Part shown: one piece after another, positions 1-64,000 of the stretch | Numbering within the stretch: the stretch's first letter is position 1 | Layout of the letters: each line of letters begins with the position of its first letter | From: Candidatus Saccharimonadales bacterium | GTDB taxonomy: Bacteria > Patescibacteriota > Saccharimonadia > Saccharimonadales > JAUPVS01 | Length of the DNA stretch: 64,000 nucleotides | Direction: 5' to 3' | NCBI GenBank assembly: GCA_039920385.1 | Contig: JBDSDR010000023.1 | Span: 6,430-70,429 of the forward strand | The notes under the pieces: model-generated | What the model was told of the DNA's origin: nothing | What the model saw: the letters and a program-made list of their open reading frames with translations, nothing else | The model's database searches: none | Position numbers and translations under genes: made by a program

Positions 1-1524
1 TTTTACCTCAACCGGCCTGGTGTCAGTCGGTGTCCAGGAAACCTGAAAGTTAGTAATATCCTGTGGCGTACCAGCTGTAAAAGCCCTTGTCTGTCCACCA
101 AAACCATCCTTGGCACTCCAGGCATTTCCTGTAGTAGGAAAAGCATTAAGTTCAATGTATGCCAATTCCTGACCACCACTGTCTAATACCCCTGCACCCA
201 GCTGCGACCAGGTGGTCCCATTAGAATAGTACTGAGTACCGCCATTAATGTCGGTTGAAAGCCATAAACCGGCGCCAGCACTAGCGGCTGGACGACTGGC
301 GTTCAAGCCAGATCCTAGCCAGGTTGGTTTAGTGGCGATGGAAGCAGCTTGAAGGGTCGAAACTGGTTTGTTGGCGTCGCTTGTATTATTAACTTGATCG
401 AGTCCCACATCAGTTGGGGCTCCGGTTTGGAAGGTTGGTAAGGCATTAGCGCCATTAGATTTTAATATCTGCCCGCTGCTACCCGTGGCGAGGGTTTGGT
501 GAGCTCCCGTAGCGGTAGTTCCAGCGGCTTGTAAGCCATAGGCCGTAGTAGCAGTGGTGTTACCTGTTCCACCCTTGGCAACACTGACTTGAGTAGATAA
601 GGCAGCGTCCGTAATCTGCCCACCACCAGCGCCATTGGTATGGTTGTGCTGGGCGTTGGTAAAACTGGCGATAGTTGGCGTGGTGAGCGTCAAACCAGCT
701 ACCGTGGCAGCAGTGGCACCAAGGGCAATTGAGGTTGACCCAACCGTCACGGTACTGTTAGTCAGTGCACCATTTGGCAAGTTAGTGATCGTATTAGTTA
801 GACCACTAATAGATTTGTTGGTAAGAGTTTGCGCATCACTGTCACCGACAATGGCACCCGTTGGAGCAGCTTTGCCAGAGTCCTTAATAATCTTACCGGT
901 GGTACCGCTAAACGACACCAAATTGTCAGCAATAACGACACCAGGGCCAGACACATCACCGTTGCCGGTAGCATCAACATATGCTTTAACACTTTGTTGG
1001 GTCGGTACTTTAGTAGCAGAGTTACTGACCATGCTGTCTTCATCAATCACAAACTGCATAGCTGCTGTTGAGGTGTCAGATTCCATAACCGCACCAGCCG
1101 CATTGACGGTGGTAGCGTTGGTAACGTCAGCTCCGGCAGTTACCCCGTCGAGCTTGGTTTTGTCTGCCCCACTCATCAGTCCAGCCACAGTAGTGGTAGC
1201 GGTGTCTATAGGGTCACTACCGCCGCCTTTATGGCTGGCTGCATGCGCCCCTGGTGTCACCGTGGCATTACCAGGCATAGCCTGGTTGGCTCCGTTACCG
1301 AGGGTACGTAAACCAGCTACTCCGGCCGCGGGGTCGATGAGAGCCGGATCAATCTTTAGGTTCGTAACGGCCCCATCAGCTAATTTTACGGTTGTGATTG
1401 AACCATCTGCCACAAAAGCCGTGTCTTTAAGCGTTCCATCGGCGTTATGGGCGACACCTAAAAAGTCATTGAGGACGTTTCCCCATTGACCACTGTCTGC
1501 TCCTGGATTCGGAAGTCTTGCCAT
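1..1524 (-). CDS. Large Gly/Thr/Ala/Asn-rich surface protein with a phage tail-fibre-like N-terminal module. Partial: the C-terminus lies beyond the window start.
   Basis: Not in the ORF track because there is no stop inside the window. Manual translation from ATG at complement(1522..1524) gives MARLPNPGADSGQWGNVLNDFLGVAHNADGTLKDTAFVADGSITTVKLADGAVTNLKIDPALIDPAAGVAGLRTLGNGANQAMPGNATVTPGAHAASHKGGGSDPID... I checked every codon of this frame from 1524 down to 1 and found no stop (508 codons). The + ORF 635..1489 is its antisense shadow. Confidence 0.8.
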   Translation of the reverse strand, partial: MARLPNPGADSGQWGNVLNDFLGVAHNADGTLKDTAFVADGSITTVKLADGAVTNLKIDPALIDPAAGVAGLRTLGNGANQAMPGNATVTPGAHAASHKGGGSDPIDTATTTVAGLMSGADKTKLDGVTAGADVTNATTVNAAGAVMESDTSTAAMQFVIDEDSMVSNSATKVPTQQSVKAYVDATGNGDVSGPGVVIADNLVSFSGTTGKIIKDSGKAAPTGAIVGDSDAQTLTNKSISGLTNTITNLPNGALTNSTVTVGSTSIALGATAATVAGLTLTTPTIASFTNAQHNHTNGAGGGQITDAALSTQVSVAKGGTGNTTATTAYGLQAAGTTATGAHQTLATGSSGQILKSNGANALPTFQTGAPTDVGLDQVNNTSDANKPVSTLQAASIATKPTWLGSGLNASRPAASAGAGLWLSTDINGGTQYYSNGTTWSQLGAGVLDSGGQELAYIELNAFPTTGNAWSAKDGFGGQTRAFTAGTPQDITNFQVSWTPTDTRPVEVK

Positions 1525-1584
1525 TAGCCTAAATAGACCCTCATCTTGTTACCCTTTATGTTTAACAGTTTAACGCAGCCGAGG

Positions 1585-3792
1585 TTATTCGTCTAGAGCT
1601 TCGTCTTCCCCGTCAATAGGGATTTCGTCGTACACATCAGGCTTTCCAACGGGTGCTGGAGCGGCTGCGGCTGGCGGGAAGACTTCTTCGATAGAACTCA
1701 CCAAAACTTCGCGTGGACGAGCACCATCAGCTGGGCCAACAATTCCCTGTTCTTCCATTGATTCAATAATCCGAGCCGCACGGGCGTAACCTACCCGTAA
1801 GCGGCGTTGTAAGAGGCTGGTGCTGGCTTTTTTGCCGTCAATAACCACCTGTACGGCATCACGGAACATATCGTCATCGGCTTCGTTGGCACCAAAGTCG
1901 GCCACGACACCACCCTTGCCATTCAACTGAACTGGCTGGCTGACAACTTCATCGTCGTATTGTGGTGGCCGCTGCATACGTAAGAAATCAGTCACCTTCA
2001 TGGTTTCGCCGTCTTCGATAAAGGCCGCTTGAACACGTTTTGGCTTGGGCATTTCAGATGTTAACAGCAGCATATCACCGCGCCCCAGTAATTTCTCGGA
2101 GCCCATTTGATCGATAATTGTGCGCGAATCGATTTGGCTGGCTGTCGTAAAGGCAATCCTGGCAGGTACGTTAGCTTTAATAAGACCAGTAATAACGTCA
2201 ACTGACGGGCGCTGTGTGGCTAACACAAGGTGAATACCGGCGGCTCGAGCCTTTTGAGCTAAGCGCACAATTAAAGCTTCAACGTCGCGGGCGGCCACCA
2301 TCATCAAATCAGCCAACTCATCAATCACGATAACAATATAAGGCATGCCTTCTTCTTTTTTAAGATTGTTATATTCTTCGATATTACGACGGTTAACACC
2401 AGCCATAGTTTTTAAGCGGCGCTCCATTTCGGCAACGGCCCACTTAAGAGCACTGATGCACTTTTCGGGTTCGTTAATAACCGGAGTCAAGAGATGTGGA
2501 ATATCATTATAGGGAGTTAGTTCAACTTGCTTAGGGTCAACCAAAATCAGCTTTAAGTCTGACGGGCTATTTCGATACAACAAACTAGTTAAGATGTCGT
2601 TAATCATGACAGACTTACCGGAACCAGTTTGACCAGCCACTAGCAAGTGAGGCATTTTGGCCAAGTCACCGACAATCGGCACACCAGCGATATCTTTGCC
2701 AATTACAAAGCCCAATGGCCCTTTAACATCCTGCCACTCACTGGTAGTTAATAAACTACTCATGCGAACTGTGGCTGGCTTAACATTTGGTACCTCGATA
2801 CCGACGGCTCGTTTGCCAGGGATTGGAGCTTCGATACGAATTGAGTGTGCCGCCAAATCGAGTGCTAGGTTGTTCTCTAACGCCACAATCTTTGTCAATT
2901 TAACACCGGTTGGCGGCTTCAGGGTGTATTGAGTCACACGGGGCCCAATATTAGCACCTTCCATCTCTACATCTATATTAAAGTGTTTAAACGAGTCCTT
3001 AATTGCCTTGGCATTACCCTCGATATCACCAGCATCGGCCTTGTCTTGTTTCTGGTTTAATAGGCTGAGTGATGGGTACTTCCAATCTGGGTCACTAGCC
3101 GTCGTTAGGGCTTCGTGGTTTTCGCTTGGGGCTACCTTTTGAGCCGAGTTACGGAAGCTGCTCATGCGAGCTGGGTTATGATGCTCGACCGGCACGCCTT
3201 CATTCAGTTTGAAATTGCTTGGCTCAGCTTTTTGCTTCAGTTCGGCTAGCTCGTCATCGCCTTCTCTGTGTTTGAACAAGTTTCCGATACCCAAAATTAC
3301 GCGCGGTGAAATTCCAAAAGCAAAAAAGAAGGCCAGAACTCCAAAGACTATAAATAATAGGCTGGCGGGGATCTGGTCGAGGATATTTAACAGAGTCATG
3401 CCCAGGCCTTGGCCGACTACGCCGCCATGGCCACCACTGAATGTGTCATTAGATTTGACCGCAAAAGCGACAGTTAGCCAGGCTGCACTGAGCGATACAA
3501 AAGCCAACATACTCACAAATTTCGCCAATGGGATTTGGCGATCTTCGCTAACAAATTTGTGAACACCAAAAAATACTAAAGCGACTGGCGCCAGCCAGGC
3601 TGCCCAGCCAAGTGTCCAGTAAGCAGCGTGGAATAGCGTTTGCGGTAAACTGCCGCCCGTCCCAAAGCCGCCAATCAATAGGAATAGAGCCGTTATAATC
3701 ATTAGGACTGCACCGGTATAGGCCCAGAACGGTGACGGTTCGGTAACTTCGACTTTTTTCTTTTTACTTGCTGCTTTTTTCTTTTTTGCCAT
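1585..3792 (-). CDS. ftsK: DNA translocase FtsK/SpoIIIE
   Basis: Lys-rich N-terminus, then four hydrophobic helices and a linker. The motor domain has Walker A GQTGSGKS and Walker B VIVIDELADL. The C-terminal gamma winged helix reads LLQRRLRVGYARAARIIESMEEQGIVGP. Confidence 0.95.
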   Translation of the reverse strand: MAKKKKAASKKKKVEVTEPSPFWAYTGAVLMIITALFLLIGGFGTGGSLPQTLFHAAYWTLGWAAWLAPVALVFFGVHKFVSEDRQIPLAKFVSMLAFVSLSAAWLTVAFAVKSNDTFSGGHGGVVGQGLGMTLLNILDQIPASLLFIVFGVLAFFFAFGISPRVILGIGNLFKHREGDDELAELKQKAEPSNFKLNEGVPVEHHNPARMSSFRNSAQKVAPSENHEALTTASDPDWKYPSLSLLNQKQDKADAGDIEGNAKAIKDSFKHFNIDVEMEGANIGPRVTQYTLKPPTGVKLTKIVALENNLALDLAAHSIRIEAPIPGKRAVGIEVPNVKPATVRMSSLLTTSEWQDVKGPLGFVIGKDIAGVPIVGDLAKMPHLLVAGQTGSGKSVMINDILTSLLYRNSPSDLKLILVDPKQVELTPYNDIPHLLTPVINEPEKCISALKWAVAEMERRLKTMAGVNRRNIEEYNNLKKEEGMPYIVIVIDELADLMMVAARDVEALIVRLAQKARAAGIHLVLATQRPSVDVITGLIKANVPARIAFTTASQIDSRTIIDQMGSEKLLGRGDMLLLTSEMPKPKRVQAAFIEDGETMKVTDFLRMQRPPQYDDEVVSQPVQLNGKGGVVADFGANEADDDMFRDAVQVVIDGKKASTSLLQRRLRVGYARAARIIESMEEQGIVGPADGARPREVLVSSIEEVFPPAAAAPAPVGKPDVYDEIPIDGEDEALDE

Positions 3793-3814
3793 AACTGTTT
3801 TGATTATATCACTT

Positions 3815-4114
3815 TTATCTGTTTTGCGGGGGTTGGGTGGGGTTCAAAATCTGACGACTAAGGTTGCGGCTCTCCCCGTCCAAAATGGCCGCGAATCTCT
3901 GTCGAGCGGCGTCCTCGCGAGTCGCAATCGCCGCTTCGATGTCATGGTAGACGCCTTCTGCCCAGATCTCCGTGGTATCACCGTGCATCTCGGCTGGAGG
4001 GAAACCTTTTAGCCACTCCTTAGCAGCATATAAATCAGCTAGCTCAGGATCACCGTAAGAGGCTTCGAGAGCCTCTTCGGAATGACCGTGTTCAACAAAA
4101 TAGTGCTGTATCAT
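3815..4114 (-). CDS. Hypothetical small acidic protein (99 aa)
   Basis: Longest ORF in this gap. A -10-like TATAGT lies 6 nt upstream of the ATG. No recognisable motif. Confidence 0.45.
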   Translation of the reverse strand: MIQHYFVEHGHSEEALEASYGDPELADLYAAKEWLKGFPPAEMHGDTTEIWAEGVYHDIEAAIATREDAARQRFAAILDGESRNLSRQILNPTQPPQNR

Positions 4115-4152
4115 AGCTATACTATAGCAATTATTACAACGTTTGTCAATGG

Positions 4153-6291
4153 CTAGTCGGGTTGGTCAGTACCGAGTAAACGTGCCCGCATGGCCTGGAA
4201 ACGCTTTTGTTGTTCGGCAGCACTGTCTTCTTGAGATTGGGCAGTTTCAGTTGTCGGCTGAGACTCGTCTTCTGTAGCGTTGGCCGGCGCCGGACGACTA
4301 CCTCGGTTAGCGCTTGGCTTACCATCTGGCTTACCACCGCCAATAACATTAACTACTGGTATGACGATTGGTGAACGACCGGTTTTTTCATACAGGAAGT
4401 GAGTAACGTGCTCTTTAATCTCCTGTTTGAAGCGATCGAGGTCAATCCGCTTAAAGCGTTGACCGACTGCTCGGCGCAGTTCGGTTCGGAAATCGTTCAT
4501 CAACTCCTCAGAGTCACGCATATAGATGAAACCGCGACTGATGATATCTGGGCTTGTTAGTAAGTTACCAGACTTACGATCAACCGTAAGAATGATTGAC
4601 ACAAAGCCTTCCTCGGCCAGCATCAGGCGGTCTTTAACTACTACGTTGTTTACAATTGTGCCAGTCTGGTCGACCAAAATGATACCGTGCGGTACATCGG
4701 CAATAATTTGCATGTGGTCAGCAGTTAGGGCAACAACATCACCGTTATCAAAGTTCAAAGTATTCTTACGAGGTATCCCCTGTTCGACAGCAATCTCGAT
4801 GTGCTGACGCTTGGCCGTAAAGTCACCATAAATTGGCATAAAGAATTTTGGCTTAGTAAAGTCAATCATGTCTTTATACTCATCGATACTAGCGTGACCA
4901 GATACGTGCAATGGGCCGCAGCCATCAATTTCGCGCGTTTCGTGACGGAATACGTGTACACCCTTACGATAGAGGTCGTCTACCATAGAACGAACTAGCG
5001 CATCGTTACCAGAGTAAGGGATTGGTGTGCTAGACAAGATTACGGTGTCTTGCTCTTTAAGTTTAACGTGGCGGTGTTCGCCGTTACTCATTCGTTGCAG
5101 GGCTGAGTTTGGCTCACCTTGTGAACCAGTACAGACCACTACAACTTCTTCGTCTTTCATAGTGCCAACAGCGGCGATTGGTACAAAGGTCCCCTTAGGA
5201 ATCTTGGCAAAGCCGAGGCGGACAGCCATTTCGAGGGTACTAACCATACTACGGCCATCCATAGCCACCTTGCGACCGTTTTGGACGGCAGCGTTAATGA
5301 TCATCTGGACGCGGTTCATGTTGGTTGAGAACAAGCCGATAAAGATACGGCCTGGGGCTTGATTCATAATGTCGATGAAGCTTTGTTCGATAGTGCTTTC
5401 GCTAGGAGTTCGGCCAGGGCGTTCGGTAGTAGTACTCTCACTTAAGAGCGCTAGGACACCTTCGTCACCCAGCTCCTTGAGGCGCTCAATATCACTACGC
5501 TCATGATCGAGCGGATTGGGGTCTAAACGGAAATCACCGGTGTTAATAATCCGGCCGACTGGCGTATCGACAACTATACAAGTTGAGCCAGGGATAGAGT
5601 GAGTAATCCTAACTAGTTCAACGAAAAATTCGCCAACCTTGAGGCGTTCGTGATTGTCTTCATTCATAACGACAGTTTTAAGTTCAAAACCATCAGGTTG
5701 CGGTAGACCGAAGTTCTGGAAGATTTCTTCGACCCGTCCAATTGTAAAACGGCTACCATATACTGGGGCTGGGAACATCGGCAGGATATGTGGTAAGCCA
5801 CCAATGTGGTCCAAGTGACCATGGGTAATAACGTAGCCCTTAAGTTTATGTTTTATGGTTTCTAGATAGGTGGTGTCGGCAATACCATAGTTGATACCTG
5901 GCAAATCGACACCAAGGTCGTTACCGCAATCCATGATAATGGCATCGTTTAGATACTCCATGATAATCATATTCTTTGAGCCACCACCATCTTGGCCACC
6001 AAGAGCGATGATTTTTACTTGTGGTCCGTCGTCAATCATTGGCGCACGGCGCGGTTTGTCGCTAGTCTTGGTAGCACTAGGCAAATACTTGTTGGCAATC
6101 TTTTGAGCATCGTCTTGTGAACGACGCTGGGCGCGAATTGCGGCGCCTCGGCTGGCACTACGGCCACTGCCGCTACCGGCCGAATTAGGGCTTGGTTTGC
6201 GGTTGTTGCCACCGCGACTTTGGGCCGGCCGTTTAGGCTGGCTATCGTCGGAACCTTGCGGTCTTGGTGGTCTTGGTTTAGTTGTTTGCAT
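4153..6291 (-). CDS. rnj: Ribonuclease J (metallo-beta-lactamase/beta-CASP) with basic disordered N- and C-terminal extensions
   Basis: HGHLDHIGG motif, beta-CASP region and RNase J C-terminal domain. SD GGAGA lies upstream of the ATG. The first ~90 aa are R/S/G/P-rich. Confidence 0.9.
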   Translation of the reverse strand: MQTTKPRPPRPQGSDDSQPKRPAQSRGGNNRKPSPNSAGSGSGRSASRGAAIRAQRRSQDDAQKIANKYLPSATKTSDKPRRAPMIDDGPQVKIIALGGQDGGGSKNMIIMEYLNDAIIMDCGNDLGVDLPGINYGIADTTYLETIKHKLKGYVITHGHLDHIGGLPHILPMFPAPVYGSRFTIGRVEEIFQNFGLPQPDGFELKTVVMNEDNHERLKVGEFFVELVRITHSIPGSTCIVVDTPVGRIINTGDFRLDPNPLDHERSDIERLKELGDEGVLALLSESTTTERPGRTPSESTIEQSFIDIMNQAPGRIFIGLFSTNMNRVQMIINAAVQNGRKVAMDGRSMVSTLEMAVRLGFAKIPKGTFVPIAAVGTMKDEEVVVVCTGSQGEPNSALQRMSNGEHRHVKLKEQDTVILSSTPIPYSGNDALVRSMVDDLYRKGVHVFRHETREIDGCGPLHVSGHASIDEYKDMIDFTKPKFFMPIYGDFTAKRQHIEIAVEQGIPRKNTLNFDNGDVVALTADHMQIIADVPHGIILVDQTGTIVNNVVVKDRLMLAEEGFVSIILTVDRKSGNLLTSPDIISRGFIYMRDSEELMNDFRTELRRAVGQRFKRIDLDRFKQEIKEHVTHFLYEKTGRSPIVIPVVNVIGGGKPDGKPSANRGSRPAPANATEDESQPTTETAQSQEDSAAEQQKRFQAMRARLLGTDQPD

Positions 6292-6329
6292 ATTATTTTC
6301 TCCTTTTTAGAGATTTGTTATTTAGTTTC

Positions 6330-6887
6330 TTATAAAGTTTCGATTATTGCCGGAATAGTGGCAAAGTCATCGAGTAGGGTTTGACGTAATCCGCCGTTAT
6401 AAAGCGCTGCGGCCGGGTGGTAAAGTGGCAGGTAAACCTGCTTAGCTTTGCGCTGCGGCTGGCCATGTACATCACTAATTTTTAGCCCTGGTAGAAAGCA
6501 CTCCATGCTGTGCTTACCGAGAGTAATGATTAGTTTTGGCTGAATAATCGCCATCTGTTGCTGCAAGTAGGGCAGAAAAGCTGCCTTCTCTTCCGGCAAC
6601 GGATCACGATTATTGGGGGGTCGGTATTTAACAATGTTAGTAATGTAAATGTCTTCCCGCTTGAGGTCAATCGCCCCAAGCATTTCGTCTAAAAACTTAC
6701 CGGCGGCGCCGACAAACGGCAGACCTTTGATATCCTCATTTTTGCCCGGTGCTTCGCCGATGAATACAATATTGGCATCCGGGTTGCCCTCACCCATGAC
6801 TAACTGCGTAGCGGTTTCGGCTAGTTCTGGGCAAACCTTATCGGCAAGGATTTGGGCTTTTAGTTTGTTGAGTTTGTCTTGATTCAT
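6330..6887 (-). CDS. Uracil-DNA glycosylase, family-4-like
   Basis: Motifs GEGNPDANIVFIGEAPGKNEDIKGLPFVGAAGKFL and NIVKYRPPNNRDP. The Fe-S cysteines expected for family 4 are not present (see findings). Confidence 0.8.
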   Translation of the reverse strand: MNQDKLNKLKAQILADKVCPELAETATQLVMGEGNPDANIVFIGEAPGKNEDIKGLPFVGAAGKFLDEMLGAIDLKREDIYITNIVKYRPPNNRDPLPEEKAAFLPYLQQQMAIIQPKLIITLGKHSMECFLPGLKISDVHGQPQRKAKQVYLPLYHPAAALYNGGLRQTLLDDFATIPAIIETL

Positions 6888-7081
6888 TTTTTTCTAATAA
6901 ACTGGATAACATTCTGGATACCGCCGATAAGTAGCAGTAGCGTAAAGCCATACTGCCACCAGCTACCAGTATCCAATGCCCGTGAGCCAATTAAGTAAGC
7001 TAGTGCCAACTCGATAGTTGCCATAGTGGCATAGCCACGGCGAGTTTTATGCCAGTTATCAAACGCCTTAACGATGTTCAT
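6884..7081 (-). CDS. Small two-helix membrane protein (65 aa)
   Basis: Two hydrophobic segments. Its stop overlaps the udg start by 4 nt, which suggests coupling. Confidence 0.5.
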   Translation of the reverse strand: MNIVKAFDNWHKTRRGYATMATIELALAYLIGSRALDTGSWWQYGFTLLLLIGGIQNVIQFIRKK

Positions 7082-7084
7082 TGT

Positions 7085-9223
7085 TTAGCCTTTCTTATCT
7101 TTGAGCTCTCTGGCAACTGCCTTCATGGATAGTTGTAGACGGCCTTTATCGTCGATGGCCAGCAGTTTTACATCAACTAAGTCGCCTTCTTTCACGACAT
7201 CACTGACACGCTCAACACGCTCTTCTTTAAGTTCACTGACATGAACTAGACCATCTTTACCGGGCATTATTTCGACAAACGCACCAAAGTCCATGACTGT
7301 TTTAACTGGGGCTTTGGTATAAATCTTGCCAACTTCAGGCTCGGCAACTAGGTTTTGGATAAACTCTTTAGCAGCGTCAATCGACTTTTTGTTAGGGCTA
7401 GCAATAAAGACCAAACCGTCATCCTTGATGTCGATCTCGGCACCAGTATCGGCGATGATGCGATTAATCATTTCGCCGCCCTTGCCAATCACTTCACGAA
7501 TTTTATCTGGGTTAATCTGAATTGACTCGACACGAGGCGCATATGGGCTCATCTCAGCCGGCTTACTTATAGTCGTAATCATATGCTTGAGAATGTGGTT
7601 ACGGCCGTCCTTACCCTGCTCCAAAGCTTGCTTGAGCACTTCTATTGGCAAACCATGAACCTTCATGTCCATCTGAAGTGCAGTAATACCCTTTTCGGTA
7701 CCAGCTACCTTAAAGTCCATATCGCCAGCAAAGTCTTCGGCATCGGCAATGTCACTTAAGATGATGGGCTTGTCGCCGTTCATCATCAGACCCATGGCAA
7801 TACCACTGACCGGGGCTTTAAGAGGCACACCGGCGTCGAGTAATGCCAAACAACTAGAACAGGTTGCCGCCATGCTGGTTGAACCGTTTTGGCTCATAAT
7901 TTCGGTGACGGAACGGATGGTATATGGGAATTCTAGTTCGGTTGGCAATACAGCAGCTAGAGCACGTTCGGCTAGGTAACCGTGGCCAATTTCGCGGCGG
8001 CCTGGGCTTCCGAGTCGCTTAACTTCACCAACGGTATAGCCAGGAGCGTTGTAGTGGTGGAAATAGCGGCGTTCGCCCTCTTTTTCCATGGTGTCGATCA
8101 GTTGTACGTAACTTAACGGTGCAACTGTAACAATGTTTAAAGCTTGGGTTAAGCCACGAGTAAAGATGCTTGAACCATGGGTTCGTGGCAACACGCCAAC
8201 TTCGCTGCTGAGTTCGCGAACTTCGGTTAACTTACGACCGTCGGGGCGAATCCCCTCTTCGACAATGCCCTGACGGACATCTTTATGAAGGGCCAGTTGG
8301 AAGGCATCATTGTATTCGTTTTTAAGTTCACCGTAGGCTTCCTCGCCAATTTCTTCGACGAAGTGATCCTTCATTTGGTCACGCAGTTTGGCAACTAAGT
8401 CGTTGCGTTCTGGATATGCCCGGCGCAAGTCGGCACCTAATTTACCAGCTACCCAAGTTTCAACCCGTTGCTGTATATCAGTATCAGGCAAACTAAGTTG
8501 GTAGTCTTGCTCCGTTACGCCAACCTTTTTGGCTAGTTCTTGTTGCAACTTGATCGCTGGTTGCATAGCCTTCTGTGCAAAAGCGATGCCTTCAAGAACT
8601 TCTTCTTCAGTGGCTTCGTTAGCACCAGCTTCGACCATCATGACACCGTTTTCGGTACCGGCTACAACTAGGTCGAGTTTACCATCGAGTTCTTCGGGGG
8701 TGGCAAAGGCTTTAAACTTGCCGTCAACCATGGCAACACGCAAACCAGCCACAGGGCCGTCAAATGGCGCGCCAGTTAGCATAAAGGCGGCGCTAAGGGC
8801 GATCATAGCCACCATGTCGGGGCGGAAGTCTGGATCCATACTTAAGACGCTGGCCACACCCTGAACTTCGTGCCTATAGCCTTTTGGCCATAGTGGGCGG
8901 ATTGGGCGATCGATAATGCGACCAATCAAGATAGCATCGTCACTAGGGCGACCTTCGCGCTTAATGTAACGACTGCCGCTAATCTTACCGGCAGCATACA
9001 TCTTCTCTTCGTAATCAATGCTTAATGGAAAGTAATCGAAGCCCTGCAAAGGCTTAGCACCAACCATAGTGCTGGCTAAAACTACGGTATCACCGTAACG
9101 AGCCACGACTGAAGCAGTGGTTCTAAAGCCTAAGCGGCCGACTTCGAGACTGAGGGTGCGTCCGCATAGCTCGGTTTCGACTTTAATAATTGGTTTACCA
9201 GTTGGGTTAATGGTTTGTCCCAT
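7085..9223 (-). CDS. pnp: Polyribonucleotide nucleotidyltransferase (PNPase)
   Basis: Two RNase PH domains, a KH domain (GKGGEMINRI) and an S1 domain. I place the start at Met32 of the track ORF (MGQTINP...), which is preceded by GAAAGGA. The track start at 9316 would add a non-conserved extension. Confidence 0.93.
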   Translation of the reverse strand: MGQTINPTGKPIIKVETELCGRTLSLEVGRLGFRTTASVVARYGDTVVLASTMVGAKPLQGFDYFPLSIDYEEKMYAAGKISGSRYIKREGRPSDDAILIGRIIDRPIRPLWPKGYRHEVQGVASVLSMDPDFRPDMVAMIALSAAFMLTGAPFDGPVAGLRVAMVDGKFKAFATPEELDGKLDLVVAGTENGVMMVEAGANEATEEEVLEGIAFAQKAMQPAIKLQQELAKKVGVTEQDYQLSLPDTDIQQRVETWVAGKLGADLRRAYPERNDLVAKLRDQMKDHFVEEIGEEAYGELKNEYNDAFQLALHKDVRQGIVEEGIRPDGRKLTEVRELSSEVGVLPRTHGSSIFTRGLTQALNIVTVAPLSYVQLIDTMEKEGERRYFHHYNAPGYTVGEVKRLGSPGRREIGHGYLAERALAAVLPTELEFPYTIRSVTEIMSQNGSTSMAATCSSCLALLDAGVPLKAPVSGIAMGLMMNGDKPIILSDIADAEDFAGDMDFKVAGTEKGITALQMDMKVHGLPIEVLKQALEQGKDGRNHILKHMITTISKPAEMSPYAPRVESIQINPDKIREVIGKGGEMINRIIADTGAEIDIKDDGLVFIASPNKKSIDAAKEFIQNLVAEPEVGKIYTKAPVKTVMDFGAFVEIMPGKDGLVHVSELKEERVERVSDVVKEGDLVDVKLLAIDDKGRLQLSMKAVARELKDKKG

Positions 9224-9359
9224 AGTGTCCTTTCGGGGAGTAGTGTTGGTTGCACGGGGCAAATCTATAAATGGCCTCTTGTGCGGGTGTGCCAAGTAAG
9301 ATCTGTTACTGTACAACCAATACCAATGTTAGTGAGCTTTTTAATGTGCACAAGCTTGG

Positions 9360-9378
9360 GCGGCCACGACGCGGCCGC
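9360..9378 (-). promoter_or_regulatory. GC-rich stem-loop between rpsO and pnp (possible processing or attenuation hairpin)
   Basis: GCGGCC (9360-9365) pairs perfectly with GGCCGC (9373-9378). No U-run follows. The position matches the rpsO-pnp intergenic hairpin known in other bacteria. Confidence 0.35.
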
Positions 9379-9393
9379 GCCAGTCTACGCAAA

Positions 9394-9660
9394 TTAGCGG
9401 CGAATTTTAAGCTTTTCGGTGATTTCTAGGTATTTGTTGCTGTCTTTTTTAGCTAAGTAACGGAGTAGGCGCTTGCGTTGGCCAACCATCTGCAAAAGTC
9501 CCCGGCGAGCCATGTGGTCTTTTTTGTTGGTTTGAAGATGCTCAGTTAGCTCGGCGATGCGGCTAGTCAAAATACCGACCTGTACCTCTGGTGAACCAGT
9601 GTCTTTGGGGTTGGTTTGTAAATCTTTGATGATAGTAGCTTTTTTCTCGGTTGTAATCAT
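9394..9660 (-). CDS. rpsO: 30S ribosomal protein S15
   Basis: 88 aa with [29 protein letters not shown], the S15 signature. Conserved rpsO-pnp synteny. Confidence 0.97.
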
Positions 9661-9714
9661 GTATTTCCTTATTCCTTTGATAACAGTTAGAGGTTGGTGA
9701 TGACGTTAGACCCA

Positions 9715-9743
9715 ATTATAGCAGACTCGCCCCTGTTTATCAA
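9715..9743 (-). promoter_or_regulatory. Sigma-70-type promoter for rpsO
   Basis: On the minus strand: TTGATA (9743-9738), a 17-nt spacer, then TATAAT (9720-9715). It lies about 55 nt upstream of the rpsO ATG, which has an AAGGAA SD. Confidence 0.6.
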
Positions 9744-9763
9744 CCCTAAAACAACTTTTTTGT

Positions 9764-10462
9764 TCAGTTGCTTACTTGTAGGCTTTGATAAATTGACTCT
9801 GAGCTTAATCTGTCTACAGGTAGAGCCTCTTTGATATCAAAATCACTGATTTTAGTGCGGCGTAACTGGCTGGTGTAGGCACCAGTTTTAAGAACTTCGC
9901 CGATGTCCTGAACCAATGATCTGATATAAGTCCCGCTCGACACGGCAACGGTAAATGAAAGCTCGGGATATTTGTACTCAACATCAGTAATTTCGTAAAT
10001 TTTAACCAGCCGTGACTTCATTTCTGGTACTTTGCCGTCTCGGGCGATTTTGTAGGCACGCTTGCCATCTATTTTTACGGCCGAGTAAATAGGCGGAACT
10101 TGGCTAATTTCACCCTTAAACTGCTCTAAAGCGGCCATAACAGCATTTTTTGGAGGTTCTACAGAGGAAACTGTAGTTTTCTCCCCTTCCTCATCACCTG
10201 TGGTACTGGTTTGACCCAAACTTGCCGTAACTTGGTAAGTTTTATCGAGCTTGGTAAATTCCTCGGCTTTTTTGGTGTAGTCACCGAGCATAACAATCAT
10301 CAAGCCAGTTGCTAAAGGGTCTAGGGTGCCAGCATGACCAACTGGAAAACGTTTTTTATTGGTGGTATTGAGGCCTGAATCCTGAATAATATGGCGAATT
10401 TTGTTAACCACATCAAAACTAGTCCAGTTTAGCGGTTTATCGATAAGTAAGTAGCCATTCAT
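9764..10462 (-). CDS. truB: tRNA pseudouridine(55) synthase TruB
   Basis: N-terminal GYLLIDKPLNWTSFDVV and the catalytic motif GHAGTLDPLATG. Confidence 0.93.
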   Translation of the reverse strand: MNGYLLIDKPLNWTSFDVVNKIRHIIQDSGLNTTNKKRFPVGHAGTLDPLATGLMIVMLGDYTKKAEEFTKLDKTYQVTASLGQTSTTGDEEGEKTTVSSVEPPKNAVMAALEQFKGEISQVPPIYSAVKIDGKRAYKIARDGKVPEMKSRLVKIYEITDVEYKYPELSFTVAVSSGTYIRSLVQDIGEVLKTGAYTSQLRRTKISDFDIKEALPVDRLSSESIYQSLQVSN

Positions 10463-12096
10463 TACTGAGATGGGGGCATTGGCATCGGCGGTGGTACCGG
10501 TGGCGGAGCCGTTGGATCACCGACGCTAGCCGTTGGGTCGGTTGGCTGGCTAGGCGGCAATAAGCTAGTTGGGATATTAGGGTTTACGCCATTGGTATTT
10601 GGCGGAGCGCCAAACGGAGTTGGATTGGCTGGCGGGTTTAGATCGACAGCCGGCGAGGCATTTAAGCGTTCTAAGGGGTTAAGTGGCGCGTTGGTGGGTT
10701 GAGCCGAGATTGCCTCGTCAACAGCTTCGCGAGCTTCTTCGATTACCTCAGCTTTAGGCTCAGTCGTATCGGCCAGCGGTTTTTCATCTAAATGTGGGCT
10801 CGACACTGATTCTTCGATGCCACTCAAAGTGGTACCAACACTTCTAACCGGTTCTCCCGACAGGCTGGTTGGTCGGTTCAGGATTGGCGGTGGTGGTGTC
10901 TGGCTATTAGCTGACGACAGTGAGAAAGGGTCCGTAGACGGCTCATTCTGAAGATGCTCAGGCTGACTATTAGCAGTCAGCTGACCGCCTAAGCTAGGCG
11001 GTTGCCAGGCCATATTGCCGGTTGGTTTAGGACTATCGTTAGTGGTAGATGCTGGGGTTCTATCAACTGCCGAACCGATGGCGGTGGCATGAGTCATAAT
11101 TGGCGGGTTAATCATGCTTTTGGGAGTTTCGCCTAGTAGGTCATTGCTGTCTTCGACTTTTTCCTCTGGTTTAGAAACTGGTTCCGAAACCGGTAGTTCT
11201 TCAACTGGAGCTGGCAAAACTGCTTCTGGGGTCTCGGTTTTAGCTGGCTTCTTATCAGTTTCTTGGTGAGAAATCTGCAACAAACCCGTACCATCATCGA
11301 CATCATCTTGAGTAGCCTCATCGGTAACGGCATCTTTTACTGGAATTGGCTGCTTGTCTTCTAGCTTGCTGGCAATTAGTTGCTGGTTGGCTCCAGCGCT
11401 CATAAGCTCCGAGGCCAGCGACATAGTCTGGGGGCTAGTTTTATCATTGCTAAAGCGGTCGGTTTCGGCGACGATTCCAGTCATAAAGGCTGTTGCCATT
11501 TGACCATCAATCGCTTCGGTTACAAGACCCTTGGTCAAAAGGGCTAACATTTCTGACAAACTGCTGGAGTTAAGATCTACCCAGTTGATTGCGCCCAAGT
11601 TTCCCTGGTCCTTATTGTTGACCGATATAACTGTGGCATCATGCAGAATTCGGCCGTGGGCAACAATCGCCTGATCAAGTTCACTTCTTTCGTGCACGCC
11701 CAGTGCCAAAACGGCGTCAACATTAAAATCACCTTGGCTGAAGTCGAGGTCTTTATCAGAAAGACTTGTTCTGTAAGGAGTGATGAAGATTTTGACAACC
11801 TTATCCTCTACCTTGTAGCGCAACTTGTCGGCTTTGGCTTTATCGAGAGCAATAATGAAGTCCCGCAAACTGTCGGTGTTCTTTTCGATAGTCGCTTCGG
11901 GCTTTAGAAACTCAATAGTTGATGGTATCGCCCCACTAAATACAGCGGTAGCATGTTTTTTTAAGTGGTTGAGGACTAACGTGATACCAATACAGGCCGC
12001 CAATTGGTCAACCGACGGGTTGGCACTAACAGTAATTAGCACATTGTTGGCTTCTTTTAAGCGGTCAATAATTTGTTGTCGAGCGTTCTGGTCCAT
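10462..12096 (-). CDS. DHH/DHHA1 phosphoesterase (NrnA-like) with a ~290-aa Pro/Thr/Ser-rich C-terminal tail
   Basis: The N-terminal ~250 aa show a DHH-family layout. The remainder is low-complexity and ends in PPPVPPPMPMPPSQ. Confidence 0.7.
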   Translation of the reverse strand: MDQNARQQIIDRLKEANNVLITVSANPSVDQLAACIGITLVLNHLKKHATAVFSGAIPSTIEFLKPEATIEKNTDSLRDFIIALDKAKADKLRYKVEDKVVKIFITPYRTSLSDKDLDFSQGDFNVDAVLALGVHERSELDQAIVAHGRILHDATVISVNNKDQGNLGAINWVDLNSSSLSEMLALLTKGLVTEAIDGQMATAFMTGIVAETDRFSNDKTSPQTMSLASELMSAGANQQLIASKLEDKQPIPVKDAVTDEATQDDVDDGTGLLQISHQETDKKPAKTETPEAVLPAPVEELPVSEPVSKPEEKVEDSNDLLGETPKSMINPPIMTHATAIGSAVDRTPASTTNDSPKPTGNMAWQPPSLGGQLTANSQPEHLQNEPSTDPFSLSSANSQTPPPPILNRPTSLSGEPVRSVGTTLSGIEESVSSPHLDEKPLADTTEPKAEVIEEAREAVDEAISAQPTNAPLNPLERLNASPAVDLNPPANPTPFGAPPNTNGVNPNIPTSLLPPSQPTDPTASVGDPTAPPPVPPPMPMPPSQ

Positions 12097-12244
12097 ATTT
12101 TTTTACGCTGTTTTTTGTTTTAGAGAATGTATACCAAAAGATTACCACTACCGGTTAGTTTTGTCTACTGCTTTCTTTACAAGAACAGAGCTGTCCGGTA
12201 TAGTGGTCTGCATTGTATAAACAACTAATGTTCTAAGGATATTC

Positions 12245-12586
12245 ATGCCAATTATCAAATCAGCTAAAAAGCGCGTTCGCGTCGCTAGCAAAGCTACGGC
12301 TCGCAACACTAAAACTAAACGAACCTTTAGAAGTGCCATTAAAGCCTTCCAAAACTCTTTAACAACTGGTAAGGATACTAAAAAGAAGCAAAGTGCCGCT
12401 CAGAGCAGCATCGATAAAGCTGTCAAAAAAGGTGTTATTCACAAGAACAAAGCCGCTCGAAAAAAGAGTCAGCTAGCCAAAGCCGCAAAATCTGCCGCTA
12501 AAGCCCCTGCCACTAAAAAGGCTGCCCCTAAGAAGGCTGTCGCCAAAAAACCGGCTGCTAAAAAAGCTCCAGCCAAGAAAAAATAG
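12245..12586 (+). CDS. rpsT: 30S ribosomal protein S20 with a Lys/Ala/Pro-rich C-terminal tail
   Basis: Starts MPIIKSAKKRVRVASKATARNTKTKRTFRSAIKAF, an S20 N-terminus. AAGGA SD. The C-terminus is AKAPATKKAAPKKAVAKKPAAKKAPAKKK. Confidence 0.9.
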   Translation: MPIIKSAKKRVRVASKATARNTKTKRTFRSAIKAFQNSLTTGKDTKKKQSAAQSSIDKAVKKGVIHKNKAARKKSQLAKAAKSAAKAPATKKAAPKKAVAKKPAAKKAPAKKK

Positions 12587-12587
12587 C

Positions 12588-13535
12588 TTAGCTCGAAAAG
12601 TTCAACAAGTAGTTGATAACCGCCTCATCAGCATCGATGGGGCGGCTTTTTAATTGAACATCGAGTTCGGTAGCTGCTCTGACCCAACCTTTTACATCTT
12701 GCAGGCTGTAGTTTTGTGCAACCGAAGCTGATTTGCTCAAAACATATGGGCTGACTTTGGCTTCTCGGGCGATGTCGGACTGGTTGCGCTCACCGGCTGT
12801 TTTTAATAAGGCCAGAATATGCAATTGCCAGGCCAGCATCCCCATAATTGCTAAGGGTTCGGTCTTTTGTTGGCGTTGCTCACGGTATAGAGCCACCGTC
12901 TTGGGCTTATTCCCCCTTAGGGCGGCATCGAGTAAATCAAAAACGCTACTTTGGGGAGTTGGCTCGGTCATTTCATCAATCGTCTGCCGGCTAATGGCGG
13001 GGCTATAATCTGCCAACTTTTGTAGTTCATTCGATAGCATCAGTTGGTTGGCACCAACCCTTTGAACTAAATACTGGGCATCCGATTGGCTCAAGCTGGC
13101 CTTTTCTTGCTTGGCTTGGTTAACTAGCCATTGGGCTAAACCGCGTTCATCTAACTCCTTGAACTCCCGAAAATCAGTCTGTTTTTGAAGGGCTTTGTAG
13201 TAGCTGGTTCGCTTGTCGAGCTTGGGCTCGACAATGATTAAATCGGTCGTGTCGTTAACGCTTGTCAAAAGTTGTTCAAGGTCTTCTTGGACAGCTTTTT
13301 GGGCAGACGGTTGGCGAAAAATAATGCACCGCTTAGCTACCAAAAATGGTAGCGCCTGTAAAATCGACGGCAGCAACTTGGGGTCAACATCCATACCATC
13401 GTAATTTTCCAACCCCATGTCGGTGTATTCTTTAATAAAGTCTTGACGAATTTTACGTAGCTCCTGACGGAGCATAAAGTCGTTGCTTCCAGTTAAAGTG
13501 ACAATCACTTTGGCTCTTTCTGGCAATACAGACAA
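12588..13535 (-). CDS. holA: DNA polymerase III delta subunit
   Basis: 315 aa. Length, position and helical C-terminal region are consistent with HolA. The assignment rests on general similarity recognised by eye. Confidence 0.7.
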   Translation of the reverse strand: MSVLPERAKVIVTLTGSNDFMLRQELRKIRQDFIKEYTDMGLENYDGMDVDPKLLPSILQALPFLVAKRCIIFRQPSAQKAVQEDLEQLLTSVNDTTDLIIVEPKLDKRTSYYKALQKQTDFREFKELDERGLAQWLVNQAKQEKASLSQSDAQYLVQRVGANQLMLSNELQKLADYSPAISRQTIDEMTEPTPQSSVFDLLDAALRGNKPKTVALYREQRQQKTEPLAIMGMLAWQLHILALLKTAGERNQSDIAREAKVSPYVLSKSASVAQNYSLQDVKGWVRAATELDVQLKSRPIDADEAVINYLLNFSS

Positions 13536-14380
13536 ACGTGCGTCCCCCGACCGGCTACTCGGGTTTTAATTATCTCCCGGCCGCAACGGGGGCAAGCCTG
13601 GCCTTCACGGCGAAAGACATTAGCAAAAGTTAAATAACTGCCTCGCTTACCCTCGGCATCGACATAGTTTCTATCACTCGAACCACCCTTTTCGATACTC
13701 AGCTCTAGTACGTCACGTAGCGACTGATACAAAGCATTGAGTTTTATCACCGAAACATCCTTAACCTTAGTGGATGGATGGATTTTGGCACCCCATAAAC
13801 CTTCGTCAGCATATATATTACCAATGCCGGCAACAACGGTTTGGTCGAGAATAGCAGCTTTTATAGTAGTGTTGGCACGTCTTTTTAATCTCTCCCGAAA
13901 GTCGGCTGGAAGAAAGTCGGCTGCCAACGGTTCGGGACCGACTTTTTTGAAGAAATCTATGTTAGGTACTTCGGGGGTTGGCAGTAAACGCATCCAACCA
14001 AACCGCCGTTGATCATTAAAAAACAGCTGAGCGCCATTTAACCGCAGACTAACCCTAGTGGAACGATCTGGCAGGTCACCGATTAGGCTGTCGTTAGGGT
14101 GGCCGGCTCCAAATCTACCGCCATCATCTGCGCGGTAAACTAATTGTCCGGTCATCTTTAGGTGAATTAGCAATGTGTAATTGGTGCTCAGTTCGATCAT
14201 CAGGACTTTGGCGCGTCGTTTAACTGAGTTAACCTCGGCACCAATTAAAAAAGCCTCGACGTCTTGAACGGCATTTGGGAACGATCGATCATAGGTAGTG
14301 GTAACTCCTATTATTTTGCGTCCTGGTAATAGCTCGGCTAGCCCCCGACGGACAGTTTCTACCTCTGGTAACTCTGGCAT
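13505..14380 (-). CDS. mutM: Formamidopyrimidine-DNA glycosylase
   Basis: N-terminal MPELPEVETVRRGL with catalytic Pro2. H2TH region. C-terminal zinc finger CPRCG...CLYCQ. Confidence 0.93.
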   Translation of the reverse strand: MPELPEVETVRRGLAELLPGRKIIGVTTTYDRSFPNAVQDVEAFLIGAEVNSVKRRAKVLMIELSTNYTLLIHLKMTGQLVYRADDGGRFGAGHPNDSLIGDLPDRSTRVSLRLNGAQLFFNDQRRFGWMRLLPTPEVPNIDFFKKVGPEPLAADFLPADFRERLKRRANTTIKAAILDQTVVAGIGNIYADEGLWGAKIHPSTKVKDVSVIKLNALYQSLRDVLELSIEKGGSSDRNYVDAEGKRGSYLTFANVFRREGQACPRCGREIIKTRVAGRGTHVCLYCQKEPK

Positions 14381-14439
14381 AGCTATATTGTAGGCTGTTA
14401 CACAACCTCAGCACAAGCTTTTGAGGCTATACTATAGCT

Positions 14440-14682
14440 ATGAGTCACGCGCTTTCCGACATATTAGCCGACCGTTTCGAGGAAGAACCGGAAGAAATAG
14501 TTATTATTAAAAGCTATGTTCTTGATAATTTAGATCAAACTGTGGCCGTGGCTATTCGCGATCAGCAACTGATTATCACCACACGTTCAGCGGCCGTAGC
14601 CGGGGCACTTCGACCTCACCTGTTTAAGCTCAAAAAACTGTGTGGGACCGATAAACGCTTAGTGATTAGAATTGGCCACTAA
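14440..14682 (+). CDS. DUF721/DciA-like small protein
   Basis: 80 aa. QQLIITTRSAAVAGALRPHLFKLKKLCGTDKRLVIRIG matches the DUF721 pattern (beta-strand, S-x-AWA-like, helix, I-x-I-x-x-G). It lies among replication and repair genes. Confidence 0.45.
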   Translation: MSHALSDILADRFEEEPEEIVIIKSYVLDNLDQTVAVAIRDQQLIITTRSAAVAGALRPHLFKLKKLCGTDKRLVIRIGH

Positions 14683-14683
14683 A

Positions 14684-15277
14684 CTAAAAAATACCGTTGC
14701 TAGAACCGCCACTAGTGGACAGGCTAACACCTTGGGTGACCTTGGTATAATTAGGGATTTGGGACTGAAATAAGCTGTTAGTTAGAGCAACATTACCGCC
14801 AAATGACCCCTTAGTACATGAGGCTGTCCACAGATCAATCACATCTTTAGTAGAATCAACCAACTTGTAGTAAGAACGACTGCCGGTTGGGCAAATTGCT
14901 TGAGAGCTAATTTTACTGTCAATTTTTCGCTCCACCGTAAAACCAGCGCGAGTTATGGCAGCCAAAAAATCACTATACGAATTTACGTCGTTAGGATAAG
15001 TTTGACTGGTTAGCACCTGCCCTTCGTAGCCAGTGAAGACTGTAACGTTACGGGTTAGCGGACTGATGGTTATCTTAATTGAGCGATGGTTTTCAAGTGC
15101 ATTAATGGCGCCGCTAATAGTAAAGTCGACAGCTGCGTTGTTGTTTGTCTTATAATCAGACAGTTTAACTACCTTATGACTAGGGGTAGTAACGGTTTTT
15201 GAACCGCCTCTGTTAAATACGACAATTCCAAAAATTATCAATAACAGTACGCCGAGAGAAATTAAAAAATACTTCAT
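14684..15277 (-). CDS. Membrane-anchored extracytoplasmic hypothetical protein
   Basis: N-terminal TM helix (FLISLGVLLLIIFGIVVF) followed by a ~170-aa domain with two Cys. Confidence 0.6.
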   Translation of the reverse strand: MKYFLISLGVLLLIIFGIVVFNRGGSKTVTTPSHKVVKLSDYKTNNNAAVDFTISGAINALENHRSIKITISPLTRNVTVFTGYEGQVLTSQTYPNDVNSYSDFLAAITRAGFTVERKIDSKISSQAICPTGSRSYYKLVDSTKDVIDLWTASCTKGSFGGNVALTNSLFQSQIPNYTKVTQGVSLSTSGGSSNGIF

Positions 15278-15339
15278 AAATCCTACACTTAATGTGTACT
15301 AATCATAACATATTTACAAATTGCTGGCAAGGCTTATGG

Positions 15340-18006
15340 TTAGAGCTCACCCCAGTCTTTGCCACGAGTAACATCAACCTTAAGTTTTACCGGCAGTTTA
15401 TAGATATTCTCCATCTTGTCCTTTAGCAAAGCTTCAACCTGCTTGGCATGGGCTTCGGGGCACTCTATCAAGATGGAGTCATGAATCTGGAGCAACTGTT
15501 TAGCATCTAGAGCTTCGAGCTCTTGGTTAACTGCCACCATGGCTAGCTTCATCAGATCGGCCGCCGTCCCCTGCACCGGCATATTAATAGCAGCTCGATA
15601 AGCGCCCTCGCGGACTGCAAAGTTAGACGAATGAACATCTGGGGTTGGCCGGCGGCGGCCAAGCAAAGTTTCGACGTAACCGTCATCTTGGGCCTTCTTG
15701 CGCAAAGATTCGATATAGCTTTTAAGCTGAGGGCGAATCTCAAAGTATTTGGCAATAAAGTCGCGGGCTTCACCAAAAGGCATACCGGTCCCCGCGCTCA
15801 AACCATGAGGCCCTTGGCCATACATAATGCCAAAGTTAACCGCCTTGGCCGAGTAGCGCTGCTGTTTACTGACATCTTCGGGCTTAATACCGTAAATTGC
15901 CGCAGCAGTGGCCTGATGAATGTCCATATCGCTATTAAAGGCTTCGATCATGCCTTTATCACCACTGAGGGCGGCAGCAATCCGCAGCTCAAACTGACTA
16001 TAGTCAGCGCTAACTAGCAGCTTGCCCTTGCCAGCCACAAAAGCGCTACGAATCCGTTTGCCCAAATCTGTCCGGATGGGGATATTCTGTAAATTCGGAT
16101 CATTACTCGATAACCGCCCTGTCTGGGCAACAACCATACTAAAAGTCGTATGCAAACGTGAACTTTCGTCTACCTGTTCCGGCAAAGTATCGACGTAGGT
16201 GTTCTTGAGCTTGCTGACTTCGCGGAATTGAGTAATTAAATCAATAATTGGGTGCTGGCCGCGCAACTTATCAAGCTCACTGGCCGCTGTTGAATAACTA
16301 GTTTTTCCTTTTTTTATACCTTTGCTGGGCAGTGCCAAGTCAGTGAACAAAACTTCTGATAATTGCGCCGGCGAAGCGATGTTAAATTCTTTATTGGCCT
16401 GGCCATAAATTTTTTGTTCAAGATCGCTGACACTGTCATTTAACTCAAGTGCGAATTTCTTTAGATAGCTAGTATTGAGCTCGATGCCTTGATATTCCAT
16501 TTCGGCCAACACCGGAATTACCGGCCAATCAACTTGGCTAGCAGCCTTAGCCACACCGGGCAATTCTTTAAGTTCCTTGAGTTGTTGGCTGTACAGCGCG
16601 GCAATAATAGCGATGATTTCTGGCTCACTACCAATCAGTTCCTGATCTGTTAAATCTTCGAAGCCATTACCTTCATAGCCAAGCTTCAATTGCGCAAGCT
16701 CGCCCAAAGTTTGAACTCTTTCTAAACTATTCACCAGGAATGCCCCAACCATAACATCGTGGTGCACGGCCGGTAATGGGATGCCGAGCTCAATCAGCAT
16801 CTTGAGTGTGCTCTTTACGTCGTAGCCAATCAGCTCCAGATCTTTTACATCGAAGAGTCGTCTGACTGCCTCCGCTGAGACTCTATTGAGATCGAGCGTG
16901 TAAACCGTTTTATTGTCAGAACTGAAGGTTAATAGTTGTGGTTTACGGCCATGTTTGCCGGCGCAGCGGCTATGGACGAATAATTTAGTACTGAGCTTAA
17001 TATTTTCTAGTTCTTTGTCACTAGTAACATATTTGGAAGCACCGACTTTTACTTGGGTAGGAAGATGGGCAGGCGCTTCCCCATCTTCTTGGGGTACTTT
17101 CATAATTTCTGGTAACTGACGCACTAGGCTACGGAACTCAAGTTTTTGGAGCAGATCCATTACCTTTGCCGGATCACAACCACTACCGTCAAGGTCTTTA
17201 GGCGTAAATTTAACGGGCGCATCGAGCCAGATTGAGGCGAGTTGCTTGCTTAAATAAGCCAGGTCCTTGCCAGCTTCCAGCTTTTTACGAGTTGTCTCGC
17301 GGATTAAATCGAGATTTTCATAGACACCATCAAGCGTTTTATACTCGTTGAGCAAATCGATAGCACCTTTTTCGCCAATACCGGGTACCCCTGGGATATT
17401 GTCTGAGGAATCGCCCTTTAGTGACTTAAGATCCAGAAATTGATTCACTTTAATGTTGTACTTAGCCTCAAAGCTCTTAGGTGAATACAATTCTATGTTA
17501 CTGAGACCTTTTTTGAGCGCAAAAACGTGCACATGGTCGTTAACCAACTGAAGCATATCCAAGTCAGAGGTAATCAGCATGGTTTCGACATCTTTTTTTG
17601 TCGCCTGAACAGCCAAAGCCCCCATTATGTCATCGGCCTCGTAGTCATCTAGTTCATACAGCGGCCAACCAAAGGCATCGAGCAGTTCGTGAAGTACTGG
17701 GATTTGGGCATAAAAATCTGGTGGGGGTGGCTTACGGCCAGCTTTATACTTGGGGTACAATTCTAAACGTTTACGAATATTGGTTTTGGGCTTGTCCCAA
17801 GCCACACATACATAATCTGGTTTAAGGCGCCTGAGCACCTCTAGTGCCATAGTGGCAAAGCCAAATACACCACCAGTTGGCGTGCCGTCTTTGGTGGACA
17901 GATTTGGCATGGCATAATATCCCCGATAGAATACCGACTTACCATCAATAATCGCTAATTTTTTGCGCTTGCTACCGGCTATTGCCGCTTCTTCTGCCTC
18001 TGTCAT
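15340..18006 (-). CDS. polA: DNA polymerase I
   Basis: 888 aa. 5'-nuclease domain (GDSSDNIPGVPGIGEKGA). Pol motif A (LLVSADYSQFELRI) and motif B (RYSAKAVNFGIMYG). QIHDSI. Confidence 0.96.
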   Translation of the reverse strand: MTEAEEAAIAGSKRKKLAIIDGKSVFYRGYYAMPNLSTKDGTPTGGVFGFATMALEVLRRLKPDYVCVAWDKPKTNIRKRLELYPKYKAGRKPPPPDFYAQIPVLHELLDAFGWPLYELDDYEADDIMGALAVQATKKDVETMLITSDLDMLQLVNDHVHVFALKKGLSNIELYSPKSFEAKYNIKVNQFLDLKSLKGDSSDNIPGVPGIGEKGAIDLLNEYKTLDGVYENLDLIRETTRKKLEAGKDLAYLSKQLASIWLDAPVKFTPKDLDGSGCDPAKVMDLLQKLEFRSLVRQLPEIMKVPQEDGEAPAHLPTQVKVGASKYVTSDKELENIKLSTKLFVHSRCAGKHGRKPQLLTFSSDNKTVYTLDLNRVSAEAVRRLFDVKDLELIGYDVKSTLKMLIELGIPLPAVHHDVMVGAFLVNSLERVQTLGELAQLKLGYEGNGFEDLTDQELIGSEPEIIAIIAALYSQQLKELKELPGVAKAASQVDWPVIPVLAEMEYQGIELNTSYLKKFALELNDSVSDLEQKIYGQANKEFNIASPAQLSEVLFTDLALPSKGIKKGKTSYSTAASELDKLRGQHPIIDLITQFREVSKLKNTYVDTLPEQVDESSRLHTTFSMVVAQTGRLSSNDPNLQNIPIRTDLGKRIRSAFVAGKGKLLVSADYSQFELRIAAALSGDKGMIEAFNSDMDIHQATAAAIYGIKPEDVSKQQRYSAKAVNFGIMYGQGPHGLSAGTGMPFGEARDFIAKYFEIRPQLKSYIESLRKKAQDDGYVETLLGRRRPTPDVHSSNFAVREGAYRAAINMPVQGTAADLMKLAMVAVNQELEALDAKQLLQIHDSILIECPEAHAKQVEALLKDKMENIYKLPVKLKVDVTRGKDWGEL

Positions 18007-18037
18007 AGCTATTAGTATACCCTAGAGCCTAGCGCCA

Positions 18038-19345
18038 TTATATGTAATCCATCAGTCGTTCTAGCCCCATTGCCGGATGACGCAACTTAGTAAGCGCCCG
18101 AGACTCAATCTGCCTAATACGCTCACGCGTAAGTTTAAACTCCCTACCAACTTCCTCGAGCGTTTTGCTTTCGCCATTTTTGTCGACCATACCAAAGCGG
18201 AACCTAAGAATTGCCTGTTCTCTTTCGTCCAACCGCTCTAGTGCCCGATTTAGTTCTGTAGTTAAATCGTTATGTTTAATCATGTCGTCGTAGCCAGTTG
18301 TGGAAGCCGGGTCGGCCGTAGATTCGCCAAGCGTGCGAGAATTAGGGTCATCACCTAACTCCCGATCTAACGAGTCAACCTGACCCTCACGTCGGATACG
18401 AATCATATCAAGCACCTTCTGTTCGTCCCATTCAAGATCTTCGGCAAGTGCCAAAATATCTTTATGTTTATCCTCCAGAGCAAGTCTGGCTTCGGCTCGG
18501 CTAAGTTTGGTAAAATCATCGTTGACATGAACCGGCAGTCTAATCTCCCTACTAGTAGTATCAACCCCCCGACTAATTGCTTGGCGGATCCACCAGGTAG
18601 CGTAGGTGCTAAACTTAAAACCTTTACGATAGTCAAACTTATCCACCGCATGGTCCAAACCAAGATTACCTTCCTGGATTAAATCCATTAAAGGTAAGCC
18701 CCGATTTTGATGCTTCTTGGCGATTGAAACTACCAAACGAAGATTAGCATGCATAAAATCTTCCTTGGCACGCAGACCATCCCGTACCCGTCGCTCTAGG
18801 GCTCGTCGCTGGCTAACTGATAAATCAGGTTCGGCTAAACTGCTTTGGGCCTCTAGGCCTTCGGTTACCCGTTTGCCCAGGCGCGCTTCGCCAGCCTTAT
18901 CAATCAGAGGATACTGACTAATTTGCTTTAGGTACATCCTAACTAAATCGTCGCCCGATACTATGCGATTAGCGCGGGGCGTAACCGGTTTGTCTTCTCC
19001 GGGGGCTACGTATGTGGGCTTTTTGGCAGGTTTAGGCTTAGGGGCCTGCGCAGTTTTTGGTACAGCTATGGGTACGGGTGTTTTAGCCTCAACGGGCTTG
19101 ATTACTCGAGATGGGGCTGGGCGTAAATCTACTGTTACCTCTGTGGCCTCAAAAACAATCGGTTCATCGCTAGTCACAAACGGACACAACAAAAAATCAT
19201 CAATTGACTCTTCATCTATTTCTGGCTCGATTAGTGGGTTAAAGTCTAGCTCGGCAATCGATTTTAGGGCGACAACTGGTATAAACTCAGCAATCGCGGC
19301 CTGTTTAGCGTAAGCAGCTTCAGCGATGTCCAGTAATTCATTCAT
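18038..19345 (-). CDS. RpoD-like sigma-70 factor, second copy, with a divergent acidic and Pro/Lys-rich N-terminus
   Basis: Region 2 reads [39 protein letters not shown]. Region 4 reads [29 protein letters not shown]. The primary rpoD is the dnaG-linked copy at 25839..27008. Confidence 0.88.
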   Translation of the reverse strand: MNELLDIAEAAYAKQAAIAEFIPVVALKSIAELDFNPLIEPEIDEESIDDFLLCPFVTSDEPIVFEATEVTVDLRPAPSRVIKPVEAKTPVPIAVPKTAQAPKPKPAKKPTYVAPGEDKPVTPRANRIVSGDDLVRMYLKQISQYPLIDKAGEARLGKRVTEGLEAQSSLAEPDLSVSQRRALERRVRDGLRAKEDFMHANLRLVVSIAKKHQNRGLPLMDLIQEGNLGLDHAVDKFDYRKGFKFSTYATWWIRQAISRGVDTTSREIRLPVHVNDDFTKLSRAEARLALEDKHKDILALAEDLEWDEQKVLDMIRIRREGQVDSLDRELGDDPNSRTLGESTADPASTTGYDDMIKHNDLTTELNRALERLDEREQAILRFRFGMVDKNGESKTLEEVGREFKLTRERIRQIESRALTKLRHPAMGLERLMDYI

Positions 19346-21122
19346 TAACTTTACGAGCGGAGTAGACTTTGGCCAAAGCGACGGTTAGGACATTCTCGAT
19401 GTTGCGATGAGCAGCGGCCAACTGCTTACTATAGCGGCCTTTAGTGGACTTAACAGATAGTGGCGGTAAAGCTTTGTCGGGCAAACCAAGCAAACTGTAC
19501 AGAACTGTCATTTCAAGTTCATCAAGCTGAATATCGGGATGAACTAGCGGATCGGCGGCCATAAATTCTACCAAACTTCGAATATCATCTCTAAGTTCGG
19601 CGATATCTTTACCTTTAAAACTATCCAGTACTGAATTATTGAAGATGGCTTTTAGGTCGTCGAATTCTTTGGCAGCGGTAATCTTAAGGGTTTGAGCAAG
19701 TAGTTCGACTGCTTCGGGCAAGCTTTCGGCAGTTACCAATTTTTCGTTGGTGCGCGGCACTTTAGGTTCTGGTTTAGGTGAAATCACCTCTGGAGTAACG
19801 GATGCTACTGGGGCTTCTACGATTTCTTCATCGATATTAGCTGTTACCGTTGACTCCTCCCGGCCGTTGGCCAGAATTTTGTCTAGTTCCTCAGTGGTGA
19901 TATTGTCTTTGATAGCTTTAGGTAGATCGCTCATCGCTACCTCGAGAGCTCGGGTATTGGTGTCGTATCTGGTTGATATATCGTAGTAGCTTTCGCCCAT
20001 ATAACGAGCCATGAGTTGCTCGCAACGGTCGGCCCGTGGGATAGCATTACCAGTCTTGGTTGGTATTGCTCCATAAACTTTAAGGACGTCTGCTAATAGT
20101 TGCTGGCCCTGAGCCGCGTCTAGCGACAATCGGGCAATTTTTTCACCAAAAATTTTTATCAATAGATTTTCTTGGCTTCTAGTCAGTTCTGGTTTATCGG
20201 CTGGCTCGTCTACGACATCAATATTGTCATCCGGTACCGGTATGACTTCTGCAACATCTGGCTCTACGGCATCAGTTTCAACTGACTCGTCCTCGGCCAA
20301 TGTTTTTTGCAGGATTTCCATCAATGTCTCTTTACCGAGACCTCGTTTTATGCTGTCCGGTAAGGCCTTATTTAGCGATTGGCTGATGGAACCTACCGAT
20401 GAATCATATAGTTTCGCCAATTCAGTAAAACCCGCACCGTTAAAACGCGCCATCAACTGTTCACAGCGAATTGATTTAGGCATATCGGTACGTTTCTTAA
20501 CAGGGATGACGCCGTACTGCTCGCTCACCTTACCTAGCAACTGGCGACCTTGGGCCACAGTTATGTTTCGACCAACTACCTGGGCGCCAAAAATTTTTAT
20601 CAAAATGGTTTCCTGCACCCTAGAGAGTATTTCGGATTCCGACAACTCATCATTATTAGTGCCGGCTTCGTGGGGGTCATCTGTTATAGCCGGATCAGTC
20701 TCTAGAGTTGGGGCTTCTTCTACCGGTTCGACAATGACTTCCACCGGTGCTGGTTCGACCGGTTCTTCCGGCTCAGCTACGGAAACCGGGGACTTTTCTA
20801 CTACATCATCTTTTTTAACCTCTACCGACAACTCAACTACCGGTACAATCTGCAAAGTCTGACTGGCCGTGTCACGACCTAGCAAATCGACGGCTGCACC
20901 AATGTGCTCAGCCAAGGCTTTACGTTCTTGGAAATCGTCTATACTGTCGATTTGGGCGGCTAGCGCCACTACGAATGAGCCAGCTGCTTCTGGTGGCAAG
21001 TCTAAAGCCCCAGCCAAATCTAGCCCACGTTGTTTGGCCATACCTCCATATAAGTCATGGGCAAACTGTAATGCTTCGATTTCTCTGTCGCTGAAGATCG
21101 TATCGTTAGTTGGATTAGCCAT
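19338..21122 (-). CDS. Hypothetical acidic protein with two tandem ~105-aa repeats containing sigma-region-4-like HTH segments
   Basis: Internal duplication: LIKIFGAQVVGRNITVAQGRQLLGKVSEQYGVIPVKKRTDMPKSIRCEQLMARFNG... versus LIKIFGEKIARLSLDAAQGQQLLADVLKVYGAIPTKTGNAIPRADRCEQLMARYMG... The stop overlaps the sigma gene start by 8 nt. Confidence 0.7.
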   Translation of the reverse strand: MANPTNDTIFSDREIEALQFAHDLYGGMAKQRGLDLAGALDLPPEAAGSFVVALAAQIDSIDDFQERKALAEHIGAAVDLLGRDTASQTLQIVPVVELSVEVKKDDVVEKSPVSVAEPEEPVEPAPVEVIVEPVEEAPTLETDPAITDDPHEAGTNNDELSESEILSRVQETILIKIFGAQVVGRNITVAQGRQLLGKVSEQYGVIPVKKRTDMPKSIRCEQLMARFNGAGFTELAKLYDSSVGSISQSLNKALPDSIKRGLGKETLMEILQKTLAEDESVETDAVEPDVAEVIPVPDDNIDVVDEPADKPELTRSQENLLIKIFGEKIARLSLDAAQGQQLLADVLKVYGAIPTKTGNAIPRADRCEQLMARYMGESYYDISTRYDTNTRALEVAMSDLPKAIKDNITTEELDKILANGREESTVTANIDEEIVEAPVASVTPEVISPKPEPKVPRTNEKLVTAESLPEAVELLAQTLKITAAKEFDDLKAIFNNSVLDSFKGKDIAELRDDIRSLVEFMAADPLVHPDIQLDELEMTVLYSLLGLPDKALPPLSVKSTKGRYSKQLAAAHRNIENVLTVALAKVYSARKVNE

Positions 21123-21144
21123 TATTACCCCTCTATTTACAGCT

Positions 21145-21172
21145 ATTGTAATCTACTAACGACCACTTGCAA
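21145..21172 (-). promoter_or_regulatory. Sigma-70-type promoter for the 594-aa protein and sigma operon
   Basis: On the minus strand: TTGCAA (21172-21167), a 16-nt spacer, then TACAAT (21150-21145). GAGGGG SD precedes the ATG at 21122. Confidence 0.5.
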
Positions 21173-21183
21173 GCATGAGCAAT

Positions 21184-22263
21184 TTAATTAATCCTTAGTA
21201 GTAGGTACTGGGCTAAGCCGTCAAGGAACTCGGTGCCCGAGTCTGACCATAAAGAGCTATTGTCATGAAGTGATTTGCGGGCAGTTTCAACGTATTTTTT
21301 GGCTTTGACCTGGGTATACTGAAGTGAACCAGTACTGACAATAATTTCTTGGCAACGAGCAAAGTCTTTGGCGGTTAATTGCTGGTTGCCCAGACATTTT
21401 AGTAAGAATTCTTTATCGGCTGGGATGGCTCGATCGAGTGCATGTACCGTTAGCAAGGTGCGCTTACCTTCGCGGATGTCATCAATCGAATTTTTGCCAG
21501 TATCTTGCTTGTCACCAAAGGTACCAATGATATCATCGGTAATCTGGAAGGCTTGGCCGGCATTTTTGGCAAATGGTGTTATACCATCGGTCACTTCACA
21601 ACCAGCTCCAGCCAGCACCATGCCAACATGTAATGGGTTAAGAATTGTGTAGGTAGCGGTTTTCCATTCCTGGACCTTAGCCACATCTGCCTCGGTAAGA
21701 TTTTCGTTGAGTTGGTTGAGTGGATCAGCGATCTGTCCATGGATTGTTACCACCATAGTGCGATTGACGATGCTCATAACATTACTGCGCAACTCAGCCG
21801 ACGCATCCAGATTAGCTAAAATCATCATGGCACCATGATCCCCTAGTAAAGCAGCGTTAGTAGCCAGCGTCTCGGCTAGGTGACGGTCTTTATAAATACT
21901 TTCCAGCTGAACATGAGCCGTCGGGCCACCACGGCGTAATAACGAATTGTCTTGGACGTCATCAATCACTAACATCGAGGCATGAATCATTTCTATCGCC
22001 CGAGCAGCCTGCATAATCATGGCCTGGTTAGTCCCGCCCGACATTTTGTAGCCCTCAATGACTAAAGCCCCCCGCAAACGCTTACCGCCCCTATTTAGGA
22101 TGTCTGTGTAGGCATCTATAGCATCTTGTGAGCCCTGACCGTACTGTTCTTTAGTCGAAGACTTGAGATATTCCACGTAATCGGTAATATCAGCATCAAT
22201 TGCCTTCTTATGCTGCTTTACAACGGTCTTAAAGTAGCCTGTGTCCGTCCCGACTGTTTTCAT
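21184..22263 (-). CDS. Polyprenyl diphosphate synthase (trans-isoprenyl diphosphate synthase family)
   Basis: First Asp-rich motif LVIDDVQD and second Asp-rich motif ITDDIIG. GKRLRG near the N-terminus. Confidence 0.88.
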   Translation of the reverse strand: MKTVGTDTGYFKTVVKQHKKAIDADITDYVEYLKSSTKEQYGQGSQDAIDAYTDILNRGGKRLRGALVIEGYKMSGGTNQAMIMQAARAIEMIHASMLVIDDVQDNSLLRRGGPTAHVQLESIYKDRHLAETLATNAALLGDHGAMMILANLDASAELRSNVMSIVNRTMVVTIHGQIADPLNQLNENLTEADVAKVQEWKTATYTILNPLHVGMVLAGAGCEVTDGITPFAKNAGQAFQITDDIIGTFGDKQDTGKNSIDDIREGKRTLLTVHALDRAIPADKEFLLKCLGNQQLTAKDFARCQEIIVSTGSLQYTQVKAKKYVETARKSLHDNSSLWSDSGTEFLDGLAQYLLLRIN

Positions 22264-22289
22264 ACTCCCCAGTATACGACATCTGTGGT

Positions 22290-23249
22290 CTACTGGAGCT
22301 CAGCTTGTAAATTTAACATTTTGGAGTAGAACTCGTGTAACTCACCAGGAATCTGGTTAATGGCTGTTGGTTCAGCAATTGGTAGGCCACGTACATCAGC
22401 TAAGGTTTGCCGACCATACATACCGACATCAAAGAATCGGTCAGATCGTAAGCCAGCCCGGATTGTATCGACGGCACGTGAGGCGTATGTAGTACTGGTA
22501 TCAAGACCGACTGATGATTCTTCATCGCCACAAGCTGTTAATACATCCCCTATGAAGCTCATCAAAGCTGCACTATCCGGCTGATTCCGATATTTATTTT
22601 CACCAGCTTCGTTAACAAAATCTTCACGATCAACACGAAGCACCATCACTGGTTGGCCGCGCAATTCGCCAATTTTAACCAGTTGGCCGGTCGTGTCTTG
22701 GATCAACTCGAAGTGGTTACTAATATCATAACCAAACGGGAGTACTTCATCTTCTTGAGCTACAAAATCTGGCTGCTGTTCTGCGAGTAATCTGACGAGA
22801 TCGTATTCCGTCTTACCAGACATCTCCACATCATGCTTTTCATACATATAGTCAACTTCATCCTGGCCCAGTTTTCGATTCTCTGAACCAGCAAAGATTA
22901 TCGTTTCACCAGCAGGCCCAATTTTGGCTTCGGCTTCGACCTTCCAAGCTTTACCTCCCTCTTTCACCCGTATTTTGGCAGTTCCTAGAACATCACGTTC
23001 GGCGCCTATACCAAAGCGCTCAGCGATTTCTCTTAGCTGAACTGCTTGCGTATCAGATAGAGGAAGACCTTCCGAGTCATTCCGTGGCGTTGTTGGCTCT
23101 GGAAAAACTTCGAGCGGGTTACCGTCGGTACTTCCAGTTACAATTTCGACGGCTTCCCCCATCCACTGAGTGCGTTCCGCCAAATAGGCTTCGACTTCAG
23201 CACTTTGCATATGTTCTGGTGATGGGCTTGGTTTATCAGTGTTAGTCAT
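22290..23249 (-). CDS. Hypothetical protein (319 aa)
   Basis: Long ORF with an AGGAA SD and its own promoter. Weak resemblance to the 24200..25186 product (see findings). Confidence 0.6.
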   Translation of the reverse strand: MTNTDKPSPSPEHMQSAEVEAYLAERTQWMGEAVEIVTGSTDGNPLEVFPEPTTPRNDSEGLPLSDTQAVQLREIAERFGIGAERDVLGTAKIRVKEGGKAWKVEAEAKIGPAGETIIFAGSENRKLGQDEVDYMYEKHDVEMSGKTEYDLVRLLAEQQPDFVAQEDEVLPFGYDISNHFELIQDTTGQLVKIGELRGQPVMVLRVDREDFVNEAGENKYRNQPDSAALMSFIGDVLTACGDEESSVGLDTSTTYASRAVDTIRAGLRSDRFFDVGMYGRQTLADVRGLPIAEPTAINQIPGELHEFYSKMLNLQAELQ

Positions 23250-23277
23250 AATATTTCCTCAACAATTTAATGCCACA

Positions 23278-23306
23278 ATCATAGCAAGTTGTAAATACTT
23301 TGTCAA
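23278..23306 (-). promoter_or_regulatory. Sigma-70-type promoter for 22290..23249
   Basis: On the minus strand: TTGACA (23306-23301), a 17-nt spacer, then TATGAT (23283-23278). Confidence 0.6.
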
Positions 23307-23312
23307 TGCTAT

Positions 23313-23327
23313 TTCACATACTGTGAA
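23313..23327. promoter_or_regulatory. Palindromic operator candidate TTCACA-tac-TGTGAA
   Basis: Perfect 6+6 inverted repeat immediately upstream of the -35 of the minus-strand promoter. It uses the same half-site as 23355-23373. Confidence 0.5.
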
Positions 23328-23354
23328 TATTATGTTACCTGTTATATGCCATTT

Positions 23355-23396
23355 TGTGAATTTGTATTTCACATTTAATTAAATATATGCTAAAAT
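23355..23396 (+). promoter_or_regulatory. Leaderless promoter of the TrmB-like regulator, overlapped by the inverted repeat TGTGAA-N7-TTCACA
   Basis: -35 TTCACA (23368-23373), a 17-nt spacer, extended -10 TGcTAAAAT (23388-23396), then ATG at 23403 only 6 nt downstream. The -35 is the right half-site of the inverted repeat 23355-23373. Confidence 0.6.
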
Positions 23397-23402
23397 GGTT
23401 GC

Positions 23403-24203
23403 ATGGTTGATTTAACAGCTGCCGGATTATCAAAAACAGAGGCCAATTGCTATCAGGCCCTAGTAACCAAGGAAGATTGGCAACCCAGCAAACTTGCCGA
23501 ATATGTCTCCGAGTCACGCACAAATATGTATAAAATTTTAGATAAATTGGTGTTACTTGGCTTAGCCGAAAAGTTCAATAAAGCCAAAAAGATCCACTAC
23601 CGAGCGGCTAACCCTTCCCGGCTTTTGCAGCTGGCTCATGAAACTCGCGCCCAACAAGAAGCAGCTCAAAAAGAACTTGAGTTGGGTGCACAAAGCCTTA
23701 TGCGAGAGTATATAAAAACTAATGAACAGCCAGGGGTTCAGTACTACCAAGGGCAGACTGAAATCAGAACGATATTTGAAGAAATTGAGAATTCTAATAG
23801 TGAGGTAGTTTTTGTTCACACCTTGGCCGGTACCGACTTTTACGGTTTTGACGAGATGCACAAACTGCGCATTAAAGCCGCCAAGAGTGGTGTCCCGCGC
23901 CGTGGCTTAACCCCCGACACCAAACTGGCCAGCTACGATTACAAAGAAAAAGACCACTTAGTAAAACTAACCCGCACCTGGTTAGCAGCCGACGATTACA
24001 CGGCTCCAGTCGAATGGGGAGCCTTCGATAATAAGCTCTACATCATTTCTTATGGCGAAGAAGCCCTTGGTATGATCATCGAAAGCCAGCAAATTTCTGA
24101 CGCCTTTAAACAAATTTATAACTTACTCGAAAGAGGCCAAAAATTGCAGCCCGATTACGAGCATTTACCTAAGTTAGCGCAACGAAAGGTTCGTACCGAC
24201 TAA
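23403..24203 (+). CDS. TrmB-like winged-helix transcriptional regulator
   Basis: N-terminal GLSKTEANCYQALVTKEDWQPSKLAEYVSESRTNMYKILDKLVLLGLAEK matches the TrmB HTH pattern, followed by a C-terminal effector-like domain. Confidence 0.7.
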   Translation: MVDLTAAGLSKTEANCYQALVTKEDWQPSKLAEYVSESRTNMYKILDKLVLLGLAEKFNKAKKIHYRAANPSRLLQLAHETRAQQEAAQKELELGAQSLMREYIKTNEQPGVQYYQGQTEIRTIFEEIENSNSEVVFVHTLAGTDFYGFDEMHKLRIKAAKSGVPRRGLTPDTKLASYDYKEKDHLVKLTRTWLAADDYTAPVEWGAFDNKLYIISYGEEALGMIIESQQISDAFKQIYNLLERGQKLQPDYEHLPKLAQRKVRTD

Positions 24204-25186
24204 ATCGTTTGCTTACTGTCTTCGTATAGATTGCGAGCAATCTCGCCTAAGAACAGATAGTCTTTGTTTGAGTCTGGATAGGCGGCCGGACCTGCCGCTA
24301 CAAGCCGGACGTCCTGACGACCATTCTGACTTAACACCTCACTAACAACCCGTGCCGTGCGTCGAATATAAGGGTTACTTGATACAAAAGCCACTCGGGC
24401 ATTGTCGGGAGGTGGAACATCCTCGAGCCATTGCTGGGCACAAGCTTCGGTAGTGTGGCGTGGCTCACCCTGGGGACGCTGAACCGCTGGCGTGTTCAAA
24501 AGCGTAATATCGTAGTGATCCCCTAAAAGTTCATAGCGGCTAATTGGGACTGTGGCAGAACCAAATCGCAAGTGTGCTCGGTGTAAACTTAGATTGCCCA
24601 GGTTATGCAGACCAGCTAGGCGCATAAGTTCGGTTTCACTGAGACTGGGCCGGTTATGGCGCATTGCGTTAAACCACGGGTCGGTCCCGGCTAATGGCTG
24701 GTCATCAATGTCGGCTTTAGCCTTATGCACAAACCAAGTTTCGAGCTGCTTATTTAAAGGTCGCCGGCCGCCCCAAAGAATAATACCCCCATCAGCTTTA
24801 AGGCTGACCGATTCGGACTGCAGAGCGTCTTTTAAAAAACTCAGACGTAGCTCATTGGCCCGTTGCATACCGCCCAAAACGATAATTTGGTCATATTCCC
24901 CTTCTGGTATTGGTACGGCTTCGACCAAACCCATTTTGGTATAGATCTCCTTGGCAGCGGCCGATTGATCATTATCCAGCTTAGCTGGGCTTTCTGGACT
25001 AAAGTGATCACCTTTTACCCATGGCTGGGTATCTTCAACTATATCGGCAAGATTATCACTCCACTGACTTTGGCTATCTAAAATAGTGAAAAGCTCTTCA
25101 AGCTCAGGCTGAAAAGTATCAAAAAAACTCTCTGCGGCAAGATTTAAATGTTCACCGTGGGTGACATGAGTCTCAGTGGTTGACAT
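24200..25186 (-). CDS. Hypothetical protein, possibly DUF218/YdcF-like
   Basis: IIVLGG and FVSSNPYIRRTARV segments. I place the start at Met9 of the track ORF (MSTTETH). Extended -10 TGCTATAAT lies 9 nt upstream. Confidence 0.55.
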   Translation of the reverse strand: MSTTETHVTHGEHLNLAAESFFDTFQPELEELFTILDSQSQWSDNLADIVEDTQPWVKGDHFSPESPAKLDNDQSAAAKEIYTKMGLVEAVPIPEGEYDQIIVLGGMQRANELRLSFLKDALQSESVSLKADGGIILWGGRRPLNKQLETWFVHKAKADIDDQPLAGTDPWFNAMRHNRPSLSETELMRLAGLHNLGNLSLHRAHLRFGSATVPISRYELLGDHYDITLLNTPAVQRPQGEPRHTTEACAQQWLEDVPPPDNARVAFVSSNPYIRRTARVVSEVLSQNGRQDVRLVAAGPAAYPDSNKDYLFLGEIARNLYEDSKQTI

Positions 25187-25276
25187 AACCTGTATATTAT
25201 AGCATAACAACTATGTTTTTGCAAGTTACTCTTCCCTGTTATGTACTAAAATCCTGCAATCTAGTAAGATGAAGCA

Positions 25277-25846
25277 ATGACTAGAAAACACATCATCGCC
25301 TTTGTTGGAATGCCTGGCAGCGGCAAAGGTACTTGCACGACATATCTACACCAAAAGCACAGCTTCCCAGTTGTGCACTTTGGAAACATGGTTTACGAAG
25401 AAGTGCAGCGGCGCGGCCTAGATAATGTCAAAGACGAGCAGTTCGTACGCGAAGACATGCGCGAGCAGGAAGGTAAAGCAGTGCTTGCCAAACATGTCGC
25501 CCGAAAGGCCGACGAATTTTTTGAAGAAGGTAGCGACACAGTTGTTCTCGATGGCTTATATAGTTGGAGCGAACTAAAGTTTCTTAAAGATAAATACGGG
25601 GCTGACCTGAGTGTCATTGCCATCACCGCCCCCCGCCAAGAACGCTATAGGCGCATTCTCGCGCGCAAAGATAGCCACCGCAAATACACTTCAGCCTCGC
25701 AGATTGAAGAGCGTGATATCAGTGAAATAGAGAATCTCGAAAAGGGCGGACCAATCGCCTTCGCCGACTTCACTCTGGCTAACCATCAATCTTCCGAGCA
25801 CCTCTTAAGCGACCTAGACGAAGTTGTTACAGAAATTCTTACTTAA
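25277..25846 (+). CDS. P-loop nucleotide/nucleoside kinase-like protein (adenylate or dephospho-CoA kinase-like fold)
   Basis: Walker [12 protein letters not shown] within a ~190-aa kinase-size protein. Substrate unknown. Confidence 0.6.
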
Positions 25847-27008
25847 TATAATCGTGCAATTTACGAGCATCTTTGTGCTTGCGTAGTTTAGCCAGAGCTT
25901 TAGCTTCGATCTGGCGAATACGTTCGCGGGTAACACTAAACTCTTGACCAACTTCTTCGAGAGTATGGCTCTTGCCATCTTCTAGGCCAAACCGGAGTTT
26001 AAGAATCTTCTGTTCGCGCTCTGTCAGAGCACCGAGCATGTCTTTAACATGTTCTTTTAGCAATTGGCCTGTGGCGGCTTCTTCTGGCGAGACCGAATCT
26101 TCATCTTCGATAAAATCACCCAACACTGAATCTTCTTCGTCATCGCGTACAGAGGCATCAAGGCTGGAAATATCCTGCTTAATCTTCATGATGTGCTCGA
26201 CTTTTTCGACTTCGATTTCCATTTCTTTGGCAATTTCTTCGTTGGTTGGTTCGCGGTTTAGTTCTTGGGTTAAACGACGTTGAGTACGAAGCAGTTTGTT
26301 AATAGTTTCAACCATGTGAACCGGTATACGAATGGTGCGGGCTTGGTCGGCAATGGCACGAGTAATCGCCTGGCGAATCCACCAGGTGGCGTAGGTACTA
26401 AACTTAAAGCCTTTGTCTGGGTCAAACTTTTCGACAGCTCGTAATAGCCCGGTATTACCTTCTTGGATGAGATCTAGAAGGTCTAAACCGCGACCAACGT
26501 AGCGCTTGGCAATACTAACCACCAAACGCATGTTGGCTTCGGCCATTTTATCTTTAGCACCCTTGTCACCGGCTACGACTTGGTTGGCTAGCTTAAGTTC
26601 TTCTTCGGAGTTTAAAAGTGGGATTTTACCAATTTCTCGTAAATACAATCGAACCGAGTCGTCGGCAATATCGTCCAAATAAGTTTGGTCATCCAAAACA
26701 ATCTCTTCTTCGTCTTCGTCCTCGGCCCATTCGCTAGTAAAATCAGCGGCATTTGGCTCGGTAGCACTAACAATTGATAGATTTTGCTCTGCTAGCTGAA
26801 TATACAGGGCGTCTAGAGCGTCGACGTTTTCGGGTGCATCAGGGATCACAGCATAAATATCACGTTGATCAATTTTTTTATCTTTTTTGGCTTTAGCTAG
26901 TAACTTTTTGGTCACAGCTGCAAAATCGGCCACCGGTACTTGGGTAACTGGCTTGGTTGATTTAGCTGATTTAGCTGGTTTTGTCGGCTTGTCGGCTTTT
27001 TTTGCCAT
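25839..27008 (-). CDS. rpoD: Primary RNA polymerase sigma factor RpoD
   Basis: [41 protein letters not shown]. Region 4 reads [27 protein letters not shown]. Located immediately downstream of dnaG. Confidence 0.95.
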
Positions 27009-28753
27009 TAAGCATCTCCTTCTTTAGTTAATTTAAGTAGAGCGTCGAGCGCTTTTACTTTAGTTAAGATTTGTTCAGTTTTCTGTTCATCGGCTTCGTT
27101 AAGCGCAGCGGTAAGGGGAGCTTTTTTAGTTTTGACGTAATTTTCTATCAGGCGAACCTGCAGTCGAGCGGCTTCTAAACGAAGCTCTAAAGTCTCGAGG
27201 TCTTGATAGAGTTCCTCAAAGATTACTGACAATACTTTAACATAGTCTGCCAGTTCTGCCAATTCTGACGGGGCTTTGCCAGCTCCGTTAAAGTCAGAGT
27301 TTTCCTGCAAAAATTTTAGTAATCTCTGGCCTGGCTCTTCGGGCAACATTTCGGCACTCAAAGGTTGCAGATAGGGGCGCAAATTTGGCACCGTTAAAGC
27401 TAAGGCCAAAAGATGATTTTGTGACTTAATAACTTCTGGTGATAAGATAGGTTTGGCAGCACTGGCTACAGTCTTTTTTAGACGAACCGGCTGATTTTTA
27501 TCATGCAGCTTGCTAAGTAAAGCCTCTTTGCTTACCCCTAGGGTTTTACCCAGCTTTTCTAGATAATGTTCTTGCTCGACTTGGTCCTGCAAAGCTTTGA
27601 TCACCGCCAACATAACATCGCTATACTGGCGTTTGTCGGGGGCTTTTGTCAGATCTAGACGTTTTTGGTAAACCCGCATCAGCCAATCGAGGGCGTACTC
27701 CGGCTTATCAATTACCTCTTGCCAGGCTTTGGGGTTTTTTTGGATGAGTTCATCAGGGTCTTTGGCCCCCACAACAGTTACAATACTCAAATTAACGCCG
27801 ACCTTGCTGGCTAACGGAATCGCTCGCTCGGTGGCGGCAATACCAGCATTATCTTGGTCAAAGGCCAAGCGGACATCGTGTACAAACCGGCCCAAAGTTT
27901 TAAGATGGTTCTCGGTTATCGCCGTCCCGGCCGTTGCAACTACATTAGTAACCCCTACTTGATGGCTAGCCACCACATCCATATTTCCCTCCACAATTAC
28001 GGCGTAGCCGCTCTTGCGGATAGTTTCTTTGGCCAGGTGCAACCCAAAAACATGCCGGCTCTTGTCGTAGAGTGGTGTTTGAGGTGTGTTTAAGTACTTA
28101 GGGGCATTTGGTATATCTTCTAGCAAGCGGCCGGTAAAACCAATCACCTGACCCTGAGCATCCATTAAAGGAATCATGATCCGGCTGCGGAACATATCGC
28201 TAGCTCGCCCTCGCTTGGTGGTCAGACCGGCGGCTGTCAGGTCTGCCTCGCTAAAACCTTTCTTAACCCCATAATCAGTTAAAGCCGATCCATTATTAGG
28301 CGCATAGCCCAAACGGAACGATAGCGCCGTGGCCTTGTCGATTTTGCGTTGCTTGAATACATAATTGATTGCTTCCTGGTTTTTACTGAGGTGAACTTGG
28401 TAAAAGCGGGTCGCCAGTTCGTTGGCATCAGCCAGTTTTTGTTTCTGCTTACCGTCACCGGCCCGGCCTTTGTACTGGGTTAGTTCAACGCCGGCTTTGC
28501 GCGCCAAAAGCTCTAAAGAACCTTTAAAATCGAGACCTTCGACCTCCATAATAAAGCTGAACATATTACCGCCTTTGCCCGACGAGAAATCGTGCCAAAT
28601 CTGTTTTTCGGGGCTGACCATAAAACTGGCAGTTTTTTCATTACCAAACGGGCTGAGCCCCTTAAAGTTGCGACCCGCCCGTTTTAGCTCAACGTATTGA
28701 CCAATAACGTCCTCGATCGCTAGTCTTTGTTTGATTTCCTCTACAGCATCCAT
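27008..28753 (-). CDS. dnaG: DNA primase DnaG with a degenerate zinc-binding domain
   Basis: The N-terminal primase ZBD scaffold [32 protein letters not shown] aligns to CPFHxEKTPSF...HCFGCG. TOPRIM region VIVEGNMDV...AFDQDNAG. Confidence 0.9.
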
Positions 28754-28811
28754 GTTTTATTATTGTACGCTATCTGGTCAAACAGGGGTTGCTTATGCTT
28801 AAATAGAAGTT

Positions 28812-29441
28812 ATGCAGCTCAATCAACCAATTCCTCCTAGCTATCCTGGCGGCAACGAACAATATGACTTCATCCTTAACGGTGGTCAAAAGGCCAAAAA
28901 AAGCCTTGTTCCCAGAGGTGGCTCCCGTAAACAACGCACCATAATAGCTGTTGTTGGGGTTGTGGTGGTACTTTTCCTATTTGGTATCATCTTATCTTTA
29001 GTGCTGTCGAGCGGTAGTGGTTCCAAGCAGTTAATGCTCGATGTAGCCAAAACCCAAACCGAAATCGTTCGGGTCAGTAAGGATGGTAGCTCCAAGGCGC
29101 GAGACTCAGCTACGCAAAGCTTTGTGCAGACTGTAAACATAACGGTATCTAGCGACCTCAATCAAACGACTACCCTGCTGACAAAACAAGGTATAAAAGT
29201 TGACCCTAAGGCTATGGCCCGCGGTGCCAGCAGTGAAACCGATGCTACGTTATCATCGGCCGAACAAGCCGGCCGCTATGACGAGGCAATAACAACAAAT
29301 CTGGAAGCTAGTCTAGCCGCTTACAAAACCCAGATTAGCCAAGCTTTTGCTAAAGTTAGTTCCGCCAGTCAAAAGAAGCTGTTGCAGCAGCTATTCGCTA
29401 ATGTTGAGGCGCTGATTAAGAATCAACCGACCAGTTCGTAA
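28812..29441 (+). CDS. Membrane-anchored hypothetical protein with an N-terminal YDFIL motif
   Basis: MQLNQPIPPSYPGGNEQYDFILNGG..., then a TM helix (IIAVVGVVVVLFLFGIILSLVL) and an extracytoplasmic helical domain. Confidence 0.6.
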   Translation: MQLNQPIPPSYPGGNEQYDFILNGGQKAKKSLVPRGGSRKQRTIIAVVGVVVVLFLFGIILSLVLSSGSGSKQLMLDVAKTQTEIVRVSKDGSSKARDSATQSFVQTVNITVSSDLNQTTTLLTKQGIKVDPKAMARGASSETDATLSSAEQAGRYDEAITTNLEASLAAYKTQISQAFAKVSSASQKKLLQQLFANVEALIKNQPTSS

Positions 29442-29746
29442 GAGTGCCTAATTAGGCCTTCCAGCTCTTCCCAACCAATCTGACCAGTTAATACAATAGT
29501 GTTCCAATGCTTTTTATTAAGGTGATAGCCCGGTAGTACCGTCTCGTACTTGTCGCGCAAGATTACGGCCAGCTGTGGGTCGCACTTTAGACTAAGACGT
29601 AATGGTTGGCTGTTTTCGCTAATCAGCGCAAACATTTTGTCGGCACGCTTATAAACAGCTACCCCTTCTCCAAATGGATAATCGAGCTTGCTGTCCGGCA
29701 GACTAAGTAAATGTTTTTCAAGCTCTTTATGCGTCATCTGCTTCAA
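29423..29746 (-). CDS. MmcQ/YjbR family DNA-binding protein
   Basis: LDYPFGEGVAVYKRADKMFALI...LKCDP...PGYHLNKKHWNTIVL matches the YjbR pattern. Confidence 0.6.
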   Translation of the reverse strand: MKQMTHKELEKHLLSLPDSKLDYPFGEGVAVYKRADKMFALISENSQPLRLSLKCDPQLAVILRDKYETVLPGYHLNKKHWNTIVLTGQIGWEELEGLIRHSYELVG

Positions 29747-30386
29747 TCCTATCGATTACTTCGATAATTGTCGATAACGAATCGAGGATGTAATCGGCTC
29801 CAGCTGCTTCGAGATCTTCTTTGGTTCCAAAACCATGGGTAACTCCAACTGTTGCGGCAACTTTAGCGTTTCTCCCAGCCAGAATATCGTAGCTCATGTC
29901 ACCAATCATAACGGAGTTAAGAGGCTCAACCTGGCACTCGTCTAGCGCCAAACGTATCCCTTCTGGATCCGGTTTAGAGTTGGTAATTCGCCCTGTATGA
30001 ACGATGCTAGTGAACTCCTGTTCGATATCATGACTCTTCAGTACGGCGTGTACATTATGATCACCACCAGTCACTACGGCTAGTTTAATACCGCGATTTT
30101 TTAGAGTATCAAATAACTCCTTGAGACCTGAGAAAGCCATCACCTTGTGGGCATTCTCGGCGACATACCCGGTGCTCATTTTAGATATAATTTCTGGGTC
30201 ATGGTCTGGGAATAATCCGGAGCTGATGTCTCGTACAGACTTACCCATATAAACCATAATTTCATCATGAGTAGGTGGCCTAACACCATGACTTTCGGCG
30301 ACATGCTTATAGGCTTTTAAAACCATCTCTTGAGAATCAATCAGGGTTCCGTCAACGTCAAAAACAACCGCTTTAATCTTGGGCAT
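29727..30386 (-). CDS. HAD-superfamily phosphatase (PGP/PpaX-like)
   Basis: Motif I VVFDVDGTLIDS. Motif III/IV ...MIGDMSYDILAG. Confidence 0.75.
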   Translation of the reverse strand: MPKIKAVVFDVDGTLIDSQEMVLKAYKHVAESHGVRPPTHDEIMVYMGKSVRDISSGLFPDHDPEIISKMSTGYVAENAHKVMAFSGLKELFDTLKNRGIKLAVVTGGDHNVHAVLKSHDIEQEFTSIVHTGRITNSKPDPEGIRLALDECQVEPLNSVMIGDMSYDILAGRNAKVAATVGVTHGFGTKEDLEAAGADYILDSLSTIIEVIDRIEADDA

Positions 30387-30942
30387 GGTCTTTGAACCAG
30401 TCTATGTAGTGCTGTTGTTCGGCAATACTAGCCTGGATGTCTTCAAAAGCCCGGTGAACTTCGGGTTTTTCAAAGTTAACACCGTATTTGGCTTGCATAA
30501 TCATTTTCCAACTGGTGACATCAAGCATTCTGTAATGCAGTTTAAGATCGAAGGCCGGCATCCATTGTTTGATAAAATTGCGGTCATTATGAATTGAGTT
30601 CCCCGCCAATACAGCCGGCTCATTGCCAAAATGCTGTTCAATCAATGCTACAATTTCTTGTTCAACCTGCCCCATGGGCTTTCCCTCGTCGAGCTTCTGA
30701 ACAAATTCATCACGATTCTCTGGGTAATCCTTCCACCAAATGTTGGCCTGCATCCGCTTTACGACAATGTCGCGTGGTTGCTTAATGCGGGCTTCGTAGC
30801 TGGCAAGGGTCTTAAAATCAAAGTCGGTAATTTCGGCAGCGATTTCTAGAATAACGTCTTGACCAACATCTAAGCCAGTCATTTCTAAATCTACCCAGAG
30901 CAGTCTTGTCGGAATAAAGTTTTTTGCGCTCATAGGCGTCAT
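30373..30942 (-). CDS. orn: Oligoribonuclease
   Basis: LLWVDLEMTGLD, GNSIHNDRNFI, HYRMLDVTS and HRAFEDIQASI align with DEDDh Orn motifs. Confidence 0.88.
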   Translation of the reverse strand: MTPMSAKNFIPTRLLWVDLEMTGLDVGQDVILEIAAEITDFDFKTLASYEARIKQPRDIVVKRMQANIWWKDYPENRDEFVQKLDEGKPMGQVEQEIVALIEQHFGNEPAVLAGNSIHNDRNFIKQWMPAFDLKLHYRMLDVTSWKMIMQAKYGVNFEKPEVHRAFEDIQASIAEQQHYIDWFKDHAQD

Positions 30943-31005
30943 TATAACAGAGAAGCTTATTAAGAAGAGGTTCGGGAGTAAACATTGGCCAGATGGCGAA
31001 TCAAA

Positions 31006-31401
31006 TTACTTAGATTTATTAAAATCTAGAGCAACTGAGTTAATGCAGTAGTGCTTGCCGTTCGGCGAGGTGTCATCGGGGAATAAGTGGCCAAGATGAC
31101 TGCCGCAGTTGGCACAAGTCACTTCGACGCGGTGCATTCCCATAGAGTCGTCATCCTTAAGTACTAGCGCCTTACTGCTGGCCGCCTCGGCAAAACTTGG
31201 CCAGCCAATTAGGCCAGGCGTAGTTGATTCGTATTTGGCATCACTTTTAAATAACTCGACCCCGCAGGCTGCACAACTATACATACCGGCTTCGTCGTAA
31301 TCCAAGTATTTACCGCTCCCGGGCGCTTCGGTCCCCTTCTGGCGCAGCACTCGGTACTGTTCGTCGGTTAGCTTATTCTTCCAGTCTTTATCATCAGTCA
31401 T
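31006..31401 (-). CDS. msrB: Peptide-methionine (R)-S-oxide reductase MsrB
   Basis: Two CxxC pairs (CAACG, CANCG) and the catalytic region GSHLGHLF...HYCINS. Confidence 0.92.
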   Translation of the reverse strand: MTDDKDWKNKLTDEQYRVLRQKGTEAPGSGKYLDYDEAGMYSCAACGVELFKSDAKYESTTPGLIGWPSFAEAASSKALVLKDDDSMGMHRVEVTCANCGSHLGHLFPDDTSPNGKHYCINSVALDFNKSK

Positions 31402-31403
31402 AA

Positions 31404-31814
31404 CTACTGCTTCTTTTTATCGAGCTTGTCGAGCTTTAAGCCATGGACGACGTAGTAGACAATCGCCGCTACAATCATAAAACTAATCACTTGGGTCAAA
31501 AATGCGCCATACAAAAAGACGGCTTTTTTGGATCCAACATTAATCGTTAGGGTTTTTAGGGCTAAGTTACCGTTTCCTGGTAACAGCAAGCCAAGAAGCG
31601 GGTTCACAAATGAGACTACAAAGGAATCAACCAAGGTTTTAATTTGCGCACCCAGAACAATACCAACCGCCAAACCAACTACGCCTTGTTCGCGGACAAA
31701 GTCGACAAAGCCCTGCAACGGAGTTAAGACCTTAGGGACCTTTACCTTCGGTAAATCATCCTTCTGTTCTTCGTGAACACCAGCCGCCTTTTTGGGAATC
31801 TTAATTTCTGCCAT
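31404..31814 (-). CDS. mscL: Large-conductance mechanosensitive channel
   Basis: FVDFVREQGVVGLAVGIVLGAQ is an MscL TM1 signature. A second TM helix is followed by a K-rich C-terminus. Confidence 0.88.
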   Translation of the reverse strand: MAEIKIPKKAAGVHEEQKDDLPKVKVPKVLTPLQGFVDFVREQGVVGLAVGIVLGAQIKTLVDSFVVSFVNPLLGLLLPGNGNLALKTLTINVGSKKAVFLYGAFLTQVISFMIVAAIVYYVVHGLKLDKLDKKKQ

Positions 31815-31884
31815 CAGTATCGCCTTCTTTCTGAAGCTTATTTTACTGACTTAACCTCTTAAAGCCAAGCCCCAGCAACTTTGC

Positions 31885-33552
31885 TTAAATCTTGTCTGGT
31901 GCTGGAATATTAAGTAGCTCCAGACCGCTTTTGAGGGTGGCAGCATACTTGCTCACCAATGTTAAACGTAAGTCTTGTCGATCGTCGCCAATCACTCGAT
32001 TATTCTCGTAAAAGCGATTAAAAACTTGGGCTAGTTCATACAAGTAAGTCGTAATTAGATGAGGGGCTAGATCACTAACTGCTTGCTCGACAACTGAGTT
32101 ATGTTCGCTTAGCTTACGTACCAAGCTACGTTCGCCATCAGTGAACTCGGGGTTCTGCAAGTCACTTAAGGCGACGGCCTTTTTGAGAATTGATTGGGCT
32201 CTGGCTTGAGCATACTGCAAATAAGGGCCGCTGTTACCTTGTAAACTAACCGATTCATGAACATCAAAAGCGATATCACCACCCAACCGCTGCTTTAGAA
32301 AAGCATACTTAATGGCTCCTAGGCTAATTTGGCGTCGTAAGGCTGGATTATCGGCTTCTACTGCCTTCTGGACGACCTCAATAACTTCGGCAGCCCGGGT
32401 AACGTTGCCTAGCCGTGAACTCATCTTCTGACCATCGCCAAATCGAACCGTACCATTAGTTATGTGCATCTGTTTTGCAGCTAAAGCTTCGTCAAACTGC
32501 ATGAGCGCTGCAAACACCACTCTCATGTATTCAGACTGATCGTTACCGGTCATTACCACCCGTTTGGTGTAATCAAAATCAGTATTTTCGGAAGCAATCA
32601 CGCCCAAATCTTTTGTTTCATAAGTCGGCAAGCCGGCTGATGTTATAAACACCCTAGTATGAACACCGTATTCTTCGCCCTTAAAAACAACCGCACCCTG
32701 GCTTTCTGTAAAAACACTGCCTAAGTTGGCCTTAACTAGGGCCAAACCGGCCTCGGTGGTAGTGCTCTCAGGGTAAAATTTATCAAATGGGGCGACCTCA
32801 AGATCCTCATAAAATCGCTTGAAATAGCTATAGCTCCAATCGCGGCACTGCCAATAAATCTGAGCTAACGGGCTTTCATGATCATCGTTAGTATGAAAAC
32901 CGTAAACCGCCTGATTAAGTTGTTTAATCTCGGCGGCGGCTGTTGAGCCTTCTTGGTCAGCCTTTGCGCCGGCCACGTAGGCTTGGCTAATCCAGGCGGC
33001 CTGATCTTCGGGGCTAACAGTAGTTAATTTAGTCAGCTCTGGGCCACCCAGCTTCTGCAATATACCCCACATGCAGCGAGCCACATGCAGCCCAACATCA
33101 CCACCAAAGTTAGCTCGGTAGACTTCGGCACCGCTCGCTTCGAGCAAACGGCCAATACTATCGCCCACAATCGTCTGGTACAAGTGACCAGTGTGGAGTT
33201 CTTTAAAGGCGTTAGGATTAGAATACTCTAGAAGCACTTTTTGGCCAGTCATAGATTTTTTAAACTTCGCGCTGGCGGTTTGCCACAAGGTGACATCATT
33301 AAACGAAAAATTAAGAAAGCCCGGACCAGCAATCTCTATCTTAGCGATTGAACTATCTTTATTGGCATCTAGGTAATCTTTGAGTTGCTCGGCGACTTGG
33401 CGGGGTGGCTGGCCGAGTTCTTTGGCCAACTGCAAAGCGACATTGCTAGCAAAATCACCAAACTGTTCGCCTGGTCGGCTTAACTGAGGCTGGACACTAA
33501 TCGAAAATAATTGGTCGCAAGCGGTTACCAGCAGTTCTTCGAGATAAGTCAT
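31885..33552 (-). CDS. argS: Arginine--tRNA ligase
   Basis: 555 aa. NPNAFKELHTGHL is a class I HIGH variant. Also has an ArgRS anticodon-binding C-terminus. Confidence 0.93.
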   Translation of the reverse strand: MTYLEELLVTACDQLFSISVQPQLSRPGEQFGDFASNVALQLAKELGQPPRQVAEQLKDYLDANKDSSIAKIEIAGPGFLNFSFNDVTLWQTASAKFKKSMTGQKVLLEYSNPNAFKELHTGHLYQTIVGDSIGRLLEASGAEVYRANFGGDVGLHVARCMWGILQKLGGPELTKLTTVSPEDQAAWISQAYVAGAKADQEGSTAAAEIKQLNQAVYGFHTNDDHESPLAQIYWQCRDWSYSYFKRFYEDLEVAPFDKFYPESTTTEAGLALVKANLGSVFTESQGAVVFKGEEYGVHTRVFITSAGLPTYETKDLGVIASENTDFDYTKRVVMTGNDQSEYMRVVFAALMQFDEALAAKQMHITNGTVRFGDGQKMSSRLGNVTRAAEVIEVVQKAVEADNPALRRQISLGAIKYAFLKQRLGGDIAFDVHESVSLQGNSGPYLQYAQARAQSILKKAVALSDLQNPEFTDGERSLVRKLSEHNSVVEQAVSDLAPHLITTYLYELAQVFNRFYENNRVIGDDRQDLRLTLVSKYAATLKSGLELLNIPAPDKI

Positions 33553-33582
33553 ATGGGCTAGTATAACAGATTAGGAAAGAAG

Positions 33583-34269
33583 TTATTCGGGTAAGTCTTT
33601 GGCCAACTGAACCAGTTTATAACTGACTGCGTAAATGCTTGATAGCAATACAAAGAACATAAGTGTAGTCGTAAATACCTGGGGGTGGCTACCCGGGTTA
33701 ACGAAGGGTTCGGATACATCAAAAATTAGACCAGCTGGGTTAAGCAAAATATCCCAACTGTTCCAGCGCAAATACCTCCCTAGGTAAATAGCGAAGCTAC
33801 AAAGAAATAGGACAACATATGCCACGATAAAGGCCGGCTGAGGTCCGTAGCGTTTTTTTAGCTGGCGTTGCAAGCTATACAAACTGACATACCCGAGAAC
33901 GAAACCGTTAAAGGTGAATGAGAGGAACATGACAACGTCGTAAAGCACGCTAATGTTACCGGTGTTCTTAAGATGAATAATGTCGCTCGCAATGTAAAAG
34001 GCGTTAGGTAAGAATCCGAGCCACAGTAAAGTTAGCAGAATATTACCAGGTTGTGCCCAGCGCCGGGTCTTTAAGCGATGAATTAACCACCAGCTAAAGC
34101 CCAGTGGCAACCAACCCAAAAGTAAGTTCCAAGCCAAGAACCAATAGGTAAACTTGCCGGTAGCGACCATTCTGGCCAACAGGAAAGCTATACTTACCAA
34201 ACTGGAAACGGCCAGTGTCTTTAGCAGGATTGTAGATGATTGCTTAGTTTTAGAGGTCCTCATAATCAA
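33583..34269 (-). CDS. Polytopic membrane protein, DUF1361-like
   Basis: Six or more hydrophobic helices. FLAWNLLLGWLPLGFSW resembles the DUF1361 signature. Confidence 0.5.
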   Translation of the reverse strand: MIMRTSKTKQSSTILLKTLAVSSLVSIAFLLARMVATGKFTYWFLAWNLLLGWLPLGFSWWLIHRLKTRRWAQPGNILLTLLWLGFLPNAFYIASDIIHLKNTGNISVLYDVVMFLSFTFNGFVLGYVSLYSLQRQLKKRYGPQPAFIVAYVVLFLCSFAIYLGRYLRWNSWDILLNPAGLIFDVSEPFVNPGSHPQVFTTTLMFFVLLSSIYAVSYKLVQLAKDLPE

Positions 34270-34300
34270 TCATTATAGCAAGTGGGTTATAATAAACCCG

Positions 34301-34939
34301 ATGGAACGCTTTTTAGAATCTTGCCGCCAAACTGTGCGACGCGCTATTCGTAGTATCGCCAGGCCCCTCAATAGACTAACCGGCGGCAAACTATCGCCGA
34401 CGATGATCACTTTCTTCGGCTTTGCCATGCACATTCCAATTGCGCTTTTAATCGCTCGTGGCTATTTTATTTACGCAGCCTTGCTTTTAGTGTTCTTCGG
34501 TCTGTTCGATACCCTGGATGGAGAGTTAGCCCGGATACAGGGCAGTTCTAGTAAAGCCGGTATGTTGCTCGACTCCGTTACTGACAAGATGAAAGAAGCA
34601 ATTCTGTTTATTGGAGTTGCCTACTTCTTTGTTTGGGCTGGGCGACCCTACATGGCAGTCTGGGCAGTTGTTGCTTGCGGTGCCGGACTTTTGGTTAGCT
34701 ATGTTAACGCCTGGGGCGAGGTCGTAACTAAAGACATCAAAGATGACAAACACCAAAGCAACAAAACCTTCCGTAACGGCATCATGACCTTCGATATCCG
34801 CATGCTGGTCATCGTTGTTGGCCTGCTCGCCAACCAGCTTGCTATCGCTGTTATCTTTATTGCTATCATGGCTTGGATTACCGCCCTACAACGGCTACGC
34901 AATATTATTCAAAAGCTCGACCGTCATGCCCAAAATTGA
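34301..34939 (+). CDS. CDP-alcohol phosphatidyltransferase family protein
   Basis: DTLDGELAR...(G)...D motif region in a polytopic protein. I place the start at ATG 34301 (MERFLES...), because the track start 34154 overlaps the convergent upstream gene. Confidence 0.8.
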   Translation: MERFLESCRQTVRRAIRSIARPLNRLTGGKLSPTMITFFGFAMHIPIALLIARGYFIYAALLLVFFGLFDTLDGELARIQGSSSKAGMLLDSVTDKMKEAILFIGVAYFFVWAGRPYMAVWAVVACGAGLLVSYVNAWGEVVTKDIKDDKHQSNKTFRNGIMTFDIRMLVIVVGLLANQLAIAVIFIAIMAWITALQRLRNIIQKLDRHAQN

Positions 34940-35579
34940 TCTTCACACCCATTCCTCTGCTTCGCCCGATGGTGGCATTACAGCCAAGCAATACAAAAAA
35001 ATACTCGACTCCGGCAAACTAGACTATATTGCCGTAACCGACCATAACCGAGTCGACTTCGCAATTCAATTAAAAAATGAGTTGGGTGACAAGATTATTG
35101 TTGGCGAAGAGGTCATGACTAAAGATGGTGAGCTAATTGGACTCTTCCTAACAAAACTAGTTAAGCCAAATATGACGGCCGCCCAGACAACCAAAGCAAT
35201 CCATGATCAAGGCGGCCTAGTTTACCTTCCCCACCCCTTCGAAACTTCTCGAAAGGGCCTGCAAAAGGCCACTTTAGATACCATCGCCAGCGAAATCGAT
35301 ATCGTCGAAGCCTATAACGGCCGAGCCATAATCCAAAACCGAACCAGTCTGGCTTTAGCTTGGGCCCGGGAAAATGGCAAACCAATTTTTGCCAGCAGCG
35401 ACGCTCATGGCAAACCAGGGATTGGTCATACTTACACAACGAGCACGAAAATTTTTAACTCAAGCAACTTTTCGGCTGTTCTGGCTGAGGCTCATATTGT
35501 GGCGGCTCGTCCACCAGTTTTAAGCCTAGCTTACCCTAAATATCACCGCTTTCGTCAAAAATTACGGAGAGAAAAGTGA
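34926..35579 (+). CDS. PHP-domain metal-dependent phosphoesterase
   Basis: MPKIDLHTHSSASPDG (PHP motif I), ...AVTDHN..., ...SSDAHG. The start at ATG 34926 overlaps the upstream stop by 14 nt. Confidence 0.8.
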   Translation: MPKIDLHTHSSASPDGGITAKQYKKILDSGKLDYIAVTDHNRVDFAIQLKNELGDKIIVGEEVMTKDGELIGLFLTKLVKPNMTAAQTTKAIHDQGGLVYLPHPFETSRKGLQKATLDTIASEIDIVEAYNGRAIIQNRTSLALAWARENGKPIFASSDAHGKPGIGHTYTTSTKIFNSSNFSAVLAEAHIVAARPPVLSLAYPKYHRFRQKLRREK

Positions 35580-36094
35580 GCTGGTGGATAGCCTTAGTCT
35601 TCTTTTTACCGGCTGGAGTTGCTAATGCCACCCCAGTGGTTGCTAACAAAATTCCATTATTAAATAAGTGGCAAACTCCTCTAGATTTTGGAATTTCCTT
35701 GCGTGGCAAGCGCCTGCTTGGCAAAAACAAGTCTTGGCGAGGACTGCTAACTGGTAGCGTTTTTGCTGGTGTCACCGCCTTGCTTCTTTCACCAATTGTC
35801 CACTACAGCGACAATTGGCTGGCAACTTTTGGGGTTGGTTTTGTACTTGGTTTTGGCGCCCTATTTGGTGATGCCCTTGAGAGTATTATCAAACGTCAGC
35901 ATGGTATCGAGGCCGGCCACAGCTGGTTCCCTTTTGACCAGATAGATTACATTATTGGCGGTTTACTGTTTGTAGCGCCCTTTAGCGACCTAACCTGGCA
36001 ATTAATGGCACTAATTATGGTGGCCTTCTTTGGTCTACATCTAGTTTTTGCCTACATCGCCTTTAAGCTTGGGCTCAAAAGCAAACCAATTTAA
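35576..36094 (+). CDS. CarS-like (DUF46, CDP-archaeol synthase family) CTP-dependent cytidylyltransferase
   Basis: LPAGVANATPVV...PLDFG...GKRLLGKNKSWRG...GALFGDALESIIKRQHGIEAG...FDQIDY aligns by eye with archaeal CarS motifs. 4-nt overlap with the PHP gene. Confidence 0.75.
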   Translation: MSWWIALVFFLPAGVANATPVVANKIPLLNKWQTPLDFGISLRGKRLLGKNKSWRGLLTGSVFAGVTALLLSPIVHYSDNWLATFGVGFVLGFGALFGDALESIIKRQHGIEAGHSWFPFDQIDYIIGGLLFVAPFSDLTWQLMALIMVAFFGLHLVFAYIAFKLGLKSKPI

Positions 36095-36531
36095 GTTTCA
36101 GCGCGTTCTTTTTTGCGCTGATCGGGGGTTTCATCGGGGCGAGCATAATCGTCATCAAGCCGCCAAGTTGTCCCCTTCTCAGGTGTTGAGACTTCGATAA
36201 TGTCACAATCGGTAACACCGACAAGTCGGTGCTTCTGACCAAGTTGTGTGCTATAGCCATTGCCGGGTAGTAGTTCGGTTTCAACCAGCTTGCCTTGATT
36301 ATCTTCCCAGATGACTAATGCCTTACCGTTTGCGATAAACCAGCTCTCCTGCTTAGCATCATGGACTTGCAGGCTTAAACGGGCTCCTTTGTTGATGTGT
36401 AGCAATTTGCCCATGTAGGGCGCGCTGTCTGGCACCCAATGAACTTCGTAACCCCAGGGTTTAGTGATTTTCTTGGCATAAGCATCGTTGTTGAAGTTCT
36501 TCGGGTCATAATTTGGGGATTGGTCAGCCAT
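36091..36531 (-). CDS. Cupin-domain protein, type II mannose-6-phosphate isomerase-like
   Basis: WGYEVHW...LHINKGARLSLQVHDAKQESWFIANGKA is a cupin metal motif of PMI type. Confidence 0.7.
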   Translation of the reverse strand: MADQSPNYDPKNFNNDAYAKKITKPWGYEVHWVPDSAPYMGKLLHINKGARLSLQVHDAKQESWFIANGKALVIWEDNQGKLVETELLPGNGYSTQLGQKHRLVGVTDCDIIEVSTPEKGTTWRLDDDYARPDETPDQRKKERAET

Positions 36532-37566
36532 CTACTCCTCCAGAGCCTTCTTGAACTTCTCAACCAGATCAACTGGCGCCGGATTTATGCCATTGAGCAG
36601 CGCTAGATAAATCGTCACGAAGTCTCCAAAGACCGATGCCCACAACAACTGTTCCAGCAAGGTAGTCCCCTCGACATCCACAATATGGGGCTCAGGGCGT
36701 AAACCAGACAGCAATCGAGCGCTCACCTCAAAACGCTTTTGCACACGGGGGTGTTCTAACGAACTTCGCAAATCAATAACAGCGTAAGGCTTATCGATGG
36801 GCTGCTTACTCCAGCCAATGAATTCATTGTGGTTAAACTCGGGGTATTGGTTAACCCAAGCAATCTGTTTAGCGTTTTCGTTGACACTAATTTTCCACTT
36901 ATAAGCGGCTGGTGACAGCTTTGGGCCACTGTAAATTACCACCGACTTACCCATCAGTTCTTGGGCCAACTGTTTGGCCGGGTTACTAGAAGTTGGTACT
37001 TCACCCAGCCAAGCCTTAGTCGCCTCAGAAATAAAGGTGGCGGCTTTTTGTAGCTCCGTAAATATATCGGATTGACCAATTACCGAAGCCTTGGCTAACA
37101 CGTGAAGGAGCGCCACATAATTAGACAACACCGCATAGCGTGGCTGAACAGTTTTAGGCAACAGTAATAAACTGTAGCTATTGGCTTCGGCTGCCTCTTT
37201 TAGCTTGCCGCCACCACAAATAACCGCGATTTGGGCTTGTTTTTCGCGACCTTGGCGCAGAGCTTCTAGGGTCTCTTCGGTATTGCCAGAGTAACTGGCG
37301 CAAATTAGTAAAGTTTTTGGTCCCACATATGATGGCAGATCGTAATTACGAACAATCGTAAACGGCACTGTAATATCGGGAAAACTTTGGGCCACTAAGG
37401 CCGCCAGAGCTGAGCCACCCATCCCAGCGTAAACGATATTTTCAACTTCATTAAAGCTAACATTCGCTAAATTAAAATCCTGAATTAACTGCTGTGATTG
37501 CTTCCCCACCATACCAAGAGCATCATCGACGTCACGTTCGTGAATATAAGCTAAATCATCGAGCAT
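36532..37566 (-). CDS. Bifunctional phosphoglucose/phosphomannose isomerase (SIS domains)
   Basis: 344 aa. GMGGSALAA and ICASYSGNTEET are SIS motifs. Layout resembles archaeal and CPR PGI/PMI. Confidence 0.8.
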   Translation of the reverse strand: MLDDLAYIHERDVDDALGMVGKQSQQLIQDFNLANVSFNEVENIVYAGMGGSALAALVAQSFPDITVPFTIVRNYDLPSYVGPKTLLICASYSGNTEETLEALRQGREKQAQIAVICGGGKLKEAAEANSYSLLLLPKTVQPRYAVLSNYVALLHVLAKASVIGQSDIFTELQKAATFISEATKAWLGEVPTSSNPAKQLAQELMGKSVVIYSGPKLSPAAYKWKISVNENAKQIAWVNQYPEFNHNEFIGWSKQPIDKPYAVIDLRSSLEHPRVQKRFEVSARLLSGLRPEPHIVDVEGTTLLEQLLWASVFGDFVTIYLALLNGINPAPVDLVEKFKKALEE

Positions 37567-37653
37567 AGAACCTCCCTTATTGCTCTTTTAGTATACGTTA
37601 TTGCTATGGTATAGTGCTTATAGTTTATTAGTACTAATTACTTGGGGGTGGGA

Positions 37654-38127
37654 ATGTTTGGTCACGATGATGAAGATGATAAAAAAGATGACGCAGCCGT
37701 AGTTGCGCCAACCACAGACACCACTACCGACGATTCAGTAGCAGCCACTTCGTCTGATAGTGACATAACTGATGTCACCGAGACTACCAGTACGCCAGCT
37801 GACGTCACCGAAACACCTCAGCCTTTGGCCGCCAACGAACCTTCGCCAAATACCAGCGACGAACCAGCCAGCTCCGACTCCGCAGCCGATAGCGGGTTAC
37901 TAGACCTAAAGAAACAGGCTCTCGAGGAACTGTCGCCTCTAGTTGGGCATCTCGATCAAACCCCCCTCGAAAAATTTCGAACAATTATGATGCTTATCCA
38001 GGCAACGGATAGTTCAAATCTAATTAAAAGCGCTCACGACGCCGCCAAAGAAATTACTGACGAAAAAGAACGTGCTCAAGCACTACTTGATATCGTCAAC
38101 GAAATTAACTACTTCACCCAAAAATAA
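37654..38127 (+). CDS. Acidic hypothetical protein
   Basis: D/E/T/S-rich N-terminal half and a helical C-terminal half. I chose ATG 37654, preceded by GGGGGTGGGA. The track start is TTG 37642. Confidence 0.5.
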   Translation: MFGHDDEDDKKDDAAVVAPTTDTTTDDSVAATSSDSDITDVTETTSTPADVTETPQPLAANEPSPNTSDEPASSDSAADSGLLDLKKQALEELSPLVGHLDQTPLEKFRTIMMLIQATDSSNLIKSAHDAAKEITDEKERAQALLDIVNEINYFTQK

Positions 38128-38128
38128 G

Positions 38129-38545
38129 TTATTCGTCGCTGGCTGGACCAGTGTTGGGTAAAGCAGGCCCAGCCGGGGCTGGCGCTGGACTAGGCGTTGA
38201 TGTTGGCGCTGTGGGATTGCCAGAATTACTGCCAGTGTTGTCGCCAGAATCATCAGATGGAGTCTCGTTTTTGGCGGGGGATTGCTCTTGGTCGCCAGAT
38301 TTTAACTGAGTTGTAGCTGGCTCATTTTTAGAAGAAGAGTCAGTTAGCTTATGCCAGGTCCACCGGCCCGCCCAAAATAATCCCAGAACGATTAATAGAG
38401 TGACTAGGAAAGCAGCGATAGATAGAAGCCAAACCACCCAACCCTGACGGTTGCCACCAGCCTCGTAGTATTCTTTGACTGCCTTCGGTGAAACCTTATC
38501 TTTAAGGCTGTCTTCTGAGTTTTTTTTACGATTAAATGGCCACAT
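38129..38545 (-). CDS. Single-pass membrane protein with a Pro/Ser/Thr-rich tail
   Basis: TM helix WVVWLLSIAAFLVTLLIVLGLFWAG. The low-complexity C-terminus ends ...LPNTGPASDE. Confidence 0.5.
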   Translation of the reverse strand: MWPFNRKKNSEDSLKDKVSPKAVKEYYEAGGNRQGWVVWLLSIAAFLVTLLIVLGLFWAGRWTWHKLTDSSSKNEPATTQLKSGDQEQSPAKNETPSDDSGDNTGSNSGNPTAPTSTPSPAPAPAGPALPNTGPASDE

Positions 38546-38615
38546 ACCCCGACTCCTCTTTAGTTTTATCTACAGTAGTCCGGTATTGGACAGTTTGCAA
38601 GCAGTAGCGAATTGG

Positions 38616-40268
38616 CTACATGCCCATCATGCCGCCACCCATACCAGCAGCCGCACCAGCTTGGTCGCCAGCTTTTTCGGGGATGTCGACCACCAAAGCT
38701 CCCATAGTCATGCCAGTTCCGGCAATCGATACAGCATTTTGGATAGCTTCTTTGGTTACACGAGCTGGGTCAATAACACCGGCTGTCTTAAGATCAACCA
38801 GTTTTGTAGGCTTATTAACATCTACGCCGTAACCGGGCTTTTTATTATCGCGAATTTTAGGTAACCACTCATCGGGGTTCAAACCTGAATTTCGCAGCAA
38901 CTCAAAGAACGGCTGTAACAAGGCAGTCTTTAATAGTTGCCTACCGGCCGATTCGCTATCAGAACCTTTAACAACTATAGCCTCACTCAAATTAACTAAC
39001 GTAATGCCACCACCAGGGACAATCCCCTCTTCTAGGGCAGCTTTAACAGCGGCGACGGCGTCATCTACTCGGAACTTCTTTTCTTCGATTTCGGTTTCGG
39101 TAGCACCGCCAACTTTAATCACGGCAACTTTGCCGCTCAAGGCTGCTCGGCGCTTTTCGAGGTTTTCTTTGTCGTATTCACTAACTGCCGAAATAATCTG
39201 GGCATTGATTTGGTCAATCCGTGCCTCTAGGTCACGCTTTTGGCCGGCACCTTCGATGATAGTCGTTTCGTCTTTACGAACAATCACCTTGCGGGCACTA
39301 CCAACAACATCTAATTCGACATTCTCGAAGTCCATCCCCTGCTCTTCGCTAATTAGCGTCGCGCCGGTTAGGTAGGCGATGTCGAGTAAGACTTCTTTGC
39401 GCTGATCACCAAATGCTGGCGCTTTAACGGCAATAGTATTGAAAACACCTTTGAGCTTATTAAGTACCAAGGTACCTAGAGCTTCTCCATCGACATCATC
39501 AGCAATTAACACTAGGTCTTTTTTGCCAGCTGTAGCTAGTTTTTCTAGTAATGGCAAAAACTCCTGGATGCTAGTGATCCTTTTATCAGTTACAACGATA
39601 GCCGGTTTGTCAGCAATCGCCTCCATGCGAGTTGGGTCGGTCACCATATAGGCACTAACAAACCCGCGGTCCATCGTGAAGCCTTCGACAACTTCGCTCT
39701 CCAGGTCGAGTCCCTGGCCTTCTTCGACAGTAACAACACCTTCTTTGCCAACTTTATCGATAACATCGGCGATTAATTTACCGATCGAGGCATCACCAGC
39801 CGAGATTGTAGCAACTTCAGCCACGCGCGATTTCTTACCCTTAATGTCTTCGGCTAAACCGCCAAGTTTGGTAATAACTTCGCTAGCAGCCAGTTCCAGA
39901 CCGGTTCGTAGTTGCATTGGGTTGTGGCCAGCGGCAATCAGCTTGTTGGCTTCGTTGAGGATATGGTAAGTCAAAACCGTCACAGTAGTTGTACCGTCAC
40001 CCGCCACATCATTCATTTTGCTAGCTGCCTGCTTAATTAGCTCAGCGCCGACTTTGTAGCCTAGAGTTTCATCATCTTCTTCTGGCAAATCAACACCTTT
40101 GGCGACGGTTACCCCGTCGTGTGTAACGGTTGGCGCGCCATAGCTCTTACCAATTACCACATTACGACCTTTCGGCCCCATAGTGGTTTTAACTGCGTTA
40201 TAAAGAACCTCGGCACCGGCTAGCACGCGGCGGCGAGCGTCATCATCATAAAATACTTTTTTAGCCAT
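38616..40268 (-). CDS. groEL: Chaperonin GroEL
   Basis: 550 aa. AGDGTTTATV-type motif (AGDGTTTVTV). C-terminal GGM repeats (GMGGGMMGM). Confidence 0.98.
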   Translation of the reverse strand: MAKKVFYDDDARRRVLAGAEVLYNAVKTTMGPKGRNVVIGKSYGAPTVTHDGVTVAKGVDLPEEDDETLGYKVGAELIKQAASKMNDVAGDGTTTVTVLTYHILNEANKLIAAGHNPMQLRTGLELAASEVITKLGGLAEDIKGKKSRVAEVATISAGDASIGKLIADVIDKVGKEGVVTVEEGQGLDLESEVVEGFTMDRGFVSAYMVTDPTRMEAIADKPAIVVTDKRITSIQEFLPLLEKLATAGKKDLVLIADDVDGEALGTLVLNKLKGVFNTIAVKAPAFGDQRKEVLLDIAYLTGATLISEEQGMDFENVELDVVGSARKVIVRKDETTIIEGAGQKRDLEARIDQINAQIISAVSEYDKENLEKRRAALSGKVAVIKVGGATETEIEEKKFRVDDAVAAVKAALEEGIVPGGGITLVNLSEAIVVKGSDSESAGRQLLKTALLQPFFELLRNSGLNPDEWLPKIRDNKKPGYGVDVNKPTKLVDLKTAGVIDPARVTKEAIQNAVSIAGTGMTMGALVVDIPEKAGDQAGAAAGMGGGMMGM

Positions 40269-40276
40269 GATATCTC

Positions 40277-40546
40277 CTACTTAACAGTCGCGATTATGTT
40301 ATTTTTAGAAACCACTACGTAATCGTCACTACCAACTTTCACGGTAGTTGTTTCGTACTCGTTCTTATAAATAACCAGTTGACCAACCTTAACTTCGTCG
40401 ACGTTCTTGCCAACAGCAATTACTTTGGCAGTTTTAGGCTTTTCTTGGGCGGACTCTGGAATATATAGCCCACTTTTAGTTTTAGATGCCGCTTTTTCGG
40501 CTTGTACGACAATATAGTCAGGCATCGGATTTATAGATGTTGCCAT
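40277..40546 (-). CDS. groES: Co-chaperonin GroES
   Basis: 89 aa with mobile-loop region KTKSGLYIPESAQEKP. AGGAGG SD. Located directly upstream of groEL. Confidence 0.96.
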   Translation of the reverse strand: MATSINPMPDYIVVQAEKAASKTKSGLYIPESAQEKPKTAKVIAVGKNVDEVKVGQLVIYKNEYETTTVKVGSDDYVVVSKNNIIATVK

Positions 40547-40588
40547 AAGGACCTCCTCTTTTATGTAGGAGCATTGTACCGAAGTTTT

Positions 40589-40615
40589 TTGGCACTTTCA
40601 AGCCTAGAGTGCTAA
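40589..40615 (-). promoter_or_regulatory. CIRCE-like operator (HrcA site) upstream of groES
   Basis: TTGGCACTT-N9-GAGTGCTAA compared with the consensus TTAGCACTC-N9-GAGTGCTAA. It ends 1 nt from the stop codon of the upstream kinase-like gene. Confidence 0.8.
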
Positions 40616-40616
40616 T

Positions 40617-41696
40617 TTACAATGTTGCGCAGGTCTCTTGATACATCTGGATGTCTTCTTTTAACATCTCGGTCAACTTGGCCAGTTCGTCTTCTACCTC
40701 GTCTAACCTTTGTTTGCCACCTTGTCGCGGCTTAGTGCCGGTGCTAGCCTCCATGCGGCGTACTTCGCAATACTCGTCAAAGAATATATCGCAAAAACCC
40801 TGCCACCAATCGCCATCTTTTCCATAAAATAGACCAATCCCGGTTTTAAACTTTACATGGGTAGGACGGCACATAGACTCAAGTAGAATCGATAAGTCAC
40901 TATGGCTTCGCAATAAGCTCACTTTAGTGTCTGTTACTGGCGCAAGGCTCAAATTAGCTTTCTCCCAATCAATAATAAATACTCCGCCTTCGGCTGATGT
41001 AGCGATATTTCGGGGGGCAAGATCACCGTGCGACATATTGCCGTGAGCATGAATAATTGCAATTTGTTGGCTAACTTCCCGCCAAATTTCTTGCATGCCT
41101 GGGTTCTGGGTCGTGTCAGGGAAGAAATCGGACCAGTTAATACCCTCCAAAGTGGTTAGTGTTTCATCGAGTAATGATAAGGAATAGGCGGTTTTTTCAT
41201 TTTCAGTCCCGCTGATAATGTAGCCAACCGATTCTGGGGTATAGAAACCAAGCTTCTGAACGGCGTCGTTATTTAGGTAATCCCTTAAGCACGAATCAAT
41301 CGGGTTAGTTTCGTGCGGCTTTACGGCTACCGGGATGAGCTGATCGGCCCCAACTCGAAGGTTTCCAAAGAACACCCCGTGATGAGTACTTTTACCACCA
41401 CGTGAGACACGTGGTTCAAACGAGAGATTTTCACTTGCTAAGAAAGATGATTGAGCTAAGCCTTCGGAAATAAAAAAGGTGGGCTCCTCGCCAGCATCAT
41501 AAGTTCTAAACCGAACGATGGCTTCATCGGTAGGGTGTTCACTTTCTAGGTCTAGCTCAACCGTACTAACGCATATTTTGGACACCTGGCTAATTGCATC
41601 GTTGAAAACCTGAACTCTTTGCAGCTCTTGATCCTCCAAGTGTTCGTAGCCGGCTGGTATGGGTTGACTATCGAGGTGCTCTGTCGTCGCCATCAT
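40617..41696 (-). CDS. Kinase-fold phosphotransferase (APH/choline-kinase-like)
   Basis: Catalytic-loop HGDLAPRNI followed by FIIDWEKA. Substrate unknown. Confidence 0.65.
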   Translation of the reverse strand: MMATTEHLDSQPIPAGYEHLEDQELQRVQVFNDAISQVSKICVSTVELDLESEHPTDEAIVRFRTYDAGEEPTFFISEGLAQSSFLASENLSFEPRVSRGGKSTHHGVFFGNLRVGADQLIPVAVKPHETNPIDSCLRDYLNNDAVQKLGFYTPESVGYIISGTENEKTAYSLSLLDETLTTLEGINWSDFFPDTTQNPGMQEIWREVSQQIAIIHAHGNMSHGDLAPRNIATSAEGGVFIIDWEKANLSLAPVTDTKVSLLRSHSDLSILLESMCRPTHVKFKTGIGLFYGKDGDWWQGFCDIFFDEYCEVRRMEASTGTKPRQGGKQRLDEVEDELAKLTEMLKEDIQMYQETCATL

Positions 41697-42298
41697 TAGT
41701 TCCCCTCTTCGCTGAACCCCATACGGAAGTACGCCAACAACTCTCGATCGGTTGTGGCTAGCTCGTCTTTAATCTTTGTAACGTAGTAATCAATGGGGTC
41801 TGTTACCTCTGGTAAAGCCGTGATGGCCTGTTCAACTCCAGGAACTAGGAATAAACGCCTTTCAGCTGGTTGGGTGAATTCAACAAATGCTATGTCTTCG
41901 CCAACTTTCGATGTGACTAGGCCCCCGTCTGTAACCTTGTAGGTTTTGGCCAGTAGCTCACCCAAGTCATAAAATAACTGGTCATCACCATAGGAAAAAG
42001 CTCCTTTGGCTTCAGAGTGAGCATCATAGATGATAGGTCGGCTGGCAGCTGGTATCCTAAAAAGATCGACTGAACCGGCTCTATCAAGCTGGTGTCCTAA
42101 AAGAACCCCCGAATTTCGAAGCTTATCACGAGTTACCTCGTGTTCAGCATCAGCGGCTGGATATTCTAGGGTTCTGACTTTGGCACTCGGATGGACCACC
42201 AATCGATCAACTCTAGCCAGTCTTTGACTGCTAAAACTGTAGCGGCTGCCAGTTGGGCGCTCACCGTTGTTCAAACCATTAATTCGGGGTATTTCCAT
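41696..42298 (-). CDS. Hypothetical protein translationally coupled to the kinase-like gene
   Basis: ATGA overlap with the downstream gene. I place the start at Met15 (MEIPRING...), with extended -10 TGCTATAAT 9 nt upstream. Confidence 0.5.
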   Translation of the reverse strand: MEIPRINGLNNGERPTGSRYSFSSQRLARVDRLVVHPSAKVRTLEYPAADAEHEVTRDKLRNSGVLLGHQLDRAGSVDLFRIPAASRPIIYDAHSEAKGAFSYGDDQLFYDLGELLAKTYKVTDGGLVTSKVGEDIAFVEFTQPAERRLFLVPGVEQAITALPEVTDPIDYYVTKIKDELATTDRELLAYFRMGFSEEGN

Positions 42299-42397
42299 TA
42301 CTATATTATTATAGCATAAAAATTGCCTGTAAGCAAGCACTTAACAGTGGTTAGATTGTTTATGCTTCAGACCTAATTTTGTGTACAATTCTTGGTG

Positions 42398-43252
42398 ATG
42401 ACTTTGCTTAATAACCGTCTTTTGATGTCTGGCACCGAGTACTTTAATGATGATTTTGCAATCAACCCCTATATGGATAGCACGCTAGCAATTGATAAAC
42501 AGAAGGCCGCGGCCGAGCACATCGCAATTAAACAAGCTTTTGAAGAGGCTGGTGCTAACGTCGAAGTCGTGCCCGCCCCTGCTGACTGCCAAGATGGCGT
42601 CTACACCGCAAACTGGGCTTTGTTAAGGGGTGATCTGGCGGTTTTATCATCACTGCCAAACAAGCGCCAAGCCGAAGAACCTCATGCCAAAAAAATTTTA
42701 CGAGATCACGGCAAAACAGTTATTGAGGCTCCTTACCGATTTAGTGGCCAAGGCGATGCCCTACCTTGTGGTAACCGCCTATTTATGGGGACAACTTACC
42801 GCACCGACCCGCGCATGCATAATTTTATAGCCGAAAAGCTTGGCTTTCAGGTAATTAGCCTGCAAACCATCCCCTCCATCAAAGATGGAGTGCCAGTTAT
42901 CAATCAGGTTACAGGCTGGCCGGACAGCTTCTTTTATGATCTCGATCTCGCCTTGGCAGTTTTAACTCCCGACTTGATTGCCTGGTGCCCAGAAGCGTTT
43001 GTCCCAGAGAGCCAAGCCAGACTTCATAAGTTAGACATCGGTAAAATTGAGGTTAGTCTTGAGGAAGCAACCAAAGGCTTTGCCTGCAATCTAGTTTCGA
43101 CCGGCCAGACGGTCATTATGAGCTCTAATGCACCCCTTTTAAAGGCTGCTATTGAAGCCAAAGGGCTCAATACCATAACTCCCGCAGTAACCGAGCTATC
43201 CAAAGGTGGCGGCTACATCCGCTGCGTCAGTTTATCGCTTGATAACAGCTAG
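42398..43252 (+). CDS. Guanidino-group-modifying enzyme superfamily protein (DDAH/amidinotransferase-like)
   Basis: C-terminal GGGYIRCVSL is a catalytic Cys motif of GGGxxRC type. The ~285-aa size fits DDAH-like enzymes rather than ArcA. The TTG/GTG/ATG cluster at 42392-42400 makes the exact start uncertain. Confidence 0.65.
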   Translation: MTLLNNRLLMSGTEYFNDDFAINPYMDSTLAIDKQKAAAEHIAIKQAFEEAGANVEVVPAPADCQDGVYTANWALLRGDLAVLSSLPNKRQAEEPHAKKILRDHGKTVIEAPYRFSGQGDALPCGNRLFMGTTYRTDPRMHNFIAEKLGFQVISLQTIPSIKDGVPVINQVTGWPDSFFYDLDLALAVLTPDLIAWCPEAFVPESQARLHKLDIGKIEVSLEEATKGFACNLVSTGQTVIMSSNAPLLKAAIEAKGLNTITPAVTELSKGGGYIRCVSLSLDNS

Positions 43253-44593
43253 CAAAGCGCGTTTAGCTTCGGCAATTTCGTCCCATTTATGCTCAACAAC
43301 TCTTTGAGGATCGTGATCGTCTTGCTTTAAGTGGCGTAACTCGGCAGCCTTAGGGCCATTCCGCAAGATATCTTTTTCGTGACCCTTACCCAGTAACAGC
43401 ACTGTATCACCGGCTTTGGCGTGTTGCATAGCTAAAGCAATTGCCTTGGGCCGATCATGCTCCAAGAACAGGTTCTTTCCCTGGGTCTTGCCCTTAGACT
43501 CGGCGGCTTTGGCAATCATTTCCATAATTTCTTGGCCATCGATATCGCGGTCATCCTCTTCGGTAACAATGATTTCATCGGCGTATTGGCCGGCCAGCTC
43601 TCCCTGCGTTACCCGCTTTTCTTCATCACGTCGCCCAGCTGAGCCGAACATTACAATTAATTTGCCCTTGACCACTGGCTTAAGATCTTTAAATAACTTT
43701 TCAAAGCTATCAGGCGTGTGGGCATAGTCGACAATCACACTAAATTTTTGGCCTTCATCAACTCGGGTCATCCGGCCTTCGACACCCTCAAGAGCCGCAA
43801 TTCCCTGTTCGATTTGTTGTTTGGTCAAACCGAGTGTGTGCCCAACACCAACCGCTGCTAAGGAGTTATAAACGTTAAAACTGCCCGGTAACTTACAGTT
43901 AATCGCATACTCGCTGCCGTCCATGGTTGTCGAATAACTAACCCCATCTGGGGATAATTGAACATTTTTGGCCTTTAGGTCGCCCTGCTTAATACCATAG
44001 CTGAGAGGATTTTTAACATCGCTAGCAAATAAGGCTCCATTGGGGTCATCAGCGTTTACGATGCCGACTTGTAAGCCTTTTTTATTCTGATTACACATCT
44101 TGAACATTAGCCGCTTGGCGTCTCGGTAGCGTTCAAAAGTACCGTGATAGTCCAAATGCTCATGGGTTAGATTGGTCATGACGGCAATACTGTAGGGTAC
44201 GCCCCACATCCGGTGCTGGGCCAAGGCATGACTAGTGGTTTCGAGCACTAGCCACTCCATCCCCTCAGCTTTCATTTGCTTGAGGCGCGTCATCAGTTCT
44301 GGCACCGTCACACTGGTCATGTGGGCGACTTGAGGCTTAATATCGTTGCCCACACCATAGGCTACTGTGGTCATTAAGCCAACTTTGTAGCCAGCTTCAT
44401 GCATCATCCGATGAATAATAAATGAGGTTGAGGTTTTGCCATTAGTTCCGGTAACACCAATAATCTTCAGGCCTTTTGCGGGAAAGCGATTGATAGTATT
44501 CAGCAGCATTGCCTCGCCCAAATGCCCGTAGGGCTCGACTTTTTTAAAGGTTTTAGTCGGGATTAACTTCTTAACCGTGCTACGTAGATTCAT
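43232..44593 (-). CDS. murE: Mur ligase, MurE-like (UDP-MurNAc-tripeptide synthetase)
   Basis: GVTGTNGKTSTSFI P-loop. Central and C-terminal Mur ligase domains. The residue-specifying DNPR motif is replaced (VTEEDDRD). Confidence 0.7.
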   Translation of the reverse strand: MNLRSTVKKLIPTKTFKKVEPYGHLGEAMLLNTINRFPAKGLKIIGVTGTNGKTSTSFIIHRMMHEAGYKVGLMTTVAYGVGNDIKPQVAHMTSVTVPELMTRLKQMKAEGMEWLVLETTSHALAQHRMWGVPYSIAVMTNLTHEHLDYHGTFERYRDAKRLMFKMCNQNKKGLQVGIVNADDPNGALFASDVKNPLSYGIKQGDLKAKNVQLSPDGVSYSTTMDGSEYAINCKLPGSFNVYNSLAAVGVGHTLGLTKQQIEQGIAALEGVEGRMTRVDEGQKFSVIVDYAHTPDSFEKLFKDLKPVVKGKLIVMFGSAGRRDEEKRVTQGELAGQYADEIIVTEEDDRDIDGQEIMEMIAKAAESKGKTQGKNLFLEHDRPKAIALAMQHAKAGDTVLLLGKGHEKDILRNGPKAAELRHLKQDDHDPQRVVEHKWDEIAEAKRALLAVIKR

Positions 44594-44629
44594 TACCCAT
44601 AAGTATACAAGTTATTGCCAGAGTGTCTG

Positions 44630-45817
44630 CTATTTTCCAGCAATAGCTGGCACATTTTCGACATGAACTGGGGTAATTAGTTCGACATTATTACTTGGGT
44701 CGGCACTGAGGTCACAGTAATAGCCGAACATTTTTGACTCCAGCGGGTTAACAAACTGTTCGTGTTCGGAGTCGGCATTAGCACCTAGTACGCCATTTTG
44801 ATTTGTAAGACCAACTAAGGCATGGCCAAATTCGTGACTAATCGTAACGGCCGTCATTTGGTCAGGTGGCAAAATCTTATCTTGGTCTATTAACTCTGGG
44901 CTGTAGTAGCTTTTAGCAAAACCTTCACCGTTATCTAGGGCCATCACAAACTGATTGAGACTTGGGGCTGACGGATCTTCCTGAAAGGCCCGACCATTAA
45001 CACCACCACTACAGCGACCCTGCTTAACCATAAGGTCGGTTTTTTCGGCAAGTTGTTGTTGGCCAGCCGAATCTCCAGCGTCAGGGCGAGTTAGACATAG
45101 CTTTTCGTCAGATACCAATACTACATCCAACTTTAACTTAATCTGTCCCTTGGCGGCCAGGGCTTGAATTTCTTCAATCTGGTTGCTAATTGGGCTGTTT
45201 TCGATAGTCCCGGCCTGGCTAATTAGTTCGTTGACCATGACATCTAGGGCCCTGACGTCAACTGACAATGGCTCGCGTTTATCATCAAGCTTGCTGGTAT
45301 AGAGGTTAACTTTTATACCGCTACTTAACTGTGTTGCCGTCATAAACTCTGCCTGATGCGACTCTAAAATCTTGGTCATTGTGGCTTGCTCTTGTTGAGC
45401 TACCCGTTCCTTACCAGGTTCTGACACCATCGCGAATGGCGTGCTTTGCTCAACAGCTTTTGACTCTTCGTAGTGTAGCTCGATGATTGATCTGGCGCGC
45501 TCAACACTGGTATCGGCAGTACTGGCTTCTTGACTAGTCGTGACCGGCTGAACTTCTTCACTGCCCTGCCCAGTTTTAAATGCCCCAAAAGCACCTAACG
45601 TTGCCAGGCCGGCTACAGCAATTGCTCCAAATTTCTTTTTTAAAGAATGGCCATGTGGCGCGTCGACTGTCTCTGGTAAAACTGGGGAGAAATCAAAACT
45701 ACTAGGGGGACGCTGTCGACTTACGGTAGCTTCCGGCCTGCTTGGCGCTGGCATCACCGGGCTGATGGGCGCACCATGGCGACCGGGAGGAGGTGGATAG
45801 TTAGGTGATTCTGGCAT
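44630..45817 (-). CDS. Membrane-anchored putative zinc metalloprotease (HExxH)
   Basis: Pro-rich cytoplasmic N-terminus, one TM helix (AIAVAGLATLGAFGAF) and an extracytoplasmic domain with TISHEFGHALVG. Confidence 0.55.
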   Translation of the reverse strand: MPESPNYPPPPGRHGAPISPVMPAPSRPEATVSRQRPPSSFDFSPVLPETVDAPHGHSLKKKFGAIAVAGLATLGAFGAFKTGQGSEEVQPVTTSQEASTADTSVERARSIIELHYEESKAVEQSTPFAMVSEPGKERVAQQEQATMTKILESHQAEFMTATQLSSGIKVNLYTSKLDDKREPLSVDVRALDVMVNELISQAGTIENSPISNQIEEIQALAAKGQIKLKLDVVLVSDEKLCLTRPDAGDSAGQQQLAEKTDLMVKQGRCSGGVNGRAFQEDPSAPSLNQFVMALDNGEGFAKSYYSPELIDQDKILPPDQMTAVTISHEFGHALVGLTNQNGVLGANADSEHEQFVNPLESKMFGYYCDLSADPSNNVELITPVHVENVPAIAGK

Positions 45818-45904
45818 TTTTGTTTTAGTACTTTCACTTTAAACATTAGCATAATATTGGCTTTTTGGCAAGGGTATGATGTGGTTTTATGCGATAATAC
45901 AGGG

Positions 45905-46966
45905 ATGAAGATTTTAGGAATCGAATCGAGTTGCGACGAAACTGCTGCCGCGGTTGTCGAAGATGGCCGCACTTTACTCGGCAACGCCGTAGCTACTAGC
46001 ATGGATATTCATGCTCAGTACGGTGGTGTAATCCCCGAAATTGCCGCCCGTAGTCACATTGAGTCGATTATCCCTGTTATTAAAGAGGCTTTAGACCAAG
46101 CTAACTGCACCTGGGAAGACATTGATGGCGTTGCAGTTACCTACGGCGCCGGGCTGAGTGGCTGCTTGCTCGTTGGTGTTATGACGGCTCGTACCTTGGC
46201 GATTACGCATAACAAGCCGCTTTACGCCGCCAACCATGTTGAGGGCCATGTCTATGCTAACTTCTTAACCAACACTCCCCTACCCGGCTATGTTTTACCG
46301 GCCGAGCCACCTAAGTTCCCATTATTGGCCTTAATCGTCAGTGGTGGGCATAGCCAACTAGTGCTGTTTCGTGACCATTTCGACTACACACTACTTGGTC
46401 AGACCCACGATGACGCCATTGGCGAAGCCTTTGACAAGGTCGCTAAAGTACTCGGTCTCCCCTACCCTGGCGGCCCAAGCATTGGCAAAAAAGCCCTAGA
46501 TGGTGACCCTACAGCCTTTACTTTCCCCAAAGCGAAGATGCCAGGCAAATACGATTTTAGCTTTTCTGGGCCAAAAACAGCCGTTTTAAGAACTATTCAA
46601 GAACTTTGTGGTAAAGCACACGACTTCCCATCATTTAAGCTAGCAAAGCTACTCAGTGAGCCTCAGAAGGCCGATATTGCCGCCAGCTTCCAGCGTATTG
46701 CCATTGAAACCGTGGTTGATAAGACAATCATGGCTTATGAGGAGTTCTCGCCAGCTAACGTGGTCATTGCCGGTGGCGTGGCAGCCAGCCCTGAGTTACG
46801 ACGTCAGCTAGAAGAACGACTGCCCTGCCCGATCAGTTACACCGACCCTAAACTTTGCACAGATAACGGCGCCATGATTGCCACGTTAGGCTATTTTATG
46901 GCAAAAAAAGATCGACCAAAGGCCGATCCGTATAGCTTGGCCATAGAGCCGAATTTATCGATGTAG
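45905..46966 (+). CDS. tsaD: tRNA N6-adenosine threonylcarbamoyltransferase TsaD
   Basis: MKILGIESSCDETAAAV... and GGVIPEIAARSH. Start at ATG 45905, with extended -10 TGcGATAAT 6 nt upstream. Confidence 0.93.
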   Translation: MKILGIESSCDETAAAVVEDGRTLLGNAVATSMDIHAQYGGVIPEIAARSHIESIIPVIKEALDQANCTWEDIDGVAVTYGAGLSGCLLVGVMTARTLAITHNKPLYAANHVEGHVYANFLTNTPLPGYVLPAEPPKFPLLALIVSGGHSQLVLFRDHFDYTLLGQTHDDAIGEAFDKVAKVLGLPYPGGPSIGKKALDGDPTAFTFPKAKMPGKYDFSFSGPKTAVLRTIQELCGKAHDFPSFKLAKLLSEPQKADIAASFQRIAIETVVDKTIMAYEEFSPANVVIAGGVAASPELRRQLEERLPCPISYTDPKLCTDNGAMIATLGYFMAKKDRPKADPYSLAIEPNLSM

Positions 46967-47419
46967 ATTAGCTTTAGTATGGCGGTCGTCGAAACCGTGA
47001 TCGTGCGTTGTGCCGTGGCCACCGTCATGACGAACCGGTAGATGTTGTCGGGCATGAGTTATGTTTGACAGTCGGGTCATACTTGCCGCGTAAGAACGCT
47101 GCTTAGAAGTTGGGCGCTGGGATACTACCGCGACTATTAACTGATCAGGCGTGACTGGTTCTGGTGATTCCATCCTGTTTAGGGCGGTGTTGACCTGGCG
47201 GGCTTTTCGGCTCAGATACTTGCTGTCATCTACCCACACAACTTGGACTTCGGGGTGAACTAACTTCTCTATCATGTCGATTGCTTCAAAATTTGTCAGA
47301 TCACGACCGAGGGCTTCATCATATACGCCGCTACTCTGAACAAGGTCAGCGCGTGGCAACTCAGCTATAACAAATGGGGCTGGTGTTAAATCGGGTGTTT
47401 CTCTCATACAGTGCGCCAT
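46955..47419 (-). CDS. Hypothetical protein with a His-rich C-terminus
   Basis: 154-aa ORF with no recognised motif. C-terminus HDGGHGTTHDHGFDDRH. Confidence 0.45.
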   Translation of the reverse strand: MAHCMRETPDLTPAPFVIAELPRADLVQSSGVYDEALGRDLTNFEAIDMIEKLVHPEVQVVWVDDSKYLSRKARQVNTALNRMESPEPVTPDQLIVAVVSQRPTSKQRSYAASMTRLSNITHARQHLPVRHDGGHGTTHDHGFDDRHTKANLHR

Positions 47420-47720
47420 TATAACATGCTTGCGCTTTTATGTCAATATTGCACGGGGCTTTGTTTTGGGAGTATGCTAATGCTTGAAAACAAACACTGA
47501 GATAGAACAGAGCAGGCCTGCCAGTTCTCAGAAAATTCTTAAGAGGTTATTAAAGAGCGTTCCACAGAGAGGGAACTTTATTTAATAATGTTTTAATAAT
47601 TCATATTCACGTGAACTTATCCCTGTTAGTTAAGAACTTTTTAATTAAGATCTAATTAAATGTTAGTGATTTAACAGATATGGTAGACTGGAGGCAGTTA
47701 AGATAGCGGGAAGAATTGCA

Positions 47721-50282
47721 GTGAAACTAAACAAAGTCTACGAACCGGCTGAGTATGAAGATACTATTTACGCCCTTTGGGAAAAGGGTAATGCTTTTAC
47801 GCCCGAAACTGGGGTGGGGGAGGCGAGTTTCAGCATTGTTGTACCGCCGCCTAATGCCAATGGCAACCTTCATCTCGGACATGGCCTAAACCATGCCATC
47901 ATGGACATACTGGTACGTTATCACCGCATGCAAGGCGAAGCTGCCCTGCTATTGCCAGGGGCCGATCATGCCGGCTTCGAAACTCAAGTAGTATACGAAA
48001 AACAACTCGCTAAAGAAGGTAAAAGCCGGTTTGATTTTACGCGAGAACAACTTTATGACCAGATCTACGACTTTGTAGCCAAAAATAAGAATAATTATGA
48101 GGCTCAGTTCCGCAAGCTTGGTGATGGTGTCGACTGGAGCCGATACGTCTTTACTCTTGATGAAAAAATCGTTCGTACCGCTTACAAAACCTTCAAACAA
48201 ATGTGGGACGACAAGCTTGTTTACCGAGGTGAGCGGCTCGTAAACTTCTGTACCTTCCACGGCACCGCTTTTGCTGATATCGAAGTTTCACACCAAGAAG
48301 ACAAGGGTCACCTTTGGTATATTAAATACCCCTTAACTGACGGCAGCGGGGAAGTCATAGTTGCTACTACTAGGCCCGAAACGATGCTAGGCGATACTGC
48401 CGTGGCGGTTCACCCCGATGATAAGCGTTATGCTAAATTTATTGGTAAAACTATTAAGTTACCTCTGACAAATCGCGAAATTCCAATTGTCGCCGATGCT
48501 ATGGTTGAGATGAAATATGGCACCGGCGCCGTTAAGATTACGCCGGCTCACGACCCCAACGACTATGAGGTTGCTCAGCGTCATGACTTGCCAATGATCA
48601 CCGTAATTGACCACGAAGGGAAGATGACCGACGTACACCCCGAATACCGCGGCCTTAAGGTGGCCGATGCTCGCAAAAAGGTTGTCGAAGACCTAACCAA
48701 TCAAAAACTTTTAATTAAAACCGAAGATACTGTTCATAACGTTGGCCATTGCTATAAATGTGGCACGGTGATTGAACCATTACTGCGCGAACAATGGTTC
48801 ATCGACATGCAACCGTTGGTCCAACCAGCTATAAAGGCCTTAGAAGCCGGCGAAATTACTTTTTACCCTGACTCTAAGCGCCAGCAATTAATAACTTACC
48901 TGCAAGGCCTGCGCGACTGGAACATTAGCCGCCAGATTGCCTGGGGGATTCCTATCCCGGCCTTCCAGAATGTTGATAATCCGGATGACTGGATATACAA
49001 CGAACAGGTGACTGACGAGTTGGTTGAAGTTAATGGCAAGACCTACAAACGTGATCCCGACGTATTCGACACTTGGTTTAGTAGTTCCAGTTGGCCATAT
49101 GCCACCCTAGACTACCCAGATGGTAAAGATTTTAACGAATTCTACCCCTTGAGCGTGATGGAAACTGGCGCCGATATTTTGTACCCCTGGGTTAGCCGGA
49201 TGATTATGTTTGGCCTCTATGTCACTGGCCAAGTTCCTTTTAAATCAGTTTATTTGCATGGTCTGGTTTTGGACGAGAAGGGCGCCAAAATGAGCAAGAG
49301 TAAGGGCAATGTAATTGACCCTATGGAAAAGATTAAAATGTTTGGTTCTGATGCCTTCCGAATGGGTATTATTGCCGGCCAAACACCTGGCAATAATCAG
49401 CCGTATGATGAGTCTAAGGTGGTTGGGGCACGTAACTTCTGTAACAAGCTCTGGAACGTGGCTCGCTTTGTCGAAGATAAGCTGGACGACAATGCTAAGC
49501 TGCGCGCCCACCCCGAACCCAAAACAGCTGCTGATCACTGGATGTTGAGCAAATTACAACAATCTACGAAGTTAGTTAGTTCTTATTTGGACGATTACCG
49601 TTTGGCCGAGGCTTACGATACCGTCTACCACCTACTGTGGGACGACTTTGCCGACTGGTACATCGAAGCATCTAAAGAGACTGTTAACCCTTCGGTTTTG
49701 GCCTATAGCCTAGAGGTCATCCTAAAACTAGCGCACCCTTTTGCACCATTCTTAACCGAAACTATCTGGCAAACTCTGGCCTGGGAGGCCGATACTATGT
49801 TGGCGACTAGTTTATGGCCCAATGTCCCTGATAGCGATGCCAAGCAAGCCAAAACTTTTGAAAGCCTAAAAACTGTCGTGACTGAAGCCCGGGCTGTGGC
49901 TACAGCCATGAAAACCAACCAACTGAGCCTCCACTTTATTGCTGAACCGCTATTGCTAGACAACGCCGCCTTAATTAAACGTCTGGCTAAACTGCAAGCT
50001 GTCGAAGAAGTTGACCTGGCCGAAGAGGGGATTAAACTAATCCAAACTGGCCTTAACTGCTGGCTCGACATCGACCCGACGGCTGCCCAAAAGTATGCCC
50101 AAGATCTCAAAGATCAAGCGACCGATCAGCAAAATACAATCAAAAGCCTCGAGAAACGCCTCAGCAATAAATCGTACGTCGATAACGCACCTGAAAAGAT
50201 CGTTAAGCAAACCCAAGACCAGTTAACAGAGGCCGAGCGGCTTCTGGAAGCTCTTAAAGACCAAGCCAAACGATTTAGTTAG
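47721..50282 (+). CDS. valS: Valine--tRNA ligase
   Basis: GTG start. PPPNANGNLHLGH (HIGH) and KMSKSKGN (KMSKS). C-terminal coiled coil. Confidence 0.96.
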   Translation: MKLNKVYEPAEYEDTIYALWEKGNAFTPETGVGEASFSIVVPPPNANGNLHLGHGLNHAIMDILVRYHRMQGEAALLLPGADHAGFETQVVYEKQLAKEGKSRFDFTREQLYDQIYDFVAKNKNNYEAQFRKLGDGVDWSRYVFTLDEKIVRTAYKTFKQMWDDKLVYRGERLVNFCTFHGTAFADIEVSHQEDKGHLWYIKYPLTDGSGEVIVATTRPETMLGDTAVAVHPDDKRYAKFIGKTIKLPLTNREIPIVADAMVEMKYGTGAVKITPAHDPNDYEVAQRHDLPMITVIDHEGKMTDVHPEYRGLKVADARKKVVEDLTNQKLLIKTEDTVHNVGHCYKCGTVIEPLLREQWFIDMQPLVQPAIKALEAGEITFYPDSKRQQLITYLQGLRDWNISRQIAWGIPIPAFQNVDNPDDWIYNEQVTDELVEVNGKTYKRDPDVFDTWFSSSSWPYATLDYPDGKDFNEFYPLSVMETGADILYPWVSRMIMFGLYVTGQVPFKSVYLHGLVLDEKGAKMSKSKGNVIDPMEKIKMFGSDAFRMGIIAGQTPGNNQPYDESKVVGARNFCNKLWNVARFVEDKLDDNAKLRAHPEPKTAADHWMLSKLQQSTKLVSSYLDDYRLAEAYDTVYHLLWDDFADWYIEASKETVNPSVLAYSLEVILKLAHPFAPFLTETIWQTLAWEADTMLATSLWPNVPDSDAKQAKTFESLKTVVTEARAVATAMKTNQLSLHFIAEPLLLDNAALIKRLAKLQAVEEVDLAEEGIKLIQTGLNCWLDIDPTAAQKYAQDLKDQATDQQNTIKSLEKRLSNKSYVDNAPEKIVKQTQDQLTEAERLLEALKDQAKRFS

Positions 50283-51133
50283 AACTCTAATGCCTGGCGA
50301 ATGTGCTCGACACTCTCGGATGGGCGATAATCATCAAACCACAAAACGTGCCAGCCAGATTTTTCGGCGGCCATCAGGTTGGTACGGCTGTCATCAACCA
50401 GCAGAATTTGCGAAGCTGGAACACCGGCTTTTTCTTGGGCTATTTGGTAAATCTTAGGTTCGGGCTTAATTGCCTTCACGACAGACGAATCGATAACAGA
50501 GTGGTAGGGGAGGGTAGGCACTTTACCGGCAACCTGCAAGGCTCCAATCAAGCCAGGCATAATGTTACTGAGTAATCCAACCTCAAAATGTTCTAAAGCC
50601 CATGGTAACAAAGCGTGCATCTCGGTAATCGGCTCGACAGCATCCAGATAGTAACGCGCCCAATCAAGCGAAGCTAGACGCAAGCGCTTGGCAAAAGCCT
50701 GGTTAAAGTCGTGCATACTCATCTCACCTCGACAGACTTCGTCGTTATAATGCCAAAAAGTGGTTTCGATTTGGTCGACTGGCACGCCTGTTTCGTGGGC
50801 TAAACGACTAAAGGCCTGATGGAAGAATCGAACCAAGCAGCCATTGATATCAAAATAGACAAAGGTTACGCCCGATTTTGCGGTCTTTTTAAGGGCTTCC
50901 GGTTTATTACCTAGGGAAGAACCGATTAGCTGGTCTAAGGTCAGTCCTACGGTGTCTGCAATGCTCTGAATGGTAAAGATAGACGGGGACTTAATAGCAC
51001 CGCGCTCAATCTTGGCCAAAGTAGAGTAGGCCAGATGGGCCTTCTGGCACAATTCTTGCTGCGTCAAACCGGCCGCCTTACGGGCTGCCTGCAGACGTAA
51101 ACCAAGACTTTTTTCGTCGACCCCACTACTCAT
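50279..51133 (-). CDS. XRE-family HTH fused to a HAD-like hydrolase domain
   Basis: N-terminal LGLRLQAARKAAGLTQQELCQKAHLAYSTLAKIERG (HTH_3). C-terminal VYFDINGCLV... and ILLVDDSRTNLMAAEKSGWH (HAD motifs). Confidence 0.7.
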   Translation of the reverse strand: MSSGVDEKSLGLRLQAARKAAGLTQQELCQKAHLAYSTLAKIERGAIKSPSIFTIQSIADTVGLTLDQLIGSSLGNKPEALKKTAKSGVTFVYFDINGCLVRFFHQAFSRLAHETGVPVDQIETTFWHYNDEVCRGEMSMHDFNQAFAKRLRLASLDWARYYLDAVEPITEMHALLPWALEHFEVGLLSNIMPGLIGALQVAGKVPTLPYHSVIDSSVVKAIKPEPKIYQIAQEKAGVPASQILLVDDSRTNLMAAEKSGWHVLWFDDYRPSESVEHIRQALEF

Positions 51134-51182
51134 ATGCCCTCATGATATCAGTTATTGGGCAGTTTTGGCGACTAAATTAGTA

Positions 51183-51575
51183 TTATAAGGCTAGTTTGTC
51201 AGCCAAGGCCTTAATTTTGGCGAAATCAGGCGGTACAGTTTCGTCTGCGCTTTCTCGATATTCTTCAAAATTATCGAAGGCCAGAATGTGAACATGGGCG
51301 TGGGGCACATCTAAGCCAACAACCTGTAAGCCAACTCGCTTAGTCTGCAATACGTCCTTCATGTGCTTAGCAACCATTTTTACAGTGGACATTAGCGCTT
51401 GGTAATCTTCATCTGTTAAATCGAAGAATTGCTCCACCTGCACCTTTGGGATAACCAACAAATGCCCTTTGGCAATTGGGTGCAAGGGAACAATTACAAT
51501 CGTCTTGTCGTCTTCGTAGATTTTGCTGCTAGGCAATTCGCCTTTAATAATCTTCGTGAAGACACTATCGGCCAT
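51183..51575 (-). CDS. HIT family nucleotide hydrolase
   Basis: Histidine triad VPHAHVHIL. N-terminal FTKIIKGELPS. Confidence 0.9.
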   Translation of the reverse strand: MADSVFTKIIKGELPSSKIYEDDKTIVIVPLHPIAKGHLLVIPKVQVEQFFDLTDEDYQALMSTVKMVAKHMKDVLQTKRVGLQVVGLDVPHAHVHILAFDNFEEYRESADETVPPDFAKIKALADKLAL

Positions 51576-51577
51576 GA

Positions 51578-51829
51578 CTAAATTCCTAAAATTTGTTTTT
51601 TCTTAGCGTCAAACTCTTCTTGAGTTAATATGCCCTGTTCTTTAAGTTTGCCGAGTTTTTCAAGCTCCGCGTAGGGGTCGGCGGCTTGGGCGACTGGCGC
51701 AGTAGCCTGCGGAACGGGCTGTTCCTGTGGGGCAGGGCTGTTAGAGCGTGCCGCAGCCGCTCCGACTGCCGCACCTACAATTAAACCGCGACGGCGACCG
51801 CGTCTTCGAGCTACCATCATTGGACCCAT
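51578..51829 (-). CDS. SHOCT-domain small protein
   Basis: C-terminal LEKLGKLKEQGILTQEEFDAKKKQILG is the SHOCT motif. Confidence 0.7.
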   Translation of the reverse strand: MGPMMVARRRGRRRGLIVGAAVGAAAARSNSPAPQEQPVPQATAPVAQAADPYAELEKLGKLKEQGILTQEEFDAKKKQILGI

Positions 51830-52266
51830 TATTTTTCTCCTTCTTTTTTAGCTTCAACTTCGGCCTCGGCGGCGCTAACAGCATCGGGGTGAACCCGGCC
51901 TTCAGCCAACAAGACTCCATCGGCCTTCAACACAGCTTCTTTGAAGCTCTTGGCCCAAAGGTGTTCAAATACTAGTACCCCAGCCGAGCTGTTGTTGTCT
52001 AGTGAATCGGCCAATTCTAGCGCATCCTCTTCGGTCATCAGGCCAGTCAGGTCGTTGGCGTAGGCTTTAAAAGCCGCCGCTACTTCTGGCGGCATGTTTT
52101 CGAGCTCAACAATAGCAGCGTTACCAGCTGCGTCTTTTGTAACGAAGACGAGGTCGATAATACGGACTAGTCCGGAATCAACCAGCTTTTGCAATTCAGC
52201 GATAATTTCGCCTTTAAAGTTATTCTGAGGAAAGCCGATGGCTACATAATCTACTGGCCCAAGCAT
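51829..52266 (-). CDS. Conserved hypothetical protein, DUF6325-like
   Basis: MLGPVDYVAIGFPQNNFKGEIIAELQKLVDSGLVRIIDLVFVTKD resembles the actinobacterial family usually found next to SHOCT proteins. 1-nt overlap with the SHOCT gene. Confidence 0.5.
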   Translation of the reverse strand: MLGPVDYVAIGFPQNNFKGEIIAELQKLVDSGLVRIIDLVFVTKDAAGNAAIVELENMPPEVAAAFKAYANDLTGLMTEEDALELADSLDNNSSAGVLVFEHLWAKSFKEAVLKADGVLLAEGRVHPDAVSAAEAEVEAKKEGEK

Positions 52267-52359
52267 GCTGACTCCTAACAGTTAAGTTTCTTAATTAATT
52301 ATAGCAAACTACTAAGCATGTTAGAGTATTACCAACACCACATAAACTAGGAAATCCCT

Positions 52360-53406
52360 ATGAGTAAATCGTCTGATGTCGCCGTCTTTAAGCAAAAGAT
52401 CTTTATTGTGATGGGAATCGCCATTGGCTTATACCTATTCTTCTTAAGCCGCAGCGTCTTGGCTAAACTAGGAATTGCTATCTTATTTATGGTCATTCTT
52501 GATCCGTTAGTAAAGTTCTTTATGCGTTTTATGCCTAAAAAGAATCGGTTCTTGGCTATTATGGCCACATTTGCAGTTTTAGGCTTATTTATAGTTGTGG
52601 TACTAGCTCGTCTAATTCCCATCCTGAATGAGCAGTTTAGTGAAGCCCTTAAGACCTTGAACGATGCTGCCAATGAGGCCCAAACCACTGGTCAAACCTT
52701 ATCGCAAGCCTTAGCGGCTGGTAGCCCAACCAGCAGTATTAATGCCTTATTGCCCTACATTTCTAAAGCCATTCCCGCCATACTCGACTTTCTGTTTAGT
52801 TCTATCAACTCTTTACTGAGTGGGCTATTCGCCCAGTTAATGGTCTTTGGTTTTGTACTATTTGGGCTAATCGAGGGGCCGCGCATGGTCGAAGCCCTTA
52901 AGACCGCCGTGCCAAAAGAACGCCTGACTGATGTTGTTTGGACCTGCCGAACTGCCTACAAAGCAGTCACCAGTTACATCACCGGTAATCTATTCATCAG
53001 CCTGTGCGCAGGTGTTGCCAGTTTCTTCTTTTGCTTGATCGTCGGCATCCCGTACCCCTTCTTGATGGCCGTCGCGGTTGCAATCTGTGACCTGGTCCCA
53101 ATGTTTGGCGCCTATCTGTTTGGCCTGGTACTTGGCCTGTTTGGCCTCCTGTTTGTCGGTATGGATGTGGCAATTATTGCCGTCATCTTTACAGTTATTT
53201 ACCAACAATTCGAAAACCAGGTCTTAAGCCCGATTGTTTATAACAAGGCTAACAGCCTATCCCCCTTGACAGTGTTGGTTGCGGTTAGCATTGGTGGAGC
53301 GGTTGGCGGCTTACTTGGTGCACTTATTGCCATCCCCGTTGGTACCACCATACAATTGTCGATTCAGCGTTATTTAGCCCGCAAGAACACCGCTCCAGCC
53401 AAGTAG
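52360..53406 (+). CDS. AI-2E family (PerM/YhhT-like) transporter
   Basis: Eight-helix polytopic layout. Conserved C-terminal ...PLTVLVAVSIGGAVGGLLGALIAIPV. Confidence 0.75.
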   Translation: MSKSSDVAVFKQKIFIVMGIAIGLYLFFLSRSVLAKLGIAILFMVILDPLVKFFMRFMPKKNRFLAIMATFAVLGLFIVVVLARLIPILNEQFSEALKTLNDAANEAQTTGQTLSQALAAGSPTSSINALLPYISKAIPAILDFLFSSINSLLSGLFAQLMVFGFVLFGLIEGPRMVEALKTAVPKERLTDVVWTCRTAYKAVTSYITGNLFISLCAGVASFFFCLIVGIPYPFLMAVAVAICDLVPMFGAYLFGLVLGLFGLLFVGMDVAIIAVIFTVIYQQFENQVLSPIVYNKANSLSPLTVLVAVSIGGAVGGLLGALIAIPVGTTIQLSIQRYLARKNTAPAK

Positions 53407-53414
53407 TCTTCTCA

Positions 53415-53504
53415 TGGCGGAAGGGGAGGGATTCGAACCCTCGGTACCATTGCTGGCACACTTGTTTTCGAGACAAGCCAGTTCAACCACTCCTGCACCC
53501 TTCC
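53415..53504 (-). tRNA. tRNA-Ser (anticodon CGA)
   Basis: Hand-folded. Acceptor GGAAGGG/CCCTTCC. Anticodon stem CTTGT/ACAAG with loop CTCGAAA. Long variable arm. T-arm GAGGG-TTCGAAT-CCCTC. Encoded CCA. Confidence 0.9.
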
Positions 53505-53598
53505 GTACCGCTATTTTAACAGATTGAACACCAAAGTAGTGGGGGACTGGTATTTACTGACCAAATATGGTAGGATTACCTCTGTTACTTTGCATTTT

Positions 53599-53675
53599 GT
53601 ACCCGTAGCTCAGCTGGATAGAGCGTTGGCTTGCGGAGCCAAAGGTCGTAGGTTCGAATCCTATCGGGTACACCA
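53599..53675 (+). tRNA. tRNA-Arg (anticodon GCG)
   Basis: Hand-folded. Acceptor GTACCCG/CGGGTAC. D-arm GCTC-AGCTGGATA-GAGC. Anticodon stem TTGGC/GCCAA with loop TTGCGGA. T-arm GTAGG-TTCGAAT-CCTAT. Discriminator A and encoded CCA. Confidence 0.9.
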
Positions 53676-53683
53676 ATAAAAAC

Positions 53684-53707
53684 GTCTCACGTTAGTGGGA
53701 CTTTTTT
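53684..53707 (+). terminator. Rho-independent terminator after tRNA-Arg
   Basis: GTCTCAC-gtta-GTGGGAC followed by TTTTTT. Confidence 0.75.
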
Positions 53708-53719
53708 ATTGGTTATTTG

Positions 53720-53838
53720 GAAAGAATGAGAACCGTAGCGCGAAGCGCAGGTGCGACGGCAAGGTGCACGCGCAGGAGTTTACTCCGAGCATGTGCCGCA
53801 GACGGTAGCGAAGCGTCCATCCAGAGGGTACACCAAGC
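53720..53838 (+). ncRNA. Unclassified conserved structured element, copy A (tRNA-terminator-proximal)
   Basis: Shares the 15-mer GAAAGAATGAGAACC, two hairpins with compensatory changes and several conserved blocks with 58539..58636. It ends in a copy of the tRNA-Arg 3' end (GGGTACACCAA). Confidence 0.4.
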
Positions 53839-53880
53839 ATAAGCAGCACGAAAGACTTCCTAATGAAAGTCTTTTTTTGT
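53826..53880 (+). repeat. Repeat unit R0 (partial): duplicated tRNA-Arg 3' end plus private terminator
   Basis: GGGTACACCAAGCATAA, then AAAGACTT-cctaatga-AAGTCTTT, then TTTTTGTTT. The 11 nt at 53826-53836 are identical to 53666-53676. Confidence 0.65.
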
Positions 53881-53896
53881 TTGGTATGATTCTATT

Positions 53897-54538
53897 ATGC
53901 GTACTCCGAACCCCGATAACCCCACTCAACGCGAACACATTTCGGCTGAACACTTAGCTGAGTTCGTTAAGGGCTTGGAACCACGCGGAGATAAGCCAGC
54001 TTTCGTTGCTATTTCTGGATTTGGAGGATCAGGGAAATCTACATTAGCCACAAGGATAGGTGAAATGATCGGAGAAGAGGCGACCGTTGTACCGATTGAT
54101 AACTTTATTATTGGAGCCAGGGATGAGCGGTCAGAAGACTGGCACACATTCGATAGGGAAAGACTTGACCATGATGTAATTCAACCTGCACGCATTGGCG
54201 AGATACTTAGGTACCAAAGGTATAATTCGGGAGACTGGGTCAATAACAGAGGAGGAGATTGGGTCGAGACTACTGTTGGCCGAATTATAATTATTGAAGG
54301 CTGTGGCATTCTACACCCAGCGCTGATGCCAGCCTACGACCTATCCGCATGGATAGACTTACCGCAGTACCGAGCGCTAGAATCCGCAAAGTATCGTGAC
54401 GCCTCCGAAGTAGAGCTTTTTGGGGATGACGATACAGTAGTTCTATGGGATGAAGTTTGGGGACCGAACGACAAAGACTTCTTGGACAACTTCAGACCAG
54501 ACCTCCATGCAACAGTACTTATCGAACCACAGTTCTGA
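53897..54538 (+). CDS. Cassette A: P-loop kinase (uridine kinase/PRK-like)
   Basis: Walker A ISGFGGSGKSTLA. Extended -10 TGgTATGAT lies 6 nt upstream of the ATG. The stop TGA lies inside repeat R1. Confidence 0.65.
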   Translation: MRTPNPDNPTQREHISAEHLAEFVKGLEPRGDKPAFVAISGFGGSGKSTLATRIGEMIGEEATVVPIDNFIIGARDERSEDWHTFDRERLDHDVIQPARIGEILRYQRYNSGDWVNNRGGDWVETTVGRIIIIEGCGILHPALMPAYDLSAWIDLPQYRALESAKYRDASEVELFGDDDTVVLWDEVWGPNDKDFLDNFRPDLHATVLIEPQF

Positions 54539-54609
54539 CCTCAACCACTACGCCACACCAAAGCATAAGCGTTGTCTGAAGACTTCTTCTGAGGTCTTTT
54601 TGTTTACAG
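54532..54609 (+). repeat. Repeat unit R1
   Basis: GTTCTGACCTCAACCACTACGCCACACCAAAGCATAA, then AGACTTC-ttct-GAGGTCT, then TTTTGTTT. Confidence 0.7.
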
Positions 54610-54617
54610 GTATAGGG

Positions 54618-55196
54618 TTAAAGTTTGCTCAAGTCGGGCGCAGAATCCGGCCATTCTAAAGCATAGTGTCCAGCCGTCCAGACAATTTGTTCAACCAGCA
54701 TATGAGGTGCTTTAGCAATTACCCCCAGTCGCTGCCCAGCGCTTTCAGCATCTTTTATACGGTTAAGATCCACGGTCGGGCTATAACCCTCTATTACTTT
54801 CCCAGACCTGGTAATGTAGTTATGCTTATCAACTTCATAAGGGTCGGCTCCGGAGTAACTACCGTTCGTTCCTTTCCACATTCCAAGATACCAACAGAGA
54901 TCTTTTCCAAGAGTGATGAACGGGCGTTTATATATTAAGTGAGCATTCCTATCAGCGCCAGGCTTCACATACTGTTGACGGCTATAAGTAGCCCATACTT
55001 CGGGAGGCGGGTTCTCCTCTCTCAAAAGACCTGCCAGCACCTTGAGGCCTGCGGCTACCTTAAAAAATCCTCCATTACGGTATCGTTGCTGTAAAGCTTC
55101 ATGTTCAGCATTAGCTCTCGCTTGTTGTTGCTGGGCGGCAGTTTCGGCAATAGATTCAGCTCTTGCACGCTCAATACGACGGTTCATTTCAGACAT
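54618..55196 (-). CDS. Cassette B: hypothetical protein (192 aa)
   Basis: Longest ORF in the interval. AAGGAG SD lies 5 nt upstream. N-terminal Q/A-rich helix. No recognised family. Confidence 0.55.
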   Translation of the reverse strand: MSEMNRRIERARAESIAETAAQQQQARANAEHEALQQRYRNGGFFKVAAGLKVLAGLLREENPPPEVWATYSRQQYVKPGADRNAHLIYKRPFITLGKDLCWYLGMWKGTNGSYSGADPYEVDKHNYITRSGKVIEGYSPTVDLNRIKDAESAGQRLGVIAKAPHMLVEQIVWTAGHYALEWPDSAPDLSKL

Positions 55197-55254
55197 AACT
55201 ACTCCTTATACAAGAATAGTTATGTTTTATCAAATACTTTTCTGAACTTTTGTT

Positions 55255-55330
55255 GTTCTGACCTCAGCTATCGCGCCACACCAAGCATAATCACCGTACA
55301 AAGATCTCTGGATGGAGGTCTTTTTTGTTT
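55255..55330 (+). repeat. Repeat unit R2
   Basis: GTTCTGACCTCAGCTATCGCGCCACACCAAGCATAA, then AGATCTC-tggatg-GAGGTCT, then TTTTTTGTTT. Confidence 0.7.
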
Positions 55331-55628
55331 ACTCTGTTGGTTCGGGTACAGTTGGCTGCTCACCCTGCTGGGTCCGAAGACCTGCTATAACACCAGAGTC
55401 GAAGCCCATTTCGTGACAGCCAAGTCCCACGGCAATTGCTCCTGTGGCGATACCTACTACAGAGAGGGCATTAAGAGCAAGATCAGTGAACGCCTCACCC
55501 GTTTCCACTATACCTATAGCAGCTGCACCCATGGCAATCAGAATCACTCCAGGAGCTATGTAACCCATTTTATGGCTTTCTCTGCGGTTTCTATGGTGTT
55601 CGATTTGAGCTTCTATAGTACTGTTCAT
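55329..55628 (-). CDS. Cassette C: small Gly/Ala-rich two-TM protein (99 aa)
   Basis: Two hydrophobic helices (GVILIAMGAAAIGIV and VVGIATGAIAVGLG). TATACT lies 7 nt upstream of the ATG. Preferred over the junk-like antisense ORF 55101..55676. Confidence 0.5.
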   Translation of the reverse strand: MNSTIEAQIEHHRNRRESHKMGYIAPGVILIAMGAAAIGIVETGEAFTDLALNALSVVGIATGAIAVGLGCHEMGFDSGVIAGLRTQQGEQPTVPEPTE

Positions 55629-55675
55629 GTTTCAAAGTATAGGCTTATCAATTTTTTCTGTAAACCATACCAGTA

Positions 55676-55742
55676 GTTCTGACCTCAGCCATCACGCCAC
55701 ACCAAAATATGAACCTCCCGTACATGGGGTTTTTATTTTTTT
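55676..55742 (+). repeat. Repeat unit R3
   Basis: GTTCTGACCTCAGCCATCACGCCACACCAAAATATGAA, then a weak CCCG-taca-TGGG hairpin, then TTTTTATTTTTTT. Confidence 0.65.
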
Positions 55743-55756
55743 GCTATAGTTAGAGC

Positions 55757-56155
55757 ATGAATCAGCTCGACCAGCAGCCCCAAACACAAGAACCAGAGAA
55801 AAAGCCCCGCAGGATGTACACTGCTGGCTGGATTACTGGTGGATTGGCATTAGGCGCATTTGGCGTAAGAGTGATAGAAGTAGCCCCAGACACTGGAAGT
55901 AAGATTTTTGGCGGGCTTCTTGCCGGTCTCGGCTTACTAACTGCCGGGGGAATAGGAGGCTCTTACTATCTTGGGGATTCGGACGTTAGCCCTCATCGTC
56001 TCCATTTACCACAACCTACAGAAATAGACACTGCTGGCTGGGAAGACCCACTTGCCGTTGAAGGGCTTGGTGTTAGGGCAGATGACATACCAGATGGAAG
56101 CTGGCCGGACACATTTGATCGGGAAGCTAACGAAGGAATAATTCCACCTGAATAG
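55757..56155 (+). CDS. Cassette D: small Gly-rich two-TM protein (132 aa)
   Basis: Helices GWITGGLALGAFGV and FGGLLAGLGLLTAGGIGG. Extended -10 TGcTATAGT lies 6 nt upstream of the ATG. Confidence 0.55.
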   Translation: MNQLDQQPQTQEPEKKPRRMYTAGWITGGLALGAFGVRVIEVAPDTGSKIFGGLLAGLGLLTAGGIGGSYYLGDSDVSPHRLHLPQPTEIDTAGWEDPLAVEGLGVRADDIPDGSWPDTFDREANEGIIPPE

Positions 56156-56171
56156 GTACGGATCCGTTCAG

Positions 56172-57584
56172 CTAGATGCCCAATTGCATCTTTAACGCCG
56201 CCTTCTCACTGGCCAGTGGCCAAGCATTAAAACTGCAGCCCTGTAAGCTAATTGACTGCTGCTGCATAACAGGGGCCGGTTGGCCAGCACCGCTACAGTT
56301 GGCATGGTAAAAGCCGAACCAGTGGCCAGTTTCGTGATTAATCACCATCGAACGGTATTCATCTAAACTACCTCCAGCAGCGTTCCAAGCCGCCGAAGCA
56401 CCTTGCCAACGATCAAAGTTAATTACGACATTGGCGCCAACGCGACAACTCCAGTCGCTGTCGCAAATTGCACCAAAACTCGACATCTCCGAAGCCGCGC
56501 TTAACCAAACCGTCATGCTGCAGCCACTATCAGCCTTGTTAAGACTGACTAGGCCATCTAAGTTCCAGCCCCGAGGGTCACTGTAAACAGATAGGAGCTT
56601 AGTATTAAGCGCCCCTAGGTAGCTGGCATCCACCCCACGAGTCGCTAAGCAATAGTTATATGACTTTCGAGCAATTGGCGCCGCCACCAACCCAACCTCG
56701 GCAGGCTTACTACTGGTAAGAGAGGCCTTTATAGTGCTGCTGGCCTCACTAATGTTCTGGACCCTAATGCCATAGCTAGATCCAACTGCCTGAACGAAGG
56801 CCCGAATCTTATCGCTGCTAAGTGCAAAGCTAGCGCCCTCAGCATCGTACCAACTAGCCACTTCTTGAGTCGTCGCCTTACGCGACTTGCCATTGTACGA
56901 CAGTGTAATTGCGGTGTTTTGTTGGGTCTGAAGACCTTTTAGCTGATCTTCTAAGGATTGGCGGGAAACAGCTGGTGTTTTTACCTCGACCGGCAAATTA
57001 ACAACCATTGACCCCTGGGCCAAGCTATTAATAATGGCCTGCTTGGTACTACTTGCATCAAGAGTTTGACCATTTACCGGATCTTTGATTGTAAAGCTAC
57101 CGTTTTCTAACGTCAGCTTAGCATCTTCGGCTACACGCTGGTACTCGGGCAAGAGAGCAGTGAAGGCTTCGTTAAACTTTGTGTCCTCGATTGTTGTCCG
57201 TACGGCCACATTTTGAACTCTGAACACATTTATTATCGGCAGCCAGCTTCGGGTTGTCCGAGCCTGTTGCTCAAGTGCCGCCCGATCCAGGCTAACCCCC
57301 AATTCGCCGACTGACTTGCTGACAGTCTTGTTGGCATAGTTAAGTTCGATTTTATCAGGTAAAACAGCTTTAGTGGTTGAGACTTGAGCAATCTCAACAA
57401 AACTGACCGAACCAACTTTCTTGCTACCAACTACCGTATTGGGGTAGGTGCGACCTTTATAAGCCAGGTAGAGCCCGGAGTTAGCCAGCACAAATGCTCC
57501 AGCAACAGCCAATCCAATAATAGCCGAACGCTTTGTCCAGACTATCCGCTTGAACTTTTTTCCCCATTTCATCTGAATACTCAT
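56172..57584 (-). CDS. Membrane-anchored protein with VanW/YoaR-like N-terminal repeats and a DUF3152-like HExxH metalloprotease domain
   Basis: N-terminal TM helix. C-terminal YRSMVINHETGHWFGFYHANCSGAGQPAPVMQQQ...C..NAWP matches the actinobacterial DUF3152 pattern as I remember it. Confidence 0.6.
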   Translation of the reverse strand: MSIQMKWGKKFKRIVWTKRSAIIGLAVAGAFVLANSGLYLAYKGRTYPNTVVGSKKVGSVSFVEIAQVSTTKAVLPDKIELNYANKTVSKSVGELGVSLDRAALEQQARTTRSWLPIINVFRVQNVAVRTTIEDTKFNEAFTALLPEYQRVAEDAKLTLENGSFTIKDPVNGQTLDASSTKQAIINSLAQGSMVVNLPVEVKTPAVSRQSLEDQLKGLQTQQNTAITLSYNGKSRKATTQEVASWYDAEGASFALSSDKIRAFVQAVGSSYGIRVQNISEASSTIKASLTSSKPAEVGLVAAPIARKSYNYCLATRGVDASYLGALNTKLLSVYSDPRGWNLDGLVSLNKADSGCSMTVWLSAASEMSSFGAICDSDWSCRVGANVVINFDRWQGASAAWNAAGGSLDEYRSMVINHETGHWFGFYHANCSGAGQPAPVMQQQSISLQGCSFNAWPLASEKAALKMQLGI

Positions 57585-57607
57585 CGCCTCTGGAGATTTA
57601 TAAAAGT

Positions 57608-58237
57608 TTAGAAGCGAATTTTATGCATAAACCGGTCGACCGCATCTTTTCGGCCTTCTTCAATTGGCAAATAGCCGCTTAGGACTTCAACGATTTGCTT
57701 TTCATCATCCGGCTCGTAAAACACACTTATACCCGGCATAAAACGCTTAAGTGGCATAAAAGTAATCGAACTGAAGGGCCCTTCGTCAATAACCGAGAAG
57801 GATTTAAACTCGTCATAGGCGTAACTTTTCTTGCCAATATGAACACCAGCACTATCAACCTGATAGTCCAAGGTTCGGGGCTTACGGGCGGCGAAAATAG
57901 CTAAGACAATAACAACCAAAATTACCATTGCTGTCGAGAATATATCGTGAGTTAACAGATAAATTACAGCTGCCGCCGCCAAACCGGCCAAGCCTAGCAA
58001 AACATACCACCCGAAATTCTTTTGGTGAGCAATAAACTCAGAAGCTGACCAAGTTATGCCGTCCTTTTCTACTGTGGGTTTGGGCTGGGGTGTCTGGGCA
58101 AACTCGGGTGCGGCAGGGGAGGTAGCGGCAGGTGTAGGCGGTTTATCGGCACTATCTGGTTTATATTCCCAGCCAGGCGTGACCGGCTGCGGGTTAGTAG
58201 GCTCAGGTTGCATAAGCGTATTGTATTCGTCTAACAC
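57608..58237 (-). CDS. Membrane protein: Pro-rich N-terminus, two TM helices, small C-terminal (PH-like?) domain
   Basis: Helices WYVLLGLAGLAAAAVIYLL and AMVILVVIVLAIFAA, then a ~90-aa soluble domain. Confidence 0.55.
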   Translation of the reverse strand: MLDEYNTLMQPEPTNPQPVTPGWEYKPDSADKPPTPAATSPAAPEFAQTPQPKPTVEKDGITWSASEFIAHQKNFGWYVLLGLAGLAAAAVIYLLTHDIFSTAMVILVVIVLAIFAARKPRTLDYQVDSAGVHIGKKSYAYDEFKSFSVIDEGPFSSITFMPLKRFMPGISVFYEPDDEKQIVEVLSGYLPIEEGRKDAVDRFMHKIRF

Positions 58238-58296
58238 TGTAAAAGCAACGCTCTCTCTGGTATAATCTCCCTGTTCAGCCTGTGTAAAACATGTAC

Positions 58297-58389
58297 GGAG
58301 GAGTACCCAAGTGGCTGAAGGGGACGGTTTGCTAAATCGTTAGTGGGGCGCAAGTTCCAGCGAGGGTTCGAATCCCTCCTCCTCCGCCA
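58297..58389 (+). tRNA. tRNA-Ser (anticodon GCU)
   Basis: Hand-folded. Acceptor GGAGGAG/CTCCTCC. Anticodon stem ACGGT/ATCGT with loop TTGCTAA. Long variable arm. T-arm GAGGG-TTCGAAT-CCCTC. G73 and CCA. Confidence 0.9.
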
Positions 58390-58404
58390 TTTTAATTTTG
58401 TTCT

Positions 58405-58494
<90 letters not shown>

Positions 58495-58497
58495 AAG

Positions 58498-58535
58498 AAA
58501 AAATGATCTTGCCAAAGGTAGGATCATTTTTCTTT
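58498..58535 (+). terminator. Rho-independent terminator after the tRNA-Ser pair
   Basis: AAAAATGATC (58499-58508) pairs with GATCATTTTT (58522-58531), with the T-run continuing. Confidence 0.75.
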
Positions 58536-58538
58536 CAC

Positions 58539-58636
58539 GAAAGAATGAGAACCCAACTGCGAAGCAGACGTTCTATCACAAGGAGCTCGCGCAGAAATTT
58601 ATTTCGAGCGTGCTCGCAGGTTCGGCCTATCTCACC
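58539..58636 (+). ncRNA. Unclassified conserved structured element, copy B
   Basis: Starts with the same 15-mer GAAAGAATGAGAACC. Hairpins CTGC-GAA-GCAG and GAAA-TTTA-TTTC covary with copy A. It fills the gap between the tRNA terminator and the convergent comF stop. Confidence 0.4.
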
Positions 58637-59305
58637 TTAAATCTTCTGAGCAAACAGCACCGCTCGGACCTCCTTTGCACCGTTTTCTTTTAGCACCCTG
58701 GATGCCACTTCAATAGTTGCTCCAGTTGTCAGCACATCATCCACCAACAACACCTTCTTCCCAGCAACTAGCTGCGGGTTAGGGCAGTAGTAGGCGTGCT
58801 GTAATTGCTGTAAGCGTTCTTGGCGATTAGCCCCGACTTGACGGGTTTTTCCGTGGCGCCGTAATAATGATTGATAGGGGAGGTGCCTAGACCGAGCTAA
58901 CTCGCGGGCAATTAGCTGAGCTTGGTCGTACCCCCTTTGTCGAACCCGCTGGGCGACGGTTGGCACATGCACTACAACATAGTCTTTATAAATCGGTAAA
59001 CGCCTATCCATTATACGGCCGATAATATAAGCAGCCGCTTGGGTACGCTCAAACTTAAGCCGGCCGACTAGTTGTTGCGAGACCCCTTTATAGGCCGTAC
59101 TAACATTAACCGATAATAGAGTAGGGTGTGGCCGACAAACCTCGCACAGGGCCTGCTGGGCAGGCTGTCGACACTTATAGCAACTGTCTGGAGCGGGCGG
59201 TAGGCAATTAACTATACAGTCTCGGCATAGCAAAGCTCCTTCTTTTTGGCAGCCTAAACAGTCAAACGGTGCGAATATCTGCAAAACTTGATCTACTTTC
59301 CACAT
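58637..59305 (-). CDS. comF: ComF family protein (phosphoribosyltransferase domain)
   Basis: N-terminal Cys clusters (CLGC...CRDC, CYKC...CEVC). C-terminal PRT motif VLLVDDVLTTGAT. Confidence 0.85.
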   Translation of the reverse strand: MWKVDQVLQIFAPFDCLGCQKEGALLCRDCIVNCLPPAPDSCYKCRQPAQQALCEVCRPHPTLLSVNVSTAYKGVSQQLVGRLKFERTQAAAYIIGRIMDRRLPIYKDYVVVHVPTVAQRVRQRGYDQAQLIARELARSRHLPYQSLLRRHGKTRQVGANRQERLQQLQHAYYCPNPQLVAGKKVLLVDDVLTTGATIEVASRVLKENGAKEVRAVLFAQKI

Positions 59306-59492
59306 TTCTTAAACTATAGGCGAGCATGATTAACTTGTTATTAACAGAGCATAAGCGAAGTGTTGTGTATATTATGTTGTAAATCTTCACCCCTAGACGT
59401 TGCACGGTAAGTATTGCCTAAGTTATACTTACGTAAAAGATAAAAACTCTTAAAATACAATTACTAAGTACTACTTGGAGGGTATACAAACA

Positions 59493-59984
59493 ATGGCGCG
59501 ACGAAACCGTGATGATGATTTATTGATGGAAGACGAGTTGACCGCTGCTTTTTTGGGTGATGATGACTTACCAACTAGCAACAGCGCGCCTGCAAATGAT
59601 GATGCAGCCGCTACTCAGCAAGTACCTGCTAACGACGAATGGGACGAAGATGAAGCTGTTCCTGGCCAATTAGCCGTCGATGTTTACGAAACAGTCGAAA
59701 AGCTTGTCGTTAAGGCCCGTACTGCTGGTGTTAATAAAAGCGAACTCGACGTAAGTATTGCCGACAACACACTAAGTATCCGGGGCACGCTATCGGCCGG
59801 TAACGAAGAAGAAGTCGAAAACTACTTTGTGCAAGAATGTTACTGGGGCGAATTCTCTCGTAGCATTGCATTGCCAGTACCAGTTAAAGAAGATGAGGTT
59901 GAAGCACTACTTAAAGATGGCGTTCTAACCATCAGCTTCCGCAAGCTCAAGCAAGATACTGTCAAGAAAATCCAGGTCCTTTAG
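59493..59984 (+). CDS. Hsp20/alpha-crystallin small heat-shock protein
   Basis: Alpha-crystallin domain: LAVDVYETVEKLVVKARTAGV...LSIRGT...FSRSIALPVPV...LKDGVLTISFRK. I chose ATG 59493 downstream of GGAGG. The track start is TTG 59475. Confidence 0.88.
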   Translation: MARRNRDDDLLMEDELTAAFLGDDDLPTSNSAPANDDAAATQQVPANDEWDEDEAVPGQLAVDVYETVEKLVVKARTAGVNKSELDVSIADNTLSIRGTLSAGNEEEVENYFVQECYWGEFSRSIALPVPVKEDEVEALLKDGVLTISFRKLKQDTVKKIQVL

Positions 59985-60003
59985 AAAAAGATCTTTGGGA
60001 TAT

Positions 60004-60038
60004 AAAAAACCGCCTCTCGTAAGAAAGGCGGTTTTTTT
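60004..60038. terminator. Bidirectional rho-independent terminator between hsp20 and the pilin-like operon
   Basis: AAAAAACCGCC-tctcgtaagaaa-GGCGGTTTTTTT, with A-run and T-run on either side. Confidence 0.8.
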
Positions 60039-60060
60039 GTGTACCTGAGTTTAATCTTAT

Positions 60061-60483
60061 TTAAGCAGGTCCGCCGACTTTAGTCAGTACGAACTTGACG
60101 ATAAACTGAGCTAGAGCCACTACCACGAGACCGATGATAGCATAGAGGATTGTGTTCTTAGCAGAGGTAACATTGCCCGAATCGCCACCAGAGATAATGT
60201 AGCGCAAACCGCCAACAATAATCATGATAACGGCTGCCACACCAACAACTAACGAAAAGATGTTGATTACTAGCGTCAATGTTGAGTTTACCTTATCTGT
60301 TGGGTCGGGGATTGCACAATCGGCAACACCACTTCCTGGCGTAACCTCAAGGTTAGCACCCTGACATAAACCACTTTGTGTAGCGTCGGCAGCGGCCGAT
60401 ACGGCTACTGGTGCCAAAATTGGCGTTGCAAACAAGCTAAACGTCAATAACGCCAGCACTGAAATTTTTAGTTTTTTGATCAT
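60061..60483 (-). CDS. VirB2/TrbC-like pilin paralogue P1
   Basis: Signal peptide MIKKLKISVLALLTFSLFATPILAPVAVSAAA, then a Cys-pair ectodomain. C-terminal module VAAVIMIIVGGLRYIISGGDSGNVTSAKNTILYAIIGLVVVALAQFIVKFVL. Confidence 0.75.
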   Translation of the reverse strand: MIKKLKISVLALLTFSLFATPILAPVAVSAAADATQSGLCQGANLEVTPGSGVADCAIPDPTDKVNSTLTLVINIFSLVVGVAAVIMIIVGGLRYIISGGDSGNVTSAKNTILYAIIGLVVVALAQFIVKFVLTKVGGPA

Positions 60484-60554
60484 AAATTCTTTTTACCTTT
60501 CTTTATAGCTGTTTTGGTTATACCACAGATGAGCCATCGCTGGCAAGCGGTTTG

Positions 60555-61070
60555 CTAGATGACTTTAGTTAGCACAAATTTAACAATGAACTGGGCTAAG
60601 GCTGCCACTGCCAGACCCACCACGGCATACAGGATGGTATTCTTGGCAGACTGAACGGCCGACGAGTCACCACCCGAAGCAATATATTTAAAACCACCGA
60701 TCATTATCATAATTACCGCCGCCACTGCCACTATGATACTCAGGATATTTATAACGACCTTTATAATATCGCCAACGCTGCGCTGTCCTGCTGCCGATTG
60801 GCAACCGTTGTTATCAGCCGTCAGGCCAATTCCTTCACAAACTGCTTTCTCGGCCGAACTAGCTGGTGTAGCGGCTTTGGCGGCAGCATCGGCGGCATCA
60901 GTAGCATCGGAGTTGTTTTGTGCAGCTGCCGCAGCAGCGGCATCAGCGGCTTTGGCGGCAGCAGCGGCATCAGCAGCAGCCTCAGCCGGCGTTTGGGCAC
61001 TAACCATGGCCGGAGCCATAAGAACTACTAAGCAGAACAAGCTACAAGCGATAACCAATAATTTCTTCAT
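60555..61070 (-). CDS. VirB2/TrbC-like pilin paralogue P2 (Ala-rich ectodomain)
   Basis: I place the start at MKKLLVIACSLFCLVVLMAPAMVSAQ (AAGGGA SD). Ala/Asp/Lys-rich stretch and Cys pair. The C-terminal module is ~75% identical to P1. Confidence 0.75.
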   Translation of the reverse strand: MKKLLVIACSLFCLVVLMAPAMVSAQTPAEAAADAAAAAKAADAAAAAAAQNNSDATDAADAAAKAATPASSAEKAVCEGIGLTADNNGCQSAAGQRSVGDIIKVVINILSIIVAVAAVIMIMIGGFKYIASGGDSSAVQSAKNTILYAVVGLAVAALAQFIVKFVLTKVI

Positions 61071-61081
61071 ATTTATCCCTT

Positions 61082-61471
61082 TCATAATTTATTGATTACA
61101 AATACTAAAATTGTTTGGGCCGATACTGCCACTACCAAGCCAATAACTGCATACAGTATTACACTCTTGGCCTTGGCAGTTTTCTGAGAATCGCCGCCTG
61201 AAGTGACATACTGAAAGCCACCAATAATAATCGCGATTACTGATGCTACGCCAGTAAATACGGCTACTAGCTGAGTGGCGCGGGCCAAAATACTACCCGA
61301 GCCAGAGACCGGGTTATAGTTACTCTGCTGACAGGCAGTAGCGGTTGATGCCCCCGATGAATTACAGGCCTGTTCGTAGGGATCAAAGGCGGCATGGGCG
61401 ACTGGTGCAAATAAGCCCAAGGCAATAGTTAGGCCGACTACTAGGCTGATTAGTGAAATTCTTATTCTCAT
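61082..61471 (-). CDS. VirB2/TrbC-like pilin paralogue P3
   Basis: Signal peptide ...GLFAPVAHAA and Cys pair. Module VIAIIIGGFQYVTSGGDSQKTAKAKSVILYAVIGLVVAV. Confidence 0.75.
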   Translation of the reverse strand: MRIRISLISLVVGLTIALGLFAPVAHAAFDPYEQACNSSGASTATACQQSNYNPVSGSGSILARATQLVAVFTGVASVIAIIIGGFQYVTSGGDSQKTAKAKSVILYAVIGLVVAVSAQTILVFVINKL

Positions 61472-61764
61472 AGTTTATCTACCACAAAGGTCACAATACC
61501 AAAGGCTGACATCGAAATCACCAGACCAATAACTGCGTACAAGATTGTGTCTTTGGCCTTAGCGGTTTTTTGTGGATCGCCTTGCGACAAAGTATATTGA
61601 AAGCCGGCGATAGTAACTATCAGCAGGGCGATCGCACCAGTGACACCGAAGACAATCTGTAATACCCCTTGAATTTGGACACTGCTGGTATCGGTTTGCC
61701 GTGGGATATTTACTTGATTGGGGTCAAATACTTGAGCTAAGGTGTGTAAGATTTGGTTCTTCAT
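61468..61764 (-). CDS. VirB2/TrbC-like pilin paralogue P4 (short, no classical signal peptide)
   Basis: 98 aa. Module LLIVTIAGFQYTLSQGDPQKTAKAKDTILYAVIGLVISM. 4-nt overlap with P3. Confidence 0.7.
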   Translation of the reverse strand: MKNQILHTLAQVFDPNQVNIPRQTDTSSVQIQGVLQIVFGVTGAIALLIVTIAGFQYTLSQGDPQKTAKAKDTILYAVIGLVISMSAFGIVTFVVDKL

Positions 61765-61769
61765 TGCGG

Positions 61770-62192
61770 TTACTTAAGGCTATTTCCTATAAATGATACT
61801 GCTGCCGTGGCAACAATGACAATAATTAATCCAATTATGGCGTTGGTAATTATATCCTTGGCGGCCTTAGTTCGATCGGGCTCACCTTGGCTAGTAATAT
61901 ATTGGATGCCCCCATAAATAATATAAGCAACGGCGGCGATACCGGCAAAGCGGAGCAGTATTTCGATAAAAGCTAGACCGATTAACCAAGCATCATTGAA
62001 GCCACTTATTTGTGGCGTACATTTGCCTAGGGCGTCTTTTTCGCTTCCCAAGTATTTGTACCAAGTAGGAAAGCCAAAAAAACTTTTGGCAGGAGCACAG
62101 GCTCCGTTTAGGGCAGCAGCAGCTTTGGCGGCAGCATCATCAAGTGCGCCTTGGTCTTGACCGAATGTTCTAAAGACTGCGGTCCACACCAT
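61770..62192 (-). CDS. VirB2/TrbC-like pilin paralogue P5 (no classical signal peptide)
   Basis: Module AAVAYIIYGGIQYITSQGEPDRTKAAKDIITNAIIGLIIVI. Its ATG directly abuts the in-frame TAG of P6. Confidence 0.7.
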   Translation of the reverse strand: MVWTAVFRTFGQDQGALDDAAAKAAAALNGACAPAKSFFGFPTWYKYLGSEKDALGKCTPQISGFNDAWLIGLAFIEILLRFAGIAAVAYIIYGGIQYITSQGEPDRTKAAKDIITNAIIGLIIVIVATAAVSFIGNSLK

Positions 62193-63206
62193 CTAGAATA
62201 TCCCTCCCGGTACCAACCATTGCAGGAATGCAAACATGAACCCATAGGCAATCAGAGCTATCAAAGCGTTCATAATCCGCTTTTTGGCAACCGCCACCTG
62301 TTGAGGGTTGCTGCCGGCTGTAACGTACTGAATCCCACCAATGATAATCATCACTGTTACGATTATACCGACCCCAGCGCTCAAGAAGTTTACAAATAAT
62401 AGTAAGTTTTTGACTAATGGATTCTGCTTGAGGCAGGCTTGGAGCTTCGCTTCATCTATATAATCATCAGACTTGTCACCTGGCGTGCCATTATCATTGA
62501 CAGCACTGCAACAAGCAACCTTATCGCGTTCGGCATTATCCGAATTGGAGTTACAGCTATCATCGACGGTTGCGGCGGCGGCTGTATCGGCTGTAGTCGA
62601 GGCCGCATCTGTAGCACTCTCCTGGGCAGCTTTAGCAGCCGCTTCGGCAATTGTAGTACTAGTGGGGTTACCGCCGTTAGACGATACGGCAGCGGCCGCG
62701 GCAGCGGCGTCTTTGGCAGCTTGTTGAGCGCGTGCAACAGCGGCAGCAGCGGCGGTTGGATTGTTGGCGTTTCGGGCTGCAATTGCAGCGTCGGCGGCGT
62801 CTTTGGCAGCCTTTTGGGCCTTGGCTATGGCAGCGATAACGGCTGCCGGGTTATTCCCCTGAGTCTGGGCAGTGGTTATAATGTTACTGGTTATTTTGGA
62901 GGCATTGACAATCTGCGCCAAGTTACAAGCTACCGAAGTACCAGCAACAGTTGAGTCCTTTGTCCAGTAGTAACAATTGTTAGAGGCTGGTTCGACAGCC
63001 GCGCCGATGACGAAACCAGTTGATTCCAGAGTAGCCTTATCGCACTTAGGGAGTTGTTCGACTGCGCCAGTAGCACTATTCTCGACGTAGCAACGCGGCG
63101 CGGCCTGCACAAGCTGAGTTTTACCGACAATACTAACGGCAAAAGTTAATACAAAAAAGCTAGCAACTAGTAGTACTCTTGCTTTGCCGGAGTAAAATTT
63201 AAGCAT
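62193..63206 (-). CDS. VirB2/TrbC-like pilin paralogue P6 with a large Cys- and Ala-rich ectodomain (337 aa)
   Basis: Signal peptide. About 250-aa ectodomain with at least 9 Cys and a tandem NNPxA...AKAQKAAKDAA repeat. C-terminal module IIVTVMIIIGGIQYVTAGSNPQQVAVAKKRIMNALIALIAYG. Confidence 0.7.
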   Translation of the reverse strand: MLKFYSGKARVLLVASFFVLTFAVSIVGKTQLVQAAPRCYVENSATGAVEQLPKCDKATLESTGFVIGAAVEPASNNCYYWTKDSTVAGTSVACNLAQIVNASKITSNIITTAQTQGNNPAAVIAAIAKAQKAAKDAADAAIAARNANNPTAAAAAVARAQQAAKDAAAAAAAVSSNGGNPTSTTIAEAAAKAAQESATDAASTTADTAAAATVDDSCNSNSDNAERDKVACCSAVNDNGTPGDKSDDYIDEAKLQACLKQNPLVKNLLLFVNFLSAGVGIIVTVMIIIGGIQYVTAGSNPQQVAVAKKRIMNALIALIAYGFMFAFLQWLVPGGIF

Positions 63207-63708
63207 TGGTTTCGACCTTAAAGGCGACTATCTTACTATCCGATTTTTGCACAATGATAGCGATATTAACTGGCTTGCCCGATTTAGAAGCACACTTATA
63301 AACGGTCTCTTGGCCACTAGCAACATCGACCTGTGAGGTTTTTTGACACTTTTTAAAGTCCACCGAGCTTCGGGTGCGCTCCAGACCGTAAATGGCCAGT
63401 TCTTTGTCGGCGGCAATCTCACCCCCCAGCAATGGGTAGACATCTTTATCTAAGGTGACGTTGGGGTTGGCCATATTTGTTACAAAACTTGTTGATGGGG
63501 TAGTAGTGGCTAAGCTTCCGGAGGTTGGTAAATTATTCTTAAAGGCTACTGTAATACCTACCAATATTAGGGTAATGATAAAGAGGAAGCCGGTAGACAT
63601 AACGGCGACCTTCTTACGACTAGTCTTTTTGGGGGGGCTGGCCGATGGTTGTTGAAGGATAAAATCGAAATTCGCTTGCGGTTTTTGGTTTTGTGGGTTC
63701 ATGATCAT
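63199..63708 (-). CDS. Membrane-anchored hypothetical protein, first gene of the pilin-like operon
   Basis: MIMNPQNQKPQANFDFILQQP..., then a TM helix (VMSTGFLFIITLILVGITVAF) and a ~110-aa ectodomain. 8-nt overlap with the P6 start. I chose the start at Met30 of the track ORF; Met32 is also possible. Confidence 0.55.
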   Translation of the reverse strand: MIMNPQNQKPQANFDFILQQPSASPPKKTSRKKVAVMSTGFLFIITLILVGITVAFKNNLPTSGSLATTTPSTSFVTNMANPNVTLDKDVYPLLGGEIAADKELAIYGLERTRSSVDFKKCQKTSQVDVASGQETVYKCASKSGKPVNIAIIVQKSDSKIVAFKVETNA

Positions 63709-63847
63709 ATATATAGTAATCCAATTGTCCGTTAGATTAAAGCCTTTGCTCAGCTTGACTGATTGGCTCAAGGGGTGTATTACATAAATATACACTTTGT
63801 AGGTTCTTTCGTTATTAATAGTCGCTATTAAGAAGAAGGAGATGAGT

Positions 63848-64000
63848 ATGGCCCTAACTCATGACCACCCAGACCAAAGCACCTTGGAAGCACCGATTGA
63901 TGCTTTAGCCCCAGATGTCCTCAACCCAGTAGAGCAAACTACACATGGCCGCGGCCGACGAATTGCTGGAATTGTTGGTGTGGCTGGTCTGGCCTTGGTT
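63848..64000 (+). CDS. Hypothetical membrane protein, N-terminal fragment that runs off the window end
   Basis: GAAGGAG SD, then ATG 63848. Manual translation: MALTHDHPDQSTLEAPIDALAPDVLNPVEQTTHGRGRRIAGIVGVAGLALV... It is in frame to position 64000. Confidence 0.5.
   Translation, partial: MALTHDHPDQSTLEAPIDALAPDVLNPVEQTTHGRGRRIAGIVGVAGLALV

Follow-up and report, generated by a model that had tools for sequence, protein, structure and literature searches.

In a 64-kb stretch of Saccharibacteria DNA (hereafter the window), we examined a gene, X, whose product is most plausibly a detachable accessory subunit belonging to the system formed by the alternative sigma factor sigma2, which is encoded by the next gene. 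Judging from the sequences, X and sigma2 almost certainly work together in transcription initiation, because X is made together with sigma2 and the same module that X carries is fused onto sigma2 in related bacteria. More tentatively, and at a little under even chances, X would represent, in free-standing form, an accessory component that is specific to Saccharibacteria and serves an actinobacteria-like alternative sigma factor, docked on sigma2 and reading promoter DNA near the -35 element.

Gene X (positions 19338-21122, minus strand) encodes a 594-aa protein with a pI of 4.5 and a net charge of -43, and the sigma2 gene (18038-19345, minus strand) encodes 435 aa; both reading frames of the original prediction were recovered. 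The two genes overlap by 8 nt (ATGAATGA, 19338-19345, minus strand), which run from the start codon of sigma2 to the stop codon of X and, as had been proposed, couple the two genes translationally. A Shine-Dalgarno-like GAGGGG (21128-21133, minus strand), read directly from the sequence, lies 5 nt 5' of the X start codon. According to sequence and predicted structure, the X product consists of four folded domains (predicted pLDDT of about 95 for all four) joined by acidic disordered linkers with charges of -17, -13, and -6. The N-domain (aa 8-96; 20835-21101, minus strand) is an acidic three-helix bundle with a charge of -8, the C-domain (aa 455-590; 19353-19760, minus strand) is a confidently predicted fold of seven helices, and two tandem modules lie between them. 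Neither terminal domain matched a known family, had PDB sequence relatives, or gave consistent family matches (30 N-domains of the X family were scanned against Pfam), and both appear to be novel domains. We also considered whether the N-domain is an analogue of sigma region 1.1. This was rejected at the sequence-profile level, with an hhalign probability of 0.15% against four local RpoDs, and Sigma70_r1_1 was absent among the Pfam families matched by the 30 N-domains.

The two tandem repeats of X were confirmed as modules of approximately 115 aa that are 37% identical to each other. Module 1 (aa 161-275; 20298-20642, minus strand) has a net charge of +6 and consists of two N-terminal helices followed by a helix-turn-helix (HTH) of the sigma region 4/LuxR type, and module 2 (aa 308-421; 19860-20201, minus strand; net charge -1) is a lineage-specific duplicate of it that is missing in the closest relatives. 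Their alignment gave a Smith-Waterman score of 207, compared with a mean of 29 (sd 4.6) for shuffled sequences (z = 38.6, with none of 500 shuffles reaching 207). The nucleotide ranges first given for the repeats correspond to aa 163-283 and 311-425, and the core said to be common to both was found as MPKSIRCEQLMARFNG and IPRADRCEQLMARYMG. A third similar segment, claimed near the C-terminus of X, did not hold up, with z values of -0.4 and 0.8 against the two repeats and an hhalign probability of 0.4%. Against sigma region 4 this segment aligned in the proposed register, yet with E = 0.007-0.008 and a probability of 5%; the region-4-like pattern in the last ~55 aa of the C-domain is thus not significant, and a third repeat or region 4 copy was rejected on the basis of shuffles and hhalign.

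Sensitive profile searches of the repeat unit assigned the C-terminal ~65 aa of both modules to the sigma region 4/LuxR HTH class. Among 55 modules of the X family, 19 matched Sigma70_r4_2 in Pfam (best E = 2.3e-6), 12 matched Sigma70_r4, and 5 matched GerE (best 1e-3). When compared with PDB sequences, the module profile aligned end to end with region 4 of sigmaE (2h27, E = 0.0036) and also hit the LuxR HTH of VpsT (0.0027), GerE (0.034), and NarL (0.11). Against region 4 of sigma factors from the same genomes, hhalign gave E = 1e-4 and a probability of 56%. The predicted resemblance of the repeats to sigma-70 region 4 therefore stands at the level of the family profile but not pairwise for X's own repeats: direct comparison with region 4 of the neighboring sigma2 was not significant (z of 0.8-2.0), and X's own modules reached no Pfam threshold and gave no match to region 4 or GerE. 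The predicted module structure (AF2 pLDDT 94.9) shows the arrangement of helices that a helix plus HTH should have, and the anticipated fold similarity failed to appear in Foldseek, where no match was significant. Like sigma region 4, region 4 of ECF sigma factors, and the GerE HTH, the modules have a helix plus HTH layout, and they keep the conserved Arg and Gly positions of region 4 and GerE (R..Q......G.s..EIA). They differ from region 4 in having two extra conserved helices before the HTH and a long helix after it, and the recognition-helix residues with which sigma factors contact the -35 element are not conserved. Recognition-helix positions are poorly conserved across the family modules as a whole, only R59 and G69 being near-invariant. 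X gave no Sigma70_r2 match in Pfam at E <= 1 and no match to an NCBIfam sigma model; lacking region 2, it cannot be a sigma factor. Module 1 is not a member of the Mor family either (13.6-15.3 bits, E = 0.02-0.07, against a gathering score of 24.9 bits); module 2 gave no Pfam Mor match, and Mor was matched by 4 of the 55 family modules vs 19 for Sigma70_r4_2. In PHROGs, module 1 weakly matched phrog_532 (E = 3e-4).

Sigma2 was said to have full regions 2-4. Pfam supported this for region 2 (3e-19) and region 4 (1.5e-17) but gave a weak region 3 (0.017); region 1.2 was found at 1e-8, and regions 1.2, 2, and 4 scored above cutoffs. Its N-terminus is unique, as predicted, with ~130 aa that lack matches and no region 1.1. 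Sigma2 falls within group 1/2 of the sigma-70 factors. Because its score against the NCBIfam RpoD equivalog is 299 (cutoff 555) and it lacks region 1.1, sigma2 is a group-2-like alternative sigma factor rather than the primary one. A separate full rpoD with region 1.1 (25839-27008), the primary sigma gene, neighbors dnaG (27008-28753) and lies 6.5 kb away, close to where it had been noted. Sigma2 is 42% identical to this housekeeping RpoD; in databases it best matches the primary sigma factors of Actinobacteria (~47%), and the homologue search returned actinobacterial RpoD/HrdB-type proteins and no further orthologues. The recognition helix of sigma2 region 4.2 (TRERIRQIE) is identical to that of RpoD, so that any extra specificity must come from elsewhere. 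A defence-system reading was rejected, since the MzaA sigma matches scored far under the cutoff and express a general likeness among sigma factors, and phage origin was rejected because the locus is core chromosomal, with dnaG-rpoD...polA in all relatives.

An exhaustive HMMER search showed that the X family is rare, with about 40 cluster representatives, and all loci that carry a name belong to Saccharibacteria/Saccharimonadales. Word-indexed homologue searches recovered X alone, whether the query was X or the family alignment, and with X as query no relative was found among GTDB representatives. Family members have a three-helix N-domain, acidic disordered linkers, one to three modules, and sometimes a C-domain; the N-domain is the hallmark, present in 40 of 41 representatives, and the C-domain occurs in 18 of 41. 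X itself has the N-domain (E = 4e-30 against the family HMM), two modules (7e-23 and 1e-24), and a tightly coupled next gene, which agrees with a family defined by the N-terminal three-helix domain, at least one ~115-aa module, and such a gene. Pairing of X with a sigma gene in related genomes, which had been put forward as a check, was indeed found: each of the 13 family loci examined has a tightly coupled gene after the X homologue, usually a sigma gene and once a WhiB gene, with gaps of -17 to +8 nt in the 11 loci with DNA. The partner is a sigma factor in the window, L004, L006, and L008, a divergent sigma factor in L013 (region 2, 7e-5; region 4, 8e-5) and L007 (region 4, 5e-15), a protein with a weak region 1.2 in L012, and WhiB in L014. 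Genes 3' of X homologues have in common an N-terminal helix motif, which in sigma2 is LDIAEAAYAKQAAIAEFIPV (aa 5-24; 19274-19333, minus strand; z = 4.2 with 0/100 shuffles in the sigma2 subfamily, z = 28 in the other subfamily), and we propose this helix as the docking element for X.

Three sigma2-type proteins of related Saccharibacteria carry the module as an N-terminal fusion to the sigma factor, at the place of region 1.1. These fusion modules were detected at hhalign probabilities of 90-93% (E = 2e-6 and 4e-7 over 103-107 columns) and by local hmmsearch at 1e-6 to 1e-4. One fusion gene occupies the same chromosomal position as X plus sigma2. The synteny is rpoD-kinase-[motif]-module:sigma2-...-polA in L038 and dnaG-rpoD-[motif]-module:sigma2 x2, as tandem paralogues, in L032.

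The TTGCAA-N16-TACAAT promoter predicted for X was also located (21172 to 21145, minus strand), 22 nt 5' of the ATG. The operon promoter (21145-21180, minus strand) consists of the block GCTCATGCTTGCAA (21167-21180), which contains the -35-like TTGCAA (21167-21172, minus strand), a 16-nt spacer, and the -10 element TACAAT (21145-21150). By sequence, it belongs to a conserved promoter class, GCTnATGCTTGCA-N17-TACAAT, which stands 5' of sigma2-type and WhiB genes elsewhere as well. The block is kept 5' of X homologues in 11 of 12 loci, L007 lacking the motif. In a scan of the genome collection, the exact long pattern gave 35 matches vs ~17 expected by chance; 17-18 of the 35 came from Saccharibacteria and the rest were scattered, a strong enrichment in Saccharibacteria genomes. 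Genes recurring 3' of it encode sigma2-type proteins (three times), WhiB (twice, L039 and L043), and an LTD protein (three times). The class also occurs in L021, where sigma2 has no module and no X gene immediately upstream, and a degenerate form was found upstream of dnaG-rpoD. The idea that the block is a private operator of X was prompted by the block's one exact match in the window and by its presence 5' of X homologues whatever the partner; it was rejected because the full promoter also precedes unrelated recurring genes and sigma2 without X.

From these features we propose the following mechanism for the accessory subunit. X would be made in a fixed ratio with sigma2 and then dock onto it, probably through contact of its N-domain and/or C-domain with the conserved N-terminal helix of sigma2. 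Docked X would supply the sigma2 holoenzyme with one or two additional region-4-like HTH modules, which could touch promoter DNA that overlaps the -35 element or lies just upstream of it (the GCTnATGC block) and add specificity or strength at sigma2-dependent promoters, including the operon's own (positive autoregulation). In the fusion lineages the same job would be done in cis. Poor conservation of the recognition helix despite the conserved promoter block counts against a DNA-reading accessory, as does the lack of a significant fold match; the charge of module 2 and the pI of X would fit a protein-binding or DNA-mimicking role as well. Furthermore, the occurrence of the class in L021 and upstream of dnaG-rpoD means that the block could be read otherwise, by RpoD, a WhiB:sigma complex, or another factor.

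A rather unlikely alternative is that X is a negative regulator (a mimic, decoy, or anti-sigma factor) that holds sigma2 inactive, occupies the beta-flap of RNA polymerase, or sequesters a region-4-binding factor such as WhiB, with the acidic N-domain and linkers acting as an autoinhibitory, DNA-mimicking region 1.1 and the fused module as a built-in autoinhibitor. An upstream, translationally coupled regulator in fixed ratio is typical of anti-sigma/sigma pairs, of which spoIIAB-sigF is an example, and the extreme acidity of X and its linkers, the place of the fused module at the position of region 1.1, the lack of region 1.1 in sigma2, the poorly conserved recognition helix, and the PhyR sigma-like domain among the weak, non-significant fold matches of the module all suit this explanation. 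So does the WhiB link of sigma2 described below, although the modules themselves lack the His-Pro tail. However, no anti-sigma domain (HATPase-type, zinc-binding, or NepR-like) and no similarity to known anti-sigma families was found in X in Pfam, NCBIfam, or PADLOC, and its N-domain is not detectably related to region 1.1. A decoy also leaves one to three copies of a well-folded HTH unexplained, and the HTH half of module 1 is basic (+5), near the charge of sigma2's own region 4 (+4). The fusions and the conserved block near -35 favor a co-operating, DNA-reading accessory at least as much as an inhibitor.

It is improbable that X is an ordinary, independent LuxR/sigma region 4-type transcription factor that represses or activates at operators of its own and shares the operon without touching sigma2. 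Its HTH class is established, multi-HTH regulators are common, one homologue was automatically annotated by its source as a NarL/FixJ-family regulator, and X weakly matches Mor and a phage "late transcriptional activator." Nevertheless, X has no sensor or receiver domain, the coupling to the downstream gene is kept in 13/13 loci at protein identities of 20-35%, the downstream genes have the N-terminal motif in common, and the module-sigma fusions are hard to explain without joint function. Decay of a duplicated module-sigma gene, which would have lost regions 2-3 and most or all function and left X with a degenerate region 4 at its C-terminal end, is a highly improbable origin of X. The tandem module:sigma2 genes at the equivalent locus in L032 would fit, as would the end of the C-domain, whose final ~55 aa line up in register with region 4 (E = 0.007; local hmmsearch against sigma2 region 4, E = 0.0045), but that similarity is not significant at a probability of 5%. 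The four confidently predicted domains, the intact reading frames at every family locus, and the conservation of the N-domain and C-domain in tens of divergent representatives (E as low as 1e-47) also argue against decay.

No described equivalent of X was found in Pfam, NCBIfam, PHROGs, PADLOC, PDB sequences, or the literature, in agreement with the original prediction. In two-subunit or accessory-dependent sigma systems such as Bacillus subtilis SigO-RsoA, T4 gp55/gp33, and T4 MotA/AsiA, promoter recognition is split over two co-expressed polypeptides and an accessory HTH reads the -35 region beside the sigma factor. X has no known sequence relationship to these systems, and its interaction with sigma2 is predicted; moreover, sigma2 is complete (regions 1.2-4), so that X adds region-4-like modules and replaces no missing domain. 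X resembles the PhyR-NepR-sigmaEcfG system in being a non-sigma protein with sigma-like domain(s) encoded beside a sigma factor, but it has neither the receiver and region-2-like domains of PhyR nor classical anti-sigma motifs. Mor and C of phage Mu, small HTH activators that bind at sites overlapping the -35 region, match weakly over module 1; X, however, lacks the Mor dimerization domain and lies in a chromosomal, non-phage context. A bolder proposal, which we consider doubtful, is a Saccharibacteria holoenzyme with more than one region-4-type DNA reader, in which sigma2 and one to three modules, in cis (fusion) or in trans (X docked via the sigma N-terminal helix), would read GCTnATGC in a dedicated sigma2/X/WhiB promoter class; X would then be a detachable, copy-number-variable specificity subunit without a described counterpart. 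Modules that read DNA beside -35 would represent a new way of extending sigma specificity, and modules that inhibit, an anti-sigma architecture of a new kind; in both cases, the family provides a concrete functional context for two uncharacterized domains, the N-domain and the C-domain.

Saccharibacteria are reduced-genome epibionts of actinobacterial hosts with very few transcription regulators, and to our knowledge almost nothing is known about their control of gene expression. The locus is a compact regulatory unit that combines an alternative sigma factor resembling the hosts' primary sigma factor, an undescribed partner protein, natural fusions, a sharply defined promoter motif, and a link to WhiB, a protein type described in the literature as exclusive to Actinobacteria and their phages. 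Besides its ~47% best matches, sigma2 shares with actinobacterial sigmaA/HrdB the His-Pro needed for WhiB1: His423-Pro424 (KLRHP; 18074-18079, minus strand) is invariant in seven sigma2-type proteins and is equivalent to His516-Pro517 of Mycobacterium tuberculosis sigmaA, which inserts into WhiB1, whereas the housekeeping RpoDs have KLRKHK instead. Unlike in the actinobacterial system of sigmaA/HrdB and WhiB-like (Wbl) proteins, here sigma2 is a second sigma factor without region 1.1, in Saccharibacteria, and X has no counterpart there. The window contains no WhiB gene; in relatives, WhiB genes adjoin or replace sigma2 (L006 and L014) or share its promoter class. The WhiB partner in L014 and a 225-aa partner in L002 could be what deletions have left of sigma2 rather than evidence of a modular docking tag; the similarity of the L002 partner to the C-domain is not significant (E = 0.027 in a tiny database). 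Cargo swapping was down-weighted for L014, because an in-frame deletion fusing the sigma2 5' end to whiB explains its partner equally well when compared with the gene order sigma2-whiB-polA in L006.

Both genes of the original prediction are present in the window, which comes from a Candidatus Saccharimonadales MAG, namely an ORF of 594 aa at 19338-21122 (-), whose product is referred to here as X, and an ORF of 435 aa at 18038-19345 (-), which encodes a second RpoD-like sigma factor (sigma2). Their reading frames overlap by the proposed 8 nt (ATGAATGA), and the TTGCAA-N16-TACAAT promoter proposed for X was matched at 21172-21145, 22 nt before the ATG and with a GAGGGG ribosome-binding site in between. 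Sigma2 had been described as carrying full regions 2-4 behind a unique N-terminus. Regions 2 and 4, and also region 1.2, scored above the Pfam cutoffs, whereas region 3 was weak; the first ~130 residues gave no match in curated family searches, and region 1.1 was not found in sigma2 with Pfam. The separate dnaG-linked rpoD is located 6.5 kb away, directly after dnaG, and its product, the housekeeping RpoD, contains region 1.1 and shares 42% identity with sigma2.

Among 1.84 billion representatives searched exhaustively with HMMER, 41 proteins were assigned to the X family, and their architecture was defined by iterating a module profile within these proteins. An N-terminal domain of ~90 aa (N-domain) was present in 40 of the 41 representatives and a C-terminal domain of ~135 aa (C-domain) in 18, and between one and three modules of ~115 aa occurred per protein, with acidic or Pro-rich linkers. 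X alone among the representatives combined two clear modules with a C-domain; in one other representative, P0019, the second module was marginal (E=0.005). In the full-length model of X, disordered linkers connect four domains of high confidence (pLDDT ~95), with the N-domain (aa 8-96) modeled as a three-helix bundle and the C-domain (aa 455-590) as seven helices. Neither terminal domain had relatives in Pfam or among PDB sequences.

The internal duplication claimed for X was clear (aa 161-275 versus 308-421; local alignment score 207 versus 29 +/- 4.6 for shuffled sequences, z=38.6), and the two modules share 37% identity as well as the predicted core RCEQLMAR(F/Y)xG. Because they are closest to each other (identity to any other module is 26% or less) and the second appears as an insertion relative to the closest relatives of X, the duplication is lineage-specific. 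A third copy near the C-terminus did not withstand comparison with the repeats (z<1; hhalign probability 0.4%); the last ~55 residues of the C-domain aligned in register with region 4, but with E=0.007 and a probability of 5%. X itself had no curated-family match, and only weak Mor (E=0.02-0.07) and PHROG matches, the latter to 'late transcriptional activator' (3e-4), were found over module 1. The proposed likeness to sigma region 4 was borne out by family profiles but not by fold comparison. Among the 55 family modules, 19 matched Sigma70_r4_2 (best 2.3e-6) and 12 Sigma70_r4, followed by HTH_23 (10), GerE (5), and Mor (4). Against PDB sequences, the module profile matched VpsT (0.0027) and, over the whole domain, sigmaE region 4 (0.0036), besides GerE, NarL, and several ECF sigmas, and hhalign with region 4 of sigmas from the same genomes gave E=1e-4 at a probability of 56%. 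The AlphaFold model of module 1 (pLDDT 94.9) has five helices, the last three forming a helix plus a helix-turn-helix (HTH). A Foldseek search of the module against PDB and viral models returned no significant match, and the non-significant names were LuxR-type regulators, the DnaA C-terminal domain, ECF sigma, PhyR, and Mor. The modules are thus assigned to the sigma-region-4/LuxR class by their sequence profiles rather than by fold search.

The gene pair proved to be conserved in position, with a varying type of partner. In all 13 X-family loci examined (12 with DNA and one from a gene table), a same-strand gene directly followed the X homolog, and the spacing was between -17 and +8 nt wherever both DNA and a partner start were available (11 loci). 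Loci of the C-domain subfamily were syntenic with the window (dnaG-rpoD-...-polyprenyl synthase-X-partner-polA). Here the partner was a sigma2-type sigma in the window, L004, and L006 (L numbers denote loci from other genomes), a sigma2 with an in-frame TAG interruption in L008/L009, a 225-aa protein without known domains in L002, and a 139-aa WhiB protein with an N-terminal extension in L014; the last two may be mere deletion derivatives of sigma2. Partners in the other subfamily, which lacks the C-domain, were a small divergent sigma (L013; region 2, 7e-5; region 4, 8e-5), a protein with weak region 1.2 (L012), a region-2-like ORF followed by a protein with region 4 and two GerE HTHs (L007), and a 534-aa protein with weak winged-helix matches (L010). 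A short helix motif opens all partner proteins, reading DPLELAAxAIxKLRxxGLPT in the subfamily without the C-domain (z=28 versus shuffles) and, more weakly, L(D/Q)xAE...(F/L)(I/L)P in that of the window (z=4.2, 0/100 shuffles). This N-terminal helix is a candidate docking place of X.

An X-type module is fused to a sigma2-type N-terminus in L032 (two tandem genes) and L038, as detected by local hmmsearch (1e-6 to 1e-4) and by alignment to the module profile with hhalign (probability 90-93%, E=2e-6 and 4e-7, 103-107 columns). The order in L038, rpoD-kinase-[motif]-module:sigma2-...-polA, places the fusion at the chromosomal position of X and sigma2 in the window; L032 has dnaG-rpoD-[motif]-module:sigma2, twice, and L021 has [motif]-sigma2-polA with no module. 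Gene fusion is classical evidence for joint action of two separately encoded components, and the existence of these fusions therefore suggests that the X module and sigma2 act together. Coupling and conservation as a pair link X to a sigma2-type sigma, as does fusion in some loci. The paralogous L032 fusions (2649-4094 and 4440-5909 in motif-oriented coordinates) lie directly after dnaG-rpoD, and the arrangement of X and sigma2 could plausibly have evolved from such a tandem pair.

A conserved block, GCTnATGCTTGCA, was found upstream of X homologs in 11 of 12 loci despite a protein identity of only 20-35%, with N16 and TACAAT behind it in the C-domain subfamily. The pattern GCTNATGCTTGCA-N17-TACAAT had 35 matches in 596 Gb of species-representative genomes, versus about 17 expected by chance; 17-18 of the 35 came from Saccharibacteria/Saccharimonadales MAGs, and the others were scattered among unrelated phyla. 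Most of the Saccharibacteria loci have a start codon 7-63 nt after the motif, and the genes behind it recurred, namely sigma2-type sigmas (L021, L032, L038), WhiB-like proteins (L039, L043), a secreted LTD-like protein (three loci), and a 214-aa protein (two loci). Because these downstream genes recur, we regard the motif as a promoter class or regulon, which X and sigma2-type partners have in common. A private operator of X was rejected, since the same motif precedes other recurring genes.

We propose that X would bind sigma2 through its N-domain and/or C-domain, seated on the sigma2 N-terminal helix; docking would bring extra HTH modules to the holoenzyme, and the modules would contact the conserved block (GCTnATGC) adjoining the -35 element, with GCTCATGCTTGCAAGTGG as the candidate target DNA. 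The region 4.2 recognition helix of sigma2 is identical to that of RpoD, so extra specificity must come from elsewhere, which argues for a DNA-reading X, and the HTH half of module 1 is basic (+5). Counting against DNA reading are the poorly conserved recognition helix of the modules, the extremely acidic character of X overall (pI 4.5), and the same promoter before the L021 sigma2 gene, which has neither a module nor X immediately upstream. In the main rival, X would act negatively as a decoy, an anti-sigma factor, or a region-1.1-like autoinhibitor; no relationship between the N-domain and region 1.1 was detected, and X reached the curated threshold of no anti-sigma family, nor that of Mor or LuxR. 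A lesser rival is an independent HTH regulator, for which the class of the modules speaks and against which the fusions count. The other lesser rival treats X as the remains of a decaying module-sigma duplicate; it recalls the L032 pair, whereas all four domains of X are modeled with confidence.

In the preferred reading, that of a sigma2-docked accessory protein, X works with a sigma factor and has region-4-class HTHs, but it is not itself a sigma factor because it is without region 2. X is most readily compared with sigma systems that have two subunits or depend on an accessory protein, and with sigma mimics; none of these is related to it in sequence. As anticipated, no description of the family was present in the libraries and literature searched, and it is of interest for bacterial transcription and Saccharibacteria biology.

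The nearest database relatives of sigma2 are actinobacterial primary sigmas (~47% identity). All seven sigma2-type proteins aligned (window, L004, L006, L021, L032, L038) retain a His-Pro pair in their C-terminal loop, which reads KL(R/C)HP (His423-Pro424 in the window, 18074-18079); the loop reads KLRKHK in the housekeeping RpoDs from these genomes. The corresponding residues of M. tuberculosis sigmaA, His516 and Pro517, enter the Fe-S pocket of WhiB1, and binding requires them (PMC6954389). Sigma2 may be the WhiB-compatible sigma of these organisms. WhiB genes adjoin or replace sigma2 (L006, L014) and have the same promoter class (L039, L043): WhiB-domain proteins of Saccharibacteria/Saccharimonadales MAGs are encoded at L006:2785-3051 (PF02467 in precomputed annotation), at L014:8507-8926 (Pfam Whib, E=9e-19), and by the first ORF after the motif in L039 and L043. 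Two papers describe Wbl proteins as occurring only in Actinobacteria and in the phages that infect them (PMC13013590, PMC6282962). No WhiB gene was found within the 64-kb window. Since Actinobacteria are the known hosts of Saccharibacteria, host-to-epibiont transfer of WhiB is worth considering.

The exact 9-mer of the block occurs once in the window, and a PWM scan revealed one more good copy in promoter position at 38595-38608 (-), right after groEL (GCTACTGCTTGCAA-N17-TACTGT, then SD and ATG). The downstream ORF, 38129-38545 (-), may belong to the regulon; its 138-aa product is predicted to be a membrane protein and has a tail of low complexity rich in Pro, Ser, and Thr. Another copy, which is weaker, lies at 47476-47489 (+) in the long intergenic region before valS. 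A degenerate block (GCATAAGCAACC…TACAAT; 28754-28815 (-)) precedes the dnaG-rpoD operon of the window, and PWM matches of 12.6-12.8 bits occur about 30 nt before dnaG at L004:589-602 and L008:369-382; a promoter of related form may drive the operon of the housekeeping sigma. In many of the Saccharibacteria matches (L015-L046), the start codon lies only 7-13 nt past the -10 hexamer, which implies leaderless or nearly leaderless transcripts for the promoter class; the X gene differs in its 22-nt spacer with an SD.

The interrupted sigma2 ortholog (L008:7347-8582, L009:5363-6598) carries a single in-frame TAG (…RELTRC*QEEMPDEE…) in two assemblies, which divides it into two ORFs of one frame, the first with regions 1.2 and 2 and the second with regions 3/4; possible explanations are a pseudogene, a sigma that is genuinely split, or readthrough of the stop codon. 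Downstream of the three-module X homolog of L007, the 453-aa protein (8335-9696) carries Sigma70 region 4 (5e-15) together with two HTH domains of the LuxR/GerE type (8e-13) and is preceded by the 180-aa region-2-like ORF in another frame, representing either an unusual sigma-like architecture or a frameshifted gene. The core-gene neighborhood of the window also includes ORFs without a significant Pfam match at 10462-12096 (-) (544 aa), 22290-23249 (-) (319 aa), 24200-25210 (-) (336 aa), and 14684-15277 (-) (197 aa), the last of which has a relative in the polA locus L021.

Follow-up and report, generated by a model that had tools for sequence, protein, structure and literature searches.

Integrases that target t(m)RNA genes insert their elements in the 3' part of the gene, which the element restores, and these enzymes and their sublocations were reportedly surveyed by Williams in 2002. 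Serial insertion at the 3' end of rlmH is known for SCCmec, pseudo-SCC composite islands, and the Enterococcus cassette chromosome; these cassettes measure kilobases to tens of kilobases and are separated by direct repeats of the integration-site sequence, and those that lack a recombinase rely on large serine recombinases acting in trans for their mobilisation. A further form of stacking is the site-specific accretion of cis-mobilizable elements (CIMEs; ICESt1 family), where integrase-less, att-bounded segments pile up at one attachment site, the known examples being decayed integrative conjugative or mobilizable elements. The closest published analogue of the locus described here is the group of tandem ssrA islands of Dehalococcoides, which are about 10 kb in size and are stacked 3' of a t(m)RNA gene; every boundary is formed by a 20 bp direct repeat of the 3' gene end, and a conserved motif on the element side adjoins that repeat at its 5' edge (PMC3146451). 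Their cargo varies between strains, many units are without an integration module and are treated as cis-mobilizable elements, and a large serine recombinase, DsiB (540 aa), is encoded on the reverse strand adjoining attL (PMC3146451).

The present locus belongs to an uncultured Saccharimonadales (CPR) bacterium, the genome of which is known from one sample only, and consists of small, unrelated genes 3' of a tRNA-Arg gene with a common junction between them. It was analysed within a 64-kb stretch of DNA, the whole of which is referred to here as the window. Positions 53676-56160 are interpreted as a series of very small integrated units that lie in tandem behind the 3' end of tRNA-Arg(GCG), a reading to which we assign a probability of roughly 0.6. 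As in Dehalococcoides, the target repeat is paired with an element-side motif, the cargo is variable, and DsiB has a parallel in an island encoding a 522-aa serine recombinase beside one related array. The Saccharimonadales units differ in being only 0.4-2 kb long with one or two genes and a repeat of 7-13 nt, in using four targets (tRNA-Arg GCG, tRNA-Arg TCG type, tRNA-Tyr, and tmRNA), and in having a terminator in every unit and often a leaderless promoter; most arrays are without a recombinase. The likeness to SCC-type cassettes lies in the apparent serial insertion at a conserved gene's 3' end, in the repeats between cassettes, and in cassettes without a recombinase of their own that would be mobilised in trans, the target here being a tRNA. 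Unlike CIMEs, the units look as if built as minimal terminator-promoter-ORF-arm modules that recur across genera, and in comparison with known t(m)RNA integrative elements those of the window are far smaller, with no integrase linked to them within the window.

Organization of the Locus

The features of the locus, in order along the window, are as follows.

53599-53675, plus strand: tRNA-Arg(GCG), found with ARAGORN (71.3 bits with the Rfam tRNA model), ending ...CGGGTACACCA and then A; probable integration target (attB side)
53684-53711, plus strand: present terminator of tRNA-Arg, read from the sequence, GTCTCAC-GTTA-GTGGGAC with a T-run
53720-53818, plus strand: GC-rich structured mini-element between the tRNA and R0, GAAAGAATGAGAACC ... 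GCAG with a GCGAAGC-type hairpin
53819-53880, plus strand: R0, ATCCAGAGGGTACACCAA, repeat ACACCAA at 53830-53836, original-type trailer GCATAAGCAGC, hairpin, T-run
53897-54538, plus strand: gene A, 213 aa; the cargo of cassette A spans 53882-54538
54532-54609, plus strand: junction R1, arm GTTCTGACCTCAACCACTACGCC, repeat ACACCAA, trailer AGCATAAGCG, hairpin 54578-54599, T-run
54618-55196, minus strand: gene B, 192 aa, rare family, function unassigned; cargo of cassette B
55255-55330, plus strand: junction R2, arm GTTCTGACCTCAGCTATCGCGCC, repeat ACACCAA, trailer GCATAATCA, hairpin 55300-55323, T-run
55329-55628, minus strand: gene C, 99 aa, two hydrophobic segments; the cargo of cassette C spans 55329-55664
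55676-55742, plus strand: junction R3, arm GTTCTGACCTCAGCCATCACGCC, repeat ACACCAA, trailer AATATGAACC, hairpin 55711-55732, T-run
55757-56155, plus strand: gene D, 132 aa, two hydrophobic segments; with its promoter the element spans 55742-56155
56172-57584, minus strand: DUF3152/PG_binding_4 protein, a conserved chromosomal anchor at which the variable region ends
58539-58619: second copy of the GC-rich mini-element, after tRNA-Ser(TGA)

A first-pass annotation of this DNA had described the four ORFs and a tRNA-Arg ending in ACACCAA ahead of a hairpin and T-run; all four ORFs are present with those coordinates and strands, and the terminator was found at 53684-53711. Gene A, which had been called a P-loop kinase, is a weak match to P-loop proteins of the nucleoside/uridine-kinase family. 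The extended -10 elements reported ahead of A and D were both located, that of A (TGGTATGAT, 53882-53890) lying 6 nt before a leaderless ATG and that of D (TGCTATAGT, 55742-55750) 6 nt before its ATG; the promoter of A is kept in five relatives, and a promoter-like site for C runs from 55664 to 55636. Gene B can be taken as real because it has seven homologues at E <= 0.001 among 1.84 billion representatives, six of which cover nearly the full length at 35-46% identity. The unit said to lie at every junction is found at those before D, but the junction between D and the DUF3152 gene is without one, so D may be either the last cassette or resident flank; D was not found next to DUF3152 in the relatives compared. 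In a composition check against the genome, the total GC of the cassette genes equals that of the genome, with GC3 alone slightly lower, and the genome-like total GC counts against integration.

Junction Units

Three 30-nt blocks had been reported at the gene junctions, and exactly three copies exist in the window (54532, 55255, and 55676), all on the plus strand, as against none expected by chance (no match in 100 shuffles of the window, even at three mismatches). The pairwise identity of 27-28 of 30 given for them holds for R1/R3 (27/30) and R2/R3 (28/30), but R1 and R2 share only 25 of 30 positions. Each block has a conserved 23-nt arm, composed of an 11-nt core (GTYCTRRCYTC) and a variable middle, followed by the last 7 nt of the tRNA, ACACCAA. 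Its left edge is sharp at GTTCT in every copy, with no homology upstream.

Terminator-like hairpins with a T-run stand 3' of tRNA-Arg, R1, R2, and R3. The first-pass annotation described a different private stem-loop in each copy, which is correct for R3, where both trailer and hairpin differ from those of the other window junctions; the hairpins of R0, R1, and R2, however, are homologous, and together with those of the related locus L019 they form variants of AAAGAYNTC...GAGRTCTTTTTTGTTTA. Homology thus extends beyond the 30-nt block to a unit of about 80 nt (block, trailer GCATAAGC.., hairpin, and T-run). R3 is probably the innermost and oldest junction, and the terminator of R2 is orphaned, since there is no plus-strand gene upstream of it.

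The block had also been likened to a tRNA 3' portion by its spacing from T-loop to CCA. This likeness fails in relatives, where the "CCA" is CTA, CTG, or TTG and only the last 7-13 nt are tRNA-derived. A tRNA, tRNA pseudogene, or tRNA-like structure was likewise rejected, as positions 57/58 of the T-loop are non-canonical (T and G) and the 5' partner of the T-stem is absent; neither ARAGORN nor the Rfam tRNA model detected the block. Because its 3' part always copies the local t(m)RNA end, each repeat is, by its sequence, an attR-type hybrid junction, with an element-side arm on the left and, on the right, a target-derived repeat (the last 7 nt of the tRNA) followed by trailer and intrinsic terminator. 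R0, with an AT-rich hairpin of 8 bp visible in the sequence, is the displaced and partly decayed original 3' end of tRNA-Arg; its trailer and terminator are unlike the present terminator of that tRNA. The related locus L016 is arranged in the same way, and there 23 nt of the tRNA 3' end are duplicated exactly.

Related Arrays in Saccharimonadales

A block family of the form GTYCTRRCYTC, variable middle, ...ACCAA marks the junctions of four independent Saccharimonadales arrays, namely those of the window and of loci L019, L022, and L026. In five loci, the block closes with 7-13 nt that reproduce the 3' end of whichever target is present there. Cargo and target copies are listed by locus.

Window: A, B, C, D; target copy ACACCAA, tRNA-Arg(GCG) ...GGGTACACCAA
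L019: C', Asp/Glu racemase, 107-aa gene, A', rhodanese; target copy TACACCAA
L022: 293-aa gene, A, then a 405-aa gene with an HD-domain gene; target copy CACCCTGCACCAA, tRNA-Tyr 3' end
L026: 77-aa, 112-aa, and 213-aa genes, NUDIX, methyltransferase, DUF1801, A, MscL; target copy TGTACCAA, tRNA-Arg(TCG)-type end, the tRNA gene itself lying outside the L026 DNA compared
L023: target copy GCTCCAC, tmRNA 3' end

Arrays lie directly 3' of tRNA-Arg in the window, of tRNA-Tyr (8440-8525) in L022, and of the tmRNA 3' end in L023. Comparison with relatives for variable content showed a hypervariable locus between conserved flanks and not an invariant, syntenic one; L016, for example, has four entirely different genes between tRNA-Arg and DUF3152. 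The only recurring cargo genes are A, at four further loci, and C, at one, with gene order changed. Homologues of A occur in the arrays of L019, L022, and L026, next to the tmRNA 3' end in L023, and also in a decayed locus in L025, and the homologue of C, 79% identical, occupies another array position in L019.

Across 157 kb, comprising the window and the relatives' loci and searched on both strands, the block family occurs only at arrays and always in a single orientation. The degenerate 11-mer GT[TC]CT[AG][AG]C[CT]TC occurs 12 times, always at array junctions, against an estimated expectation of about one, and a profile search likewise returned array junctions only, together with one copy at L022 12802 on which the profile had not been trained. 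A dispersed repeat of the REP, MITE, or BOX type was rejected on these grounds within the 157 kb searched, the block being confined to this one locus in the 64-kb window. With the patterns tried, the block was not found in GTDB species representatives, IMG/VR, or JGI metagenomes, an absence that counts against integration.

Some copies bear on the limits of a unit. In two truncated copies, L019_c and L019_d, homology stops where the target-derived part would begin. The arm middle TCAACCA of A is common to the window and L019, hence the arm travels with the upstream cargo. Between window and L019, neither CCAAGCAYAAGCAGCA nor CCAAAGCATAAGCG, the two subtypes of trailer, goes together with a given downstream cargo, and exact unit boundaries are therefore provisional.

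Proposed Integration Mechanism and Candidate Recombinase

Of the two models put forward originally, that of units integrating site-specifically and one after another at a tRNA 3' end is the best supported in the light of the relatives, given a hypervariable locus, different cargo in four arrays, a block whose 3' part tracks the target, and a displaced R0. The units are presumably mobile. Neither an excision product nor an empty site was seen, nor presence/absence between strains with exact breakpoints, in an analysis where one sample contained this genome, and this counts against integration. A unit would comprise a trailer, a terminator, a cargo gene together with a promoter of its own (a leaderless one for A and D), and an arm; integrated units would hold one or two genes each, always with a terminator and often with a leaderless promoter. 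A circular or otherwise incoming unit may recombine with the tRNA 3' end through a site-specific recombinase acting in trans, the crossover falling either within the block's variable middle or where that middle ends on the right. Such a unit would give the tRNA a new terminator and push the earlier junction downstream, so that the array would grow at its tRNA-proximal end. Two points count against this mechanism: the target-derived repeat is short (7-13 nt), and one arm family occurs at four different t(m)RNA ends, which is unusual for a single integrase.

As first reported, no recombinase was found in the window as far as it was searched; for tyrosine recombinases there was no match among all window ORFs of at least 50 aa, nor among 26 window ORFs scanned with Pfam. 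None was found near the arrays of L022, L023, and L026, and these absences weigh against integration. L019 encodes a large serine recombinase of 522 aa, with a Resolvase domain (E = 4.5e-36), on an AT-rich island (35-42% GC vs 46-48%) that abuts the tRNA-proximal end of the array and ends in a junction starting GTTCTGACC and ending GGGGTACACCA, a junction longer than the usual block, of which it is a variant. The link of a recombinase to the arrays comes from this one locus, and a large serine recombinase would be the best candidate class.

A separate event probably accounts for the GC-rich mini-elements, of which the window holds two against 0.02 expected, and in which 11 of 15 pairs show compensatory changes. 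They are also present in L016, L019, L022 (four copies), L023, L025, and L026. These elements duplicate the tRNA from T-loop to CCA (19-23 nt); gene cassettes duplicate the extreme 3' end only. The window copy beside tRNA-Arg probably represents a later insertion between the tRNA and R0 by an element targeting the T-loop region.

Alternative Explanations

Exchange without any recombinase is unlikely, yet it deserves the most attention among the alternatives. The units of about 80 nt would serve as a terminator scaffold, the cargo being swapped by homologous recombination after DNA uptake and the copies homogenised by gene conversion. Blocks are indeed more alike within arrays (24.2/30) than between them (20.4/30), a likeness that also fits gene conversion, L019 copies a and b are identical (30/30), the trailer subtypes are common to window and L019 whatever the cargo, and recombinases are absent near most arrays. 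However, 80 nt at 70-90% identity is a poor substrate for homologous recombination, and this explanation accounts neither for the first attachment of the unit to unrelated genes, nor for the match of the block's right part to the local t(m)RNA end at four targets, nor for the sharp left boundary.

A second alternative is nuclease homing, in which a GIY-YIG-type endonuclease would cut t(m)RNA 3' regions, repair would copy a donor with a replacement 3' end, and the short tRNA-end duplicate would be annealing microhomology. Two GIY-YIG genes directly follow tRNA-Arg(TCG) and tRNA-Lys in L025, one of them flanked by an exact 45-nt repeat (GC-rich element right end plus tRNA 3' duplicate), and GC-rich elements lie at tRNA ends and, in L022, beside or within block units. 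This origin is nevertheless quite improbable for the gene cassettes: the GIY-YIG association is with the GC-rich T-loop element and not with the GTTCT-type cassettes, no GIY-YIG gene was found in the window or the other array loci, and to our knowledge small GIY-YIG proteins are not established as homing enzymes.

Still less probable is a functional RNA or regulatory element, such as a 3' UTR motif, a small RNA, or a tRNA-like module, that multiplied through local duplication; the block would then be no recombination scar. Different genera share the 11-nt arm core, the block always precedes a terminator in one orientation, and its GACCTC is complementary to the 3' arms of the R1 and R2 hairpins. 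Folding of the R units, on the other hand, gave no conserved fold for the block and unremarkable z-scores for the window units, there was no Rfam or tRNA match, and R2 and R3 are without an upstream plus-strand gene or clear promoter. Moreover, the genes between blocks are unrelated and differ between relatives, so local duplication cannot yield the pattern.

The other model of the first-pass annotation, an integron-like platform, fails as regards membership of the integron family. The arrays share with integrons single-gene granularity, a junction repeat overlapping the end of an ORF (the stop codon of A falls within block R1), apparently one-ended growth, and a variable array of mostly function-unassigned cargo. 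A canonical integron or close relative with its integrase outside the window can nonetheless be given almost no credence: IntI was not found in 64 kb, the arrays are without attI and Pc, the junctions are conserved in sequence and do not form imperfect-palindrome attC folds, GTTCTGA/GTTCTAA does not fit the GTTRRRY core, the genes are in mixed orientation with their own extended -10 promoters and terminators, and the array is anchored at t(m)RNA 3' ends. Equally implausible is a minus-strand small peptide (W-C-G-[VA]-[VIM]-[VA]-E-V-R-T) encoded by the block, for although the frame is open in all window copies, with conservative-looking substitutions, and in L019, L022, and L023, its start codons are inconsistent (R1 ATG two codons upstream, R2 TTG, R3 ATG in the hairpin loop), it varies between 15 and 26 aa in length, its ends are unrelated, it has no ribosome-binding site, and its residues are not conserved between genera (GVMA, SKVA, RVMN).

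Significance

Genomes of CPR/Patescibacteria are about 1 Mb in size, and the gain and loss of accessory genes in them are poorly understood. With serial integration as the preferred reading, a conserved 30-80 nt junction flagging the insertion of single genes at t(m)RNA ends offers a searchable signature of the CPR flexible gene pool. The junctions also supply candidate att sites which, combined with a recombinase, could yield genetic tools for Saccharibacteria. The design of terminator, leaderless promoter, and ORF shows how insertions can be insulated beside an essential tRNA. If the units move as single genes, they would represent a second route to integron-like modularity, alongside integrons. 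More tentatively, and at odds that we consider less than even by a wide measure, Saccharimonadales and perhaps other CPR may possess a dedicated gene-capture platform of integron granularity, in which self-contained units of terminator, leaderless promoter, ORF, and 23-nt arm are inserted singly at the CCA-proximal end of one or another of several t(m)RNA genes by a trans-acting enzyme, either a large serine recombinase or an unrecognised one. Were this so, the GC-rich, T-loop-targeting mini-element would form a second mobile family in this niche, independent of the first, and the platform would provide ultra-small genomes with a compact, insulated trade in single genes.

Repeat Units Behind tRNA-Arg

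The four small genes behind tRNA-Arg(GCG) in the window (A, B, C, and D) are present as the first-pass annotation gave them, and their junctions carry a 30-nt repeat, GTTCTGACCTCARCYAYYRCGCCACACCAA (hereafter the block), that occurs three times in the window, always on the plus strand, and was matched in none of 100 shuffles with up to 3 mismatches permitted. Together with the trailer, hairpin, and T-run that follow, these blocks make up the units R1, R2, and R3; R0 is a remnant nearest the tRNA.

Features of the window
53599-53675, tRNA-Arg(GCG)
53684-53711, terminator between tRNA-Arg and R0
53720-53818, GC-rich element
53819-53880, R0
53882-53899, extended -10 and start of A
54532, plus strand, block of R1
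55255, plus strand, block of R2
55676, plus strand, block of R3
55742-55759, extended -10 and start of D
58539-58619, second copy of the GC-rich element

Pairwise block identity is 27/30 for R1 and R3, 28/30 for R2 and R3, and 25/30 for R1 and R2, and a terminator-like hairpin and T-run follow each block as they do tRNA-Arg. When R0-R3 are aligned with two copies from one relative, the homologous unit exceeds the 30-nt block, and the extent first assigned to the repeat was therefore too short: common to the aligned units are the trailer (GCATAAGC..) and the T-run followed by GTTTA, and R0, R1, and R2 share the hairpin AAAGAYNTC...GAGRTCTTT. RNA folding of the units gave terminators and nothing else, and a dyad-symmetry scan of the block gave a weak signal centered near position 14.5. 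A minus-strand peptide, W-C-G-[VA]-[VIM]-[VA]-E-V-R-T, can be read through the blocks in a frame open in all of them (54532-54561, 55255-55284, and 55676-55705); it was rejected as coincidental because its starts and lengths are inconsistent.

Related Arrays

Relatives were reached via homologues of gene A and of the DUF3152 gene, the conserved anchor that closes the variable region. At locus L019, where DUF3152 is 72% identical to that of the window, the order in window orientation is a tRNA-Arg-like end with terminator, a short GC-rich element, C' (79% identical to C), a block, an Asp/Glu racemase gene, a block, a 107-aa gene, a truncated block, A' (69%), a truncated block, a rhodanese gene, and DUF3152. 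Locus L016 (DUF3152 69%) has four different genes between tRNA-Arg and DUF3152 and no block in that interval. The array of L022 (NCBI GCA_039738735.1) stands behind tRNA-Tyr and comprises two GC-rich elements, a 293-aa gene, a block, A (72%), a block, a GC-rich element, a 405-aa gene with an HD-domain gene, a block, a GC-rich element, and a final repeat, TGCACCAA, after which conserved housekeeping genes begin. At L023, A comes directly after a tmRNA 3' end, past a GC-rich element, and in the L026 array seven small genes are set among at least five blocks.

The 11-mer GT[TC]CT[AG][AG]C[CT]TC has 12 copies in 157 kb, against about one expected by our estimate, all of them at array junctions and in the array's orientation; a profile built from 11 blocks likewise finds junctions only, plus one copy on which it was not trained. 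Blocks resemble one another more within arrays (24.2/30) than between them (20.4/30), which fits ongoing recombination at the sites and also gene conversion. Exact-pattern scans of GTDB species genomes, IMG/VR, and JGI metagenomes gave no true copy; candidates L015 (a chance match in eukaryote-like DNA) and L027 (one within a phage gene) were rejected. With the AI-2E transporter as synteny anchor, GTDB yielded one Saccharimonadales locus, L004 (62%), the downstream part of which is not syntenic, and exact look-ups of window proteins returned, beyond the NCBI record, two Logan contigs of this genome from a single sample (SRR26386594) and nothing else, hence no strain variants.

Further genes were observed in these loci. 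Just upstream of the L026 array are a partial reverse transcriptase gene (1-750, minus strand; precomputed RVT_1, with a weak group II intron RT/maturase match) and a gene for a 436-aa protein without a family (891-2201, plus strand); in a recent survey (PMC13011429), which covered 95 complete genomes, group II introns are reported to be absent from Patescibacteria. The window itself encodes a 337-aa protein with a C-terminal T4SS pilin domain (62193-63206, minus strand) and, less than 8 kb apart, two paralogues of sigma-70 (18038-19345 and 25839-27008, minus strand).

Structure of the Block

The left boundary of the block is sharp at GTTCT, homology upstream of it being absent in every copy, and in every locus compared the last 7-13 nt match the 3' terminus of the tRNA or tmRNA gene present there.

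Target-derived repeats at the right end of the block
Window: ACACCAA, against tRNA-Arg ...GGGTACACCAA
L019: TACACCAA
L022: CACCCTGCACCAA, against tRNA-Tyr ...ACACCCTGCACCAA
L026: TGTACCAA, against a tRNA-Arg(TCG)-type end ...CCCGGTGTACCAA, intact in the comparison locus L025
L023: GCTCCAC, against tmRNA ...ATGCTCCACCA

The truncated copies of L019 retain the left, element-side part (the arm), and their homology ends where the target-derived part starts. Both the window and L019 have TCAACCA in the middle of the A-linked arm, and neither genome's other arms have it, which assigns the arm to the unit lying left of it. By these sequence features, the sharp arm boundary and target-matched 3' part included, the block is identified as a hybrid in which an element-side arm is joined to a target-derived repeat, as in an attR. 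Its variable middle (positions 12-20) sits immediately left of the target-derived part. Trailer and terminator are what a tRNA gene needs directly past its CCA, which accounts for R2 and R3 having orphan terminators, preceded by no plus-strand gene. The tRNA-like spacing formerly read into the block is confined to this genome, and a tRNA-like structure was rejected, since the supposed CCA reads CTA, CTG, or TTG in other genomes; an Rfam search returned only tRNAs and one tmRNA end.

Two variations on the junction were also seen. A long variant (GTTCTRA..., an insert, (G)AGTTGGTTCCAATTAGAAAYKTTGRRG, and the tRNA 3' repeat) is common to two distant arrays, at L019 5517-5473 (minus strand) and L026 3948-4068 (plus strand). 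Among the trailers of L026 (2718-2775 and 3191-3244), L022, and L025, some have the motif AAGCATAA on one side of the terminator hairpin and its complement, TTATGCTT, on the other (ACCATAAGCATAAT..hairpin..TTATGCTTG), which could be a pair of protein-binding half-sites; other units have the complementary form alone after CCAA.

Proposed Integration Model and Candidate Recombinase

Observed directly are the hybrid junction, the confinement of blocks to arrays anchored on t(m)RNA genes, cargo that varies, and gene A recurring at four different targets. In the proposed model, each incoming unit would enter through site-specific recombination with the 3' end of the tRNA gene, bring a terminator, and push the older junctions downstream. 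Serial integration into a tRNA 3' end, the first of the models originally proposed, is largely right; the mobility of the units and the enzyme responsible are what we infer.

Homologous exchange, with repeated terminators as its scaffold, would account for both the homogenised blocks and the missing recombinase, but leaves unexplained the sharp arm boundary and why the repeat matches its target at four different t(m)RNA genes. Homing driven by GIY-YIG nucleases goes with the GC-rich element rather than with the gene cassettes, and the window was found to have no GIY-YIG gene. The integron label does not hold on four counts: integrase, attC fold, co-orientation, and promoterless cassettes. A functional RNA is unlikely, the block having no conserved fold and no Rfam or tRNA match, and R2 and R3 no promoter.

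As to the enzyme of serial integration, no recombinase was found in the window by Pfam scans of 26 ORFs or by phmmer searches of all ORFs of at least 50 aa with XerD and gamma-delta resolvase queries. The same queries matched one L019 ORF with a Resolvase N-terminal domain (E = 4.5e-36); on the basis of this domain and a called length of 522 aa, the gene encodes a large serine recombinase. It lies within an AT-rich island (35-42% GC vs 46-48%) that adjoins the array on its tRNA-proximal side; the junction between them begins with GTTCTGACC and finishes with GGGGTACACCA. This position is the one that serial integration predicts for the newest arrival, in a single case whose junction is a longer variant. 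The island (5521-12673) also carries DUF488, HTH, SRAP, and Y-family polymerase genes, the contig ends inside a gene at 13577, and no intact tRNA-Arg is left in the L019 DNA fetched. A viral-contig search with the L019 recombinase gave no matches. When the window and L019 are compared, trailer subtypes do not track the cargo downstream of them, which counts against a simple cassette definition.

GC-Rich Elements

R0 consists of ATCCAGAGGGTACACCAA, then GCATAAGCAGC, a hairpin, and a T-run, and is the tRNA-Arg 3' end, displaced and partly decayed. It is separated from tRNA-Arg by a different terminator and a GC-rich element, a second copy of which follows tRNA-Ser(TGA) and is succeeded by GGTTCGGCCTATCTCACC, a decayed copy of the tRNA-Ser 3' end. 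The layout is clean in L016, where tRNA-Arg(GCG) is followed by a terminator, a short element, a perfect 23-nt copy of TTCGAATCCTGCCGGGTGTACCA, and a terminator.

GC-rich elements in related loci
L016 about 4490-4448, minus strand
L019 about 5430-5385, minus strand
L022 8575-8680 and 8755-8860, in tandem after tRNA-Tyr
L022 10665-10875 and 12870-12990
L023 68-165, after the tmRNA 3' end
L025 3730-3853
L026 2577-2695

These elements, 45-240 nt long, stand after a t(m)RNA 3' end and its terminator or, in L022 and L026, inside or just past a block unit, and each is followed by a 19-23 nt tRNA duplicate running from the T-loop to CCA. Their hairpins, often of the GCGAAGC type, include two stems with compensatory changes; six copies have in common the core ..GCRCAG-stem-loop-stem-CGAGC..GCAG, with compensatory changes in 11/15 predicted pairs, and no Rfam family matches. 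The GC-rich element looks like a non-autonomous element targeting the universal GGTTCGAATCC T-loop, and is treated here as a separate, T-loop-targeting mobile family that invades block-array loci. An origin as a group I intron remnant was rejected, there being no RF00028 match; the anticodon-loop position (35/36) in a paper on Patescibacteria tRNA introns was also counted against it.

GIY-YIG genes of L025
4023-4295, 90 aa, directly after tRNA-Arg(TCG)
8325-8561, 78 aa, directly after tRNA-Lys(CTT)

The 90-aa gene lies between two exact 45-nt copies of the right end of a GC-rich element plus the tRNA 3' duplicate, and this unit could be an autonomous form of the element. Logan unitigs of the window's genome and its relatives break at GC-rich elements and where t(m)RNA genes have their 3' ends (in the window, near 53795-53822 and 58490; in L016 and L023, at contig ends); such breaks are likely induced by short sequences repeated in the genome and are not evidence of heterogeneity.

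Cassette Genes

The window belongs to the genome of an uncultured Candidatus Saccharimonadales (CPR/Patescibacteria) bacterium: NCBI protein ABIQ89_01505, encoded on a 90,947-bp contig of a Candidatus Saccharimonadales MAG, has the same sequence as the product of gene A, a weak member of the nucleoside/uridine kinase family. No family could be assigned to B, C, or D, for which PADLOC and NCBIfam searches gave no function; B has seven homologues at E <= 0.001 among 1.84 billion representatives, six of them approximately full length, and a homologue search with C found C itself only. Extended -10 boxes lie 6 nt before the starts of A and D, from which their mRNAs appear to be leaderless, and there is no Shine-Dalgarno sequence in these regions or at the A homologues of relatives. 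The promoter of A (TGnTATSAT, 6-7 nt, ATG) is kept upstream of A in five relatives (L019, L022, L023, L025, and L026). Total GC of the cassettes equals the genome's, with GC3 slightly below.

Relation to Known Systems

SCCmec, pseudo-SCC composites, and the accretion of cis-mobilizable elements are of the same kind as the Saccharimonadales arrays. The closest published case found is that of the tandem ssrA-specific islands of Dehalococcoides. These are stacked behind tmRNA, and every boundary shows 20 bp repeated from the tmRNA 3' end, adjoined by an element-side motif of 15 bp that is conserved; a 540-aa serine recombinase is encoded beside attL, and 15 of the islands are without an integration module (PMC3146451). 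In contrast to these islands, the units described here have one or two genes, a repeat of 7-13 nt, one arm family at several t(m)RNA targets, a built-in terminator and, in some units, a leaderless promoter. No description of such arrays in Saccharibacteria or Patescibacteria was found in the literature searched. The repeat array is real and more general than could be seen from the window alone, and what sets it apart from known tandem t(m)RNA islands is its scale and design.

Follow-up and report, generated by a model that had tools for sequence, protein, structure and literature searches.

An intact tRNA gene followed, in the same orientation, by a 3′ tDNA fragment that extends from the T-stem region to the 3′ end of the gene is the known signature of an integrated genomic island (PMC4383910, PMC9897764). 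Sites in the T-stem region account for 1836 of the 3919 islands in Islander (PMC4383910). Serial integrations at tRNA genes have been described, in which tandem arrays carry the newest unit adjacent to the tRNA (bioRxiv 10.1101/2020.12.28.424599). Prophages and tycheposons integrated in tRNA genes show the same layout, with a repeated 3′ copy from the T-stem/T-loop, and their older fragments decay.

Among mobile elements with guide RNAs, type V-K CRISPR-associated transposons use tRNA genes as homing sites. The short homing crRNA of these transposons and the omega/reRNA of TnpB consist of a scaffold followed by a 3′ segment that matches insertion-site DNA. Class C group II introns insert just past intrinsic terminators, in the direction of transcription. 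The 18 nt at tRNA positions 59-76, including CCA, define the retroviral primer-binding site and tRF-3a. SINE-like non-autonomous retroposons, which combine a conserved structured 3′ module with a variable 5′ part, are to our knowledge not known in bacteria. Small RNAs of the tRNA 3′ external transcribed spacer are non-coding, lie directly downstream of a tRNA and probably derive from the co-transcript.

Here, a previously undescribed family of small non-coding units is reported from a subset of Saccharimonadales (Saccharibacteria, CPR) genomes. Two of them, copies A and B, lie in the 64-kb stretch of DNA that was analyzed (the window). With moderate confidence, they are considered a non-autonomous insertion element that targets tRNA genes and carries an RNA core. 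The repeat search recovered the two copies as an ungapped direct repeat (53720-53793 versus 58539-58612) with 74% identity over 74 nt, and a third copy was absent from the window. A block pattern taken from copies A and B matched twice in the window and never in 100 dinucleotide-preserving shuffles. The features of both copies are as follows.

53599-53675, forward strand: tRNA-Arg(GCG) gene upstream of copy A (ARAGORN; Rfam tRNA, 71.3 bits).
53676-53712, forward strand: hairpin/terminator T1 of copy A, abutting CCA, CCAATAAAAACGTCTCAC-GTTA-GTGGGACTTTTTTATTGG; the scanned stem is 53684-53701, and it extends so that CCA pairs with TGG.
53728-53801, forward strand: core of copy A (match to covariance model R1 at 53725-53804, 79.1 bits, E = 3.5e-14).
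53728-53762: P1 5′ strand GAGAACC (53728-53734), P1a hairpin GCGC-GAA-GCGC (53738-53748), P1 3′ strand and joiner (53749-53762).
53763-53768 and 53792-53797: P2 of copy A, GGTGCA pairing with TGTGCC.
53769-53774 and 53787-53791: invariant loop of copy A, CGCGCA opposite GAGCA.
53775-53786: P3 of copy A, GGAG-TTTA-CTCC; the invariant GCAG is at 53798-53801.
53801-53818, forward strand: P4 of copy A, an optional extra hairpin, GACG-GTAGCGAAG-CGTC (MFE fold).
53819-53836, forward strand: partly decayed tail of copy A, ATCC-AGA-GGGTACACCA, versus AATCC-TATC-GGGTACACCA in tRNA-Arg.
53837-53880, forward strand: trailer and T2 of copy A, AGCATAAGCAGCAC, a weak terminator AAGACTT...AAGTCTT, then a T-run.
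58297-58389: tRNA-Ser(GCU) gene.
58405-58494, forward strand: tRNA-Ser(UGA) gene upstream of copy B (ARAGORN; Rfam tRNA).
58495-58536, forward strand: hairpin/terminator T1 of copy B, AAGAAAAAATGATCTTGCC-AAAGG-TAGGATCATTTTTCTTTC.
58547-58619, forward strand: core of copy B (match to covariance model R1 at 58544-58622, 76.5 bits, E = 1.2e-13).
58547-58553 and 58557-58567: GAGAACC and P1a hairpin CTGC-GAA-GCAG of copy B.
58583-58586 and 58612-58615: P2 of copy B, GAGC pairing with GCTC.
58588-58593 and 58606-58610: invariant loop of copy B, CGCGCA opposite GAGCG.
58594-58605: P3 of copy B, GAAA-TTTA-TTTC; GCAG is at 58616-58619.
58620-58636, forward strand: decayed tail of copy B, GTTCGGCCTATCTCACC, abutting the comF stop codon at the position equivalent to the tails of other copies.
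58637-59305, reverse strand: comF open reading frame, with its stop codon at 58637-58639.

A preliminary description of this DNA had reported two hairpins per copy, which correspond to P1a and P3 and are correct in sequence and coordinates. It had also placed an identical 15-mer at the start of both copies and the end of copy B at comF. The 15-mer, GAAAGAATGAGAACC, indeed occurs at 53720 and 58539 and nowhere else in the window, and its first 8 nt (GAAAGAAT) are common to copies A and B only and are not family-wide; the convergent comF stop codon does bound copy B. The terminator that it saw behind copy A is present as a hairpin at about 53852-53880, but it is weak (7 bp, 2 of them G-C) and was not called by the terminator scan; the copy orthologous to A in the metagenomic locus L010 has a stronger hairpin there.

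A pattern scan combined with a covariance-model search, the latter suggested in the preliminary description, yielded further copies, 17 distinct ones in all (E from 2.5e-17 to 2.3e-05) across the window and 13 metagenomic or MAG loci. Where the taxonomy of a locus could be checked, it was Saccharimonadales. The units measure about 125-250 bp, typically about 150 bases. All 17 copies are preceded by a tRNA gene whose orientation they share, and ten isoacceptor types are occupied (Arg-GCG, Ser-UGA, Ser-GCU, Tyr, Leu-UAA, Gln, Thr-UGU, Lys, Ala, and Phe). A hairpin of 33-40 nt abuts the CCA, between tRNA and core, in 14 of the 15 copies with an intact tRNA, and a spacer of 5-15 nt separates it from the core. 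The T1 stem of copy B resembles that of the copy in L021, which is also behind tRNA-Ser(UGA). Of 15 copies, 13 have the core start at 45-55 nt past the tRNA; this distance is 14 nt in L020, which lacks the hairpin and is apparently 5′-truncated, and 200 nt for the distal tandem unit of L025. P4 of copy A is homologous to GTAGCG(A/C)AGCGT in the downstream sequences of the long-form copies L018, L021, L024, L030, and L037. Family comparison revealed no conserved sequence at the left end directly after CCA, and the right ends (linker) have no inverted match to the left ends; terminal inverted repeats are thus absent.

The core, 70-90 nt long, consists of P1 (GAGAACC/GGTTC) around the P1a hairpin with its C(GNA)G loop, a joiner TCG(A/G)TC..CAA(A/G), P2, the invariant internal loop CGCRCA/GAGCA, P3 with a YUUR tetraloop, and the invariant GCAG. 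Two of these helices had been overlooked: the outer GAGAACC/GGTTC-like helix around the first hairpin, and P2, which covaries strongly and encloses the second hairpin through the invariant loop. The covariation first proposed for the two hairpins from copies A and B holds in the alignment of 17 sequences. In this alignment, 92.8% of the cells in core helices are paired, versus 25-39% for slid controls. Both sides have changed at 14 of 22 pairs, a level reached by none of 500 shuffles, so that compensatory pairing goes beyond the controls, as looked for in structured non-coding RNAs in general. An alignment made with MAFFT gave 89.1% paired cells, and RNAalifold, which recovered P2 and P3 independently, found 8 of 11 pairs covarying. 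About 22 core positions are invariant and persist even where the tail is decayed, although this apparent invariance is inflated because the search pattern required the invariant positions. The MFE stability of the window copies is unremarkable (z = +0.37 and -1.32); support for the structure therefore comes from covariation and not from folding energy. The element is real, conserved and structured, and neither chance nor coding accounts for it.

Five G-U and no A-C pairs are present in P2 and P3, and this wobble pattern points to a fold that forms in RNA of the tRNA-sense strand. A 16S-23S-5S operon contains one copy, located between its tRNA-Ala and tRNA-Ile genes, and the hairpin of this copy has no U-run. 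Together with the wobble pattern, this copy points to RNA made in the tRNA sense and makes read-through from the tRNA plausible. Inspection of the copies revealed no consistent promoter before the core. The earlier proposal of a discrete small RNA of 130-160 nt stands in part: the element is conserved, structured and non-coding and folds in the tRNA sense, but it lacks a consistent promoter of its own.

Each unit closes with a linker or extra hairpins and then with a direct repeat of positions ~59/60-76 of the upstream tRNA. For copy A, the preliminary description had noted an exact copy of the tRNA-Arg 3′ end, and GGGTACACCA at 53827-53836 is identical to the final 10 nt of that gene (53666-53675), which is the longest exact match of this tail. 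The repeat is real and more than a curiosity, since repetition of the last 17-19 nt of the tRNA after the core is the defining feature of the family. Exact matches extend over 19 nt for Thr, 18 nt for Tyr, Ala, and Phe, 17 nt for Arg in L010 (TCCTATCGGGTACACCA, in the orthologue of copy A) and for Tyr in L017, and 14-15 nt for Gln. Thus, the tail is exact for 17-19 nt in six copies and for 14-19 nt in seven. Exact tails always end at CCA and start at position 58-60, and the period from tRNA to tail is 123-171 nt. About half of the copies with an intact core have decayed or absent tails (window A, partly; window B, L021, L018, L037a, L10S, and L028). The similarity previously noted between the end of copy B and the 3′ end of tRNA-Ser is weak, with its longest exact match at chance level, and makes sense only because the family shows the tail pattern.

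Genes for tRNA-Tyr, -Gln, -Lys, and -Thr are followed by near-identical cores (~80% identity), and in each case the tail matches the tRNA at hand, which argues that the tail is acquired from the target and not carried by the unit. The tRNA-Gln upstream of the copies in L024 and L032 has decayed to a pseudogene while the tail is a clean tRNA-Gln 3′ end, and the two tails are identical at 16 of 18 positions.

Comparison of relatives revealed filled and empty sites. The tRNA-Ser(GCU) site is filled in L010 and empty in the window, L005, and L007; the tRNA-Ser(UGA) site is filled in the window and L021 and empty in L001, L005, L007, and L010; the tRNA-Arg site is filled in the window and L010 and empty in L005 and L007. 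A full-sensitivity covariance-model search of the empty relatives found no copy. A Saccharimonadales contig of 942 kb likewise has a tRNA-Thr/Tyr/Thr locus without the element. At tRNA-Arg, the tail and trailer of copy A, including T2, show 90% identity over 51 nt to L010 10431-10381, whereas hairpin and core differ strongly between the window and L010. T1 of the window at this gene is identical at 33 of 37 positions to the tRNA-Arg terminator of L007, a locus without the module. Homologue searches for close strains gave 72-73% (ComF) and 50% (HolB) identity for the nearest relatives, and the insertion boundaries given here are putative. In the Logan contig SRR26386594, whose comF is identical to that of the window, the sequence ends about 170 nt past comF, in the region of copy B and tRNA-Ser; the break fits a repeat, since repeats typically cause such breaks. 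L025 carries two units in tandem, of which the tRNA-proximal one ends in a perfect tail of 18 nt, while the distal one has degenerated. This pattern matches the serial integrations described at tRNA genes (bioRxiv 10.1101/2020.12.28.424599).

Known RNA families do not account for the element. No match to tmRNA, SRP RNA, 6S RNA, or RNase P RNA had been recognized before, and the Rfam 15 scans agree: cmscan at E<=10 over 52000-60000 of the window and six copy-bearing loci reported nothing overlapping any copy, and gathering-threshold scans of 12 loci gave tRNA and rRNA matches only. Neither domain V/VI nor GUGYG...AY ends of a group II intron were found (the core starts with GAGAACC), and no match to Intron_gpII or group-II-D1D4 appeared at E<=10. 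Two patterns searched in IMG/VR viral contigs gave 0 matches and 3 chance matches, on which the covariance model was negative, and the core had no blastn match among GenBank phages or PLSDB plasmids. A pattern scan of genome contigs returned 5 chance matches in high-GC taxa with no tRNA nearby, but its pattern gap of 14-32 nt excluded three of the four copies then known (34-36 nt), so that its outcome carries little weight for the GTDB species genomes. No description of such an element was found in the literature.

Several structural candidates were rejected. A tRNA-like cloverleaf of core and tail lacks a 5′ acceptor strand covarying with the tail, and the sequence of the invariant loop does not suit a K-turn or loop E motif. 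Group II intron domain V and an integron attC-like site were considered and dropped. A group I intron was set aside because tRNA introns of Patescibacteria lie at positions 35/36, in the anticodon loop and not the T-loop (PMC13011429).

A partner enzyme was sought with Pfam and PHROGs among the neighbor genes of the copies and 30 open reading frames of the window. No transposase, integrase, or reverse transcriptase was found beside any copy or in the 64-kb window; the genes found were core chromosomal and cargo-like. The neighbors are tRNAs, comF, GH10, MATCAP, DUF6994, ATP-grasp, and proteins without a family match. ORF493 in the L025 duplication belongs to no family and has only a weak surface-protein match in PDB.

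The tRNA-matched tails, the empty sites, and the tandem units suggest an insertion or mobile element rather than, or besides, an ordinary small RNA gene, and from the sequences we infer mobility, the origin of the duplication, and transcription. The unit would insert at the 3′ end of a tRNA gene and keep the tRNA intact, so that the last 17-19 bp of the tRNA end up on both sides of the insert. This repeat would be taken from the target at each insertion, as in a target-site duplication or a target-primed event, and the dispensable tail repeat would then decay. In copy A, the trailer and T2 would be the original tRNA-Arg trailer. Read-through transcription that starts at the promoter of the tRNA or rRNA would probably yield the core as tRNA-sense RNA, and the core may be selected for recognition by the mobilizing machinery or for a function since adopted by the host. 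The mobilizing enzyme would be encoded outside the unit.

Several observations count against an insertion element: no transposase, integrase, or reverse transcriptase is near the copies or in the window, terminal inverted repeats are absent and the left end is not conserved, and a duplication of 17-19 bp is unusually long for a DNA transposon. MITEs and DNA transposons combine terminal inverted repeats with a short duplication of fixed length, while that of the units spans 14-19 bp. The reported absence of group II introns from Patescibacteria (PMC13011429) also counts against it. The match of the window T1 to the core-less L007 would fit better with a native T1, the insertion being limited to core, tail, and T2. 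All invariant positions are kept by cores whose tails have decayed (window B, L021, L018, and L10S), which implies selection on the core after insertion, and a host-level RNA function fits this retention at least as well.

A family of ordinary, host-encoded small RNA genes, each a core with a functional tRNA-mimic tail and its own terminator behind the cognate tRNA, is considered an unlikely alternative. Such a tail could direct a nucleic-acid-guided enzyme, provide RNase P with an external-guide-like 3′ acceptor strand, or serve as a decoy that occupies enzymes or toxins acting on tRNA 3′ ends. Strong covariation, ~22 invariant positions that outlast tail decay, folding of the sense strand, and the copy within an rRNA operon favor such genes, as do the clean tails of L024 and L032 despite their tRNA-Gln pseudogenes, the native look of the window T1 beside L007, and the fact that tail and T2 are the best-conserved part between the window and L010. 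However, about half of the copies with intact cores have decayed or absent tails, no promoter is consistent, and the patchy presence in relatives and the tandem copies resemble insertion dynamics. The tails are matched to ten different tRNAs, and we know of no mechanism that would give a host gene such tails. The small RNAs of tRNA 3′ spacers resemble the units in being non-coding, directly downstream of a tRNA, and probably co-transcribed, but they are locus-specific, whereas the units have a multi-copy conserved fold and a tRNA 3′-end repeat.

Scars left by tyrosine integrases are quite doubtful as an explanation. A phage or island would have integrated in the T-stem/3′ region of the tRNA, the intact tRNA being attL and the tail a displaced 3′ tDNA fragment (attR), with hairpin and core as the attP arms that remain after loss of the interior or as an integrase-less satellite mobilized in trans. 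The units share with tRNA-integrated islands, prophages, and tycheposons the intact tRNA, the insert, the cognate same-orientation 3′ copy from the T-stem/T-loop (exact in seven copies and decayed in most others), and tandem accretion nearest the tRNA with decay of older fragments. The flanking genes are often variable and cargo-like. An attP, such as that of lambda, is about the size of the unit (130-230 bp). In contrast to integrase islands, the interval within the units has no open reading frame, and a search in and beside the 17 copies turned up no integrase gene. The boundaries are identical 17 times, unlike those of random deletions, and to reach ten tRNA targets, genomes of ~1 Mb would have to supply integrases of many specificities. 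Cores of ~80% identity carry four different tails and the same core occurs at ten tRNA types with cognate tails; it is missing from IMG/VR, GenBank phages, and PLSDB plasmids. Arms of an att site that bind protein would not be expected to show RNA-type covariation, G-U pairs, or stable RNA loops (GNA, CUUG/UUUA).

In our estimate, a SINE-like or RNA-directed self-homing element of bacteria is an improbable identity for the unit. Here, a read-through transcript of hairpin, core, linker, and tail would have its 5′ end freed by tRNA 3′ processing; its sense tail (59-76) would base-pair with the antisense strand at a T-loop nick in a tRNA gene, and the RNA would be copied into DNA or guide a recombinase. 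This would restore the observed order of tRNA, insert, and 59-76, and a new tail would arise automatically at a different tRNA gene. A stop of reverse transcription at m1A58, the position methylated by TrmI, would agree with the 59-76 boundary. The units resemble SINE-like retroposons in their conserved structured 3′ module and variable 5′ part, in target-derived direct repeats of variable length (14-19 bp), in their place beside highly transcribed tRNA/rRNA genes, and in the apparent 5′ truncation of L020. They differ in that the repeat always covers the same tRNA positions instead of a loosely defined site, and no reverse transcriptase or endonuclease partner was found.

Other RNA-based systems match only in part. 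The tails cover the same 59-76 span as the LTR primer-binding site and tRF-3a, but they are tRNA-sense on the folding strand and not complementary as a tRNA-primed retroelement requires, and no retroelement genes, including a reverse transcriptase, were seen among the neighbors or in the window. The layout of a scaffold followed by a putative 3′ guide (14-19 nt, matching DNA beside the insertion site) resembles that of TnpB and type V-K guides; however, about half of the intact scaffolds have a decayed tail. No tnpB, iscB, cas12, Cas12k, or Tn7-like genes were found among the neighbor genes, and transposon ends are lacking. Class C group II introns are likewise sited after terminators and oriented with transcription, but the units have no intron-encoded protein, and a core of 70-90 nt is far too short.

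The chance that the copies are a gene for a small arginine-rich protein is close to nil: an in-frame ATG opens similar reading frames of 31-41 aa in the two window copies and in L017 (MRTVARS..., MRTQLRS..., MRTVRRS..., from the ATG in GAATGAGAACC in the window copies), but no more than 8 of 15 copies have a start codon (ATG, GTG, or TTG) at this point, the spacing between GAGAACC and CGCRCAG (24, 34, 35, 36, 39, 42, or 43 nt) does not keep the frame, substitutions are compensatory in helices and not at third codon positions, and Pfam gave no match.

In Saccharibacteria and other CPR bacteria, genomes are very small, recognized mobile elements are few, and little is known of RNA biology. No multi-copy, strongly structured RNA motif linked to tRNA genes had been described previously; this one has no counterpart in Rfam 15 or in the searched sets of phages and plasmids. 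The motif can serve as a marker of variable regions beside tRNA genes, likely explains assembly breaks at tRNA-adjacent sites, and provides a covariance model for CPR genomes and for a search of partner proteins by co-occurrence. If the tail is functional, the units would be a family of tRNA-3′-end mimics or guides. If the units are mobile, they would reveal an insertion machinery not yet described, with generic recognition of tRNA genes and precise duplication from T-loop to CCA. If they are indeed SINE-like, they would represent a new class of RNA-mediated, tRNA-gene-targeted mobility in highly reduced bacterial genomes.

Paired elements lie behind the terminators of two tRNA genes in the window, as the preliminary description had reported:

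53599-53675, tRNA-Arg(GCG), followed by copy A
58405-58494, tRNA-Ser(UGA), followed by copy B

Both tRNA genes are followed by an A-tract, hairpin and T-tract terminator, whose stem reaches back and pairs with the tRNA CCA. The 15-mer GAAAGAATGAGAACC lies beyond the T-rich tract, at 12 nt in copy A and 3 nt in copy B, and has only these two occurrences in the whole 64 kb. The copies are 74% identical over 74 ungapped nt in the repeat search. A block pattern derived from them matched only copies A and B in the window, with no match in 100 shuffles, and no further copy was found in the window with R1, a covariance model (CM) of the core. The two hairpins claimed earlier are present where they had been placed, the last 10 nt of tRNA-Arg are indeed repeated at 53827-53836, and copy B ends, as described, at the stop codon of the convergent ComF-family gene. 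Folded as single sequences, the window copies show no remarkable energy. A Logan contig from a short-read assembly (L048, SRR26386594_140076) has a comF identical to that of the window and stops ~170 nt past it, within the copy B/tRNA-Ser region, which is the kind of break that repeats cause. An 80-nt direct repeat elsewhere in the window (18570-18649 and 26359-26438, 80% identity) represents ordinary paralogy, since it falls within a pair of paralogous sigma-70 genes (ORFs 18038-19345 and 25839-27008).

By its ComF homologues, the window comes from a Candidatus Saccharimonadales MAG, whose nearest relatives are only 72-73% identical. The compared locus L010 carries two more copies, one behind tRNA-Arg, at the site of copy A, and one behind tRNA-Ser(GCU) (designated as L10S), where the window has an empty site. 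At three other loci (L001, L005 and L007) the same tRNAs are present but lack the element, and no copy was found by R1 in the relatives with empty sites, even with the filters off. A metagenome search pattern derived from the four copies of the window and L010 revealed 24 loci, 15 real and 9 chance matches in GC-rich coding DNA. The ascertainment is biased, because this pattern demanded invariant blocks. R1 recognized 17 distinct copies across the window and 13 loci, including two divergent copies invisible to the pattern. L021 is related to the window genome, the named homologues of the HolB encoded at L025 are from Saccharimonadales/Saccharibacteria, and the remaining, unassigned loci have a similar G+C (41-50%). 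Searches of IMG/VR, GenBank phages and PLSDB plasmids turned up no copy.

The order of the core parts was read from alignments of the copies:

P1, GAGAACC paired with GGTTC, enclosing the variable hairpin P1a with a C(GNA)G loop
joiner after P1/P1a, TCG(A/G)TC..CAA(A/G)
P2 after the joiner, 5-6 bp
invariant internal loop between P2 and P3, CGCRCA opposite GAGCA
P3, 4 bp, with a YUUR tetraloop (UUUA or CUUG)
invariant GCAG after the P2/P3 domain
linker after GCAG, often (A/T)(C/T)GTGCG plus 2-4 nt, or extra hairpins

Four loci (L018, L024, L030 and L037) have long forms with 60-85 nt extra. The extension at L037 includes a second, partial CGCGCAG-hairpin-CGAGCA copy (6152-6178), which matches CM positions 43-69 (E=0.0016). 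A second partial motif is also seen 3' of the L018 and L024 cores. The second copies in long-form units indicate that this motif acts as a repeatable module.

The guess of a structured RNA in the preliminary description was right. In the MAFFT alignment, 89.1% of cells pair (97.8% in P2/P3), and 9 of 13 pairs show changes on both sides. In the model-fitted alignment of 17 copies, 92.8% are paired, compared with 25-39% with slid partners, and double changes occur in 14 of 22 pairs, equalled in none of 500 shuffles. P2/P3 is also an independent prediction of RNAalifold, in which 8 of 11 pairs covary. The non-Watson-Crick pairs in P2/P3 include five G-U and no A-C, and thus the folding strand is the tRNA-sense strand. 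The loop types of the core are RNA-stable.

The heart of the story, however, lies in the repeated tRNA 3' end and in the behaviour as insertions. All 17 copies share the orientation of a tRNA gene that lies upstream of them: Arg-GCG (2 copies), Ser-UGA (2), Ser-GCU, Tyr (2 loci, one tandem), Leu-UAA (2), Gln (3), Thr-UGU, Lys-UUU, Ala-UGC and Phe-GAA. In 13 of the 15 copies with an intact upstream tRNA, the core begins 45-55 nt past the tRNA, and a 33-40-nt hairpin abutting CCA occupies the gap. The exceptions are the tRNA-Thr locus L020, whose gap measures 14 nt and lacks the hairpin, and, at the tRNA-Tyr locus L025, the distal tandem unit, 200 nt from the tRNA. The tRNA genes in the window and at L001, L005, L007, L010 and L017-L037 encode CCA, and their trailers (53676-53712 and 58495-58536 in the window) are typically an immediate bidirectional-looking terminator, whose A-tract/T-tract stem pairs CCA(A) with (T)TGG. 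A CGACC-CTTGT-GGTCG-like stem-loop is common to several trailers across loci. Beyond the core and linker lies the tail, a 3'-end copy of the same upstream tRNA, which starts at tRNA position 58-60 and always ends at CCA.

Longest exact match of the tail to the 3' end of the upstream tRNA.
L020, Thr: 19 nt
L025 unit 1, Tyr: 18 nt
L035, Ala: 18 nt
L037b, Phe: 18 nt
L010, Arg: 17 nt
L017, Tyr: 17 nt
L030, Gln: 14 nt (15/16)
window copy A, Arg: 10 nt
L028, Lys: 9 nt
L025 unit 2, Tyr: 9 nt
window copy B, Ser-UGA: decayed, still recognisable
L021, Ser-UGA: decayed, still recognisable
L10S, Ser-GCU: decayed, still recognisable
L018, Leu: decayed, still recognisable
L037a, Leu: none

Filled and empty tRNA sites alternate among relatives. 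At the tRNA-Arg site, a conserved flank adjoins a variable insert: between the window and L010, the tail, trailer and T2 (a weak terminator after the copy A tail) are 90% identical, while the hairpins are unrelated and the cores differ in P1a, P2, P3 and P4, an optional extra hairpin of copy A. The two tandem units at L025 have a perfect proximal and a degenerate distal tail. Cores ~80% identical follow four different tRNAs, Tyr (L017), Gln (L032), Lys (L028) and Thr (L020), and each has a tail of its own. The tail thus varies with the target, which speaks against an attP that is carried by the element and specific to one tRNA. In core clustering, Leu-Leu and Gln-Gln pairs from different samples group together. 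The L035 unit lies between tRNA-Ala and tRNA-Ile in a 16S-23S-5S operon, and its hairpin has no U-run; the unit is therefore exposed to strong sense transcription and compatible with it. This operon (555-7834, minus strand) has the order 16S, tRNA-Ala, element, tRNA-Ile, 23S, 5S, and its 23S match of 3337 nt to a 2925-position model suggests an insertion or intron.

No integrase, transposase or reverse transcriptase was found among the genes neighbouring any copy. Core genes or variable cargo (GH10, MATCAP-like, DUF6994, ATP-grasp, a surface-protein-like ORF) flank the copies, and the window itself is core chromosome. Right of copy A, window positions 53897-56155 contain small genes without family assignment, encoding a 213-aa P-loop-like protein, a 192-aa protein and 99-aa and 132-aa membrane-like proteins; in L005 and L007 an MFS transporter takes their place. 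This stretch looks like a variable region beside tRNA-Arg. It includes three copies, 76-91% identical, of the 33-nt repeat GTTCTGACCTCAGCNATCNCGCCACACCAA, with small genes without known function between them:

54529-54561, 33-nt repeat
55252-55284, 33-nt repeat
55673-55705, 33-nt repeat

AGCATAA(G/T)C comes next in two copies and AAATATG in the third, and terminators follow all three (54578, 55300, 55711). The 3' part of the repeats, each with ~50 nt downstream, resembles the copy A flank (ACACCAAGCATAAGC and T2, 53831-53880), and one copy is conserved in L010 (9737-9708). Possible readings are units with internal deletions, tails derived from another tRNA, and a cassette-like array that follows tRNA-Arg.

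At L025, a segment is duplicated 2.77 kb apart (6716-7180 and 9486-9950), spanning from just inside tRNA-Thr(UGU), via tRNA-Tyr and the hairpin, to the first ~35 nt of the core, with ~2.3 kb including a 493-aa surface-protein-like ORF in between. Identity breaks on both sides of the core motif GGTTCGGTCG, the upstream duplicate has an unrelated hairpin in place of P2/P3, and the acceptor stem of the second tRNA-Thr is mismatched (Rfam 61.9 vs 75.6 bits). At L001, a possible decayed remnant was seen by eye upstream of tRNA-Ser(UGA) (~10840-10960, minus strand; ..GTTCGGAAAGCCG..GTGCAG..ATCATCCCTTATTCA), undetected by the CM. Its place equals the tRNA-Ser(GCU) unit site of L010, and the same promoter, TTTA(C/T)A..GGTATAAT, follows it.

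The layout of the units, an intact tRNA, an insert and a same-orientation tRNA 3' copy from the T-loop/T-stem, is that of insertions at tRNA genes. Tyrosine-integrase islands leave this arrangement (PMC4383910, PMC9897764), and their tandem accretion at tRNA genes is known (10.1101/2020.12.28.424599); the units here share both features. Unlike such islands, the inserts span only 130-230 bp, carry no genes, recur with the same internal boundaries, are found at ten tRNA types with closely related cores carrying different tails, and have a conserved part that behaves like folded RNA. These differences favour a non-autonomous mobile unit. We give about an even chance to the units being non-autonomous mobile elements, whose insertion would duplicate the last 17-19 bp of the target and whose RNA core would be the selected part.

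The main alternative is a host sRNA gene composed of core, tail and terminator, a circular permutation of the unit, with a functional tRNA-3'-mimic tail. Invariant core positions are kept where tails decayed, and in the window T1, the hairpin/terminator at CCA, matches the native tRNA-Arg terminator of L007 at 33/37 positions. Clean tRNA-Gln tails beside a dead tRNA gene also agree with it: two diverged loci with different core forms (long and short) share, upstream of their units, a decayed tRNA-Gln pseudogene (L024, ~2720-2800; L032, ~3000-3060), which keeps the anticodon-stem remnant GTTCCAG, lacks the T-arm and ends in ...CTCAGCCA, while both tails are a clean, intact tRNA-Gln 3' end. However, half of the copies have decayed tails, and a host gene offers no explanation for acquiring ten matched tails; we consider it rather unlikely. 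The anatomy, tRNA tails and dynamics of the units make ordinary att scars improbable, and a small protein gene hardly conceivable.

For the non-autonomous mobile unit, insertion might be RNA-mediated and target-primed, although we hold this mechanism to be quite doubtful. The conserved 3' module, the unconserved 5' end, one apparently 5'-truncated copy and the variable 14-19-bp repeat fit it, as does the left boundary exactly after CCA, because tRNA 3' processing would cut a read-through transcript there. Against it, we know of no reverse transcriptase here. Group II introns, moreover, are reported absent from Patescibacteria (PMC13011429).

The structured element family tied to tRNA genes is real and reproducible, belongs to Saccharimonadales at those loci where taxonomy is established, and has apparently not been described before.
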